Positions 1 through 64,000 of a stretch of DNA of 64,000 nt are shown one piece after another. The stretch's first letter is position 1, and each line of letters opens with the position of its first letter. Source of the stretch: Styela clava (lineage: Eukaryota); the NCBI RefSeq assembly GCF_964204865.1, contig NC_135257.1, positions 19,840,001-19,904,000 on the forward strand, in the 5' to 3' direction. A program made the translations under genes and the position numbers. Below the pieces are notes generated by a model. That model ran no database searches and had not been told where the DNA came from. It was given only the letters and a program-made list of their open reading frames with translations.

Positions 1-185
<185 letters not shown>

Positions 186-391
186 TAATTATAGTAGTGG
201 TAGTGTAGTGATTCCCGACCTCTTTGTTGAATTCCTCTGTATATTTAGAAATATTTATTCCTAAGGCATAAAAATTACCGTTCAATCTTCGATTGGTCTT
301 TTGCCCTTTTTTATGCAGTTCAAGCAGTTTATTATGTGTTCATGAATGAGTATTATTTAATAACCAAAAAGTAAAGAATATTAGCAATATC

Positions 392-2589
392 CAGGGATGG
401 CCAATACCGAATAGTTCACTATTTCGAATACATTCGAAATTATTTTTTTCGGATATGAAATTTCGAATACTTCGAAAATAAAATTCACTAATTGAAGCTT
501 ATCTAAATGTATGTAGGAATTTCCATACAATAAGCAATGGAATAACTGCTATCTACAAGTTACAACCTAGTTATATTACCAGGCATTTTATATTTGCAGA
601 TTATTGCAGTATATATATATTTTATATACCTTGAGTCATGTTAACAGAATTAAATTAATACGGCAATAGTGGTATCAGTGATGGATTTGAATATTTGCGC
701 AACACAAAATCATCCTAGTAAAACGCCCATACTTTTAAATATCAACCATTATCCAAATTATTTGCCAAAAAGCGGGATAAAGTATGAGTTATTTTTCTGA
801 CTTTTTTAAGTCCACAGATCGCCGTTGTATTTTGTAAATACAAAAATAGGAATCAAAAATTAATATTAATCGCGAGTTTGCCACACAATTTATGTCCACA
901 GATTGCCGTGATACTGTGCCGAATATAATTAGTTTTTGATTCTTTTTTTCGCACTCACGAAAAAATTGTCACAAGTCGGAGAAAGAATTTATACTTTATC
1001 CCGCTTTTTGGGAACTAATTTGGATAATGGTTGCCATTGATTTGCATTTAAAAGTATGGAGTTTTTACTAGGATGATTTTGTGCTGCGTAAAATATTCGA
1101 ATGCATGACTGATACCACTATTTAAAATGCCTTACCGTGTTAATTTAGTTCTTTAATCATAACCCAAATGTTGGTAAATCGGGCAGTTTACCACACATTT
1201 TAAGGCCACAGATCGCCGTTGCATTTTAGAAATATAATAGTATTATTATTTTGTAAATACGAATCCAAAATTAAATATAATTGGGCAGTTTACCACGTAT
1301 TTCATGTCCACAAATACCCGTGGTATTTGGTATTAATACTTTCATTATTTTCTCAATATGAAAATAGGAATCAATATTTAATAATATCGGTCAGTTTACC
1401 ACACATTTTATGTCCACAGATTGTCCATACAACAATGAGTTACGTTGAACGGAATTAAATTAATACGACATGACATTTTAAATGCTGGTACCAGTCAAGG
1501 ATTGGATTATTTTGCGCAACAAAAAATCATCCTGGTAAAGGATCGATACTTTTAACTATCGTTATCAAAATTATTTGCCAGAAATTATTTTCTAATAAAT
1601 CAACTTGTTTTTCCAACTTGTACCATTTTATTGGATATCGTAACAATGACGGCTATAAATACCGTATTTCCCGGCTAATAAGTCCACATGGCAAATAGGA
1701 CGATGTCTATTTTTAGCACTCAAAAAAGTTTTTTTTCCATATAGGCCTCCAATAAGACTGGTAGAAAAATGTGTCCCTGTGATATGCGCTAATAATTTTA
1801 TATGTTTAGAACCAGATCATGTTAGTTTGGTAGAATCATACTCACAGAATTAACTATTTTTAACAATTGAGCGGTAAATTTAAGTTGTAAAGCGGCAATC
1901 ATTTTGGACAACCTATTAAAAAAATAATTTTGGAATGTGATAAGTACTACACTGTACGTCCACGGGTTATTTCACAGCTGTGTTTTCCTGTCCCTGTCGT
2001 GTTCTGCTGAATCGGCAAAACGAAAGGGTCGCAAATCACTTTCACTCAGTGGCCATGTTTCTCTTTAAAGTAACGATAACCATCCTGCGATTAAATATCA
2101 TGATTGGCAGACCCTAAGACCCAAATATAAGGTTACACAAATCATGCTTGAGAAGACTAATAAGCAGGCCACATAGAAATAAAATAAACATACTTTCTCA
2201 ATTAGACGCCCCCAAAAAAAAAATCAGGCCAAAAAATTGGGCCTAGAAAAGCCATAATTGTCAATTTTTCGACGTGATGGAAATGAATTTGTAAATTAAA
2301 AGCCTCGTAGACGAATGTCGGCAATGTCCACCCACGCAAATGTGTCGCAACACTATGCGGCGTACGATCGCACAGAATATAAACAATCAAAGTGCCGATT
2401 CTATTTCATCGTCATTACAATACGTGAGACAGCGTAAAAAGTCGTTTGAAGATTCCCGTAAAACGAAACACCACGTTTACGGCGAAAAGTGGCTACTATT
2501 CGTAATTATTCGAAAATCAGCCGAAAAGGTATTCGAATACTATGATATTCGAATATATTCGAATATTCGATTCGTTTTGGACAACCCTG
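392..2589. mobile_element. Non-autonomous hAT-type DNA transposon (~2.2 kb) with an internal palindrome
   Basis: TIRs CAGGGATGGCCAA and TTGGACAACCCTG, perfect 8-bp TSD GCAATATC (384-391, 2590-2597), and subterminal TTCGAATA arrays at both ends. Confidence 0.85.
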
Positions 2590-4010
2590 GCAATATCACA
2601 ACAAATGCAAAGCAAATACCTCCTCAAAAATGACATAATTTTCTTCCCATTGGAAAAATTTGACATGGTGGGTACCGTCCTGTCATTCTCTTGTCCAAAC
2701 CTCAAATGCTCCCTGGATAAGCTCCTGAGTTAAAGGTATTCGAAGGGCTGAGACTTATATACAATAGAATTTAGGACTGGAGTAGTGATTGTATTTTTCA
2801 CATGATAATATGAGTTAATGATATGATTGACCAAGACTTTTATTCCACTCACCAGTTCAGGTTAAATATGTCCAGGTCAGCGTTTTCTAACCGGGAAGGA
2901 CTTTCTTTCCAGGGAGGATTTTTGGAGTAATTTGGGTTTATATTAGTCCTTGAAATACGATAATACAATTCTGATTTGTTCGTTTGGTATTTTATGTATT
3001 TCTTTTTGCTGTCACTTTATACAAGGCTTCAAGCAAGCTGTCCTTTATATGTATAAGGTCGTTAGATCAGCATTATGTGTTTTTATAAGTTGGTGTTGTA
3101 ATGGCCAGCTAAATAATTTAGATGATGACTTTTAAGGCTCTTTTTGGAAGGTTGCCATATTTTATTGCATTTTCAAACTTATGTTAAAAATTTGGCCACT
3201 GTGTGACAAATTATTGTTAACGTTCATTAGCACAGTTTGGTTTTATGCATATGGAGGGAAGAATAAAGAATTCCAAAATAGGCAAAGACAGAAATTTAAC
3301 AAGAAAAGGTTGGGAACCACTGGTCTATGTGAATTGTTAACCAGTAAATTGTTTCAGATGAATTTAAGGCTTAAAGGTATTTAGAATTAGATAAGTGATA
3401 GGATCTTCATATTGATGCATCGAGACAGCTTAATGCCCTCTGTCCAGTCACCAGTCCAGTTTTAGTTTGTAAATAGTAATCAGTTTATTTTTTCTTTGGG
3501 GTGTAAGATGTCCCTGACCAGCGATTACCTCACTTTTGAGGTTTACCTTTGTGGGGACCATCGTTTATTGTATGTGACCGCACCTCACACGCGAGAAAAA
3601 TGCAATTCTTTCACAAGGTTATGCAATTGTTTTGTCTTGCGGGTCACCTCATGAACAAAATCGCTATCTGAAAGCTGTGCATTTGCATATTGAATCCGCT
3701 GTATATTAAAAAACCAATGGTAATCAGACAAATAAGTTAACTTGTCAAAAGTATCACAAATAAGTTTGCAGGTAACATAACTTTTTATTTTATTTCTGAT
3801 TGATTGGAAACAACCGCACTGAACAAGTCAATGCAGTTTTTGCGTATTGGATAAAATTTGCTGCTGCCGTAATTTGCCCACCTCTGCACTACTGGATGTG
3901 CAAATGTGAAGTGTGCCAACAAGTGGTGTAAGGCTGTGAGTTTTCTTTGTATGATGCGCCAATCATCAGGACAAAAACAATAGGAAATATGGAATCGTTG
4001 TAGAAAAGTA

Positions 4011-4032
4011 GGGGGGGGGGGGGGGGGGGGGG
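4011..4032 (+). repeat. Poly-G tract (22 nt)
   Basis: G22 followed by TTAGGTTGGG. Confidence 0.9.
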
Positions 4033-4219
4033 TTAGGTTGGGCATATGGGGTTAATTGAGTACAATGTATATAAACTTCGATAACTTTTTTGTATGTTGA
4101 GTGAATGGTTTGTACTTTGTAGCAAAAATAGTTCATAACCTATGCTTTCATTTCATTGCATATAGCTCACATGCCTACTCATGCTGAAATTGTTTGGGGT
4201 GTTTGTATGTGAATTTTTT

Positions 4220-4448
4220 GTACTCCCGAAGTATGTGAACCAAGATGGCGGACACCGGAATGTCGTATGTGTACCAGGTTAGGGCATAATTTTATTCAAA
4301 TTTTCCTTATTTTAGTTCTATTCTGAGTTCGGGGACTAGCCAAGTGACTCTTGTCGTATTTGTACCTGATATTATGGTCTGACCCTAACCTGTTACACAT
4401 AATAGGTTCTGGTGTCCACCATCTTGGTTCACATACTTCTGGAGTACC
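4220..4448. mobile_element. Hairpin MITE with telomere-like motifs (Merlin-like GG...CC termini), family representative
   Basis: TACTCC.GAAGTATGTGAACCAAGATGG pairs with CCATCTTGGTTCACATACTTCTGGAGTA; internal GTTAGGG/CCCTAAC; flanking duplication GAATTTTT. Confidence 0.75.
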
Positions 4449-7400
4449 GAATTTTTTTTGGTTTGCGAAAAAAATGTTCTGGAAACTTCTTTTTTTGTAT
4501 ATTCCAGAGTTTTTCTGGTGCCTATCGACACGTCTCTTTGCGCCAGGGGATACTTTTAGGATAGCTCATTGACTTTTGTTTTATTTATGTTTGAAAAAAT
4601 CAAGGTAACTTGAGTCTAGTGGAAATTTGCAGTGAGGTACATCGAATATGTGCATATACGGCCACTCCCGCTACTATAGCACAGGATTATAAAGTTCTGT
4701 GTAACTATTTTGAGCCCTAACATTTTTTTTTGTAGCCTGCAACATTTGAATTTTTCACTATAGACTTCAATTATTTATGCATGAGTGTGAATCCACAATG
4801 TGCAATCGGAGGATCTTAAAGAAAGGGTTCATTTCATGTAACTGAAGAGATAGTAAAAAAAGCTGTTGACAAGCCAAGGACAGAGTCCAACTCCACCAGT
4901 GGGCTTAGTGCATTCCAAAACCACTCATTCCTAATCACAGAGGTAATCTGGTATTTTAACTGCAGGCCCATTTGTAGTAATAAGTTTATGGCAACCATAA
5001 TTGCGATCAATCATACCAAGTTTTAATGTGATTTGGATGAGCGGAAGGCTGCTTCTTATCTATAATAAACTAAGGAACTTGACATTACTCATTCACTTCA
5101 TAGTAGATGATTTTATGTAATCTGTAAACTACTTGTAAGGGATTTGTATGATATGTTCAGGAATTGACATTTTTTTTTATCTGAAATTAGAAAATGATAT
5201 GTTGTGGTGTTTTTTATGGCACTGTTTATCCTTTTATCCTCTAGTGCAGGATAATTTTGTTTCAAGGTTTTTTAAACAGTTTTTTATTTAAATAAACTAT
5301 GTGTACTCAAGTTTCTCATCAATGTTCTTGATTTGGTTCCAGTGCCTTCTTGGCTTTGGTGGAGGTCAGTATACTCAATTATCTTTGAAAAATGATGTGA
5401 ATTGAGTGTACTGACTTTTGATACCAAATTTATGGAATACATATAGAATAAACTATAGAATATATTGATATATGTTAGGTATAAGATTCGAACTAAAATG
5501 CAGCGAAGTACCGAGTCAGAATGTTACAATGAAACCATCATTTCAGGGAGAATTGATTTAACTCAGATTTAACATCGCTTTAAATGTCAAAAACTACTCA
5601 AATCTCCCCCCCCCCTCCAAATTATATTTTGTATGTATACAATATTTGTATTCAATGACTGTGATTTTAGCAGGCTTTCATAAGTTTTCATAAGAATTTT
5701 TTGGACAGTTCCTTGGAGAGGAAAAGTGGTATGGCATGGTATACCGAAACTAGTTCATTGGTAATTGTTAGAAATGAAAAATGTAGCATACGCTACAGTA
5801 CTAGCTTGAGGTAGATCTCACACTATAGTGTGTTGGCCTGGTAGATCCCATGCTACAGCGCTAGCTTGAGGACTGGTAACTAGGGATGTCACTTTTGGAT
5901 TAATGTATCAATTCTAATTGGGTAATCGCTGCCTTTTTCAAATCAATTTGAAAAAGCAACATCCAAAAAAATAACTAACATTGGACAAATTATTGCTATA
6001 ATTAGCGCCTTCCAATCTATTGAAAACTATGCGGCACTCCTTTCGGTATAACACCAAATAATGCTTCACTGTTTTCCTGACAGTATTGACTTGTTGTCTG
6101 TCAAGTCTAGTGTCAACCGCTCTCTGATGGCCACTCTTCAGAACAGATAAACCCGCACATAGCTCTTATCATGTAGGTAAAAATTCTTCCATTAGTACTA
6201 TTTCCACTCACTGATGAATGCTTGAGACTTGAGCAAACATATATTTAATATGGATGTCCTTTTAAATATCAAAACATTGTGGAAATCAGATTGTATTTCT
6301 CAAGTTGTGAAAGGTGTTGTATATTTAGAATTTTAAGTATATATGTAGTTTCAATTAAAGTATAACGAGTGTTTTGATAACGATAAATTATACCAGGATA
6401 AGGAAAAAATGTGCAATTTTCACTAGGTACATTTGTTTAGATTCAGTCCACATTGCCAAATTTGTTGTTAAAGATTTGAAAATTATTCTATGTGATTGTG
6501 AATTATGTGATTTTGTGAATATTCAATATGTTGTATCGCATGATCTTGTATTTGTTGATCGGAACATTACACAGATTATATTGGATACAGAAGCACACAT
6601 ACGTCAACGTGACATGGAAACTCTAGTCAACTCATGATGACCTTTCACCCTAAATGATAGTTGCCCTACATTGCATCTAGCACATTCAACTTTTCCAACT
6701 GTAAACGACTAAGGAACCATTTTCAATTCATTCCTCATTTTGTCTATTTTGAAACTCTTCTTTTCCTCCTCACTATGCGTCGAAAATTTATGACATTGAA
6801 TCGCTGGTTAAAGCAGTGCTCTGTGTTCACTTCTCGTTTACATTTTTTTTCAGATGATTGTCATCCTGGAATAACTATTCTCTAATGCTATTTTCCACTT
6901 TTTAACTGACCAATGAAAGCACAGAATGATTGTATGGCATTATTGGTAAAACCACTGAAGCATACTTCTTGGGTATGAATACTGCCATGCTGATCTTCAG
7001 AGGTCATTCAGTACTTTGGTATAGCAGAGGCAACGTATTGTGTTTTATGTCTGACTTATATTCTGTTATTTGTGGTGACAACTGAACTGTTCATGTTAAG
7101 TATTGCTTGTGTTCAATAAAACATTAATTTACACCAACAAACAGTTGGGCCCAATATACACATTTTCGGGAGCGTCCAATTACCGTAATTCAAATGTTGC
7201 CTATAAACACTCTACAGGAAAACTTCAGATTATGGCTCACCTGCGATTTCTGTTTCTGTGTTAAATATAACTAACGTTTGGCGCATCCAGCTCATTACTA
7301 CGAAACGAACGCCTTACATGAGAAACTTTTGTTTCAGTCATTCCATGGTTGCAACAAATTGTTTGGGGGCTGCATTTGGCCCGCGAACCGCAGTTTGTCT

Positions 7401-7630
7401 AACATTGCTTTAATTAGCAAGTGATTTACGCCACCTAAACTCCGGCTTGTCCAGTTAAAACAGTTTAAGCTATGAGCATGAAAGTATATTACAATAATAA
7501 TAAACACGTTAATCATATTAGATTCGAAAATAAACACAAATAAATAATGAATTTCTGTCTACAAAAACAATAAAATCACTTCATGGGGACATATCCTGTC
7601 CAAGTTGGAAAACACTGGATGTTGAGAAGT

Positions 7631-9616
7631 TTAATAAAGTGACTCATCAGTATAATATGTGCAATTTGAAATTATATCTGTTGACTGGGAACAGTTTGGA
7701 ATAACTAGTTTCATTTGGGTCCAAGCTTCACACAATTCATCATAGATATATATGCTCTTACCACAGCGAATGGCAATGGAAGTATCACTAACAGTGAATA
7801 GTGAATTAATTTCATCTGGAGCATTTGGCAGAAATGAGTGTTTTTCTACTTTGACAGAGGACTTTTGTATAACTTTAGCTTTCCTGTATGTAAAATACAG
7901 ACAATCATGCAAACTTGTTCCCAATGTATAAGAAGTACCTGTCATTCCGGTCACATTCGTCCAAGTTTTGTTCGAAATTTTGAAAAATTTCATTTGATTG
8001 ATTCCATGTACATATATACATCCAACTGCATATGCTACTGCAAAAAAGTCCCATAAACCAAAACACGGTCCGGGCAGGTTTTCATCCCAACTATCAGAAA
8101 TAGAGTGATAGCAAGACATCTTTGTTTCCTCTATCACATAAATGCAGTCACTGGTCGCCACTATCTTTGCATGACCAGTGATATTAACATTTTTCGTCAG
8201 ACTGGCCTTTTCTATCCATTTTTGATTTTTTGTCATATAAAGTAACCTTCGTCCAGTCAAAATGCACAACTTATTATTGAATGTAAAAGCCTGTCCATAA
8301 GGATCGAGTGAAACTCCCGGAACTAAACTCCATTCTTTAGTAGACATGTTAAAGTCTCGAATTTTTCCATTATTGTATAAAACAGTTAAATGATGAGTTT
8401 TCACACTTGGTTTATCTGTTGTAATCATATCAGATAGGATTTGGTGGCACTCCAAAGATTTTTCTATTAAAGCGTGTTTGAAAATGCTGTTCTGAAAACT
8501 TTTTTGTAAATTCTGAAATTTGATGTGCTTTATGAGGTTTGGCAGAAAGACTCTGCGGTTACTGGCATGCTTCATCCATGTTTCGACTGCCAACCATTTC
8601 CATTTTTCGCCGGTCAAATCATCTATCGATGGATCAGATAGCAATGCCATCATGTCAGCTTCTGTTAACTTTTTGAAATCTGATTTTGTCAAGAGTTTGA
8701 CTATGTTTGTTTTGAAAAATGTAGGAAGCATTTCCTCGATTTGCTTTGGAATGAATTTAAATTTTCCAGACATTCCTTTGAGCAGAAAAAAGCTTTCAAT
8801 CGACAAGTTTTTTTCAAAACCTTGAACATCCATTATAATACTTCGATAAATTAAATCCAAGCACTGTTGTGATTGCTGGAATATAGAATTATTCCAAAGT
8901 CTCCTCAGAAAGGTATAGGATGGAAACTCATTCCAATCAAGCAAGCTCAACAACCCAAATAAGATCTCTGAACGGTTATCGGGATCATACTCAATCCAGT
9001 GCTTAATACAATCCCAAGCAATGAGAATATCAACTAAGTGATGATTACGAAGATACTCGATAAAATCAGGCTTCGAAAGTTCAAGCATTTCTGCTACACT
9101 GTCCCAATTAAAATTTTTAACAAAGACTTCTTGGGCACTGACCTGAAGTCCAGTTAAGTTGAATTTCGTGACCAGGTTGAGAATCTCAATAACGCAATTT
9201 TCGGTTCGCAAGTTTTCTTCCAAACACTTAAAACATAAATCTTTTATTTCATTCAGCTGTATAATCTCAGCAGCTTGTAGTATGTCTCCAACATTCTCGA
9301 TGTCAACTGAAACCTCATCCACATTTCCAGTGTACATGAACTCAATGCATTCACGCACAACATCTGGGTTTACGTCTTTCATATCAACAAATCCTTGTTG
9401 ATTTTCTATTGTATCTCGGGTCAGCATTGCTTTGAAATATTCTGAGTTTACAGAAAGAGTTTTTCGATGGACTTTAAACGAGTGAACGTCAACTTTGATT
9501 GTAAAGTCAGTGGGGATTCCATCATTTCTGAGATCTATTAAGTGCAAATCTCCTGATTCAGTATCATTATCATTTTGAATCATTTCATCCTGGGACGTAG
9601 AGGGATTTTCGTCCAT
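7631..9616 (-). CDS. BTB-BACK-BACK-Kelch (kelch-like, putative Cul3 adaptor), copy 1, intronless, 661 aa
   Basis: BTB motif DFTIKVD..SFKVHRKTLSVNSEYFKAML...IEFMYTG, two BACK-like segments and degenerate kelch blades (IYV....W). The start is placed at ATG 9616 (MDENPSTSQD) by alignment with the paralog starts, not at the TTG used in the ORF track. Confidence 0.9.
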   Translation of the reverse strand: MDENPSTSQDEMIQNDNDTESGDLHLIDLRNDGIPTDFTIKVDVHSFKVHRKTLSVNSEYFKAMLTRDTIENQQGFVDMKDVNPDVVRECIEFMYTGNVDEVSVDIENVGDILQAAEIIQLNEIKDLCFKCLEENLRTENCVIEILNLVTKFNLTGLQVSAQEVFVKNFNWDSVAEMLELSKPDFIEYLRNHHLVDILIAWDCIKHWIEYDPDNRSEILFGLLSLLDWNEFPSYTFLRRLWNNSIFQQSQQCLDLIYRSIIMDVQGFEKNLSIESFFLLKGMSGKFKFIPKQIEEMLPTFFKTNIVKLLTKSDFKKLTEADMMALLSDPSIDDLTGEKWKWLAVETWMKHASNRRVFLPNLIKHIKFQNLQKSFQNSIFKHALIEKSLECHQILSDMITTDKPSVKTHHLTVLYNNGKIRDFNMSTKEWSLVPGVSLDPYGQAFTFNNKLCILTGRRLLYMTKNQKWIEKASLTKNVNITGHAKIVATSDCIYVIEETKMSCYHSISDSWDENLPGPCFGLWDFFAVAYAVGCIYVHGINQMKFFKISNKTWTNVTGMTGTSYTLGTSLHDCLYFTYRKAKVIQKSSVKVEKHSFLPNAPDEINSLFTVSDTSIAIRCGKSIYIYDELCEAWTQMKLVIPNCSQSTDIISNCTYYTDESLY

Positions 9617-11975
9617 ATTACTGATTACAGAAACTAGAAGTACTGTGAATAATATGATAAAACAAAGTCTATTGTAGTATAACTGTTTGATTAACAGCAA
9701 AAATTTAAAGAGTAAAATTGGTTAAAAGGAATGATGAATTGAGCTGAAATACATCATGTAAGCCTCCTGTGAAAGCATTGATACCAGGTAGTCGAACATA
9801 TCGTAATTCATTCTTTATAAGTGTTTGACTACAGAGGTATCACTGTACGGGAGTTTAAATGATGATAAAAAAGTTTTCTAGAAGCAAGTCAAAAAACATC
9901 AAGTTTGCTGAGCCCTCCCATCAAACTCTTGAAAAAAACTTGCATTTGCCACGTTTTATTTCAAAATTAGATTTTCCCAGGGATTGATTTGAAGGTCAAA
10001 GTTACACCTAGCTTTCTTAGAGTGGAAATGTGCTTGTCTGAAGTCAGATAAAGTTTACTGAAATATGTTTGCACTTTTACATAATGTTAAAAAGCATCAA
10101 GTTTTACAAGCATTCATATCAGACTCTTAATATTTGCCACAGTGTTATCATCAAAATTTGAATTTTCTATAGTTCCATTCAAAAGTTACTTAGTGGAAAT
10201 GTGCTTGTCTGAAGAAGTCTGACTGATGGGCAACAGGACTCTAGTTTTACTCAGAATTGTCAACAATAATATTTTTACATTGTTGCATTATATGCATACA
10301 GATCTACCAGTGTAAATGTATAGAGTGGCAGTTCCCGACCCGAGGCTTGTGGCCCCCCTCGGAATCTACCAATCAAAACAACACTATAAATACCACTTGG
10401 ATGAAAAATAGGGGGAGGGGGCATGAGTAATAAAAGCCTTCGAAAGGGGCCAAGAGCCATGAAAGGTCGGGAACCACTGGCATAGAAGAAGGATACGTAG
10501 CTAGTAACACAAAACCTTTTTTTACAGTTTCCAAGAATTGAGTGAATATCACAATCTGTTAATATTTTAAATAATTCCATAAAAGAAGACTGCCAGCCCT
10601 AGGATAATACACTTGACATGTGAATTAGTCTAGACTAGCTTAGCTAATAGTTAAATACTAATACTCCAAAATATTAAAACTTGAAAATGCTGTTTTCAGA
10701 AAATAAGGAAAAAATATATTATTGATGTTCAAGCTCCTGTACCTTTTTATTGAAATACTTGATATTGGAATACGATTGTCGCCTAATTTTATACCAACTT
10801 AGTTACCACCTATTGAATTGTAGAATAGTCAAACAAAATTAGTCAATAGTCAAAACAAACAAATTCTAACGTGCACTTTTGTTTTAAAACACTCTAACAT
10901 AGACATCCAAGTTTCCAAATACTTCAGTATTTCTAAACCAATGTCTTGTTGTTTCGTACAACGAATGAAAATGAAACATTACCAGACAAAGCAGAACAAA
11001 ACATGTAAGCTATACTAAAGTGAAGGACAATGGCTCACTTTTTTAATGTTTTTTTTTTCTACCTATGGCGAGACAACAATGAGAAAACCTTTGAGAAAGA
11101 TTTGAAAAGAAATTTGATACAGGAGCAGCTAATTCTGGGTGTAACAGATAGGGTATGCAATGTCGAAGCGGAAAAATTACAGTACTTCCAAATATTGAAT
11201 TGAAATAGTTCCATCTATACTATTGGTTCTCAAACGGTAGGGCGTAAACAATTTTTTTGAAGGGGGTGTGGAGCTAATTAAAATAAAGAATTGTCTATGT
11301 CCCTCTTGTTTGGCGCGTCCCACCATTTGAGAACCACTACTCTATTCATAACATCCTGTGTGAGGCGCTTTATTTATTCCAATTTCATGTTTGTTTTTAA
11401 ATCCTTTTCAGAAGGAGCTCCTTCTGCTTTGTCAAAAACATAAGAGTATATTTATATATCTATAAACCTATAAAAATGACTCAAGGGAAGAAAGCACTTT
11501 TGGGAGGAAATATTTCAATGTAGAATTGTAGTTGTGAATACCTAAAATTGATTGGGTTGAGTAGACATAATTTCAACTTGATAATGCAACGTCGCTAATT
11601 TTGTCTATTTTTAACTAACAAACAGATCGTCTCTAACTCACCCTCATTTTTGTGCAATTTGAGTTGTTTACAATGTGTAATAAAATGAATATTATAGTAA
11701 TAATGAAGAATACTACATCAGAATCCTTCTCCAATAACGACAAAATTTCTCCCTGAAAAGGGAGGAACATGTTAGTAAGAATAATTACTTTCCTGCTGGT
11801 TTGAGCAGGTCAAACTTGCTCTTGATTGGGAACTCCTGGTCCACATTCGTGAAATTTAGCGTGGTTTCATTATTTTTAGTATATTTGAAATGTACCGTAG
11901 TTCAGATAAATAGAGTTTAGCTGTGTTCAATAAAAGTTGTACAAGAAATATCTGGTTATTATTTATTATGTAGAA

Positions 11976-12786
11976 CAACGGTTCTTAATCTTTTTTGCAT
12001 ATTTTACTCCTTTGTCAAACAAGATTACAAAATTGTTGCAGTCATTTTCAAGATTATTTATTAAAAATCCCTCAAGCAAAGTATGAAGAGCTTTAACTTT
12101 AGGCATATATTTTCTCCTTCCTACCCCTCCTCTTACCCGATCTTCTCAGTTTGGCGTGAAAAAAATGAGAGAGTGGGGTTCGGTGAGAGAAGTTAGTGGA
12201 GGGAAAGAGTGCGGGGGAATTTCGTTTATAAAAAACTTTCAGAATGATTTCACCGATCAGATATGGTTTTTCAGCTTTTGCCACATATAAAGTAATGGAA
12301 AAAGATGCATGTACAGCAATATTATTAGTCTGCCAAAAAGAGCTGGATTTGTCCAGCTCCCGACTTTTTAGGCAGGGAAATCTTGACTCAAAAATGTTGG
12401 GTATTTACTTACCATGCTTGGATGAGCATTTGCTAGGTGTTGTTTTAGTGGGGCAGGTTCATGGTACTGTTTGACAAGGTTTTCATGCGCAGAACACACT
12501 GACAAATATGAAGAACATCCCGAATAAAATACGTAAACCCGAAATCTTAATGATGCTTTCTCTTTTTTGTGACTAACTTAACGGTTGAAATAACAAAGAA
12601 CTTGACACTTTAAAAGTGTTGGATTTCAATTTTGTTCGAAATGTAGGCCTACTGATAATAATAGGTTGATACTGAATTCTTGCAACATAACAAGCAAATA
12701 GATAGGATTTTTGTTTGTTAAAAATATTTTTTCACGATAACAAAATTCACCCTCGAGAATCATTCACCCCAGGGTGAGAAATGCTG
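11976..12786 (-). mobile_element. Decayed hAT (Buster/Charlie-type) element carrying an N-terminal transposase fragment
   Basis: The minus strand reads, with frameshifts, FGFT..CQCVL..LSNSTM..LKQHLANAHP..AKAEKPYLIGEIILK (BED finger and AKxxKPxxIGE motif). TSD ATGTAGAA/ATCTAGAA; the paralogous empty site TTATCTAGAAAGTC is at ~30600. Confidence 0.8.
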
Positions 12787-12846
12787 ATCTAGAAAGTCAA
12801 TTTTAAAAAGGACAACTGGAATGTCTGTATATCATATAAATTAGGG

Positions 12847-13490
12847 CAGCGTTTCCCAAACTGTTTTCCGCGGAACAATAGTATGTACCGGTAGTTCCTT
12901 TCAATATCGAGTCATCGTCGGCCTAAAGCAGACTAACTTTTTGAGGGTAGTGGCATTTTCGTTTTAACTGTCGGCCTAGCTTTTTGACCGTCAAGTTCAT
13001 TATCAAGTTCCCAGCAATCTATTTGGTTTTGCTATAGGCAAACATGTAGGCCTAAAGAATAAAGGCAAAAGGGACAATTCTTCTTTCTCCATCTATGCCT
13101 GGTTTTACATTGAAATGCTCATGTTAAATAGCTGCTTGCTTCAAAATAACTCATGTTCGCCAAACTGGATTCAGCAGATAAATAAACTGCAGATTGTACT
13201 TCTATCTCCATTGTTACGTAACATTAAAGGCAAACAGTACATAATAGAAAGTAAACAGCATAGAAAGACAAAATGAATTTATTGATTCAACATTTGAAAT
13301 AAGAAACATTTATGGTAAATGCCATATGGTTCAGATTCAATCATATTTTATTTATGTTTAACACAATTTTGTTGGTTAACACTAGTGAACTGTGGCGCAA
13401 TCTTTGGGAACCGCTGCCTTACACCATTTTTCCGCGAGGCGAGATAAAAGGTCTGAGTGTTCCGTGGCCGAAAAAGTTTAGAAAACTCTG
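12847..13490. mobile_element. hAT-type MITE
   Basis: Termini CAGCGTTTCCCAAACT and AGTTTAGAAAACTCTG; absent from the paralogous duplicated units at ~25000 and ~20610. Confidence 0.65.
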
Positions 13491-16335
13491 AATTGGAGGG
13501 TATGAACAGAGTTTGTCATATCATTAAAGTGTCTCATCAGCGTTTCTCTAGAATAATCATGAAACCTTTCACTATTCTAGTCCTGCACTCTAATGCAGTG
13601 TTAGTTACAAGCCCCTTAACCCCAAGTCATGGGTCATCTGAAGTGGAGTCAAAACATTTAGTTAATATTGCACATCTACTTGACTAACCATTTCCATGCT
13701 TGTTATGGTCTAGTAACTGAACAAAATTTAATTGTTCCACCCCATTGGCTTTCATTCTTTCTTTGTTGACTCTACCGAGCAGTTACCTTGACAAACATTC
13801 TACTGAAGTAGTGTCATATGCTCGATATTTACTGAGTTCCTGTTTTGGATTGAGTGTTTTACCACGATTGATATTAAATGTTCATATATGGGAAGTGGAA
13901 GGTATGCATGGCTTGTTCTTTTAGTTTCGAATCAAGAACGCAGGGAAAATTTGAGTGCTATTTGATCTCAGTATTTTGGTTTTCATAGCAGAGTAACACA
14001 CAAACCAATTCGCAGGCTTATAAACTATTTTGAGAAGTATTCCTTCAAATCCTAATAGAACAGTGGCCCTCAAAACTTTTTAAGCAGCAATTTGTCAAGT
14101 CTTGTGCCCCACCTAAAAATAACCATCACGCCCCTTAAAAAATTGACTGTCCCCTTTTGTTGGGCGCGTTCCACCATTTGAGAACCACTGCTCTATTCAT
14201 AACATCCTGTGTGAGGCGGTTCCGATTTTATGTTTGTTTTTAAATTTTTCAAATTTTCTGTTGTGTCATAAACATGAGAGTAAGATTTGTAAACATACGA
14301 GTAAAATTTGAAAACATGAAAGTAAAATTTGTGAAGGGCTTTTTCAACAGTGTAGCTTACACAATATCTGTGTATCGGCCCTGATCTCATTATATTTTAG
14401 AAGTCACTTTGGATTTTGCTAGCTGCCCTGATATTTTAACCCCTGTCTCATCACTGTTGTTTCCGGTCCAATTGTATTAGTGCTTTTGTTTAGTAAAAAA
14501 TGAGTAATCAAATAATATTACTTTGAACACACTTTTTGGTAGTCTTCATTATGACCTTTTCATACCTTAATTCAAAACAAAATTCTACGCAGCCAATTGT
14601 ATTATTTTTTTGGAGGGATAGTATTTTTTCATATTGGTATTGCCTTCTGTTATGATTACGGTATGCCTTGGATTATGTGTTTAGTTATTCCAATTTTCTA
14701 GTTTCTTTTTAAAAATTTTTTTCTATTGTTTTCTCCTAGACGTTAGAGTGATATTTGTGAATTTGAACTATTGTCTTTTACAATAGTGTAACTTACATGA
14801 TCTCTGTGCTTTGTCAGCTGCGCAGACGTTTGATAAAATATTGTATGCGACATTAAGACACTGGTATTGAAGATAGAGTAAAAAGTATTTATAGATTAAG
14901 ATGTCAGTGTAACATGTAAGTTTCAAGGCTGGTTTCTACTTTAACAATAATTAAATTATTACAATAAAAAAGTATTTTAACGCGACAGGAAAATCATTAT
15001 ACTCTGCAAAGGCGGCTTTTTTATCGAGCACGTAATCACGGTGACTGTTACAGACAGCACTGGGAATTTTCGATTTTGAACCCACCCCCCAATTTGAAAA
15101 TCCTGGCTGCGCCTGAATGTATTCATTCATTTTCATCAGTTGTGTGTTACAAATGGGCATAATTTTTTAAGAGAGGAATGCTATTAAATTATCAATATAT
15201 CAGAAGTTGTCAAAAACAAATTGAATATTGAAATTCCCTACATCAATATATTTAGGTCTTCATAATGGAAAAATTTAAAAAATTAGACATGTTTTTAATT
15301 TAATTTTTGCCAGTATTTTCATCGCAGAAAATCCACTACCAGCTTTGGCTTAGAGCGCTTACTAAACTTTGTGCTTTTCGACCTTCAGTAGAGGATTTAA
15401 TTCCTATATATCCTTCGAAAGCGAAATGTGTAGCTCTGTTCAATTCTTCTGTTTTCCTTCCTAATTTTAGTCATTGCAATCATTGTTTCAATCAGAATTA
15501 AAATAATGTATTTTTGGATTTTTCAAACGCTTGTATAGGGATGGGCGATTCAGAATACTGAATCCGGAGTATTTGAATCCCTATTGCCTTTTTGGCGTGA
15601 AGCAGGATTTTTTGTATTTTGGGTTTTTAATTTATTTATCAAAGACGAGTTTTGAGTCAAAATCTCTGTCGTATTAATATACTTGCATTTTCTCCCAAAG
15701 AACCTATATAAGCGGGCAAGCGGCAGACTTCAAACACGGTAATCTCATTCGTCATATTCAGAATTTTTAGTAATATCATAGGTTATAGTGCTTAATTACC
15801 ATGATTACCAGACTGAAAGCAATTTTCTAGAAAATACAGTTAGTCCACATGAACCGAACACAATATATTTGTAAATTTGTATTGAAATACTTTAGTGAAT
15901 ATTGATCGCTTCGAGCTATGATTGGATACCGACTTAAAGAGCAGCTGTTTCGCTGGTATATTATATTCAAATCAAACTTTTTTGGAATTTGCACAGTTAC
16001 CCCTTCGTCGTAAAACTCAGTATAATTGTAAAATTTTCTGAACATAATCCATTAGACTTTGTATTATTATCATATACACAATACTTGTAGTTCAAATATT
16101 CAGTAAATATAAGGAATAATTTTTAATATTAGACACATTGTGATTTTTTATTGCAATATCGCAAAATAACGTTTTAAACTATGATTGGATACCAGATTAA
16201 AGGCCACCTATTTCTTTGCACATTCACCATTTCGTCTACAAACACCAGTATGTTTTGAAAATTTTATGAGTATAATCTAATGAACTTTGTTCTATTATAC
16301 CATCCACAGGACTTTTAGTTTCAATATACATTAAA

Positions 16336-18342
16336 ATGGCTGAGAAACCCTCCACATCCCAGGATGACTCGTGTCAAAATAATACCGATACTGAATCAGT
16401 AAATATATCTTCGATAGATCCCAGAAAAGACGGAACCCCTACCGACTTTACAATAAATGTTGAAGACAAATCATTTAATGTTCATCGCGATATAATCATC
16501 GCAAACTCAGAATATTTTAAAGCAATGCTGACCCGAGATAGCATAGAAAATCAGCAAGGATTTGTTGATATGAAAGACGTAAACCCAGATGTTGTGCGTG
16601 AATGCATTGAGTACATGTACACTGGAAATGTGGATGAGGTTTTACTTGACATCGAAAATATTGGAGACACACTACAAGCAGCTGGAATCATGCAACTGAA
16701 TATGATAAGCGGTTTATGTTTTTTGTTTTTAAAAGAAAACTTGAAAACAAAAAATTGTGTTATTGAGGTTTTCAACTTGGTCACGAAATTGAACTTCACT
16801 GTTCTTCAAGACTATGTTCAAGAAGTGTTTGTTGAAACTTATAAATTAGACAGTGTAGCAGAAATGCTTAAACTTTCAAAGTCTGATTTCATTGAGTATC
16901 TTCGTAAGAATGGCTTACGTGATCGTGTCATTGCTTGGGATTGTATTAAGCACTGGATTGAGTATGATCCAGATAACCGATCAGAGCTCCTTTTTGAGTT
17001 GTTGAGCTTGCTTAATTGGGATGAGTTCCCTCCCTATACTATTTTGAGAGGACTTTGGAATAGTTCCATATTCAAGCAATCTCAGCAGTGCTTGGATTTG
17101 GTCCATGAAAAAGTATTCATGGATGTTCACGGTTTTAAAAAAAACTTGTCCATTGAAAGCTTTTTCCTGCTCAAAGAAATGTCTGGAAAATTTAAATTCA
17201 TTCCAAAGGAAATTAAGGAAATGCTTCCTACATTTCTCAAAACACATATAGTCAAACTCTTGACAAAGTCAGATTTCAAAAAGTTAACAGAAGCTGACAT
17301 GATGGCTTTGCTATCTGATCCATCTATAGATGATTTGACCGGAGAAAAGTGGAAATGGTTGGCAGTCAAAACATGGATGAAGCATTCCAGTAACCGCAGA
17401 GTATTTCTGCTAAACCTCATAAAGCACATCAAATTCCAGAATTTACCAAAAAGTTTTCTGAACAACATTTTTAAACACAATTTAATAGAGAAATCATTGG
17501 AGTGCCACCAAATCATATCTGATATGATTACAACAGATAAATCAAGTGTGAAAACTCATCATTTAACTGTTTTATACAATAATGGAGAAATTCGAGACTT
17601 TAACATGTCTACTAAAGAATGGAGTTTAGTTCCGGGAGTTCCACTTGATCCTTATGGACAGGCTTTTACATTCAATAATAGGTTGTGCATTTTGACTGGA
17701 CGAAGGTTGCTCTATATGACAAAAAATCAGAAATGGATAGAAAAGGCCAGTCTGGCGAAAGGTTTCAATATCACCGGTCATGAAAAGATAGTGGCGACCA
17801 GAGACTGCGTTTATGTCATAAAAAAGTTGAAGATGTCATGCTATGACTCTATTTCTGATAGTTGGGATGAGAGCTTGCCCGGACCGGGTGTTGGTTTATT
17901 GGTCTTCTTCACAGCAACAGCATACACAGATAGTTATATATATATATCTGAGAGCAATCAAATGAAACTTTTTGACATTTCAAACAAAACTTGGTCAGGT
18001 GTAATTGTTGTTGCAAATTCATTCAGTTTATCAACAAGTCTGTGTGGTTGTCTGTATTTCACAGACTATAATAGTAAAATTGTAAAAAAGTACTCTGTAA
18101 GATCAGAAAATTGGACTTCATTGCCAAGTGCGCCCGATAAAATTAATTCAGTATTTACTATTAAGGATACTTCAATTGCCATTCGCTGTGGTAAAATCAT
18201 ATATATCTATGACGAATTGTGCGACGTGTGGAACTCCTCGCGCCTAACTATTCCTACTGTGTACAAAAATACTATAAGTGACTCTGATACAGCAGATATT
18301 GTTTCAATTTGCACATATGCTACTAAACAATCACTTAATTAA
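16336..18342 (+). CDS. BTB-BACK-BACK-Kelch copy 2, intronless, 668 aa
   Basis: Uninterrupted ORF with start context aaaATGG, paralogous along its length to copies 1 and 4. Confidence 0.92.
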   Translation: MAEKPSTSQDDSCQNNTDTESVNISSIDPRKDGTPTDFTINVEDKSFNVHRDIIIANSEYFKAMLTRDSIENQQGFVDMKDVNPDVVRECIEYMYTGNVDEVLLDIENIGDTLQAAGIMQLNMISGLCFLFLKENLKTKNCVIEVFNLVTKLNFTVLQDYVQEVFVETYKLDSVAEMLKLSKSDFIEYLRKNGLRDRVIAWDCIKHWIEYDPDNRSELLFELLSLLNWDEFPPYTILRGLWNSSIFKQSQQCLDLVHEKVFMDVHGFKKNLSIESFFLLKEMSGKFKFIPKEIKEMLPTFLKTHIVKLLTKSDFKKLTEADMMALLSDPSIDDLTGEKWKWLAVKTWMKHSSNRRVFLLNLIKHIKFQNLPKSFLNNIFKHNLIEKSLECHQIISDMITTDKSSVKTHHLTVLYNNGEIRDFNMSTKEWSLVPGVPLDPYGQAFTFNNRLCILTGRRLLYMTKNQKWIEKASLAKGFNITGHEKIVATRDCVYVIKKLKMSCYDSISDSWDESLPGPGVGLLVFFTATAYTDSYIYISESNQMKLFDISNKTWSGVIVVANSFSLSTSLCGCLYFTDYNSKIVKKYSVRSENWTSLPSAPDKINSVFTIKDTSIAIRCGKIIYIYDELCDVWNSSRLTIPTVYKNTISDSDTADIVSICTYATKQSLN

Positions 18343-18689
18343 GCTTTATTAGTATTTTGTCCTTTTCGATTCGCACCCCGCTCTTGTACAGTTTAAGTTG
18401 TTTATAATTTGTACTTCAATGAGTATTTTTAGTAATATTAAAGAACTAGATAATATCAGTAATACTACAGTAAATACAAAGTGAATTTCCTCCACCAAGA
18501 ACAACAAAACCCCTGCAATTTGGAATCATGTTAGTAAAAATAAACTTACTTTCTTGCTTGAGAAATTGACCCCCAAAACAGGTCAAATTGACCCACGGCT
18601 GAGAAGCACATTTTTTCCTCAATGGGCTTAGGGAGGAATTTAACATTCATTTCTTTTAAAAGAATGACAATAATATGGCTTATAATTAT

Positions 18690-18900
18690 GACGAACCACA
18701 GCCTTTAATCCGGTTACCAATTTGGAAATAGTAAGCCAGTTATTTGTTTTAGTTGCATAGACTTGATAGTAGAGGAAGCCTAATTGACCAGCAGTTATGT
18801 GAATTACCCTATGGCAAAGAGGAGTCTAGCAATCCTCTTGCACATAATTATCCTCCATGGGCTTCGAATCTGCCAACCCGTGAGTATTCAGAGGTGTCAT
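18690..18900 (-). mobile_element. tRNA-derived SINE, decayed copy
   Basis: Reverse-complement similarity to the 31038-31380 element (TCCGGTTACCA, GCCAGTTATTTG, TTCGAA B-box remnant). Confidence 0.55.
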
Positions 18901-21900
18901 GAGAAGAGTTATTTTAAAATTAGCTAAAAATGTGTTAACAGTCGATTACAATATTCTACTATCTTCATTGTTTATTTAAAGCATTTTTAATCTTATTTTC
19001 TTTTTTTTTTGTATAAAGTGTAGTTTTACAATATTTAGGGTTTGGTTGATTTAATAAAGTTGTACAAAAAATATGTTATTTGTCTGCATACCATATGAGT
19101 TAGGGGGTGAGAACAAAGTCTGTCATATAATTAAAATGTCTTCCAACGTTTCTTTGCCCAGGATAAATACGAAACCTCTGTCAATATCCTACTCCTGTGC
19201 TCTAATGCAGTGTTGGTTACGAGCCCCTTAACCCCAAGTCATGGGTCATCTGAAGTGGAGTCAAGTCATTTAGTTAAGATTGCACATCTGATTGACTAAT
19301 CATTCCCATACTTGTTATGGTCTGGTAACTGAACATGATTTAATTAAGCCATCTTAGTGACTTTCATTCTTTCTTGGTTGATCTTACCGAGCAGTTAACT
19401 TGACAGACATTCTACGGAAGTAGTGACGTATGTTCAATATTTTCTGAGTATCCTATTTTGGATTGAATGTTTTACCACGATCGATATAAAATTTTCATAT
19501 ATGGGAAGTGGACGGTATGGTTTGTTAAACCAAACGAATTCGCAGGCTCAGAAACTTTGTAGAGAACAACTTTGCGTTGTTTGTATTCTATCGAATCATA
19601 ATAGAACAGTGGTTCTCAAACTTTTTAAGCGGTGCCCTCATTTCAGAATTTGTGAAGTCTCGCATTCCATCTCAAAAATAACCAGCTTAACAATAAGCTA
19701 CAAATAACAGATAATAAGGTGAAAGTACCGGTATGTTTTATTCAAAAAAACGTTGAAAATATGTGGATGGAGCGTGAATATCCAAAAAACGAGAGTTTCA
19801 AGCCGAAAGAGTTGAAATTTCCCCCAAAATAGGTGATATTCAGGCTGGTTTCTGCCTGGTTGAGTGCTTTGCTCCTGTTGATATTGAATTTTCATAAAGG
19901 GGAAGGGAAGGGCCTTATAAACTTTGTTTGAAAGTATTCTATCGAATCATAATAGAACAACTCGGTTACAATTGTCTGCCCTAACAAAGAGTCATATAAA
20001 GTATGTGATCACACTCATTACATTTTAAAGGTCACTTACGATTTTTCCCGTTGCCCTGATATTTTGACCCATCTCATCACTGTTGTTCCCCTTTCGATGG
20101 TATTAGTGCTTTTCTAATTAAAGGCATAGTAATCAGATAATATTACTTGAATTGACAACATTTTTTGTTTGTCTGTATTACGAGATCTTTGTACCTTAAT
20201 TCGAAACAAATCTCCACGTAGGCAGCCGATTGTATTCACTTAGCCAACACAGACAGGCCCCGAGCTTGTAATAAAACCTAAATAAAGAAAATAGGAATAA
20301 AATTATGGCCTAACCATAATCTGGTACACACACTACAGCAGTACCCAAATTTGTTGCGAGCTGGGAACCCTTGGTCCACATTCATTTATTAAATAAAACT
20401 GATAGTATTTGTGAATTCTAATATTTTCCTATTTTCATCATTTATTCATTGTATTTTATCGTGGTTTATTATTTTTTGTTTATATGGAGTATAGTTTAGA
20501 TAAATAGAGATTAGTTGTGTTCAATAAAGTTGTACAAAAAATATCTGGGTATTACCTAGAAAGTCAGCAATTGGGGAAAGGTTAAGTGAAATATCTGTTT
20601 AGCGTATGTATTAGGGGTGCGACCAAATTATGTCATATCATTAAAGTGTCTTATCAGTGTTTCTTTTCCGAAATAAATATGGAACCCCCATCACTATTCT
20701 AGTCCAGAACTCTACTGCTGTGTTAGAAACAAGCTCCTAAACCCCCAGTCATGGGTCATCTGAAGTGGAGTCAAGTCATTTAGTTGAGATTGCACATCTA
20801 TTTGACTAACTATTTTCATACTTATGGTCTTGTAACTGAACAAGGTTTAATTAAGCCACCTTATTGGCTTTCATTTTTTCTTGATTGATCCTACCGAGCA
20901 GTTAACTTGACATTCTACGGAAGTATTGCCGTATGTTCAACATTCACTGAGTTTCCAATCTTGGATTGAGTGTTTTACCACGATCGATATGAAATTTTCA
21001 TATATGGGAAGTGGATGGTATGGCTTGTTATTTTAGTTTCCAATCAAGAAAACAAGGGAAATTCGACTGCTATCTGATCTTGGTTTTCATAGCAGAGTAA
21101 CACCAACAATTCGAAGGCTTATAAACTTGTTGAGAAGTATTCTATCGAATCATGATAGAACAGTGGTTCCTAAACTTTTTAAGCAGTGCCCTCTTTTTAG
21201 AATTTGTCAAGTCTTGCGCCCTACTTAAAAATTAACCAGCTAACAATAAGCTACAAATAACAGATAGAAAGGTGAAAATGTTTTTCATTCAAAAACACGT
21301 TGAAAATTTGTGGATGGAACGTAAATATCCAAAATAAGGAAATGTCAATATACAAAATAATGTGGGCAAGATCAAATCTAACAAATAGTTTTATATTCAA
21401 TTAGCTTTATGGCCCCTTAAAAAATTATCTATGTCCCCTTTGTGGGGTGCTCCCCACCATTGAAGAACCACTGCTCTATTCATAACACCATGTGTGTTTT
21501 AGTTATTCGAATTTTATGTTTGTTTTAAAATCCTTTTCGAATGGAGCTTCTTCGTCCGTTGTCTCATCACTGTTGTTTCCATTGTATTAGTGCTTTTGTT
21601 AAGTAAAGACAGAATAATCAGATAATTTGGCTTTAATTGACAACACTTTTTGGTCGTCTTTATTGTGACATTTTCGTACCTTAATTGGAAACAAATTTCC
21701 TCGAGCAGTTATTTTTTTGCAGGGATGGTATGTTTTCGTTTCGGTATTGCCTACTCGTATATTTATACCCTGGATGATGTGTTTAGGTATTTGACGTTTC
21801 AAGTTTCTTTTTAAATCTCTTTTAAAGTTTTTAAAGTATTGTTATCTCATATACGTAAGAGTAATATTTGTAAAGTTGAGCTATTGTCTTTCACAATAGT

Positions 21901-22326
21901 GTAGCTTACATGATCTCTCTGCTTTGTCAGTTGCGCAGACATTTAATAAAATAATGTATTGATTTTCATTAGTTGTATGCAACATTAAGAAACTGGTATT
22001 AAAAAGAGAGTAAAGTATTCAGAGATTTAGATGTCAGTGTAACACAGAAGTTCCAAGGCTAACGAGTTGAAATAAAAAAAAAATTGTTTGAATATTTTCG
22101 TGAGACGGTATGAATCAATACAGACTAATGTTAAATACTTAACGGCAATTCGATAAGAATACGATTATACGTATACGTTCCAGACACTTTTCTTAGCTTT
22201 GCGAACCCCCTGTGCAGTCATCACGGATCCCCAGGGATCCATAGACCCTAGTTTGGGAAACCCTGATCTGATAAACTTTATTTAATCATACAATCTACAA
22301 TACTTCTAGCTAATATATTCAGTAAA

Positions 22327-23920
22327 ATGGCTGAAAAATCCTCTGCATCCAAGGATTACCCGGATAAAAATGATACCAATACTGAATCAGCAGATTTGCC
22401 CTTGATAGATCCCAGAAAAGAGGGAACCCCTACCGACTTCACAATAAATGTTGAAGACAAATCATTCAATGTTCATCGGGATATAGTCATTGCAAAGTCA
22501 GACTACTTTAAAGCGATGCTAATTCACAATACCAAAGAAAATCAACAAGGATATGTTGATATGAAAGACGTAAACCCAGATGTTGTACGTGAATGCATTG
22601 AGTTAATGTACACTAGAAATGCGGATGAGGTTTCGGTTGACATCGAAAATGTTGGAGACATGCTACAAGCAGCTGGAATTATACAGCTGAATGAGATAAG
22701 AGATTTATGTTCCAAGTGTTTGGAAGAAAACTTGCAAACCAAAAATTGTGTCTAAAAAGTTTGAATTCATTCCAAAGGTGATTAAGGAAATGCTTCCTAC
22801 ATTTTTCAAAACACATATAGTCAAACTCTTGACAAAGTCAGAGTTCAGAAATTTTACAGAACCTGATATGATGGCTTTTCTTTCTGATCCAACTATAGAT
22901 GACTTGACCGGAGAAAAGTGGAAATGGTTGGCAGTCAAAACATGGGTGAACGATGAAAATAATCGGAAAGCAGTTTTGCCCGGACTTCTCAAGCTTATTA
23001 GGTTCCAAACCTTGCCAAAAAAATTTATGAAAGAAGTAATTGAGCATCCTTTAATAAGAGAAGCTTTGGAGAGAATCTTCTATCAAATCTTTACTGATCA
23101 ATTATTTGTAGAATCACCAAGAAATAGGTCAGAAACACATTACCTTGCTGTCCTATATTCCAACAGCAAAATTCGTGCTCTGAACATGTCTACAATGACA
23201 TGGGAAATGGTTCCTGCATTCCATCTTGAATCTCCTTCCATAATGTTTTCGTTCAGTGACAAATTGTGTGTTTTAACTGGAAATAGACTATTTTACCTGA
23301 CCCGAACTCAAAAATGGATAGAAAAGGCTTCAATGGTAAACAAAATTGGTAATTCTGCTAAAGTTGTCACCACTAATGACCATATTTATGTGATTGAGAC
23401 CGCAAGGATGTCATGCTACGATTCTTTAACGGATAGTTGGAATGAGAACCTGCCTGGTGTTGGGTTTTCATCCTTCGGTGCTGCAGTGGCAAATGGTTCA
23501 ATTTATGTTTCTGGATGTTACCAAATGCGGAATTACAATATTGAGAACGAGATTTGGTCACAAACTAGTAAAGTGTCATATGCTTTTAGATTCGCAGCAT
23601 ATTTGCGTGATTGTCTGTATTTCTCAACTGAAAGTGTTGGTTGTTATTACAACATTGTTCTACAAAAATTCAGCCTCAAGAATTCAATTTGGAGTTCTAT
23701 GATTTCTCCCAAATTACCAAATGGTAATTATATTCATGCTCAGTCACTACTCAATATTGATAATTCAATGATTCTTATTAGCACTGATGGATCCATTCTC
23801 AACGAATATTGTTCAACTTGGAACAAAATGAATACTAACATTCCAATATTGTACTGTGACACTAATGACTCATCCCTTAAAGCAAATATTGCTTCAATTT
23901 GTACATATTCTACTTATTGA
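22327..23920 (+). pseudogene. BTB-Kelch copy 3, disrupted by an internal ~422-bp deletion with frameshift (142-aa BTB-only ORF plus an out-of-frame 390-codon BACK2-Kelch ORF)
   Basis: The junction AATTGTGT|CTAAAAAG at ~22750 joins positions equivalent to 16760 and 17183 of copy 2, giving a stop at 22753-22755. The upstream acceptor is mutated (cag>caa) and the promoter-proximal block seen before copies 2 and 4 is missing. Confidence 0.8.
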
Positions 23921-23959
23921 GAGAATGAATTTTCTCTGCCTGCCTCTTTGATCTAGTTA

Positions 23960-24237
23960 AACAAGTAGTTTTTAAATCACACCCTTTTTTGGAATTTTTC
24001 AAGTCTCGGGCACCTCCTTAGCTAGCTAAGAATACGCTACAAATACCAGATAGTGAGGCGAAAATATGTTTTCAAAACATGTTGAAAATCTGGTACATGA
24101 TAAAGAAATGAATATTCAAAATAGGGCACGCAAGATCAAATCTAACATACACATTTATATTCAATTATCTTCATACCCCCTCTAAAAAAAGTTTATGCCT
24201 CCTTTATGAGGCGTGCCCCACCATTTTAGAACCACTG
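23960..24237. mobile_element. hAT-type MITE in the 3' flank of copy 3
   Basis: Ends TTTAGAACCACTG, flanked by AGTTAAAC/AGTAAAAC; the empty site CAAGTTAAACAGTGATTG is present after copy 4 (~29910). Confidence 0.6.
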
Positions 24238-27200
24238 AGTAAAACAGTGATTGTTGGACTTCTAGGATCCCTGCCACCCATTCAAAGCTTCTCAAGACTT
24301 GTGGCTCCATGGTTTACAATAAAAAAACTTAGTTTGCCTAGTTTTCTGCAAAGTTAATTAGTGAAGATCTTTGCTTGTGGTCCAAGAGAACTTTCACTGT
24401 GGCCCCTAGAGAACCTATCTGGCCCATTTAGGAAAATCAGATTTTAACTTTTCCTATTCAAAACTCAGTTGATTACCATATTTGATTCATCATACTCACC
24501 TCTACACTGCCCTTCACAGAAATATAAAAAAAAAATGATTTTGTAACGAAGTTTCCAGCTATTTTTTTTACACTAATTTTTTTTTTAATATATTTCCTCT
24601 AACCTGTAAACCTATAAAATGACTCAATCCCCCCCTCCAATAATGACAATTTTTCTCTCTGGAATAGAATTCCTTCCCCTCTGGGAAACATGTTAGTAAG
24701 AATAATGACTTGTTGCAGGTTAGAGCAGGGCAAATTTGTTCCCGACAGGAACCCATAGTCTACATGCATTTATTAAATAAAACTGATAGAATTTATGTAT
24801 TCTGATATTTTATTATTTTCATTGTTTATTGAAAGCATTTATGGCGTGATTTTATTATTATTTGTTTATATGAAATGTAGTTTAGATGAATAGAGATTAG
24901 TTGTGTTCAATAAAAGTTGTACAAAAAATATCTGGGTATTACCTAGAAAGTCAGCAATTGGGGAAAGGACAAATGCAATGTCTGTATATCATATAGATTA
25001 GGGGATGCGAACAAAGTCTGTCATATCATTAAAGTGTCTTCTCAGTGTTTCCTTCCCCAGGGCAAATATGGAACACCTGTTTCTATCCTAGTCCTGTACT
25101 TTAATGCAGTGTTATTTAGGGTCATCCGAAATGGAGTCAAGTCATTTAGTTAGGATTGCACATCTAATTGACCAAACATTCCCCTACTTGTTTCGGTCTG
25201 GTAACTGAACAAGATTTGATTAGGGCACTTTATTGACTTTCATTCTTTCTTGGTTGACCCTACCGAGCAGTTAACCTGACAGACATTCTACGGTAGTAGT
25301 GTCATATGTTCAATATTTACTGAGTTCCTGTTTTGGATTGAATGTTTTACTACAATTGATATTAAATTCTTCATATATGGGAAGTGGATGGTATGGTATG
25401 CATGGCTTGTTATTTTAGTTTCGAATCAAAAAAGCAAGGAAAATTTGAGTGCTATTTGGTTTTCATAGCAGAGTAACACACAAAACCAATTCGCAGCCTC
25501 ATAAACTTTGTTGAGAAGTATTCTATCGAATCATAATAGAACAGTGGTTCTCAATTTTTTTAAGCGGTGCCCTCATTTTAGAATCTGTCAACGTCAAGTC
25601 TCACATTCCATCTGAAAAATAACCAGCTTAACAATAATCTACAAATAACAGATAGTAAGGTGAAAGTACTGGTATGTTTTATTCTAAAACACGTTGAAAT
25701 TACGTGGATGGAGCGTGAATATCCAAAAAACGAGAGTTTCAAGTCGAAAGAGTTGAAATTTCAAAAAAAAAAATATTAGTTGAATATTTTATACCAAAAT
25801 AGGTGATATTTAGACTGGTTTATGCCTGGTTGAGTACTTTGCACCGGTTGATATTGAATTTTTATATATGGGAAGGGAAGGCCCTTATAAACTATGTTGG
25901 AAAGTATTCTATCGAATCATAATAGAACAACTCAACTGCAGGTGTCCGCCATAACAAAGAGTCATAAAAATGAGTACGTTGTAAAGGTCACTTAGGATTT
26001 TGCCCTCTGCCCTGATATTTTCACCTTTGTCTCATCACTGTTGTTTTCAATTCCTTTGTATTAATGCTTTTGTTAAGTAAAGGCAAAGTAATCAGATTAT
26101 ATTACTTGAATTGACAACAATTTTTGGTCGGCTTCATTGTGACATTTTCATACTTTAATTCCAAACAAATCTCTACGTAAGCAGCCAATTGTATTATTTT
26201 TTTGGAGGGATAGTATCTTTTCGTTTTGGTATTGCCTACTGTTATAATTATACCTTCGATGATGTATTTAGTTATTCCAATTTTAGTAAGAGAGTAATAT
26301 TTGTAAAGTTTTGCTATTGTCTTTCACAATAGTGTAGATTATATGATGTGTGAGCTGTGCACACATTTAATAAAGTAATTTATTGATTTTCAGGTAGAGT
26401 TAGGCCATAATTTTATTCCGATTTTCACTATTTTAGTTCTATTAAAAGTTCGGGGACTGTCTGTGTTAGCCAAGTGAATATACCCCCTGCCCTAGGTTTC
26501 AGTCCCTTCACAGAACTTGATGTAAAATACCCATAGGCGAATAAACTTAGTTACTGTTAGTCAATGTTTTCATTTTTGTATTGCCTGCGTTTATATTTAT
26601 ACATTGGATAAGGTGTTCATATCTTCAAATTCCATGTTTGTTTTTGTATCCTTCTCGGAAGGAGTTTCTTTTGTTGTGTCATAGACGTGAGAGTAATGTT
26701 TGTAAAGTTGAGCTATTGTCTTTAACAATAGTGTAGCTTACATGATCTCTGTGCTTTGTGAGCTGCGCAGACATTTCATAAAATAATGTATTGATTTTCA
26801 TTAGTTGTATACGACATTAAGACACTGAATTTTAAATAGAGTAGAAAGTATTTAGAGATTTAGTGTAACACAGGGTTTCGAGGTGGAAAAGTTGAAATTA
26901 CAAAAAAAAATTTGTATGAAAGTTTTACACTGAAATACGGTAGGAGATATTTAAGCTGGTTTCTGCTTTAGCTATAATTGAATTATTACAGTATAAAAGT
27001 ATAATAGCTTGAAAATAAAAAAATAAATGATTTGGTTATATTACTAGTAACTATCAGATGGGCTACTGAACAATTTGGCATGGTAAGTGTACTATCCGAG
27101 GGTTAACAGTTACCAGATTTGGCTTTGTGGGTTGGCAAATGAGATTCGTATTCTTTTTATTATTTATTTATTTTTATTATTTGTGTTGAACAATTGGACC

Positions 27201-27854
27201 TAGGGTTTAAGAGAAGAATAAGAATAAAATATCGATATTTTAATATTGTCCAATAATGGGAAAAATTTAGAATATTTGACGTGCTTTTCAATTTCTTTTT
27301 TTCTAGGATTTTTTTAGCGAAAGATCCACTATCTGCATTGGCTTAGAACACTTCCTAAATTTTTTCCCCTATTTAACCTTCAGGAAAATTTTTTCATTCT
27401 TTCATTGCCATTCAAAGTATACAATCTCTTCAAATATGTATAGTTCTGTAATCTGTTTATTTCCTCTGTTTTCCATCCTAATTTCTGTTTTGATCTCTTA
27501 TTATATGAGAGCAAAATTTTAAAAATGAAAATATGACTTTCTCGATTTTTAAACTTCGGTAAATTTGTGTTGAAATACTTTGGTATCGCTTTGAACTATC
27601 AATGGATACCGGCTTGAAGAGCTGTTCTGCTGTAATAATCAAAGCTAACTTTTTCGAAATTTGTGAAATGGATATTTTTTATAAAAATCAGGATATCGCT
27701 TTAATCTATGATTGGATACCAGATTAAAGACCATTACTTTGCACATTTGCCATTTTGTTTAGAAACCTTAGTATGATTGGTAAATCAAATATAATCTGAT
27801 GGACTTTGTTCTATTATACCATCCACAGGACTTTTAGTTTCAATATACAGTAAA

Positions 27855-29879
27855 ATGGCTGATAAACCCTCCACATCCCAGGATGACTCGTGTCAAAATG
27901 ATATCGATACTGAATCAGCAGATATGCCTTCGATAGATCCCAGAAAAGATGGAACCCCTACAGACTTTACAATAAATGTTGTAGAGAAATCCTTTAACGT
28001 TCATTGCGACATAATAACAGCGAAGTCAGAATATTTCAAAGCAATGCTGACTCACGATACTAAAGAAAATCAGCAAGGATTTGTTGATATGAAAGACATA
28101 AACCCAGATGTTGTGCATGAATGTATTGAGTTCATGTACACTGGAAATGTGGATGAGGTTTCAGTTGACATCGAAAATGTTGGAGACGTACTACAAGCAG
28201 CTGGAATTATACAGCTGAATGAGATAAAAGATTTATGTTTCAAGTGTTTGGAAGAAAACTTGCAAACCAAAAATTGTGTTATTGAAGTTTTCGACTTGGC
28301 CACGAAATTCAACTTTACTGAACTTCAGGGCAATGCCCAAGAAGTGTTCGTTGAAACTTTTAAATTAGACAGTGTAGCAGAAATGCTTGAACTTTCAAAG
28401 CCTGATTTTATTGAGTATCTTCGTAGGCGTCACTTAGCTGATGTTCTCATTGCTTGGGATTGCATTAAGCACTGGATTGAGTATGATCACGATAACCAAT
28501 CAGAGCTTCTTTTTGAGTTGTTGAGCTTGCTTAATTGGGATGAGTTTCCTCCCTATACCTTTCTGAGAAGACTTTGGAATAATTCTGTATTCAAGCAATC
28601 TCAGCAGTGCTTGGATTTAGTTTATGAAAATGTTATTATGGATTTTCTAGGTTTTGAAAAAAACTTGTTGATTGAAAGCTTTTTCCTGCTTAAAGAATTA
28701 TCTGAAATATTCAAATTCATTCCAAAGCAAATCAAAAAAATTCTTCCTACATTTTTGAACACAAACGTAGTCAAACTCTTGGCAAAATCAAAGTTCGAAA
28801 AGTTAACAGAAACTGAAATGATAGCTTTGCTTTCTGATTCATCTATAGATGATTTGACAGGAGAAAAGTGGAAATGGATGGCAGTCAAAACATGGGTGAA
28901 TAATGAGAAAGATCGGAAACCAGTTTTACCTCAACTACTAGAGCTGATTAGGTTTCGAATCTTGCCGAAAAGTTTTATGAAAGAAGTAATTGAGCATCCT
29001 TCAATAAGAGATTCTTTCAAAAGCTATCAAATCATTACCGATGAATTTTTCCTAGAATCACCAAGATCTAGTTCCAAAACACATTACCTAGCTGTCTTAT
29101 ATTCCAACGGGAAAATTCGTGCTCTGAACATGTCTACAATGGCATGGGAAATGGTTCCTGAAATCCATCTTGAGTCTCCTTCCATATTGTTTACGTTTAA
29201 TGACAAATTGTGCGTTTTAACTGGAAATAGACTATTTTACATGACTCAAACTAAAAGATGGATGGGAAAGGCTTCAATGGTTAACAAAATTGGTAATTCT
29301 GCTAAAGTTGTCACCACTAATGACCATATTTATGTGATTGAGACCTCAAGAATGTCGTGCTACGATTCTTTGACGGACAGTTGGAATGAGGACCTGCCTG
29401 GTGTTGGGTTAACAGACTTTGGTGCTGCAGTGGCGAATAGTTCAATTTATGTTTCTGGAGGTCAACAAATGCAGAATTACGATCTTGAAAACAAAATCTG
29501 GTCAAAGGCTAGTGATGTGTCAAATGCTTTCAGATTTGCAGCATGTTCATGTCATTCTCTGTATTTCTCATCTGGAAGTGTTATAACACCTAGTAGTAGT
29601 GGTTATTACAGTGTTATTTTACAGAAGTTCAGCTTTAAGCAATCAAATTGGAGTTCTATTACTTCTCCTGCACAACAAAGTAATTTTTATGCGCAGTCAC
29701 TACTCAATATTGACAATTCAATAGTTCTTATCAACACCGACAAATGCATATACATTTACAACGAATATTGTTCAACTTGGAACAAGATGTCTGCTACCAT
29801 TCCAATATTGTACTGTGACAACGATAACTCATCACGTCAAGCAAATATTGCTTCAATTTGTACATATTCTGCTTATTGA
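27855..29879 (+). CDS. BTB-BACK-BACK-Kelch copy 4, intronless, 674 aa
   Basis: Uninterrupted ORF with a copy-2-like N-terminus and a copy-3-like C-terminal half. Confidence 0.92.
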   Translation: MADKPSTSQDDSCQNDIDTESADMPSIDPRKDGTPTDFTINVVEKSFNVHCDIITAKSEYFKAMLTHDTKENQQGFVDMKDINPDVVHECIEFMYTGNVDEVSVDIENVGDVLQAAGIIQLNEIKDLCFKCLEENLQTKNCVIEVFDLATKFNFTELQGNAQEVFVETFKLDSVAEMLELSKPDFIEYLRRRHLADVLIAWDCIKHWIEYDHDNQSELLFELLSLLNWDEFPPYTFLRRLWNNSVFKQSQQCLDLVYENVIMDFLGFEKNLLIESFFLLKELSEIFKFIPKQIKKILPTFLNTNVVKLLAKSKFEKLTETEMIALLSDSSIDDLTGEKWKWMAVKTWVNNEKDRKPVLPQLLELIRFRILPKSFMKEVIEHPSIRDSFKSYQIITDEFFLESPRSSSKTHYLAVLYSNGKIRALNMSTMAWEMVPEIHLESPSILFTFNDKLCVLTGNRLFYMTQTKRWMGKASMVNKIGNSAKVVTTNDHIYVIETSRMSCYDSLTDSWNEDLPGVGLTDFGAAVANSSIYVSGGQQMQNYDLENKIWSKASDVSNAFRFAACSCHSLYFSSGSVITPSSSGYYSVILQKFSFKQSNWSSITSPAQQSNFYAQSLLNIDNSIVLINTDKCIYIYNEYCSTWNKMSATIPILYCDNDNSSRQANIASICTYSAY

Positions 29880-30174
29880 GAGAATGAATGTTCTCTGCGT
29901 GCTTTGAACAAGTTAAACAGTGATTGTTAATCTTCTATCTTTTTTGGTGCCTTTGAAATCCGCAACCCACTCTTGTACAGTTTGAGATGTTTACAATGTG
30001 TACATAAATAAATATTATAGTAATAATGGCGAACTAAAGAATGATGGTACCACAGTAAAATCTCTCCCCAATAACGACAAAATTTCTCGCTGGAAAGGAA
30101 TTCTTTCTCAGTTGGGGAAGGAACATGGTTGTAAGAATGATTTATTTCTTGCAAGTTTGAGCAAGTCAAATACG

Positions 30175-30383
30175 GGCGCTCCAGAAGTGTGTGTACCAAT
30201 ATGGAGGTAACTAATTTTGTTCGCCTACTTTACACCAAGTTGTGTAAAAGGTGTGAAACCTATTGGCAGGGGGTATACTCACTTGGCTATCACAGACAGT
30301 CCCCGAACTCGTAATGGAACTAAAATAAGGGAAAATCGGAATGAAATTATGGCCTAACCTGGTACACCCACTACGGGAGTACC
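30175..30383. mobile_element. Telomere-motif MITE family copy in the 3' flank of copy 4
   Basis: GGCGCTCCAGAAGT...GGGAGTACC termini. Other copies at ~20236-20345, 26395-26550, 34530-34682, 38447-38557, 39900-40112, 41737-41850, 42482-42690, 49746-49860 and 55227-55400. Confidence 0.7.
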
Positions 30384-31037
30384 CAAATTTTTTAGGACCC
30401 GGGAACCCTTGGTCCACATCCATTTACAAAATAAATCTGATAGAGTTTCTGAATTCTAATATTTTCCTATTTTTATTATGTATTCAAAGTATTTATGGCG
30501 TGATTTCATTATTTTTTGTTTATATGGAGTGTAGTTTAGATAAATAGAGTTTAGCTGTGTTCAATAAAAGTTGTGCAAAAACTATCTGGCTAATATTTAT
30601 TATCTAGAAAGTCAGCAATTTTGGTAAGGACAAATGAAATGTCCGTATATAATATAAATTAGAGAGTGAGAACAAAGTCATGTCATAAAATTGTCTTCCA
30701 CAGGATAGCCATGGAACCCCTATTGCTATTCTAGTTTCGTACTAATGCAGTGTTAGTTACAATCCTCTAAACCCCCAGTCATGGGTCATCCTAATCATGT
30801 CATCGAGCTGAGACATCATGCATTGGACCCATCTAGGGCGTGATAAATTGGATAATACTGAACCGGAAAGATAATGGTTTCTTAAAAATGAGTAGCTCCT
30901 CACATATTATTAGATACCAACCAGAGGCTTGTATGGGGGATTGTTCAGAGCGAAAGCCCATAACGAACGTAGTAGGCTATATAAAATATCTCGCTGCCGT
31001 TGAGTGTTGAGTGAATGTCTCGGGTCTCCCCAACACT

Positions 31038-31380
31038 GGCTCGGTGGTGTGGCGCATGATGCTAAGCGTTAGAAATACGATTACCACCATGCCACACCTC
31101 TGATCACCCTGCATTAGTGCGCAGGTTCGAATCCCATGTGGGGATAGTTATGTGCAACAGGATTACTGGACTCCTCGCCATCGTAGGGTAGTTCACGTAA
31201 CCGCTGGTCGACTATGGCTTGCTCCACTATCAAGTCCATGATTCCGAATACAAATAACTGGCTAACTGAACCCATACCCGAAATGGACTGGTAACCGAAC
31301 AAGAGACCGTAGATCGCAATATGGATAAGTCGTCTTCTCAACTTTCCTCTCTCCAGGGATTAATATGTAAATCCTATCCT
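31038..31380 (+). mobile_element. tRNA-derived SINE, full length (~340 bp)
   Basis: Head GGCTCGGTGGTGTGGCGCATGATG (A-box-like), B box GGTTCGAATCCC at ~31125, and an (ATCCT)n tail. Confidence 0.8.
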
Positions 31381-31431
31381 AATGTGTATAATATCTCTCA
31401 AATCACACAATTCTTATTTATATTATTTTAG

Positions 31432-31543
31432 CTCACACTGGTTGAGAACAGTGCAATGATCCTACTCTGGTTTCCTAACCGCACTGTCGGAATGTGGTAC
31501 AACATCCCTGCATTAATCACAGTATGGGGAGGATTCATAATTG
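31432..31543 (+). CDS. XKR: XKR penultimate coding exon (two membrane segments)
   Basis: Acceptor tattttag|CTC and donor G|GTGAGT. Reads LTLVENSAMILLWFPNRTVGMWYNIPALITVWGGFII(G), the XKR 'EN...LW..' and 'PAL..V..GF..G' segments. Phase 0 in and phase 1 out, matching both neighbouring exons. Confidence 0.9.
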
Positions 31544-32115
31544 GTGAGTTTACAAATTTGTAAATAAGTAAACTGGGTGAAGCCGCGGGCCGCATTTTTA
31601 TTTAGGATAGCCTTTCTAGTAGTTGCAGCAGGCCCAAAAAATGTTGTTTTTGTTATTCATCTTAGGTATGTTAGGGTTCCTTGCAGAAATGGTGAGTTAA
31701 AACGCAAAAGTTTCTGAAAAAAACTGCTATTCAAATTTATTATCACACCGACTTTGAACAAACTCAGCGTTTTTATGACATTGTGTATTCTGCAATAGAA
31801 TTTTGCTAGCTAGGTTTGCTAATATGACAGTGGCATCGAAGTACTGGTATAGGCTTTGTGACGCAAAGAGATTGGAATTGCTAGAACGTACCAGATTAAC
31901 TAAACTAAAAACTCGTTTTGCGGGCAGACCATTCAAAATTGGCACTTCTCCGCGAGCCGCACAATATTTCCATGCGGGCCACAATTTGCACACATTTGTG
32001 AGAGAGAGATCTGTTTTTTGTCAACCAGAAAAACAAGCATTGCAACAATAATTAAAATATACAACAACGTACACAATGTTTTTTGGTATAGACAGGGGGG
32101 AACGATACGACTACA

Positions 32116-32325
32116 CCAGGGGTGGCCGACCCTCAGCTCGCAAGCCGCATCCGGCTTTTCGGTTTATGTGGCTCTTTCGCCTTAGTTATTCCGAAGGAGA
32201 ATTATCTTGCAAACTTCTATCGCGTTTCGATTAAACATATCATGATTCGTTGCGCATATAATGTGGTTCTTCGCTGTAATAAAGTACGAATTGTGGCTCA
32301 TGGTCTCTGACTGGTCGGCCACCCT
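32116..32325. mobile_element. hAT-type MITE
   Basis: TIRs AGGGGTGGCCGACC and GGTCGGCCACCCTT. Confidence 0.65.
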
Positions 32326-34217
32326 TGGACTATCATGCGATAATCAGAGTCAGCTTTCCCCTTCAAACTGTTATACTATGTATTGTAAGGCTGATAAAAG
32401 AAGTCGAAGTGAATTGCAATCAGGACTATAAATCCATATTTGTAACCTGCTGTTTATATGGCGTCCCAATAATAGATATAGACACTACTTGCTGCAATTT
32501 TGTGAGCTGCATGCAGTTTATATATCTGCTGAACCGAGTTCATCGAACATAAGTGATAATCAGTCGGAGATGAGGAAGAAGAGTTGTCCTTTCACCCTCT
32601 ATTCCTTAGGGCTACATGTTTACAAACTTAAGGGAGGCATAAATTACACATTAACAATCACAAAATGGAGTTTTATTTAAAATCAGCGTTCTTTTCGTGC
32701 AAGTGCGCTGTGAGTTTTTTCCCTGATAATTTGGTGAAGCATGAACAAAAAGTTTGGAAACAGCTAATACCTGCTACACAGGGAAAACATTCAAAATTCT
32801 TAACTTGGCAATAATTGGAAAAACACATCTCATGCAGCTGTCCTAAAATAAAATCAGCTGTCTATGTCAGGGGTGTGCAACCTGCGGCGCAGAAGGAAAA
32901 ATAGTGTGGGCCACGGAAAATTGTCTATTTTGAATGGTGTACAGCGAATGAAGAAGGTTTTCCAATACCTTTGCGTTTGTTATCTATGCTTATGACATTA
33001 CAATGCACAAATCCAAAAAATTGTGTCTGCAACTACTTGAAAGTCTATGTTGAATGAAGGTGAGGCCTACGGTTTCACCCAGTTATCTGTATCAGGCTCT
33101 CCTGTATTAAAGATTGCACATCCCTGGTCTAAATTATAGTTCAATATTACTAATTAGATAAGACTATTCAAGCGATTAGAGATTGTAACTCTTCTTTTTT
33201 CAACTGCTAACACCACCACCACAGAATTATCAAATTAATTTTATTTTTGTAACAAACAATTCAATATCAAGATAACAAAGCATTTCTGTCATATACTTTC
33301 ATTTACTTGTTATAAAAATATTTTAGCAAAAATTTTTACAGTGCATTGATTAGTTAAATTCATTAAATAAGAAAGTGTCAAGGTATTCTTTATAGAGAGA
33401 TAGCTCCAAAGTTAAACACTCAACTCAAATGCTCAACATTATCCAAGAGAATAAGCTTGAAATCGAATTTAAAGTATTCCTATTCAAGCAGTGTTTTATA
33501 TTTATACAGAAACAGCATTATCAATAATCGAATCGAATAATTTAATATTCAATACCAATTTTTGATTTTAAATGCCCAGATTTAAATAAATGATAATTTT
33601 TTTTTGTTAATATGAAACAATTCCAATTTGTGCCAAAAAATGAAAATTCAAAATATTGAATCGATGCCTTCTGCTGTTCACATGGCCCCGTAAAAGCATC
33701 TACTGATACATAACTATTTATAAGGAGTTAACATTTTTGGGAGGACAAGAATCTGACCGGTTCAGCATTGCCTACCCAGTTCATTACACCATTACCGCCA
33801 GTACTTTTCTGAGTGGTTCAGTTACAGTTGATAGATTTGGTTAATGGGCCAGGTCCTCAAAACTCAATATAAAAACTGTAACATAAAAGAGTTTATTCAC
33901 AGTAGGCTAACGTTTATATATTATTAAAGACTCACAAAGTAATAATCAGGGTCATTTTGGTGTTATTTTCATCGATATTTTCAATGAAAATTTTTATCCA
34001 TAAAAACCATAGTCGTAATTTTAGCAGGCACAAATGGGCGGAATGAAACATTTTGGTGTCCTGCAGGCTGTAATTTGAACACCTCTGCTTTAAATACTAG
34101 GACACAATTTATTTATATTCAATTCAAAAATGTTAGCAGGCAAAATTAACATTTTATATTTGAAGGCAATGCAAGCACGATTTGGATGACAATGAAACAG
34201 CTAGAGAAAAGCAGTTC

Positions 34218-37200
34218 TTAGTGGAAATTATACAGCGACATAATCACAGAAAGTAATATTGTTATAAGCGTTGCGGTAGTCTGTATCCCTGAATTCGGGG
34301 GATAAGGTTTCGCTGGCATCGTCTCGAATGCTTTAAATATTTCTGCGTACTTGCTACCTTCTCTGTAATATACCGGTGGTTCTCCCATATTACTGGATAC
34401 TTGCCCTGAAATGTAATAAAATGGTTGGTTAGAGTTTTTTTCGTAAGTGTTTATCAATAGTTTATACTCCAAAAAGTTTTTTTGAATTTGTTGAATGGTC
34501 AAGAATCTGATTCAGATTTTCCTTACCGGTATTTTAGTTTTATTACGAGTTCAAGGACTGTCTGTGTTAGCCAAGTGAATATACCACCTGCCCATAGGTT
34601 TCAGCCCCTTTGCACATCTTGATGTAAAGTAGGCAAACAAAATTAGGTACCTACATATTGGTACACACTCTTCTGGAGCACCACTGCTTTTATATATCCT
34701 TATCCTTACATATCCAAATCTGTGAGAGTTCTCTAAATCGTGAACAAAATGTCCTAACAACTTACCCAAATACCCTCCTGCAGAAGTATCTGTAGTGTTA
34801 TCTGAATCCCAAATATCTATCCATACTGCACCAGTAGGAAAGTATACATCTCTCGCATATTTACCTTAAAAAATACAGAGGCTTTTTAGTGTTTATCCAT
34901 CCATATATATATATGGGGAATTTAGTGAGCACAAATGAAAGCTTGGTCACAAGTATTCAAGTAACATAGGAAAGACAACCCAATTACCCATAAAAGTATA
35001 GTATTGGAATATTTCCTTACCTTCTGTTTAAATTAAGAGAAAATTGGAAATTTCATAACATTGGCGTGTTTTTTGCTGTTACCATAGAGGCGAGTCTCGA
35101 CTTTCTATGAAACTCACATTACTAGGGTGACAGGATAACCCATGTGTGAAACTTTATACAGATCAGTCCAGTCGCTACGGCTTTGACACACAGACAGACA
35201 GAATGACTTGGAATAAGGGAGCGGAGATCCGATAATACTGGAATATTTCCTTACCTTCTGTATATATAGGTGCAACCAACAGATCAGGCCCATACATGTA
35301 CTGGTCCTTAGATATCAGGTCGTCATAGCAATTGGTATCTTCAGGAAATTCAAAGAATAGTGGCCGCTGTACAGGGGTGCTTGTATCGTAGTATTCTTGA
35401 ATGAGATCTCTTGTATAGTTGGCAAGTGAAGTATGGAGCTTAGTGAGGCGTCCGAATCGTTGGAACGTGTAGTCGTCATCGTATATCTGGAAATTCAATT
35501 AGTTTCCAAATTCCAATATTGTATAAATTGCTATATCGTAAAGCAGTGGTTTTCAACCTTTCATTGGTCTGAGGCCCACTTGGGAGGGGCCACGGGCCCT
35601 CGTTGAGAACCACTGATGTAATAATGTTCATGTGACACATTTGCCTTTTCTTATACATGAATGTCTAGCCCATTTATTGTACACCCTAGAGGGGGAACTT
35701 TAATTACTCAAAATGACAAATTTTTAAATGAAAGTGTTCAAAAATGAATATGATTCAAGTGATTCAAAAGTCTACATACTAACACAAATATATTTCTGTA
35801 ATGTTTCGTTGTAGTTAGCCCTCCAGAAACCCAATAAAACCGAAGAATATTCGTTTCATTTCGAAGAATCTCTGACCATATATACCTGCCAATTTTCTTT
35901 TGGTCTGTTTCCCTCATGTGTCCTCATATTTGGTGTAAAAACTGCTGACTCAGCAGATCTAAGAAGAAGTTCTTGGCTACGAACGACACCGTACAATGAA
36001 GTGAAACCTCCAATATCAAAATGTGAGATTCCAACTCCTGAAACAAGAAATAGGGTAGGATAGGATTTTTTTGGGGGGGAGAGGAAATCCAATAAGAGGG
36101 CTCAATCATATGGCGAACCACAGTATCTAGTCCGGTTACCAGTCCATGTCGGGTTTGGGATTAATTAGCCAGTTATTTGTTTTCAGAAGCATGGACTTGA
36201 TGGTGGAGGAAGCCGCAACCGTCCAGTGGTCACATGAACCACCCTGCGACAGCGAGGAGTCAAGCAATCCTCCCGCACATACCCATCCCCACATGGGATT
36301 CGAACCTGGTTTTGCAGGGTAATCAAAGGTTTGGTGACAAGCGTATTTCTAGCGCTTAGCATGTTGCGCCACACCGCCGAGCCAAGAAATGGGTGGGATT
36401 TTACTCAGATAGAGGAAAGTAGATGAAATGGCGTATTTTGATTTTTGAAGTAATTCAGAACAGTTTCCAACTTTCCAAAAAATGCAATAACACTGCTCCT
36501 TAAACAAGAAGGATAATGTTTTTATTTCTATTATGGAGGAGAGGAGTCGATAAAATAAAGTAATCATACAGTAAATATAATAAGTCTAAATAACCAAGTA
36601 ACCATAGATGCAGAGAAATGCTATATTATTCCTCTGAAAGTGTTATACTTTATAAAGCTCAATTTTGTGAATTCAAAATGATTTCCGCCTATTCTTTATT
36701 GAATATGACCGAATACAGAAAATACTCGATAGTCTAGTAGATTTATATTTGAGAGTGGGTTTTTCGATTTTGGGCTCTCCTGTCCAGAATAGTTGGTTTG
36801 TTTACCTGACATTCCAAGTGATAAAGCTGCTGGTATAGTTGATACCAGTCCATCGTCAATTGACCAATCAACATTCTGATCCCCCGCCCACGCACTCATT
36901 GTGTACTTTGCTGATGCAGTGTGCCCCGCCCTCATCCAAATCTGAAAAATGAATTTTTTTTTAATAATGATGTACCTAATTTTTATATAACTATTGACTA
37001 TAAAAGCCCTAAAATGCAGCCACTGATATCTAATGACATGTTAATTAAGCGATACTATTTTTGGAAGGTCTTCATCTAATCCAAATATAAGAATTGTAAA
37101 TTTCCGAACAAAAAATTCAGCACTCTTGTTATGGATTGCTAATTTATTTCTGACTATGTGAAAACTAAATTGTGACCGCTAAAACAGACATGCTTCACCT

Positions 37201-40200
37201 ACATTCGAATTTTAAGGTAGGTAGCTCAAAATGAGATTGGATTTTCATCGAATTCATAGGTCTCATATCTGCAAAAAAACTCACAAAAAATTCTCCATCC
37301 ATATTGCTCTCATCTACTGCTGCCCTGTTTACTTCAGCCCATAATGAAGGCCAGAGATTGTGTAGCTCCTCAGCTGATCTATACAATAAAAAGATTCTTA
37401 TTCCTCAGTAAAAAAAATGATCAAATCTTACAAACAATTTAAGAATAGGCAGTGAGAAAACAAGAGAATGATACTTGTAAATATGAAATATTTATCTTTA
37501 TTTCTAATGTGTATACATTAATACAATACATGTGTATACATTTTATTGGGACACTCTGTATATACAATTTGTATAATATATTCAAAAATACAGAAATACT
37601 ACAGAAATAATATTTTAGATTCTATTCAGAATAGCAGGGGGAATGTGGAATCATATTTGGTACAGGATAGCAATGCTCAAATACAGGATGTCTTAAAATA
37701 AATAGAAAACCCATTTGTTCGATTACCAATTTTGTGGGTTTATTTATTTTGGGACACCCTATATAAAGAATATGTAGTAAATATATGTGAGTAACTCGGG
37801 TAAAGACTTATTCATAGCAAAAAAAGCTTCACCTACCTTCCGTCATGAAATATTTGACCGTCTACTGGTAGATATTCTCCAAAATCCGCCATCCACCCTG
37901 AAACAAGGAATTTAAAATCAGATGGTTTATTTCAGACTAGCAGGTATTTAGTTCAGTGGTTCACAAACTTTTATTGCTCGTGGGCCATGACCCCCTTCTG
38001 GGAGCGTTTAGCACTCATGGCCTCCCTGTTTATCATTCCAGTGGTATTTATAGTGTTATTTTGATTGGTAGGTTACAAATCCCATTATGTTCAAACAATT
38101 CATGATCAATATATTTTGGCTCCAAATTTCATGCCCACCACTAGGGGTGGTTGTGAGTCTGAGCTGCCCCCCCCCCCTCTTTTTGAAATGTAAAAAAAAG
38201 CATGCATAAGCAATTTTTGTAGCTTGAAACGCTCTTAAACCCTAAAGACTCCTGAAAACCCATGTTTTCCAGCCGGACCTGCTTGCAATTTGACATTTTA
38301 GAACTCCCCTCTGGAAATTCGAGGATACGCCCCTGCCCACCACTTTAGCCAGGGTGTAGTAAACTAGGTATGCAATGCCGAACCAGAAAGTCCTAACAAA
38401 AAAATAATAGAGTAAAAGATACGTAAAGCGTCATACAAAAAATAACGTACCTCCAGAAGTATGCGCACCAAGATGGCGCACAAACTGAACATAGTATGTG
38501 TGTACCAGTTGGGATTAAGGTTGTGCGACATCTTGGTGTGCATACTTCTGGAGCACCAAAATAACTTTCTTGAAAGTCAAAACAAATCCTTTATGAATTA
38601 CCTCTAAATCCGACATCTATAAGATTCGTCTTGATGACGTTTTTATACCAGTTGAATGCATCAGGGTTTGTCAGATCCACTGTTCCACAGAAAAACTCCC
38701 CAAAATCACTTACATGGTTGTCACCATCCTTTGATTTCACAAGATAACCTGGAATTTTAATAAATGAAAACAGTTTATTATTTGCAGGGTTTTCTCAACC
38801 AAGAGGAACTTTTCCCTATGGGAATTTTTTTTTTTGGGGGGGGGGGTTATTATTTTGTATTTTGGTGTAGTTTTATAAATAGTGTTTAGTATTATTGTAA
38901 CACAAATTTATAGACAGGTTGGAGATGCTGGGTTCTATTTCCATTACCCCACTCAGGGGAACAATAAACTAAACTCTGCTTTGAGAATATAACCTGGAAT
39001 CTCATATCTGAATGTTGTTTAACCTTCATGAAATAAAATTAGGTGGGCAACAAGAAGAATTTCGATCTCCTTACATATCATTGATGCTTTTATAGAGAAT
39101 CTTCCAGTGTGAAAATGCAACATTTATAACCTAATGAACCTAATTCGGATGGGATTGCATATTCAAGATTATGGTTTTGAATTTCAAACAACGTGTCCAC
39201 TACCTGTTATAGAAAAACTCAAACTGAAAAAATTCTGGTTTAAAATAGCAGCCTCTTGCTTATCAGGTGTGCTGGTAGCAAGCCTTGTTCAGAGAGGATG
39301 CATGAAAATGCCTCAGAAACTCACCCAAGTCACTTGCATTCTCATACAATTCTCCTTTATCATTAAGATATGGGTTTATGTATGCTGTAAAGTAGACTCC
39401 TTCCTTAGCTTTGTCTTGCATGATTTGCCTGATGTTTGGGTAACGGGTCTCGTCGAGTTTCCAATCCCAGAATAATCTTGTCCCAAACGAAGTTGTGATT
39501 TGGCCAACCCAATCTTGAATCCAGATTCCAGATACTTTGACATCGTTTCTGATTGCCTGGTGAAATTTTCAGTAATTAGTTTGTGATGTGAGATATATAA
39601 TGTACAGAGTGCCCCCTTCAAACTTGACTCTACGATCGTGAATTCCACAATTCTTTCTTATTCGAATAAGTTCTGCTCTATTGCTTTCCGTGGAAGATGA
39701 AATTTACTAAATGAAAGTGGAATCAAAGCGAATTCTGTTTATATTCATTTGACCTCTTTTGCTCCTAACAAGACTATGCACGAGCGTTCTGCGATGCCAC
39801 CATAACTAGTCTGAAGTTTGAACCACAAGGCCAGGGGTCACTAACGCGGTGTCTGCGGGCACCAAGTCGCATGTAAGTACCACATAAGTAGCTCGCAGGG
39901 GTACTCCAGAAATATGTGTATCGGGTTAGGGTTAGGCCATAATTTTATTCCGATTTTCCTTATTTTAGTTCTATTATGAGTTTGGGGAATATCTGTGTTG
40001 GCCAAGTGAATATACCCTCTGCCTATAGGTTTCATTCCCTTCACACAACTTGATGTAAAGAAGGCGAACAAAATGAGTTACCACCACTTTCGTAAACACA
40101 CTTCAGGAGCGTCCTCGCAGATCTGTTCGGAAATTAGCTCAAATAACGGCGCTTATCAGTGCCCAGGAATTAACCCTTGGCTTCATAAAGTTTGGTGACC

Positions 40201-43200
40201 CCTGCACAAGGCCAACTGATTAAATATTTTTCTACCTGATCATATATTCCCATCACAGTGTCGGTTCCTCCTTGCAATCCAAGCACTGCTCCTCCATTGT
40301 ATGACCAAGGTGCCAAGGTTGGGCGGGTGAGACCGCCAAGAAGATAATCTGAAATGATTTCAGGGTTAGAATCAGGAATGCTAAAACTGGGAATTTCACT
40401 TTCACTCACTGAGAATGTTGAAAGAGGAGGGTTCTGGAATTTTCAATAGCCAAGTTAGATGATATCAGCTAGTACAGGGCTTCCCAAACTGGGATCCATG
40501 GCTGTGAAAAAAGTCTATTCGATCTTTAATGATTGATTCTAGCGAAAGCCATTACATCATTTTGGTTTAGCGTTGCGGTCGAAGCCATTGCTGTCAAGAC
40601 TTGCCATTGAATCAGATCTAGGAGTTTGCTTGTCACAAAATGTTTGGTAAACCCTGAGCTAGCGGGTTCTACAGAAAAATGCTTTTCTTTACATTTCAAA
40701 AGGTGGGTACCGACTCCCCCCCCCCACCCCTCTCTGGCTATGCCCCTGATGAGCCCTGCTTAGGCCACAGGCATCCAGTTTATATTCCCTGCTAATGCAT
40801 TAGGTCTTATTAGATATGGATGAAAGTCTTTTTACCTGCTGTTCTCATTGTGATATCTTTCCAATCTTTTCCAATATGGAAGTCAAACTGAAATTCTTTA
40901 TCTTCCCAGACTTCAACCTCGCTGAAATCATCTTGCGTGAAGTCAAACACACTAAATAAATCATAGTTGTTATATTTGATCAATAAGTAATAAGATATTA
41001 TTATAAAGGTTGGATACATAGGATAGGGATTCACATATTGATCCCGGGAGAGAGGAAAGTCGATAAGACTGCCTAATCATATGGCAAACCACGGCCTCTT
41101 TTCCGGTTACCAGTCCATGTCGAGTATGGGATTAGTTAGCCAGGTATTTGTTTTCGAAAGCATGGACTTGGGCTCGTTAAGATATATTAAGCACCAGCTT
41201 CATAACGAAATTTTAACAGGACTTTATGATCACACTGTATTATTACAGATTGCTCGCCAAATAGTAGTTTATTCCCTTTGACCAGGGGTTATTAAGGTTT
41301 TAGGACCAGGGGCCAAAACTTTTGCTCATTTAGACAGCGGAAAGTGTAAGTGTGACAATATTTACAGTGTTACAAAAGCAAAAGTGGAAAACAATAAACC
41401 TCGTGCCAAAACTAAATTTAATCGCAGTCTCAACAAATTCCTATTTTTAAGCTAAAACATCAAAAAAATTTTCTAGTTTGCTTGTAGCAGCATCAAGCGG
41501 GCCACAATAAATTACCCAATGGGCCGGATTTGGCCCACGGGTGGTAGTTTGTCCATGCCAGCCCTAACTATCCTCACCTGTACTTTGAAGAAGTCATGAC
41601 AGCTGAATACAGCTTGTCAGTATAGAATAATGGTTCTGGCCAGTATGTGGTGTGGTAATCTCCCCCTGCCCCTCCATCTTGGGAATCCGCCTAGGATAAA
41701 ATGTTCAATTATTATCTTAAGCAGAGGAAAGCTGATATTTTCCTTATTATAGTTCTATTACGAGTTTGGGGACCAGCCAAGTGACTCTCGTAGTATTTGT
41801 ATCTGGAATTATGGCCCAACCCTAACCTGGTACACATATTACGTTCCAGTGTCCATTTTTTCAAAAAATTGAAAATTTCCTTTACTTTCTAGTAAGGGCA
41901 CGTGACCTCGCTTGGGGCAAACTCTTTAATAAAAATAATCACAGCTGGCAAGATGGTTGAAATGTGAATTAAACTTTGCCTTTAGGCCATTTGTTACTTT
42001 TCATTAAAACACTTTTATTAGAAAACCAACACAAAAAAACAATTTTTTTTATAATTTTTTTTGAACAATTTTTTTGTAGTTTCAATATTAACCTTCTCGC
42101 CTGAAAATCCAATATTATTAAAAAAAATAATACTCTGGTTACAGTTTTGGACTTAAATCTCTAACTCACAATGTTGAAATACTTTGATCTATTTAACGCT
42201 TCAACCACTTACTAAGAATGTCATATTCGTTGCTTTGTTTCTCCCCACACCCTGCTCTCTTGTCCAGATAGGGAATGATTTTCCCTTCATATTGAAAAAA
42301 GAAAATTGTTCCCCACCTCCATAAATCTTCTCATTGGCAATTGAAACAAACCTTAACCAGATTCTGAAAGTACACAGTTGTAAATCATGCTGTTAATTAA
42401 GTTTTTATGATTAGGATTTTCATATTTATGCCATGGGAGAAGAAAGGTGAGAAGGTGGTTCAATCCTATGGCAAACCACAATACTCCCGTAGTGTATGTA
42501 CTAGGTTATGGTTAGGGCATAATTTTATTTCGATTTTCCTTATAGTAGTTCTATTACGAGTTCGGGGACTGCCTATGTTAGCCAAGTGAATTTACCCTTT
42601 GCCCATAAGTTTCAGTTCCTTCACACAACTTGATGTAAAATAGGCGAACAAAATTAGGTATCTCCATATTGGTACACATACTTCTGGATTGCCTTTGTAA
42701 TATTATACCTGTCATATCCCGCAGTCCAGTTTCCTATCATCAAACTCAGTCCATCAGCATCTGATGCATTTGTCAGTGTGAGTTTTGCTTCTACCAAACC
42801 TGGTGTGTCTGCATCGGCTGTTGTGTTGAATATAATTATTGCTTTTAAATGACTTATCTGTTATCTTGTGTTATGTGTTTGAAATGGAAATTTATATTTT
42901 TATCCCTCTTTTTGATTGAAAGAGGTTTTACTGTAGGAGGAAATTCCTCTCACACTCACACTCTGCTGTTGAGAGTGAAAGCTGCATAACTCGTTTAAAT
43001 TTCAATCGAATTCAAAATTCTAATCACTTTCCATCTGAACAATTCTTTATGATAAACATTTGACTTACGTGTGCCGCCAATATTCCTAAATGTTACAGAT
43101 TCGCATGTACCAGGTGAAATCAGGCCACTTGTAGAAACTGTGAAATAGGACAGAGCTATTTTTGCTGATGTATAGTCTGTTATCTGAAATAATAAGATAA

Positions 43201-45076
43201 ATGTATACTGTTATCTAGAGTAGATAAAACATGTGTAGTTTATTATCTGACATCGATAATGTATTGCGGTAGTTATCTTTGCTGAAGTGAGTCAGTGATA
43301 TGATATAATAAGATAAGTGTTATCTGACACATATAATGTATTCAAATAATCAGTGGTACAAACCGAAGTTAAAAAATTTCTTAGGGTTTTTCACAACACG
43401 TCAATAAAATGTTTAGTTCCACATAAGAATCACGATTTGAATTTAATTTTCAGTCGTCTTCGTCATTGTTATTCATACTATATATGAATATGTGCAAATT
43501 ACAGTACGTTTTAGTTAGTGTTGAAGTATTACTGATGCCGGCAGATTAGTGGTAAATTCGCTGTTGTTAAGATATGCCCAAATGTTCTAGCTATAAATCC
43601 ACATGTGTCTGTATATTATTAATTTTAAACAACTTCCAACTCAAACCATCTTGTGGTTGGAAAAGTATGTGGTGATAAATGTCTGGGACGAAACGTCCAT
43701 GGGATGGTCAGTCAGTATATTCTTTAAATTAGGGATGGGCAATGTTTTTGGACCAGGGGCCTGAACATTTTGCCTACCTAGACTGGCAGGCCATGTAAGT
43801 GTGACATAAATAGTCAATTTCAACAAATTCTTTGAGTTATTTTCAGCCAAAACATCAAAATTAGGTTTTAGTTTGCTTGTGGCAGCATCAGATGGGCCAT
43901 ATTAAATTACCCAATGGGCCGGATTTGGCCCGCGGGTCGTTGTTCGTCCATGTCAGCCATAAACCAACTAAGATACTTACATTGAAATTTCCTCTGTATT
44001 CGGTGATACCAGTTTTTCCATTTCCAATATGAACTGCAGTGTTGGATGGGGTGTGGCTCAGCAGTAACTCTTGTTTAGGTGTATGCATTGGCGCTAGAAA
44101 AAAATTTTGAGTTTTGAGATCCACTTTGCTGACTTTTAAATGATCCCGCTGTCTCAATCTACATAAAAAAGCTTCCATATAACTAGGCTGACTCTTTATT
44201 TTTACATTTCAAATTTTCGGCGTGTGCGAAGAATGAAGCCAGACCAACTTTATTACTGTATGGCAAGCTATGGTCTCTCGTCTGGTTACCAGTCCAGGTC
44301 GTTTCTGTGAACAGTTAACTAGTTATTTGTCAGATGAATGTACTTGGTGGAGGAACCCACACCAAACCAGCTGTTACATAAGAATAATTTTAGTTTTAAT
44401 GTCTGCTTTGATGACTTTTAATGGTCCTAAATACCCTTAATGTTTTCATACAACAAGGAGGACACTTCATTTATAGATTCTCACATTTATGGGCGAATGA
44501 GAGGAAGGATGCTAGAATGACTCAATCTTACGGCCTCTCGCCTGGTTACCAGACCATGTCAGGTATGAGAATAGGTATCCGGTTATTTGTCAGATGCAAG
44601 GACTGGTGGAGGAAGCCATAAGCGTCAAGGTGTTACGCGAACCACTTTGCAGCGGTGATGAATTCAGCTAACCTCTCACATATAATTATTCCCCACATGA
44701 TTCGAACAATGCATAGTAACCAGAAGTGCTTTGGCAAGCAACCCACCACCTCACCCAGGGTGTATTAGATTGGGTGAGCAATGTCAAACCGAAATAATTC
44801 CTTTTAAAAAAACTGTAGCCCCATATATATCATCAAATATCAGAAGCCGTTTGTGTGGAGCCTTGTTTAGAGCAAAAGACATATATATATATATATACTT
44901 TGTATAAAACAATAACCTTGGTCCACCAAATTCAAGGTCAAGGTCTGAGCAACTTCATCATAGATCAATCGAAATCTTGCGCTCCCACTTTGTGAGTCAA
45001 CAGTACATTCTTCTTCTGCACAAATGATTTGTTTGGTCATAAAAAGGATTATTGTGATGAAACAATGGTACTTCAT
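34218..45076 (-). CDS. yihQ: GH31 sulfoquinovosidase-like alpha-glycosidase (YihQ homologue), 17 exons, 776 aa, with signal peptide and putative GPI anchor
   Basis: Exons on the minus strand, all GT-AG and phase-consistent, total 2331 nt: 45076-44917, 44093-43981, 43183-43069, 42817-42709, 42363-42213, 41690-41578, 40951-40836, 40348-40236, 39556-39325, 38748-38602, 37897-37837, 37378-37285, 36941-36806, 36037-35886, 35486-35255, 34864-34766, 34405-34218. Motifs are colinear with E. coli YihQ: RIWLR..IYGGGEQFS..WTREQGVGRNK, AGGDY, GLQGG, WIQDW, FGTRLFWDW, YINPY, GWMADFGEYLP (nucleophile), WAGDQNVDWS.DDGL (acid/base), MRTHEGNRP, PPVYYR. Confidence 0.92.
36056..36383 (-). mobile_element. tRNA-derived SINE, full length, in intron 13 of the GH31 gene
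   Basis: Reverse complement of the 31038 family (GGGATTCGAACC, TAGGATAGGA tail). Partial copies at ~41020-41170, 44255-44750 and 63745-63777. Confidence 0.8.
43180..43325. promoter_or_regulatory. Dense GATA-site array in intron 2 of the GH31 gene (candidate enhancer)
   Basis: TTATCT at 43180, 43211, 43243, 43273 and 43320; AGATAA at 43195, 43222 and 43311; CGATAA at 43254; TGAGTCA (AP-1) at 43288. Confidence 0.5.
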
Positions 45077-45129
45077 TTTGTCTTCAGAGAAATAGCAATG
45101 CCCAAGAGAGTTTAGTTCTATTAATACTA

Positions 45130-45136
45130 TTTTATA
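45130..45136 (-). promoter_or_regulatory. TATA box of the GH31/SQase-like gene
   Basis: CCTATAAAA on the minus strand, 54 nt upstream of the ATG at 45076. Confidence 0.55.
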
Positions 45137-45752
45137 GGCTTAGAAAGTGACACATATTTTGTTAGGAATGAATCAAATAAAACAGGAAAAATGATTACAA
45201 CACAAGATTGTAATGCTTTCTAAAACGCTTTTGCCTTCTTTATAATGGTTTATCTTGATTTTCCATCTGGTGGTCACTGTTGAATGTTCAATAAACCTTC
45301 AAAATTATATTTACCGGTATTATATCAGCAAAAAAGGAATTGCAGTTTTAAATATGCATTAAGTGTTAATTTGCAAAAGGCGCAAATGAATATCAGTTAA
45401 AAAATGATTAATAAAAAAACTTTGAAATTTATACTACTCTCATAAACAATACATCCCCGAAATACATCCTTAATTAATAAAATTCAAATTATTCCAATTT
45501 CTGCCTAATCTCACACGCACATTATGTTCTGACCCTTTTCACCTCTTTAAATAAAATGTCTGCATCCCGTTTATAAACTGCTGGCTGTTAATCTTTTACA
45601 GTCTTTCCAAACAAACCACGTCATATTGACACATGTTTAGTGCACGCTGTTTCAGTTTTATCTAAAAACATATTTGAGTAGCTGATAACACAGGTCATGC
45701 TAACGGGTCAATGGGAGCTTTATAAATTTTTGTAAAGTAAAGATGCTTACTT

Positions 45753-46075
45753 CAGTGGTGTGCAACCTTTCCTGTGATGTGACCCCCTTTCATAAGCTTT
45801 CAGCACTGATGGCCCTGTTTATCATTCCTGTGGTATTTACCGGTATAGTGTTTTTTGTTAGTAGATTCCGAATCACATTAGGTTCAAACAATTCATGCTC
45901 AACGTAGTGAAAACACCCTGTGAAATGACCTTATCAAGCAATGAAACTAGGGAGAACGAGGAGTTTTCTTGTAGAAAGAAAAGTGAAATCAGTTTTTGTG
46001 CCTTGCATTGTGGCCCCTCCCAACTGATCTGTGGCCCCTTTGGCAAGCCACGGGCCTTCGGTTGGGAACCGCCGG
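45753..46075. mobile_element. hAT-type MITE family copy
   Basis: CAGTGGTGTGCAACC...GGTTGGGAACCGCCG; homologous copies at 51013-51297, ~37954-38110 and ~10340-10480 (minus). Confidence 0.65.
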
Positions 46076-46604
46076 CCTATGTAATATTGGTGGCCTTGTC
46101 TATTGTCTGGTTTTAAGTGGAGAGCCCTGAACAAGGCTCTGCACATTCAGCTAATGATATGTAAAGAGCTCATTCATTATTTGGAAGGACCAGAATATGT
46201 TTCGTTCATTTCCTAGCTGACTTTACTGGCTTTTTTTTTATTAAACCACTGTGAATTGTTTCATGTTGTGTGCGATTCTATCGCTTGGTTTTCAGCAGTG
46301 TTTGGATCAAAATGGGGTCAATCTGATAATAGGCAGTTAGAAAACAAAAAAATGATACTTGTAAATATTTTTACACTTTTGAAATAATGAAATTACTGTT
46401 TTGTGGTTTTTTTATTATTGTGTATACATTAATAAAATACCTGCGTATACATTTTATTGGGACACCTTGTATAAATATGGGTATATCCAAAATAAATATT
46501 TGTGTAATTGATTATATGGGCCATACTAATGGATCCGTGGGAAATTTTCTTTATAATTCAATCATGAAAATTGTTTTTATAATTTAATTTGAGGATACTG
46601 GGAT

Positions 46605-46940
46605 TAGAGGTAGGATCGGGCCCAGAAAATTTCAGCCCAGCCTGACCCAGGTCAGTGAGTATTAAACCAGACCCAGCCCGAGCCGGACTAATTAACTGGA
46701 TTTGCAGGCCCGAGCCCGAAGCAAACTCGAAATTTCATATTTTTCATTTAGGAGTTCTTTGGATTGTCATTGCAAAATTTTAGTACAGTATGCGTATCCA
46801 CACATAGTTTTAGTATACCTACCGGTATATATTTTTATAAACATATATTTAGAGAAGCCCAGCCCGACCCGAACGTAATGATTGACATTTCAAGCCCGAC
46901 CCGGCATGAATTTCGGGTCGAGCTCGGGCTCCAGATCTTA
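46605..46940. mobile_element. MITE with subterminal GCCCGA/TCGGGC arrays (hAT-like)
   Basis: Multiple AGCCCGA motifs; ends TAGAGGTAGGATCGGG and CTCGGGCTCCAGATCTTA. Confidence 0.5.
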
Positions 46941-49190
46941 TCTCTAATTGGGATATCCTTATTAAAACCAAACATCTTATGCTACATGCTATGTGGTAAA
47001 TCCTACTAATTAGAGTTTGCTTATCTAGAGCAGGGCTACTCAATTGGGGGCTCGCGGTTGACTGAACCTTTTGAATAATTGATTTGAACCGCACCTGATT
47101 CTTTATTTTGGATCATTGCCCCCACTTTGGATATGTGAAGATTTCCTTTTATCAAATGCGACTATAAACAATGCGAATAGCGCTATCTTGATTAGTGAAT
47201 ATTCACTAGCCGATCGAGGAAATGCACGTTCAGGGATGTCGAAATATAATTTCTTAATTAAGACCGGACCACATAATTTTGAAAGTTTTGTATCCTTGGT
47301 AAAAATAGTTGAACAGCTCGGGTCTAGATTCTGTTCTGAGTGATGATATGAAAAAACAGTTTATACGATCATGACACTCACCAAAAAAATAATTAGGAAT
47401 TTATTTTTGTGATTAGAACAACACCTTCTCTCCAAACAAGGCCATTTGCAAGCATGACCTAGTTATCCTATTAGAAGAATAGAGTCAATATAAATTGTTT
47501 TCCAGGGCAGTGACCCTGTTGTAAAAGTTGAAGCACCTTTTTCAATTATATTTATGGGCGGTTTTATGATGACCAGTAAATGGTAGCATTTATGGCAAGG
47601 GTTATTGCAATTCTGCAAGTACCCCAACTTAGAATTTAATTACAATATTTGCGAAGATAAATGGTCCCATTTTCTTTTATGATTTGGGGTAGTAATGCTT
47701 CTGCAAATATTAGTAGAAATTAAGTTGTCTAACTTTGAAAAGACTCTAGACATCTCTAAACAAGCCACTCCCATTGACTTCTTTACAATTATATTCATGG
47801 GCGTTATGGGATTTTTGAAAAGTTTTATGATTGCCGCCTTTGCCGGTAACATTTAAGGGTTGCTTCAGGTAATAGGAACTTTGAGATTAATTGGTTCATT
47901 ATTTGTAAAGATAAATGAATTTTACAACACTTGTGTAGAAAAAAGATTTTCACGACAAGACTAACAGTATTAAATTGGAATAGGGATATTTACATGGTCA
48001 CACTGTTATTGGTGTATTTCAATTATATTCACAGTTGTTGCAGGTTTTCCAAATAGTTTTCCGATTGTTGGTAACATTTATGATGAGGTTCGCTGCAAAT
48101 GCTGCAACTTTGAAATTATCATAATTGGTCCGCAAAAAAAGTATTCATTAACACGCAAGAATAACCCAAGGATGGCCTTATGGCCCCACTTTTATTAGCG
48201 CCTTTTCGATAATATTTACGGGCTTTATATAGGGTATTTGGAAAATTTTATTATTCCAAGTTTACATCACCGTTACTTTTATGGACTAGGGTTAGAAATG
48301 CTTTTAAAAAAATTAATTTGAGTTTATATTTCATTTTTTTGACTTTGGTCATGTGAAAAGTTGGAAAAGTTACTTCTTGATGAATGCCAAGGAATATGAA
48401 AGATTTTATTCTGATGAGCTTTGAACTTATCAAATAGATATCAAAAAGTTGTCAAAATTACTTTTAAAATTTTGAAGAAGAAAAAAGTCTTTATAAAAAA
48501 AATTTTAAAGATAAAAAAGCAATAGCCTTCTAGCGGGTCTAACCATCTTTGAGTACTAAAAATATGAAAGTAATTGGTCCTGTATTTGGGGGGAACAGTG
48601 ATTTTCACAAGAAAAATATCAGTATTGAATAAGGATGGATATATGGGTCCTAATTATAATTTAAAAAGTTAATGTGCCGGCATAATGATGGTGGATTATT
48701 AATATGGATGGATAATCACCCCAATAGCTGGTCTTATCTGTATAGGACTATTCGGCTGCCATATAGACCATAGGTTCTCAAAGTGCTTCTTATGGAGTTT
48801 CAGGGCTTCGTTAGAGATACCCAGGAGCTCCGCGAGCTGTTTGTAAACTTATTATAACGATGATTTGGTTAATTTTTGACAGCGATAAATACATCCAAGT
48901 CATTAAATAAAGTAATTTTAATTCACTCAAAACATTAATCAAGAAGTAACAATGTTATTTTTATTTTTTATAAATTCATTATGGGGCACCGTAAATAATA
49001 GTCTACTTCTCCAGCGGCTCCATAACACCAAAAGTTTGAAAACCCCTTGCATAGAGAACCAACGTAGTTTATTAGCTCCTCAATATTTCCTAGAATTTTA
49101 ATAAAACCTAATGATTTTGCCTGAATGAAACAGTTCCCCTCTTCAAAGTTAGAGTGCCAGTGATGTACTTAAAAAAATCACCCTTAGAGG

Positions 49191-49467
49191 CAGTGTTCCC
49201 TCTAAAGTGTGCGCGTGTGCGCGCGCACACAGCTTTCAGTCGGCTGCGCACACGCATAGATTTACTGCGCACAGACGTATTTCGATTTAATGTAGCAATG
49301 TTTTCGGTTGGCAGGTTGAGAAAGTTTGTTGTTGGTCCACCCATTACCCGGTTAAAACGCCAAAATTTTTTCATTGGTTTTTGCACAAATATTAGTCATT
49401 TCCAAAAAAGTGTGCACACACCAAAATATCTGTGCACACATACTACAAAAAATTAGAGGGAACATTG
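49191..49467. mobile_element. hAT MITE, recent insertion
   Basis: TIRs CAGTGTTCCCTCTAA and TTAGAGGGAACATTG; perfect 8-bp TSD CTTAGAGG. Confidence 0.85.
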
Positions 49468-50055
49468 CTTAGAGGGCTAATGGGCTGCCATATAGACTAT
49501 ATCGAATGTAGGTAATCTTTATTGAGACATATGTTGGATCTAGCTTCAGTTGAACTCCCAAGATATAAATAAACATGTTGCCACATTCCATACTATCAAC
49601 GCCCTCATGTTTGTGAGTCTGTAACATGTTTACTTTAGTTCCGAAACATGAAAATCTACCTCTATCTCATAGTACATTGAATATAATGCTCCCAGTCATT
49701 CACCTTCGCTGAAATATAATGTTTTAATGATGATGTAATGTTTACGGCGCTCCAGAACTATGTGTACCAATATGGAGGTAACTAATTTTGTTTGCCTATT
49801 TTACATCAATTTGTGTAAAGGGACGGGAGCTTATGGGCAGGGGGTATATTCACTTGGCTATGTAATGTTTACTTCCCTGTCCATGACAACTATGAGTTGT
49901 TATTTGAGAATTTATTGTGGGTGTCGCCCTTGCTATGGCAACAGCGTATTTTTTCTTTTTTTTTCAGCGAGAAACCTCAATACTATTAACAAGTCTCTTT
50001 TCTCTTCATGGTGTTTCACATTTTAACTCCAAACAAAGTTCTAGAGAATCTAGAT

Positions 50056-50351
50056 CAGGGTGGTCCAACGTGGCCCGCCGTTTCATTATCTGTGGCACGC
50101 GTGACATTCGGAGAGTAAGCAATAAATCGCAGTTTGTGTTGTTTTGTAATAAAATCAATCTAAACTAAAAACTAAAAATTGAATGCGGATTTTATTAGCC
50201 TGGGATGGCTATGTCTGATAACTATGTGTTTGCACAATAAAAGCGTTTGTTTTGTATTGCACTGTTTATCTATTCTTGGCACTATTGTGGCCCGCGAACA
50301 ATGAAAAAATAAATTTGGGGCCCGCGGTGTCGACAACCTTGGATCACCCTG
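50056..50351. mobile_element. hAT MITE
   Basis: TIRs CAGGGTGGTCCAA and TTGGATCACCCTG; TSD ATCTAGAT/ATCTAGGT. Confidence 0.8.
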
Positions 50352-51443
50352 ATCTAGGTAGACGTAATATTTAAGGAGTTGCTATTTTTTGAAGAACATA
50401 CCATAAATTGCTTATCCATGGGTGTTGGACATGGGATTTGAATAGCATAGTTAAGTACCCAGTCACACTAGTCCAGCAGATCCCAACGGAACGTCGTTAA
50501 ATTGCGCGCCCAGAATGTTACCAGAATTGTGTTAAACACACCTAACTAATATATGTTTCAAATTCAATATTTGAAAAGATGTGCCTACATGTTTACAAAC
50601 TTTAAAAAGCATGAAATAAATTACGGTAACGATCACAAAATTGAGTTTTATTTGAAGGCGACAAATTTTTTTTCGTGTAGATGCGCAATGAGTTTTTTCC
50701 GATATAATTTGGAGCCGTATGAACAAAAAGTTTGGGGACCGTTGGACTTCGCCATTGTGCTGATTTCACGCTTAATTGGTAATATGATCTTGTTTAACTG
50801 TGTGGCTAAATATAAAACCTGCTGTTTACATGGTATCGGAGATGAACGAAATCGAATAATTCCTGATTCAAATACATTTTTAATTACCTTAATAATTTTG
50901 AATAGGACCTATTGAATATGTTTGAAATCGGGCAATGTACAACAGTGAAATCATTGTGAGTTCATAGAATTGGAGATAAAAATTGTCTGGCCATCTTATA
51001 CCAAACTCTATAGCAGTGTTTCCCAACCTTTTATGGCTCGTGGCCCTCTTCTGAAGGCTTTTAGCACTCATGGCTCCCCTGTTTGTCATTACAGTCGTAT
51101 TTATAGTGTTATTTGATTGGTAGGTTCTGAATCCCAATTAGGTGCAAACAGTTCATGCTCAACAAAGTAAAAACACCCTGTGAAATAACCTTGTCAAGCA
51201 ATGAAACTGTGATGAACAGGGAGTTTTTTGTTAAGGAAATAGTGGAATCAGTTTTGTGCCCCCTTGCGGGTCACAGGCCTCGGTTGGAAACTGCTGCTTT
51301 GTAGTTTGAAATTTTTGAATGGAAATATTCTTACTAAAATCATATTTTATTAAGTTGAATATATCAAAATTTGAAAGTACTCGAATAATGCATTCACTTT
51401 GGAAATTAACAAAATTTTAATAATGAACCGTTTATTTTTACAG

Positions 51444-54298
51444 GTTTGCTGTCTATGCTGTTGTATTATCGCTACTTCCATCCTTCAAGCAAGAGAAAAT
51501 GTCACTGTTGCATGCTCTACTACCATCTAGTGTATCGTTTGTGCCCATGTAACAATGCCACTGCATTTCACGGAACTCCATATAAAAGCGCTCATCAAGA
51601 TTTTGCAGATTCTGAGAACGACTCCAGCTTTGAAAATTACGATCCTGTAAGTGCCACTCGCGATCACGAACAAATTCCTAGATTTACAGAAAATCGGAAA
51701 ACAGCGAAAAAAGAGACACTAGATGGCGGCAATGAATGGGATTCTGATAGCGAATATGGCGAAAATCTTCAAGGGAAAAAATATGAAAAAGCAAAAAAAT
51801 TTGAAAAGGGAAGAAAATGGGCACATAAAACACAACGACTAGGTCTTGAAGTTTCAGAGGAATATGAAAATGACAAAAATACTTTACTTATGCCAAAACC
51901 GAGAGCCACGTCTACTCCTGGAGACGAAATTGAAGAAAAATTTGTCAAAAAATATCAAAATTTACACAAGTTAACCCAAAATAAAGGCGTAATTTTTGAA
52001 GACAGGCCAGTATCATTCACATCTTTATCAAGTAGTACAGAGTCTTTTGATAACAGCAAATATTTGACTTGTCCAAACAAATCACCTGATAATGTTGCTT
52101 TCACTGATATGGTGACCACGACCCCTACTGCTTTGAAAAACCTTCCCGGGGCCAACAACACTCCCGGTACAAATAAGGGAAATTCCACTCTTGTGAGAGA
52201 GTGGGTAAAGAAGGCTCAAGATATGTACGGCCCAAAAAGTTCGGATGATAAAAATGGCGATGGTTCTGAAGCGGCAGGCGGTGCGTATAACGATTTTGGA
52301 ACCCTTGGAACACGTCATGCTACTAAAGATGAGCGTGACTTCATGGAAGCACATTTTGGGGATCCCGCTTCAGGTCCTAGCGGAAGAAGAGACATCCTAA
52401 GATTAAAATCATTTAATAAAAAAGACCGACAGCCGCCTAAAAAGCGCGCTAAAAAGAGAAGAAAAAGTGATTATACTGTATCTGATTTAAGAAACACATT
52501 TAGAGAAGCATTCGGTTTTCACGCAGTGGAACAAGATCAAGTGTCTGAAAGCGACGAAGAAATTGCGAAACAAACAAAAATCATCAAAAAACAACCGAAC
52601 AGGAAAATCAAAACGAAGACTTGGGCAGAGACTGAAATTGACCCGGTTACCGTAGAAACCAAACAAAAACAAGCTGCAAATTTAAAACCAGTGAATAATT
52701 CTCACAAAATTGATTTTGTTCCACAAAGAGTGAATGTTATATTAGCTAGAGTGGACAAGCCCCCCACAATGGAAGACCTACTATCATATAAATGTAATTC
52801 CAAAACCAATACTGCTACTTTGAATAAAGATAAACTTGAGATGGAAAATTTCGACGAAAATAAACTTGCAAACGATGGAATGGTTAACTCTGAAATTGGA
52901 TGTCCAGTTCCGATAGATCAGCTCAAAATTGATATGGAGAATCTACATGGAACTCCAATAACAGTTCCGCTGAGCTCAGCAAATTTCGACAGCCAATATG
53001 ATAACCATGGACTTGGTGTTTCAGATTCAAATCGCCAAATTCAAAATAATAGAGACGAGCCTTGCGTCGTGTACCACAATGTTCATCAATATATAGATGA
53101 TGGTAGCCCTTCTTATGGTGGTAAAAATCTTGAATCGACTAATAATTTCACCACTTGTATAGATGAGGTGGTCGGAGTTACAAGATTAACAAGAGACTCC
53201 TTGCACCTCCTTGAAAATGGAGAAGAAAGATCTGAGATGAATGCTCATGTTCCGCCATTAGAGGATGGTAAAATACGAAAAGTAGATGGACAGACTAAAA
53301 TAAAATGGAGAAAGCCTTCTAATGATTTGGATTCTTCAAACGGGTCTCAAGATAATAAAAGAAATGGTAAAGATGGAAAAAATAGTGGTGGCAATACAAT
53401 AGAGAAATCTGTGTATGATAATTTAACAGCTTCTATCTTAGTTGGGCCTGATATGGCTTCGAATTTCGAAGGACTGTCAAATTTGGAAACGAAGGATGAA
53501 AGTGCGAAAACGCAAAATTCTTGTGTCAATTCTGATAGTGATGATGTGTTTGGCCCTGTTATATGTATACAAGGGGGGAAAGTAATGATCAAGCATAGAG
53601 ATATTGATGATAATGACCTTTCTGAGAAACATAAGTTAAATTTGAACCCTGCAATTTGTGATCAGGTTGATCAAAATGAAAAACTCATCTCGAGCTCTGG
53701 ATTTGATGCTGAAAAAATGAAGAATGAAAATAAACCGGATGTGGAGCTCAATTCTGGATGTAATGCTCCAGCGATCAAAAAGACTTCAGACATTTTGAAA
53801 CCGGCTTGTAATGGAACAATGCGTCGAGATAGGGTTGAATATTTATATAAAATTGGGCGCAGCGGGCTCAAAAAAGCGGTTCAAGATTCCCCTGCAAGAA
53901 AAAGACTTTTGTTTAAAAAAGATGACAAATGGTGTGACGAAAGTGACCTAGAATCTAATTTTCACGAAGAAAATGAAGTAATAAAGCAAAATTGCAACAA
54001 AAATGATAAAACATCACCAAGAAATAAAAATTCCACAAAAAATGAGCAAAGAGGTGAAAATTCAACCCATAAAGCTAAAAAATCTGGCAACAAAGAGATG
54101 GAGCATAGCATTGAAGCTTTAGGAAAGAGTATGGAAGGAGTCGTAGACGGAGGCGAGAATTATATCATCCATATTCATGGTGATGGTAAAAAAAAACGGA
54201 GCAGAAAATCTTTAAAGTCTTTAGGGAAAGAAAGAAGCATCAAAGAAAAATCTTTTCCAAAACAAAGAAGAACACTAGGTTCCATTGAGAATCATTAG
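51444..54298 (+). CDS. XKR: XKR terminal coding exon: last TM helix (GLLSMLLYYRYFHP) plus a ~940-aa low-complexity cytoplasmic tail
   Basis: Acceptor tttttacag|GT in phase 1 completes the Gly codon from the previous exon. MLLYYRYFHP is the XKR last-TM signature. The 950-codon ORF ends at TAG 54296-54298 and is K/E/D/N/S-rich. Confidence 0.88.
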
Positions 54299-54745
54299 CT
54301 GAAGTCTTCGAGTTTCCTGGTTCCTGTTCTCAAGGTCAACTTAAAAAGGCCTTTGCAACCTGTGTGTCCGCTCCCACAATAATTCATCTTATAAATTTTT
54401 AAAAACTTCGCTGCGCTTATGACTCGTAAAGTCACTTTATCTTGCAATAGTTAAAGCTGATCCTGATAGTTTGAGTCTTCGAGTTTCCTGGTTTCTGGCA
54501 TCAGCCTAAGAAGGTCTTTTCAGTTTATGTGTCCGCTCCCATAAGTCCCACGATAATTCTTGTTATATATTATCAAAAACTTTGCTACGCTTAAGACCCA
54601 TAGTCATAAAGTGATGTCATTTTCATCCAACAATAGTTAAGAATGATCCTGCCAGTTCAAGAATCATTAGCTGGAATCTTCGAGTTTCCTGGTTCCTGTC
54701 CCATGGTCAGTCTAAGAAGGCTTTTGCAGTCTATGTGTGCACACT
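54288..54745 (+). repeat. ~185-bp tandem repeat (about 2.5 units) overlapping the XKR stop codon and 3' UTR
   Basis: TCTTCGAGTTTCCTGGTT at ~54306, ~54476 and ~54677; GAATCATTAGCTG at 54289 and 54661. Confidence 0.8.
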
Positions 54746-56234
54746 TCGGTACTGATGTCGACGCCTTGTGGGTGCTTCACTTTTCGGGCCTACTATCCTG
54801 GCCTGAATATCCTTCAGCTTTTAATTTTGGCCTCCAGTCAATCAACTTTGGGAACCACTGCTGTATAGAACTCAAAACAGCAATGTGAAATCTTTATGGT
54901 ACACCATGTTCAATCAAGTCAATACTGCCACGGAAACACTAAGTAGAATATTGATAGACGTCAGAAGACTTGATTCAATTCAACGTCACACTGCCAGGAA
55001 AAAGCTAATTTAGATGCAATAACAAACTGATTAGCTTCTTACTCTTTATTGTCGCGCATCCTTTTCTTCGTTTTGCTTTATTCAATCATTTTATTTTTTA
55101 TGTCATAGCTTGTGTTGTGTCGAGTGTAATATTTTCTGCTTTTTCAATCAAATTCAATCAATCCTTTTTAAATTTTGTTTATAGTAACTTTACCTGCCTA
55201 ACAGAGAACACATAAGTACATTCAAGGGTACTCCTGAAGTATGTGTACCAAGATGGCGGATACCATAACATAGTATGTGTACCAGGTTAAATTAAACCAC
55301 AATTTTATTCCAATTCACCTTATTTTAGTTCTATTACGAGTTCGGGGACTAGCCAAGTGACTCCCGTGGTATTTGTACCGGAATTTATGGCCTAACCTGC
55401 TTCCTGTTCCGGGGGTCAGCCTACGGATCAAGGATTACAATTACAAACTGAATAGCTTTCTTATATTTATTGTCGCACATCCTTTTCTTCATTTTACTTT
55501 ATTCAATCATTTTATATTTGTGTCAGAGCTTGTGTCGTTGTTTAGAGCTTTTTCCAATCAAATTCAATCAATCCTTTTTCAAAATTTTGTTTACAATAAC
55601 TTTTTGAATAAATTTACCTGCCTAAAAGCCAGGTGCATTCAGAGAACACATGGTCCAAAACAACCCAAATAATTGAAATAGTAAAATATTGGTTTTTACC
55701 CATTTCTGTATACTATTTCCCAATTGTGAGTTTTATTACAGCAACATAGCAATCCATATATTAATTAACGCATGTGCATTCAATGTTTGATTTTTAGAAA
55801 ATGGGCAAAAATGCTTGTTCACATTAGGAGTAATGCTTTTTTTTATTTCTTCAACTGGCCTTGGCTATTAATTATTGAAACCTATTTTATACCTTATCCC
55901 AGGCCCCAGCGTTTCTCAAACTTTTTTGCCCCGGAATACCTACGCTTTTTATCTCGCCTCGTGGAACACCAAGAAATTTGAATGTAAAATTGATGGGTGG
56001 TCTCCAAAAAGTTTGACCTATGATAAAATTAAAAAATTTGCTGTAAACTTGACAATCAAAAAATTAGGCCGACGGTAAACGAAAACTCCATGCTTTCTAG
56101 ACTTGGCTCGAGGCCTGCCCGTCTGTGGGTCAAATTGAGTTGGGAGACAAATTTACAACCCAGAGTCGACGAAGTACGGCCGAGATCGCTATGGCGACCA
56201 ATTTAGTCGCAACTTTGATCTATGTCCCGCTTGA

Positions 56235-56412
56235 GCGTTTCTATTACATTTGAACCCACGGCAATTGCACCTGCATACTATTGCACCTATGGGAATTTTT
56301 TTTTCGGATATTTGAACCCATACTAACCCTAACCAATGGATTTTACACCCGCATATTGATTGAACCCGCGGATATACGGGTGCAAATGTATGGGCTCAAA
56401 TGCACGGTCTCC
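56235..56412. mobile_element. Small foldback element with TTTGAACCC/TTGCACC repeats and CTAACCCTAACC
   Basis: Near-identical copy at 59391-59584; ACATTTGAACCC and GGGTTCAAATGT are inverted. Confidence 0.65.
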
Positions 56413-57601
56413 AGCTTGAACGCATTTTAGCTCTCAAGACTCCATCCGGATCCGATAGCTCTTACTTTCTAACTTGGCAATTAGAAATTACAGAACCCTT
56501 CTCCTTCCTTTGAAAATTTCGACCGAGTTTTGATTTCGATCCCTGTTCCGGGAACCCTCTGAAGAAGCTAGCGGAGCAGCAGTTCCCGCGTAACAAAGCT
56601 TGAGTAACGCTGTCTGAAACGAATACCTAGTTGAGTGTTGCCATATTCAACCTCAGTACTTTCTGACACTCTATCGGTCACTCGTAACTTTACTCAGAGA
56701 TCCTTCTCCTTAATTTCTGAGTGAGTCGTTGAGCAAATTCATTTTGAAAAATACTTTATTCGTTATATGTCTGAGCTGTCTACATACGAACATCCTATCT
56801 CAATTTGCTAATTATGATTTCTCTTTTCAACCTACTTCATGCGTTTTATATCGAAGCTTCATCGCTGTTAGCCCTTTTATCAGCACAGAAAAAAAATTTC
56901 TTCATATTATACGCTTTATTTCGGTACAATTTTGTACATTAAACTTCAGACTATGTCGAAAGCAACCATCAGTTTAGCGCGAATATGAGAACACTTCCCT
57001 AGTTTATCACTCCAATATTATGTATGTTTGAGATAAAAGACGATAACGAAGCGTAACCATATGTTCTCTTATCCAGTTACCAGATGGACTGGCTATCATT
57101 CCCGTAAATAACAATAACGTTTCTTATTACCTAATATATAATACTTATTTTACCGAGTAATCTTCTTGCACTGCCGTTTATATAACATCCATTTTACGCA
57201 AGTAATTGTAACTGCCATTATTATAACATTCTTGCGCGGCGGTGTGGCTTATACGCTTTATTTCGGCACCGTAGCAATTCATATAATGAATTAGGCAGGG
57301 GAATTCCATGCTTGCTTTTGATTTTTAGAGCAAAAACGCACATTGAGTTTTTTTCATATTACCTAATATTTACCATTTACTTTATAAATGGATTTCCCTG
57401 CACTGCTACTTGCTTGTTACGACTAAACTGCTTTACAATCAAATTTGTACATAAGATTTCAGACTATGTCACTATAATTACGTACTTATGATCAATATTT
57501 TTTGTTGTTTAATTGAACTGCATACGCACTTTTGTGCGTTATTAAATGCTTTCATGTGATTGTCATATAGGCTCAAATTTATGTCAAAGTACTTGATAGC
57601 C

Positions 57602-58118
57602 CAGGGGTGGGCAAAGTTTCTGGGCCAGAGGCCAGAAATGTTGCCCACCTAGACTGGCGGGCCAGTCGACGTAAAAAGTTACATTTCATAAACAGAATGT
57701 CAAGGATGCGTAAGCTATAAACAGAAAAGAACGTTACATGAGCGTGATGACTCATAGGGACGTTAACTAAACTTTGTCGGCACTAAATTACAACTCGAGG
57801 AAGCTGCTCGTCACTGCACATGACAGGCGCGCGAGGCGAAAGAAAGAGATGTGAAAATCAAGCCGTCGAATTGAGTGAGAGAGAAAACGTAAAGTTTTGT
57901 TAACGTCCCCATAACATAAAAGTCTGTGGCCACCAAATACAACTTGCACAGACCACGATCAAAAGATAACAAGCTAATTGCACCATACAGGTTTCAATAA
58001 CAACAAATATGTAGTGCATGCAGGTTTGGTTGAAGCGGAAGTTTATTGCAGCATAAGGCGGGCCAGATTGAATCAAATAGCGGGTCGGATTTGGCCCGCG
58101 GGCCGTAGTTTGTCCATG
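57602..58118. mobile_element. hAT-type MITE
   Basis: CAGGGGTGGGCAAA and GGCCCGCGGGCCGTAGTTTGTCCATG; related copies at ~41283-41560 and ~43730-43955. Confidence 0.6.
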
Positions 58119-58879
58119 ACAGGGATAGCCGATGAGTAAACTTTTTAGTTGCGAGAGCAATAAACTGGATGATCAATGCCGAAGCACAAAGTTTCCGATA
58201 TCAGGAGCTGCTTCTACTGAGCGTTTCTAAGAGCGAAGCACCTCTTGAGTTAAAACTCATAAGTCGAATCACGCAAAATGGGTTCGCAAAAGTTCTACAA
58301 AGAACACTCATTTACTTCGGTTACTGCCAACTGAGGGACGAGATTTCGCCCCACACTGCCATTCTTATAACATCTTCGCATGTTACTAAACTGCTTCACA
58401 GTTTTGTGCATTGTACTATGTCGAACGCAAAAACCAGTTCAACACGGATTTGGAAACACTACTCAGTTATTAGTGTGTGCGAGGAGAAATGCGATTACAC
58501 GGCGTAACCATATGGCCTCTCGTCCAGTCACCAGACGGACTGGCTATCATATCCGTAAAAGACAAAAAAAGTTTCTTATCACCTAATATAGCACGCTTAT
58601 TTTACCGTGTAATCATCCTACACTGTCGTTTGTATAACATCCTTGCTTGTTGCGACTGAACCGCTTTAGAATTATATATATTGAATTCCAAATGCATAGT
58701 CTTGCTATCACAAAATTTTTCTTTCAAAATTTCGGAGGAATGTCTGATATATACCTTAACACTTATTTTACGCAAGTGATTGTAACTGCCATTTTTATAA
58801 CATCCCTGCTTTACAAATAACTTGCGGTTACCAGATGGACTGGCTATCATACCCGTAAAAGGCAAACAACGTCACTTGT

Positions 58880-59089
58880 TAGGGTGTCCATAAAGTCCCT
58901 TTTAATTTCTATTTCGTTACGAAGTCAGTTCTCAATATACCCTACCCAGGTTTGTTGTTTTTTAATCAGTAATTGTTCAAGTATTTATACTTCATTCAAT
59001 ACATCTGTGAGGGCCAATTTAATAAATGGTATCGATAAATTTCCTTTGCGATTCAAAAAAAAAAAACTCAAGACTTTATGAACACTCTA
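58880..59089. mobile_element. Tc1/mariner-type MITE
   Basis: TIRs TAGGGTGTCCATAAAGTC and GACTTTATGAACACTCTA; a longer relative lies at ~62848-63322. Confidence 0.65.
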
Positions 59090-59390
59090 TATATATACCA
59101 AGTAATCGTTCTGCAATATCATTTAAATAGCATCCTCGTTTGTTACGACTAAACTACCTTCGAATCAAATTTTGTATACAATGATTACGTTGTCACGTAC
59201 ACTATGATCACGTATTAATAATCAATGTTTTTACTCAATTAAAGTGAACAGCATATTTAAAAGTGTGTTATTAAACGGCAGAGGATAACCGATATGACAA
59301 CTTCGTTGGTGCGCGGGTTGGTAATGCCAAAGTACAAAGTTCCCAGTTTTTCTGAAATTAGAGGCATCTTTCGTATCGGCTGCTCCTACC

Positions 59391-59584
59391 GGTTCCATTA
59401 CATTTGAACCCACGTACATTTGAACCCACGACAATTGCACCTGCATACTATTGCACCCATGGAAATTTCTTTTTACGGATATTTGAACCCATACTAACCT
59501 TAACCCATGGGTTTTAGCACCTTCATATAGATTGAACCCGCGGATATACGGGTACAAATGTATGGGTTCAAATGTACGGTCACC
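59391..59584. mobile_element. Second copy of the foldback/telomere-motif element
   Basis: GGTTCC...GGTCACC termini; imperfect 9-bp flanks GCTCCTACC/GCTTCTACT. Confidence 0.65.
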
Positions 59585-60341
59585 GCTTCTACTACGGAGT
59601 CTTGCTAGGAGCGAAGCACCGTTCGAAATTCACACGTTGAACCAAGCTAAATCGGTAAACTCCAAAAAGCACACTCATCTAATCAGGCACTACCAGGGCT
59701 GGACTGACCATTAAGCAAAATAAGCATATGCTTAGGACACCGCGGAAATCGCCGTAGACGAATTTTCAATACTACCTCAGTGTTTAATGAAATAGTTCCG
59801 AGTTGCCAGGGCGACTCAGACCTCAATATTGGTCAGGTTAAAATGAATTGTTACTTATTTTTCGTTTTCAAGTATCATCTTAAATCTCTATAAATGTTTG
59901 ACGTTTCCAATTTACTTCATCAGCGCATGATATGACACTAGCGTACTTATATATGAGGCAGTGAGGGAAATTAGTAATGCGTGATATCCGAAACAAAACA
60001 TGATGGTATGACATGGCGGTGTCATTTGACAAAAGTTAAAACAAATGCTCACATCTATCACAACATATATATTATAGGGTGTCAATGAGGTCCTGGAAAT
60101 GTTCAAAATTGCAATAGAATTTATCGATAGTCGATACCATTTATTGTTTTGGTCCTCACAGATGTATTAAATGAAGTAAAAATACTTGAACAATTACCGA
60201 TTAAAAACAACAAACCTGGTTAAGATACGCTGATTATTTGGTTTCTGCGAGACTAACTACTTATCCTTCTTCTATGCTTTTGTGCCGGTGGATCCGTATG
60301 CATATATTGCAAGGATGCTGTAGCAAGAGTAGAGAATTATG

Positions 60342-60385
60342 TATGTCTGAAGAAGTCTGACCTTGGTCAGACGAAACGTTACAGA
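60342..60385 (+). ncRNA. Minimal type-I hammerhead ribozyme motif (Penelope-like element type)
   Basis: TGT-CTGAAGA-A-GTCTGACC-TT-GGTCAGAC-GAAAC-GTT-ACA: the CUGANGA and GAAA cores, a perfect inverted repeat as stem II, a palindromic AACGTT stem III, and TGT/ACA as stem I. Confidence 0.7.
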
Positions 60386-60759
60386 AATATCTTTGTGTTA
60401 GTGTGCAGCAAGACTCTTGAATCACTTAGGGCTGGTTAAGATATATTGATAACTGACTTCATAACAGAATCGAAATTGTGAAGGGACCATAATATGGACG
60501 CCCTATACTGTCCTGCTTTTAGATTAAATATTGAGGTTTGCTAATTTTCCCCACTATATATATATATGCTTGTGTTTTTCGCACAAAAATCAAAACGACG
60601 TCAAGTTAAACCGTTTTGCTAACATCAGGTGCGCTTTACATATCTTCTACATGAATATACATTGGGGCAATCATGCGCTAATTTAGATTGTGATTATGTA
60701 CTTATACTCAATATACTTTCTTCAATTGAAGTAAACACGCATATTTGAAGCTTGTGTAA

Positions 60760-61030
60760 TTGGTCGGTTGGCGATGTGGCATATCTCGATAGGCGATTGG
60801 AATACGCTCGCCATAGCCTTTCTGATTACCCTGCGCGGTTCGCAGGTTCGAATGAAGTGGGGTGTATTCATGTGCGAGAGGATGGCTGGTCTCTCCTCTC
60901 CGCCGTAGAGTGGTGGGTGATTCACGTAATCGCTAGTCGGTTACGGCAAGTCCATGCATCTGAACCAAATAACTGACTAACCAATCCCATAATTGACATG
61001 GACTGGTCACCGGACGAGAGGTCGTTGTTC
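60760..61030 (+). mobile_element. tRNA-derived SINE, decayed copy
   Basis: CGCAGGTTCGAAT, AAGTCCATGC, CAAATAACTGACTAAC and ATGGACTGGTCACCGGAC match the family. Confidence 0.65.
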
Positions 61031-61249
61031 GCCGCGGGCCATTAGTCTACCACTATTACCAGTTCCCACATCAACTTATGCTCTGAAGATACTAAGGGGA
61101 AAACAAGCAATAATAATTACCCAATCTGTCAGGAGCTAGCGGGTTCCTGTAGCAGTGAATTCTGATTCATCGTCTGATGAAAGCTCAGTGTGCACATGTA
61201 TCATTCTGAAATGGTAGCACAGCGTTAAAGGTTTAAAATTGAATAGTAC

Positions 61250-61780
61250 TTCGCCGTTACGCCAATACGTTTAAAAAACGTCCATCGCTAAATGTTTAAG
61301 TAGCATTTACCGTAACTACAATACTGTAAAAAGACGTCAGTTGCTGAATGTTCAATTAAATATCTTTTCGCCGTAACTTCAATACTGTTAAAAAAGCATC
61401 GGTCGTTGTAAGTTTAAGTAGCATTTACCGTAACTACAATACTGTAAAATGACGTCAGTTGCTGAATGTTCAATTAAATATCTTTTCGCCGTAACTTCAA
61501 TACTGTTAAAAAAGCATCGGTCCTTGTAAGTTTAAGTAGCATTTTGCCGTACTTTTGAAACTGTTAAAAGGTATCAGTCGTTTAATGTTTAATAGCATTT
61601 CACCGTAACTTTAATACTGTTAAAAAGTGTCAGTTGTTAATAGTATAAATAGCATTTAGTGGTAACTTCAATTCTGTTTTAAAGGCATCAGTTGTTAAAT
61701 GACATTTTGCTGTGATTCTAACCAAAGTACATACTGTTAAAAAGCGTTGAACGTTAACCAGAATTTTGTCGTAATTTTGA
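61250..61780 (+). repeat. Minisatellite, ~58-60-bp monomers with a 118-bp dimeric higher-order unit
   Basis: CCGTAACT(A/T)CAATACTGT recurs about 9 times; 61310-61427 and 61428-61545 are near-identical. Confidence 0.85.
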
Positions 61781-62847
61781 TCTGACCAAAATCAGTCAAC
61801 ATACGGCTTCAACTAGTCACAGTAATCCTGTTTAATATGATTTTTGTTTGTTTGTTTTGTTTGTTACCGACACATACGGATCCGAAGAAGTATGTAAACA
61901 AGGAGAAAGGGCTTGCAGTTCAACTGACTATAGTCAAGTATCATTTATTATTTATAAACCAATTTACTATTCCAGGCCCTAATCGTTAATTAAAACAGTT
62001 ATAATATTTGTACAGGCATCCAACGATATTTAAGGCGAGCACACATTGAGTAGTTGAGCAACGCACTGCGTAGTTCAGTTAAATATTATATTGCGCCAAG
62101 TATAATCAGCTTCGTCAGGAGTTGCCAAACGTCGCGTTTATAAATCGGTTGATTGAGTAAAATTTTAATTTCCAGAATCCTCGTCAGTAGCGGTGGCACA
62201 GGAGAAGGAAGGAAAGAGAGACGGCGAGAACAGAAAGAGACTCGGGAGAATAACAGCGAAAGGCGAGGGAGAAGATAACGTCCAAGCCAGAAAACAGGGA
62301 CAAATCAGGCAGCCGCACGAAAAGCGGGACGGCGCTAACGGGAAGAGGCAGTGGAGTCGGCCAAGAGGAAAAAAGAAAGAGACAGCTAAAGATCAGACAA
62401 CTGGGCCAGAGCAGGCAGCCGGGCGAGGCGAAAAAAACCCGTCAAGGACAGCAGCGAGAGGCCAGAGTTTTCGAATGGTTAGTTAACTCGAACGAGGAAT
62501 GAAAACGGAAGAAAAAAGGACAAATTACAACAGTATAGAAGAAAACGAAACGCCCTTAATGGCATCAAACAACAAGCGCCGACAGCCCTATTTTAGTGCT
62601 TTTCTCAAAAAAAAAGTCAGAGGGCCGAGCGAGAAACATTTTCGTTGAAATATCGACGGCCCGGTAAGGGGAATTAGAAAAATACCACAAGACAAGTATA
62701 TATAGAAAATAGAACATATAATATTTAATTTGAACCCCTGCATATACCTAGCATGGCTTAATATATATACAGATATAGGGGGAAAGGAGAGTTTTGGAAG
62801 ATCAAAGAGAAACTATCAAGAAAACTGTAAATAGGAGCCAATGTACC

Positions 62848-63322
62848 AGGGTTTCCATGAAGTCCTTTTACAATTTTAATTTTGTTTTGAAGTCAGTCAA
62901 TATACAGGTATATCTCAACCAGGTTTGTTGTTGTTTTCAATTAATATTTGTTAGAGTATTTTTATTAGTATATTTATTCATTCAATACATCTGTGATGGT
63001 CAAAAGAATATAAGGTATCGGTTAATTGGACACGTTTAGTGGCCATAACGATCGTTTCAAAATTTTGTTGTTATTTATCTCCATTTTCTCTCCGTCTCCA
63101 TTTTAAAAAAATCGCTTTTCTCTTCAAATACTGAACCAATTGCTTTGATATTTTCAGTGGTTAAAGATAAAATTTTTCTCCAGCAGGCTATTACTTTTTT
63201 TTTTGCTATGACGTCATCAAAAATATTGACACTGGGTGGCGTTACGTGTCCATATATTTGAGCATAGCTCTCTTGTTTCCTTTGCAATTCAATTTTTTTT
63301 TTATGACTTCATGGACTACTCA
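62848..63322. mobile_element. Tc1/mariner-type non-autonomous element
   Basis: CAGGGTTTCCATGAAGTC and GACTTCATGGAC; interior shared with 58880-59089. Confidence 0.6.
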
Positions 63323-64000
63323 TATATCATCCTTTACCGGATCAATAAACGAACATCATAGATGTTAGACTCCATGCAGCACCACTAAACTTTCGAGAAT
63401 TTTGTGACGTTTTTGGAAAGTCGTGCGTTTGGGGATTTCTTTTACTTTAGTTCAATTATTGTCACAGATACAATGCTAGATAGAATGTAAAATTATATAT
63501 TCATTTTAGGTAAAGTACGGTCTGTACCGGCACCGGTATGCTAATAGAGCAACTGAATCGTATGTCTGTATGATCCACCACGACGCACTTACCGGTATCT
63601 TCAGTTTAACGTTTTTTTCACTCAATAAATTCTCTGTGTTTGTGTCAACTTGTGTGCGTGTATGAGCTTCTTTAATAATGTTAAAGTGTGTTATATAATA
63701 AATGTTACGGCCCTTCTTCTTGGCATAACTTTTCATCTTATAACGCCACCGGGATAAATATGTAAATCCTATCCTATATTATGTAAGTTTCAAAGTTTGT
63801 CTAACAGCTACAGGGGTGGTGACTCCTCTACGACCCATGGGCCGGGGCCACGGCCCATCTAATTGGGCCACATGGGCCGTGGCCCATCGAGCTATGGGCC
63901 GCGGCCCCGTCAGGAAAAATTCAATTATCTTACCAAAATTTTCAATTTTTACAAAATTGTCAATATTCGAACCAAAAAAATAAACTCCTGTAGTATGTGT

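Follow-up and report, generated by a model that had tools for sequence, protein, structure and literature searches.

The genome of Styela clava carries, in the 64,000-nucleotide stretch of DNA analyzed here (the window), an intact and vertically inherited ascidian gene for a GH31 retaining α-glycosidase of the YihQ clade. Its sequence suggests a secretory-pathway enzyme that would cut sulfoquinovose off dietary sulfolipid as a GPI-anchored surface protein, a reading to which we give slightly better than even odds (about 0.55). Few organosulfur compounds are as abundant as the sulfoquinovose lipids, whose breakdown has so far been treated as a bacterial task. If filter-feeders such as sea squirts cut dietary sulfolipid at the gut surface, they would form an entry point of the marine sulfoquinovose cycle, feeding gut microbes.

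The Styela locus does not open this question, because such a role for an animal sulfoquinovosidase (SQase) has already been predicted in print. NCBI RefSeq names "sulfoquinovosidase-like" proteins in molluscs, echinoderms, amphioxus and crustaceans. In February 2026, Uchida et al. (bioRxiv 10.64898/2026.02.11.705467) predicted signal peptides and GPI anchors in many animal SQases with SignalP and NetGPI, reported expression in digestive tissue and absence of the downstream pathway, and proposed a dietary-sulfolipid role for other invertebrates. By their account no animal SQase has been assayed so far; tunicates go unnamed in their main text. An earlier sequence-only reading of the window had implied novelty on the grounds that characterized enzymes are bacterial, but these names and Uchida et al. 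came first. Its proposed role in processing dietary phytoplankton sulfolipid stands, having been reached independently by Uchida et al., yet is not novel. What the locus adds is an ascidian case, a clear-cut natural pair of Tyr and Phe paralogues within a single genome and at least six recurrences of a Tyr-to-Phe pocket change. Together, the three give a direct, cheap test bed for the role of the third sulfonate-binding residue.

A 17-exon gene of the YihQ family

We rebuilt the gene by picking splice junctions with an HMM made from 30 animal orthologues (Table 1). The model has 17 exons, all GT..AG, and its 2280 nt encode 759 amino acids with zero internal stops or frameshifts. The sequence-only reading had likewise found 17 exons, but gave a protein of 776 residues. 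The lengths differ because the junctions from exon 1 to 2 and from exon 3 to 4, and the choice of exon 4 donor, are uncertain; exon 1 and the junction from exon 4 to 5 are likewise tentative. We favor the donor at 42709 because a copy of a dispersed repeat starts at 42688.

Table 1. Features of the Styela clava sulfoquinovosidase-like gene, in window coordinates.
Feature	Position	Strand	Evidence or content
Coding span	45076-34218	-	
Exon 1	44917..45076	-	start codon 45076; first ATG after in-frame stop
Exon 1 donor	44917 uncertain; alternatives 44954, 44927	-	junction choice
Signal-peptide-like residues 1-20	45017-45076	-	n-region MKYH, h-region CFITIILFM
Exon 2	43981..44069	-	N-terminal β-sandwich domain, ...GNGKTGITEYRGNFN; HMM match 5e-5; acceptor aaacaag weak, donor gtaagt strong
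Exon 3	43069..43183	-	acceptor tttcag, donor gtaagt; colinear with orthologues in alignment; weak HMM support
Exon 4	42709..42790	-	donor uncertain: 42709 or 42682
Exon 5	42213..42363	-	RIWLRF...GGGEQFS...WTREQGVGRN; HMM 7.7e-26; NF007746 67 bits, positions 118-166
Exon 6	41578..41690	-	HMM 4.5e-10; NF007746 20.8 bits
Exon 7	40836..40951	-	VFDFTQDDFSEVEVWEDK...; junction solving and alignment
Exon 8	40236..40348	-	LGLQGG
Q301 (= YihQ Q262)	40272-40274	-	exon 8
Exon 9	39325..39556	-	sulfonate-pocket residues; HMM 1.2e-33; NF007746 98 bits
Q327 (= YihQ Q288)	39515-39517	-	exon 9
R340 (= YihQ R301)	39476-39478	-	exon 9, in FGTRLFW
W343 (= YihQ W304)	39467-39469	-	exon 9, in FGTRLFW
Exon 10	38602..38748	-	HMM match; NF007746 53 bits
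Exon 11	37837..37897	-	WMADFGEY
Nucleophile D444 (= YihQ D405)	37884-37886	-	exon 11
Exon 12	37285..37378	-	HMM match, junction solving, NF007746 exon score
Exon 13	36806..36941	-	WAGDQ; NF007746 56 bits
Acid/base D512 (= YihQ D472)	36879-36881	-	exon 13
Exon 14	35886..36037	-	HFDIGGFTS, MRTHEGN; aligned to PDB 5AED/5AEE; NF007746 72 bits
F548 (at YihQ Y508)	36003-36005	-	exon 14, codon TTC
H577 (= YihQ H537)	35916-35918	-	exon 14, in MRTHEGN
Exon 15	35255..35486	-	GH31 C-terminal β-sandwich, PF21365 3.5e-12
Exon 16	34766..34864	-	HMM match and junction solving
Exon 17	34218..34405	-	includes stop codon
GPI-type signal (candidate)	34221-34301	-	exon 17
AATAAA poly(A) signal	34108..34113	-	about 105 nt past stop codon; read from sequence
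Dispersed repeat, intronic	39902..40108; 34471-34677; 42482-42688		
Dispersed repeat, intergenic	30175-30334		

Nine exons each match the YihQ equivalog model NF007746 best, and they do so colinearly over positions 118-621 of 683. Scored exon by exon, these 9 of 17 exons total 465 bits, a sum to be read against a cut-off of 553 bits that applies to whole proteins; other GH31 models score far below the YihQ model on the window exons. Pfam searches with exon pieces return PF01055 (best 1.5e-7, others weaker) and the C-terminal PF21365. The PDB sulfoquinovosidases 5AED, 5OHS, 6PNR and 8R56 match one exon at about 1e-15, with the next GH31 structure at 0.27. The spliced protein has the YihQ layout of an N-terminal β-sandwich, a (β/α)8 catalytic domain and a C-terminal β-sandwich, and the colinearity with YihQ claimed earlier extends in alignment over the whole E. 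coli protein.

In phylogenetic trees, the Styela protein lies inside an animal "sulfoquinovosidase-like" clade with 99-100 SH-aLRT support, and named bacterial YihQ falls outside it. Placement in the YihQ clade, which the sequence-only reading had left to a phylogeny, holds: the animal clade and the named bacterial YihQ-type sequences group together, in a tree drawn without a characterized non-SQase GH31 outgroup. Under LG+G4 the protein falls in a set with protostome sequences (support 96) that does not resolve under C20. Its branch is long (0.97-1.15); we credit the protostome grouping to this long branch and draw no taxonomic conclusion from it. Overall, the analysis supports a gene that is native to the animal and belongs to the YihQ/sulfoquinovosidase clade of GH31.

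The sulfonate pocket and a Tyr/Phe paralogue pair

We mapped residue equivalences against E. coli K-12 YihQ. Both catalytic aspartates, D444 and D512, sit on exactly the codons named for them in the sequence-only reading. The pocket motifs that it listed, GLQGG, WIQDW and FGTRLFW, are present as well, but the pocket as a whole reads QQRWF where the canonical form is QQRWY: F548 stands where YihQ has the sulfonate-binding Y508, a change that the sequence-only reading did not list. One of the three sulfonate-recognizing residues is thus changed, and the equivalents of R301 and W304 are kept. Because the Y508 position carries Phe, we class the protein as an SQase-clade homologue, short of calling it a proven SQase. 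Uchida et al. (bioRxiv 10.64898/2026.02.11.705467) define animal SQases by a single PF01055, at most one change among seven key residues and grouping with animal sequences; the Styela protein fits this definition, with one substitution (Y508F) and a place in the animal clade.

A second paralogue, on another chromosome (contig C8), is 42% identical to the window copy. Its key residues read QQRWDDYH, compared to QQRWDDFH in the window copy. The two paralogues are sisters under LG+G4 (support 95), but not under C20. The modeled last exon of the C8 copy lacks a hydrophobic tail, and this paralogue may be a soluble form.

With two paralogues in one genome, Phe in one and Tyr in the other, the window copy could have been neofunctionalized. 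The C8 Tyr copy would then be the true sulfoquinovosidase, while the F548 copy would have shifted or broadened its specificity, for example toward another anionic or neutral α-glucosyl lipid head group, or would bind sulfonate with lower affinity at the membrane. Lytechinus, Babylonia and Branchiostoma have such Tyr/Phe pairs as well. The tree calls for six or more separate Tyr-to-Phe changes among animals, whereas Phe is absent from every named bacterial sequence; an AU test (LG+G4, 31 rows) rejects grouping all Phe rows in one clade (p-AU 3e-62). Two sequences of a caenogastropod Phe clade have lost R301 too (QMKW and QLTW), and Phe is also the state in an ordinary GH31 α-glucosidase of the same genome (DICGF). 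All of these observations favor a change of function. However, the direct sulfonate and hydroxyl contacts R340, W343, Q327 and Q301 are all kept, which argues that sulfonate binding continues. Moreover, Speciale and colleagues reportedly found in 2016 that YihQ Tyr508 takes part only by way of a bridging water. We treat neofunctionalization as a serious minority reading.

A bolder and rather doubtful proposal is that Tyr508-to-Phe is a repeatedly selected switch. Duplicated SQases would have split into Tyr and Phe copies in five or more animal lineages (ascidian, sea urchin, amphioxus, caenogastropod and perhaps others), with the Phe copies having their own substrate or working condition. One example under this proposal would be Phe copies acting on other anionic or neutral α-glucosyl glycerolipids of algae at the membrane surface. 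If true, the Phe copies would represent a second, so far undescribed animal glycolipid-hydrolase activity.

A predicted signal peptide and GPI-type tail

Both ends of the protein were judged by hydropathy and rule-of-thumb checks. The N-terminus, MKYHCFITIILFMTKQIICA, reaches a hydropathy maximum of 2.96 over 9 residues, similar to the signal peptides of orthologues. Cleavage is likely after IICA, with I and A at positions -3 and -1, before EEE. At the other end, PPNSG (candidate ω site N735/S736/G737) is followed by the spacer IQTTAT and the hydrophobic end LITILLSVIMSLYNFH. The hydropathy maximum there is 2.71 over 12 residues and, like that of mollusc orthologues, it stops 4 residues short of the C-terminus. 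On the same measures E. coli YihQ scores 0.44 (N-terminal) and 0.90 (C-terminal). The rebuilt protein also contains seven N-X-S/T sequons, the number counted earlier, and these profiles are consistent with the signal peptide and GPI-type C-terminus proposed in the sequence-only reading. Taken together, these features suggest that the protein is probably a secreted, lipid-anchored enzyme.

The hydrophobic C-terminus might instead belong to a single-pass or tail-anchored protein, or to a soluble lysosomal or secreted one whose tail is retained or clipped. Its hydrophobic stretch, ATLITILLSVIMSLYNF, has about 17 residues and is borderline for a transmembrane helix; Uchida et al. find that some chordate and echinoderm orthologues have transmembrane helices, and they consider lysosomal targeting possible. 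Unlike the amphioxus transmembrane forms, which end in YRNRKRKTS, the Styela protein has no basic cytosolic tail after the hydrophobic end, and upstream of that end it has the small residues N-S-G and a 6-residue polar spacer. The tail lines up with the hydrophobic ends of the orthologues from Mytilus, Lottia, Patella and Watersipora. For many molluscs, Uchida et al. report anchors predicted by NetGPI. These features make a non-GPI tail quite unlikely, and we favor a GPI-type signal.

An animal gene among host repeats

The introns of the gene contain copies of a high-copy dispersed repeat of the host, with a further copy in intergenic DNA (Table 1). A first look across the genome gave 2994 candidates for this repeat; the 40 that were scored are 85-91% identical and spread over many chromosomes. 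The gene's contig is chromosome-sized (23.8 Mb), and its neighbors are animal BTB-Kelch genes. The sequence-only reading had taken the 16 introns as an argument against contamination, which the host repeats within them now rule out. It had also placed the gene inside another animal gene, a claim that we do not uphold: flanking exons of such a host were not found, with no coding-looking ORFs within 29.9-34.2 kb and, beyond the opposite end of the gene, no conserved coding exon as far as 51.4 kb. Although the closest characterized relatives are bacterial and animal orthologues share 40-44% identity with bacterial homologues, an origin by bacterial contamination or recent horizontal transfer, or a gene that is no longer functional, is effectively refuted by the 16 GT-AG introns with a host repeat present in thousands of genomic copies, the size of the contig, the well-supported animal clade and the 2280 nt coding sequence free of stops and frameshifts.

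Proposed function and downstream pathway

Under the preferred reading, the protein would enter the ER, become N-glycosylated and receive a GPI anchor near N735-G737. The anchored enzyme would then be displayed by cells of the digestive tract or pharynx, on their luminal or apical side. Using the double-displacement mechanism of GH31, it would there release sulfoquinovose by hydrolysis from the SQDG or SQ-glycerol of phytoplankton in the diet. The freed sulfosugar would not be catabolized by the host. A search for downstream sulfoglycolysis genes had been proposed as a check on the sequence-only reading, and we ran it, taking the bacterial operon context from the yih locus as annotated in E. 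coli K-12. No YihS or YihT homologues were found in the genome, in a search that, of the EMP, ED, TAL, TK and SMO pathways, covered the EMP one. The genomic match to YihV is an ordinary ribokinase (TIGR02152, 333 bits, above the cut-off).

Comparison with known systems

Compared to E. coli YihQ and Agrobacterium SmoI (5AED, 5OHS), the Styela enzyme shares the three domains, the catalytic Asp pair and the equivalents of Q262, Q288, R301, W304 and H537. It differs in having Phe for Tyr508, 16 introns and no sulfoglycolysis operon, and it adds the signal-peptide-like start, the sequons and the GPI-type tail. The ordinary GH31 α-glucosidase of the GAA/sucrase-isomaltase type at G000:C16:19452405-19454045 shares the GH31 fold, the Asp pair and, after D-I-x-G, the Phe of the window protein. 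Ordinary animal GH31 α-glucosidases lack the R301/W304 sulfonate pocket, and identity between E. coli YihQ and the C16 copy is only 27% over the catalytic core.

The closest counterparts are the animal SQases of Uchida et al. (bioRxiv 10.64898/2026.02.11.705467). The Styela protein belongs to the same clade, has candidate signal-peptide and GPI-type ends like those reported for many molluscs and some chordates, and shares both the proposed dietary-sulfolipid role and the absence of the downstream pathway. It differs in its ascidian origin, long branch and Phe pocket, and in having a canonical paralogue on another chromosome. The Styela gene is an addition to this already described group and does not found a new one.

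A YihQ-type gene with a phenylalanine in the sulfonate pocket

Many short open pieces on the minus strand of the window match the GH31 catalytic (PF01055) and C-terminal (PF21365) families. We chose junctions with an HMM from 30 animal orthologues, scoring each frame-compatible GT/AG pair per junction. The resulting model has 17 exons, all GT..AG, and 2280 nt encoding 759 residues with no internal stops; AATAAA lies ~105 nt 3' of the stop codon. The majority of junctions are unambiguous (gtaagt or gtgagt donors, pyrimidine-rich cag acceptors). The weak points are junctions 1 to 2 and 3 to 4 and the exon 4 donor, where we favor 42709 over 42682 because a dispersed-repeat copy begins at 42688. 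A sequence-only reading of this DNA had arrived at 776 residues, a 17-residue gap that presumably comes from these weak junctions. Its intron-rich gene stands, as do its seven N-X-S/T sequons, and its codon coordinates for both catalytic Asp residues match our model exactly.

Database searches and family scans were run per exon, and the spliced protein was used for residue mapping and trees. One piece matches the PDB sulfoquinovosidases E. coli YihQ (5AED/5AEE), Agrobacterium SmoI (5OHS), 6PNR and 8R56 at 3e-16 to 8e-15, with the next GH31 structures only at 0.27. In the exon-wise NCBIfam scan, the YihQ equivalog model NF007746 is best for nine exons, colinear over 118-621 of 683 and summing to 465 bits (E. 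coli YihQ reaches 1247 bits on this model); with the alpha-xylosidase and MalA models, scores are much lower or absent. Mapped on annotated E. coli K-12 YihQ, the protein keeps Q262, Q288, R301, W304, D405, D472 and H537 as Q301, Q327, R340, W343, D444, D512 and H577, while Y508 is replaced by F548 in the motif QQRWF. Sulfonate is recognized by R301, W304 and Y508, as summarized in a recent preprint (bioRxiv 10.64898/2026.02.11.705467); with the first two conserved and the third now Phe, two of the three residues are therefore kept. A literature search of limited coverage found no kinetic data for Y508F.

Coordinates of the features discussed (window positions, or contig positions in the host genome, G000)
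Feature	Coordinates	Strand	Remark
SQase-like window gene	45076-34218	-	17 exons
Piece matching PDB sulfoquinovosidases	35856-36092	-	
F548 codon	36003-36005	-	YihQ Y508
~207-nt repeat	39902-40108		intron
~207-nt repeat	34471-34677		intron
~207-nt repeat	42482-42688		intron
~207-nt repeat	30175-30334		intergenic
BTB-BACK-Kelch 1	7631-9700	-	
BTB-BACK-Kelch 2	16336-18342	+	
BTB-BACK-Kelch 3	22327-23920	+	two adjoining ORFs
BTB-BACK-Kelch 4	27855-29879	+	
Open frame	51446-54298	+	950 aa
SQase-like paralogue	G000:C8:18885580-18892242	+	loci L004-L006
PF01055 exon matches	G000:C8:6863000-6958400	both	~95 kb
Ribokinase gene	G000:C9:13106238-13107167	+	L008:5238-6167
GH31 open frame	G000:C16:19452405-19454045	+	L009:4406-6046

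Predicted function and a recurrent Tyr-to-Phe change

We slightly favor, at roughly 0.55, a reading in which the protein would be a GPI-tethered luminal GH31 enzyme that uses a retaining two-Asp mechanism to free sulfoquinovose from SQDG or SQ-glycerol in the diet; the sugar would be left uncatabolized by the host. A genome search for downstream sulfoglycolysis genes, as the sequence-only reading had suggested, found no match to E. coli YihS or YihT in the host genome, and a ribokinase was the sole match to YihV. The ribokinase gene is intronless, encodes 309 residues and passes the bacterial-type equivalog TIGR02152 (333 bits against a cut-off of 300).

In the main alternative, which we consider unlikely, the specificity of the Phe copy would have shifted or become relaxed, and the canonical enzyme would be the product of a second SQase-like gene in the same genome. 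This paralogue, on contig C8, comprises at least 13 exons, shares 42% identity with the window protein and carries the canonical key-residue signature, QQRWDDYH. Only two intron positions are exactly common to both genes. Its modelled last exon ends in ...LRKGGYSLIRQYE, with no hydrophobic tail, and upstream there are several candidates for a first exon encoding a signal peptide. An ordinary GH31 alpha-glucosidase of the host genome, the C16 copy, also has Phe at the Y508-equivalent position, so the Tyr-to-Phe change goes part of the way back to what GH31 enzymes generally have here. Retention of R340 and W343, together with Q301 and Q327, speaks for continued sulfonate binding.

The Phe signature, QQRWDDFH, occurs in 8 of 53 named animal sequences, and two more combine Phe with a lost R301. 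Elsewhere in the residue comparison, Phe accompanies an intact R/W pair only in two unnamed proteins of unusual length, P0117 (QQRWDDFH) and P0126 (EQRWDDFH), and in no bacterially named sequence. At least six independent changes to Phe are required on the 48-row tree. Forcing all Phe rows, a group defined post hoc after the tree was seen, into one clade cost 448 log-likelihood units (p-AU 3e-62; LG+G4, 31 rows). Lytechinus, Babylonia, Branchiostoma and the host genome each hold one Tyr and one Phe copy.

Two Phe-clade caenogastropod paralogues, P0193 (Nucella lapillus) and P0208 (Littorina saxatilis), have lost Arg301 (QMKW and QLTW versus QQRW); they are probably no longer sulfoquinovosidases. 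In the host genome, dense PF01055 matches on C8 are probably a tandem cluster of ordinary alpha-glucosidase genes. On C16, one 546-residue open frame covers most of a GH31 alpha-glucosidase (PF01055 4e-97; MalA-like 3e-81), an uninterrupted exon of unusual length for this genome.

Secretory features

Rule-of-thumb checks of hydropathy and residue pattern recover the putative signal peptide and GPI-type tail of the sequence-only reading as sequence features; the anchor itself is a prediction. The N-terminus, MKYHCFITIILFMTKQIICA followed by EEE, has a basic n-region, a hydrophobic core of nine residues (hydropathy 2.96) and I/A at -3/-1. N-termini of orthologues with the first exon present reach 2.2-3.9, and that of E. 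coli YihQ 0.44. At the C-terminus, PPNSG-IQTTAT-LITILLSVIMSLYNFH, small residues and a polar spacer precede a hydrophobic end (2.71) that stops four residues before the terminus without a basic tail behind it. Ends of this type also occur in orthologues from molluscs, Watersipora and, in one case, amphioxus. Two amphioxus proteins differ in having a helix followed by RNRKRK, and the hydrophobic end is absent from crustacean, Lingula, crinoid and bacterial proteins. A transmembrane, lysosomal or soluble protein instead of a GPI-anchored one seems to us quite improbable.

A resident ascidian gene

Full-length animal proteins were retrieved when one window exon was searched with HMMER against a set of 1.84 billion representatives; those from Argopecten, Panulirus, Amphibalanus, Lytechinus and Patella are named "sulfoquinovosidase-like" by NCBI. 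With the scallop protein as query, a word-indexed search extended the list to oysters, mussels, many gastropods, Lingula, Watersipora, hemichordates, a crinoid, sea stars, urchins and amphioxus. We built trees of 65 rows (LG+G4) and 48 rows (LG+C20). The window protein falls within the animal clade in both (SH-aLRT 100 and 99, respectively), with named bacterial YihQ sequences outside. Its terminal branch is long (0.97-1.15), and neither tree settles its position among the animals.

The introns contain at least four dispersed-repeat families, all also present in flanking intergenic DNA. One, a ~207-nt repeat that looks SINE- or MITE-like, has ~3000 first-look candidates on many chromosomes, and the 40 that were scored are 85-91% identical; its three intronic copies are oriented alike and the intergenic copy is inverted. 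Given the animal-clade placement, these host repeats, the 23.8 Mb contig and its Kelch neighbors, the gene is resident in the ascidian genome and is neither contamination nor a recent transfer. Contamination or a pseudogene is effectively excluded. The claim of the sequence-only reading that the locus is nested in an animal gene found no supporting evidence in the flanking DNA.

Those neighbors, upstream in window coordinates, are four BTB-BACK-Kelch genes that lack introns and stand in tandem. In the third, the BTB and BACK-Kelch parts fall in separate ORFs, a sign of a frameshift or of a pseudogene. For the fourth, the search for public relatives yielded just two, both Styela clava proteins (42% and 37% identity). 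A separate K/E/D/S/N-rich open frame has no counterpart in Pfam and lies where A strongly outweighs T (skew 0.195); it is probably a single large exon from the gene of a nuclear-type protein of low complexity.

Relation to known animal sulfoquinovosidases

Uchida et al. (bioRxiv 10.64898/2026.02.11.705467, February 2026) systematically searched animals for SQase homologues and found them in 65 species that span nine phyla, Chordata among them. Most have a SignalP signal peptide, NetGPI predicts an anchor in many molluscs, expression is chiefly in digestive organs, and no downstream enzyme for SQ degradation is reported from Tridacna. Tunicates are unnamed in the main text. The authors, who cite Speciale et al. 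2016 for an earlier sighting of animal homologues, already propose the digestive-sulfolipid and gut-microbe reading. Because the same points are reported there, the dietary-sulfolipid interpretation of the sequence-only reading agrees with the literature and does not exceed it: it is sensible, and its novelty is lost to publication in outline and to the RefSeq names. What appears new at this locus is an ascidian, Phe-variant and predicted GPI-type member of the animal SQase-like proteins, and its interest rests on animal SQase biochemistry and on the recurring Tyr/Phe paralogue pairs.
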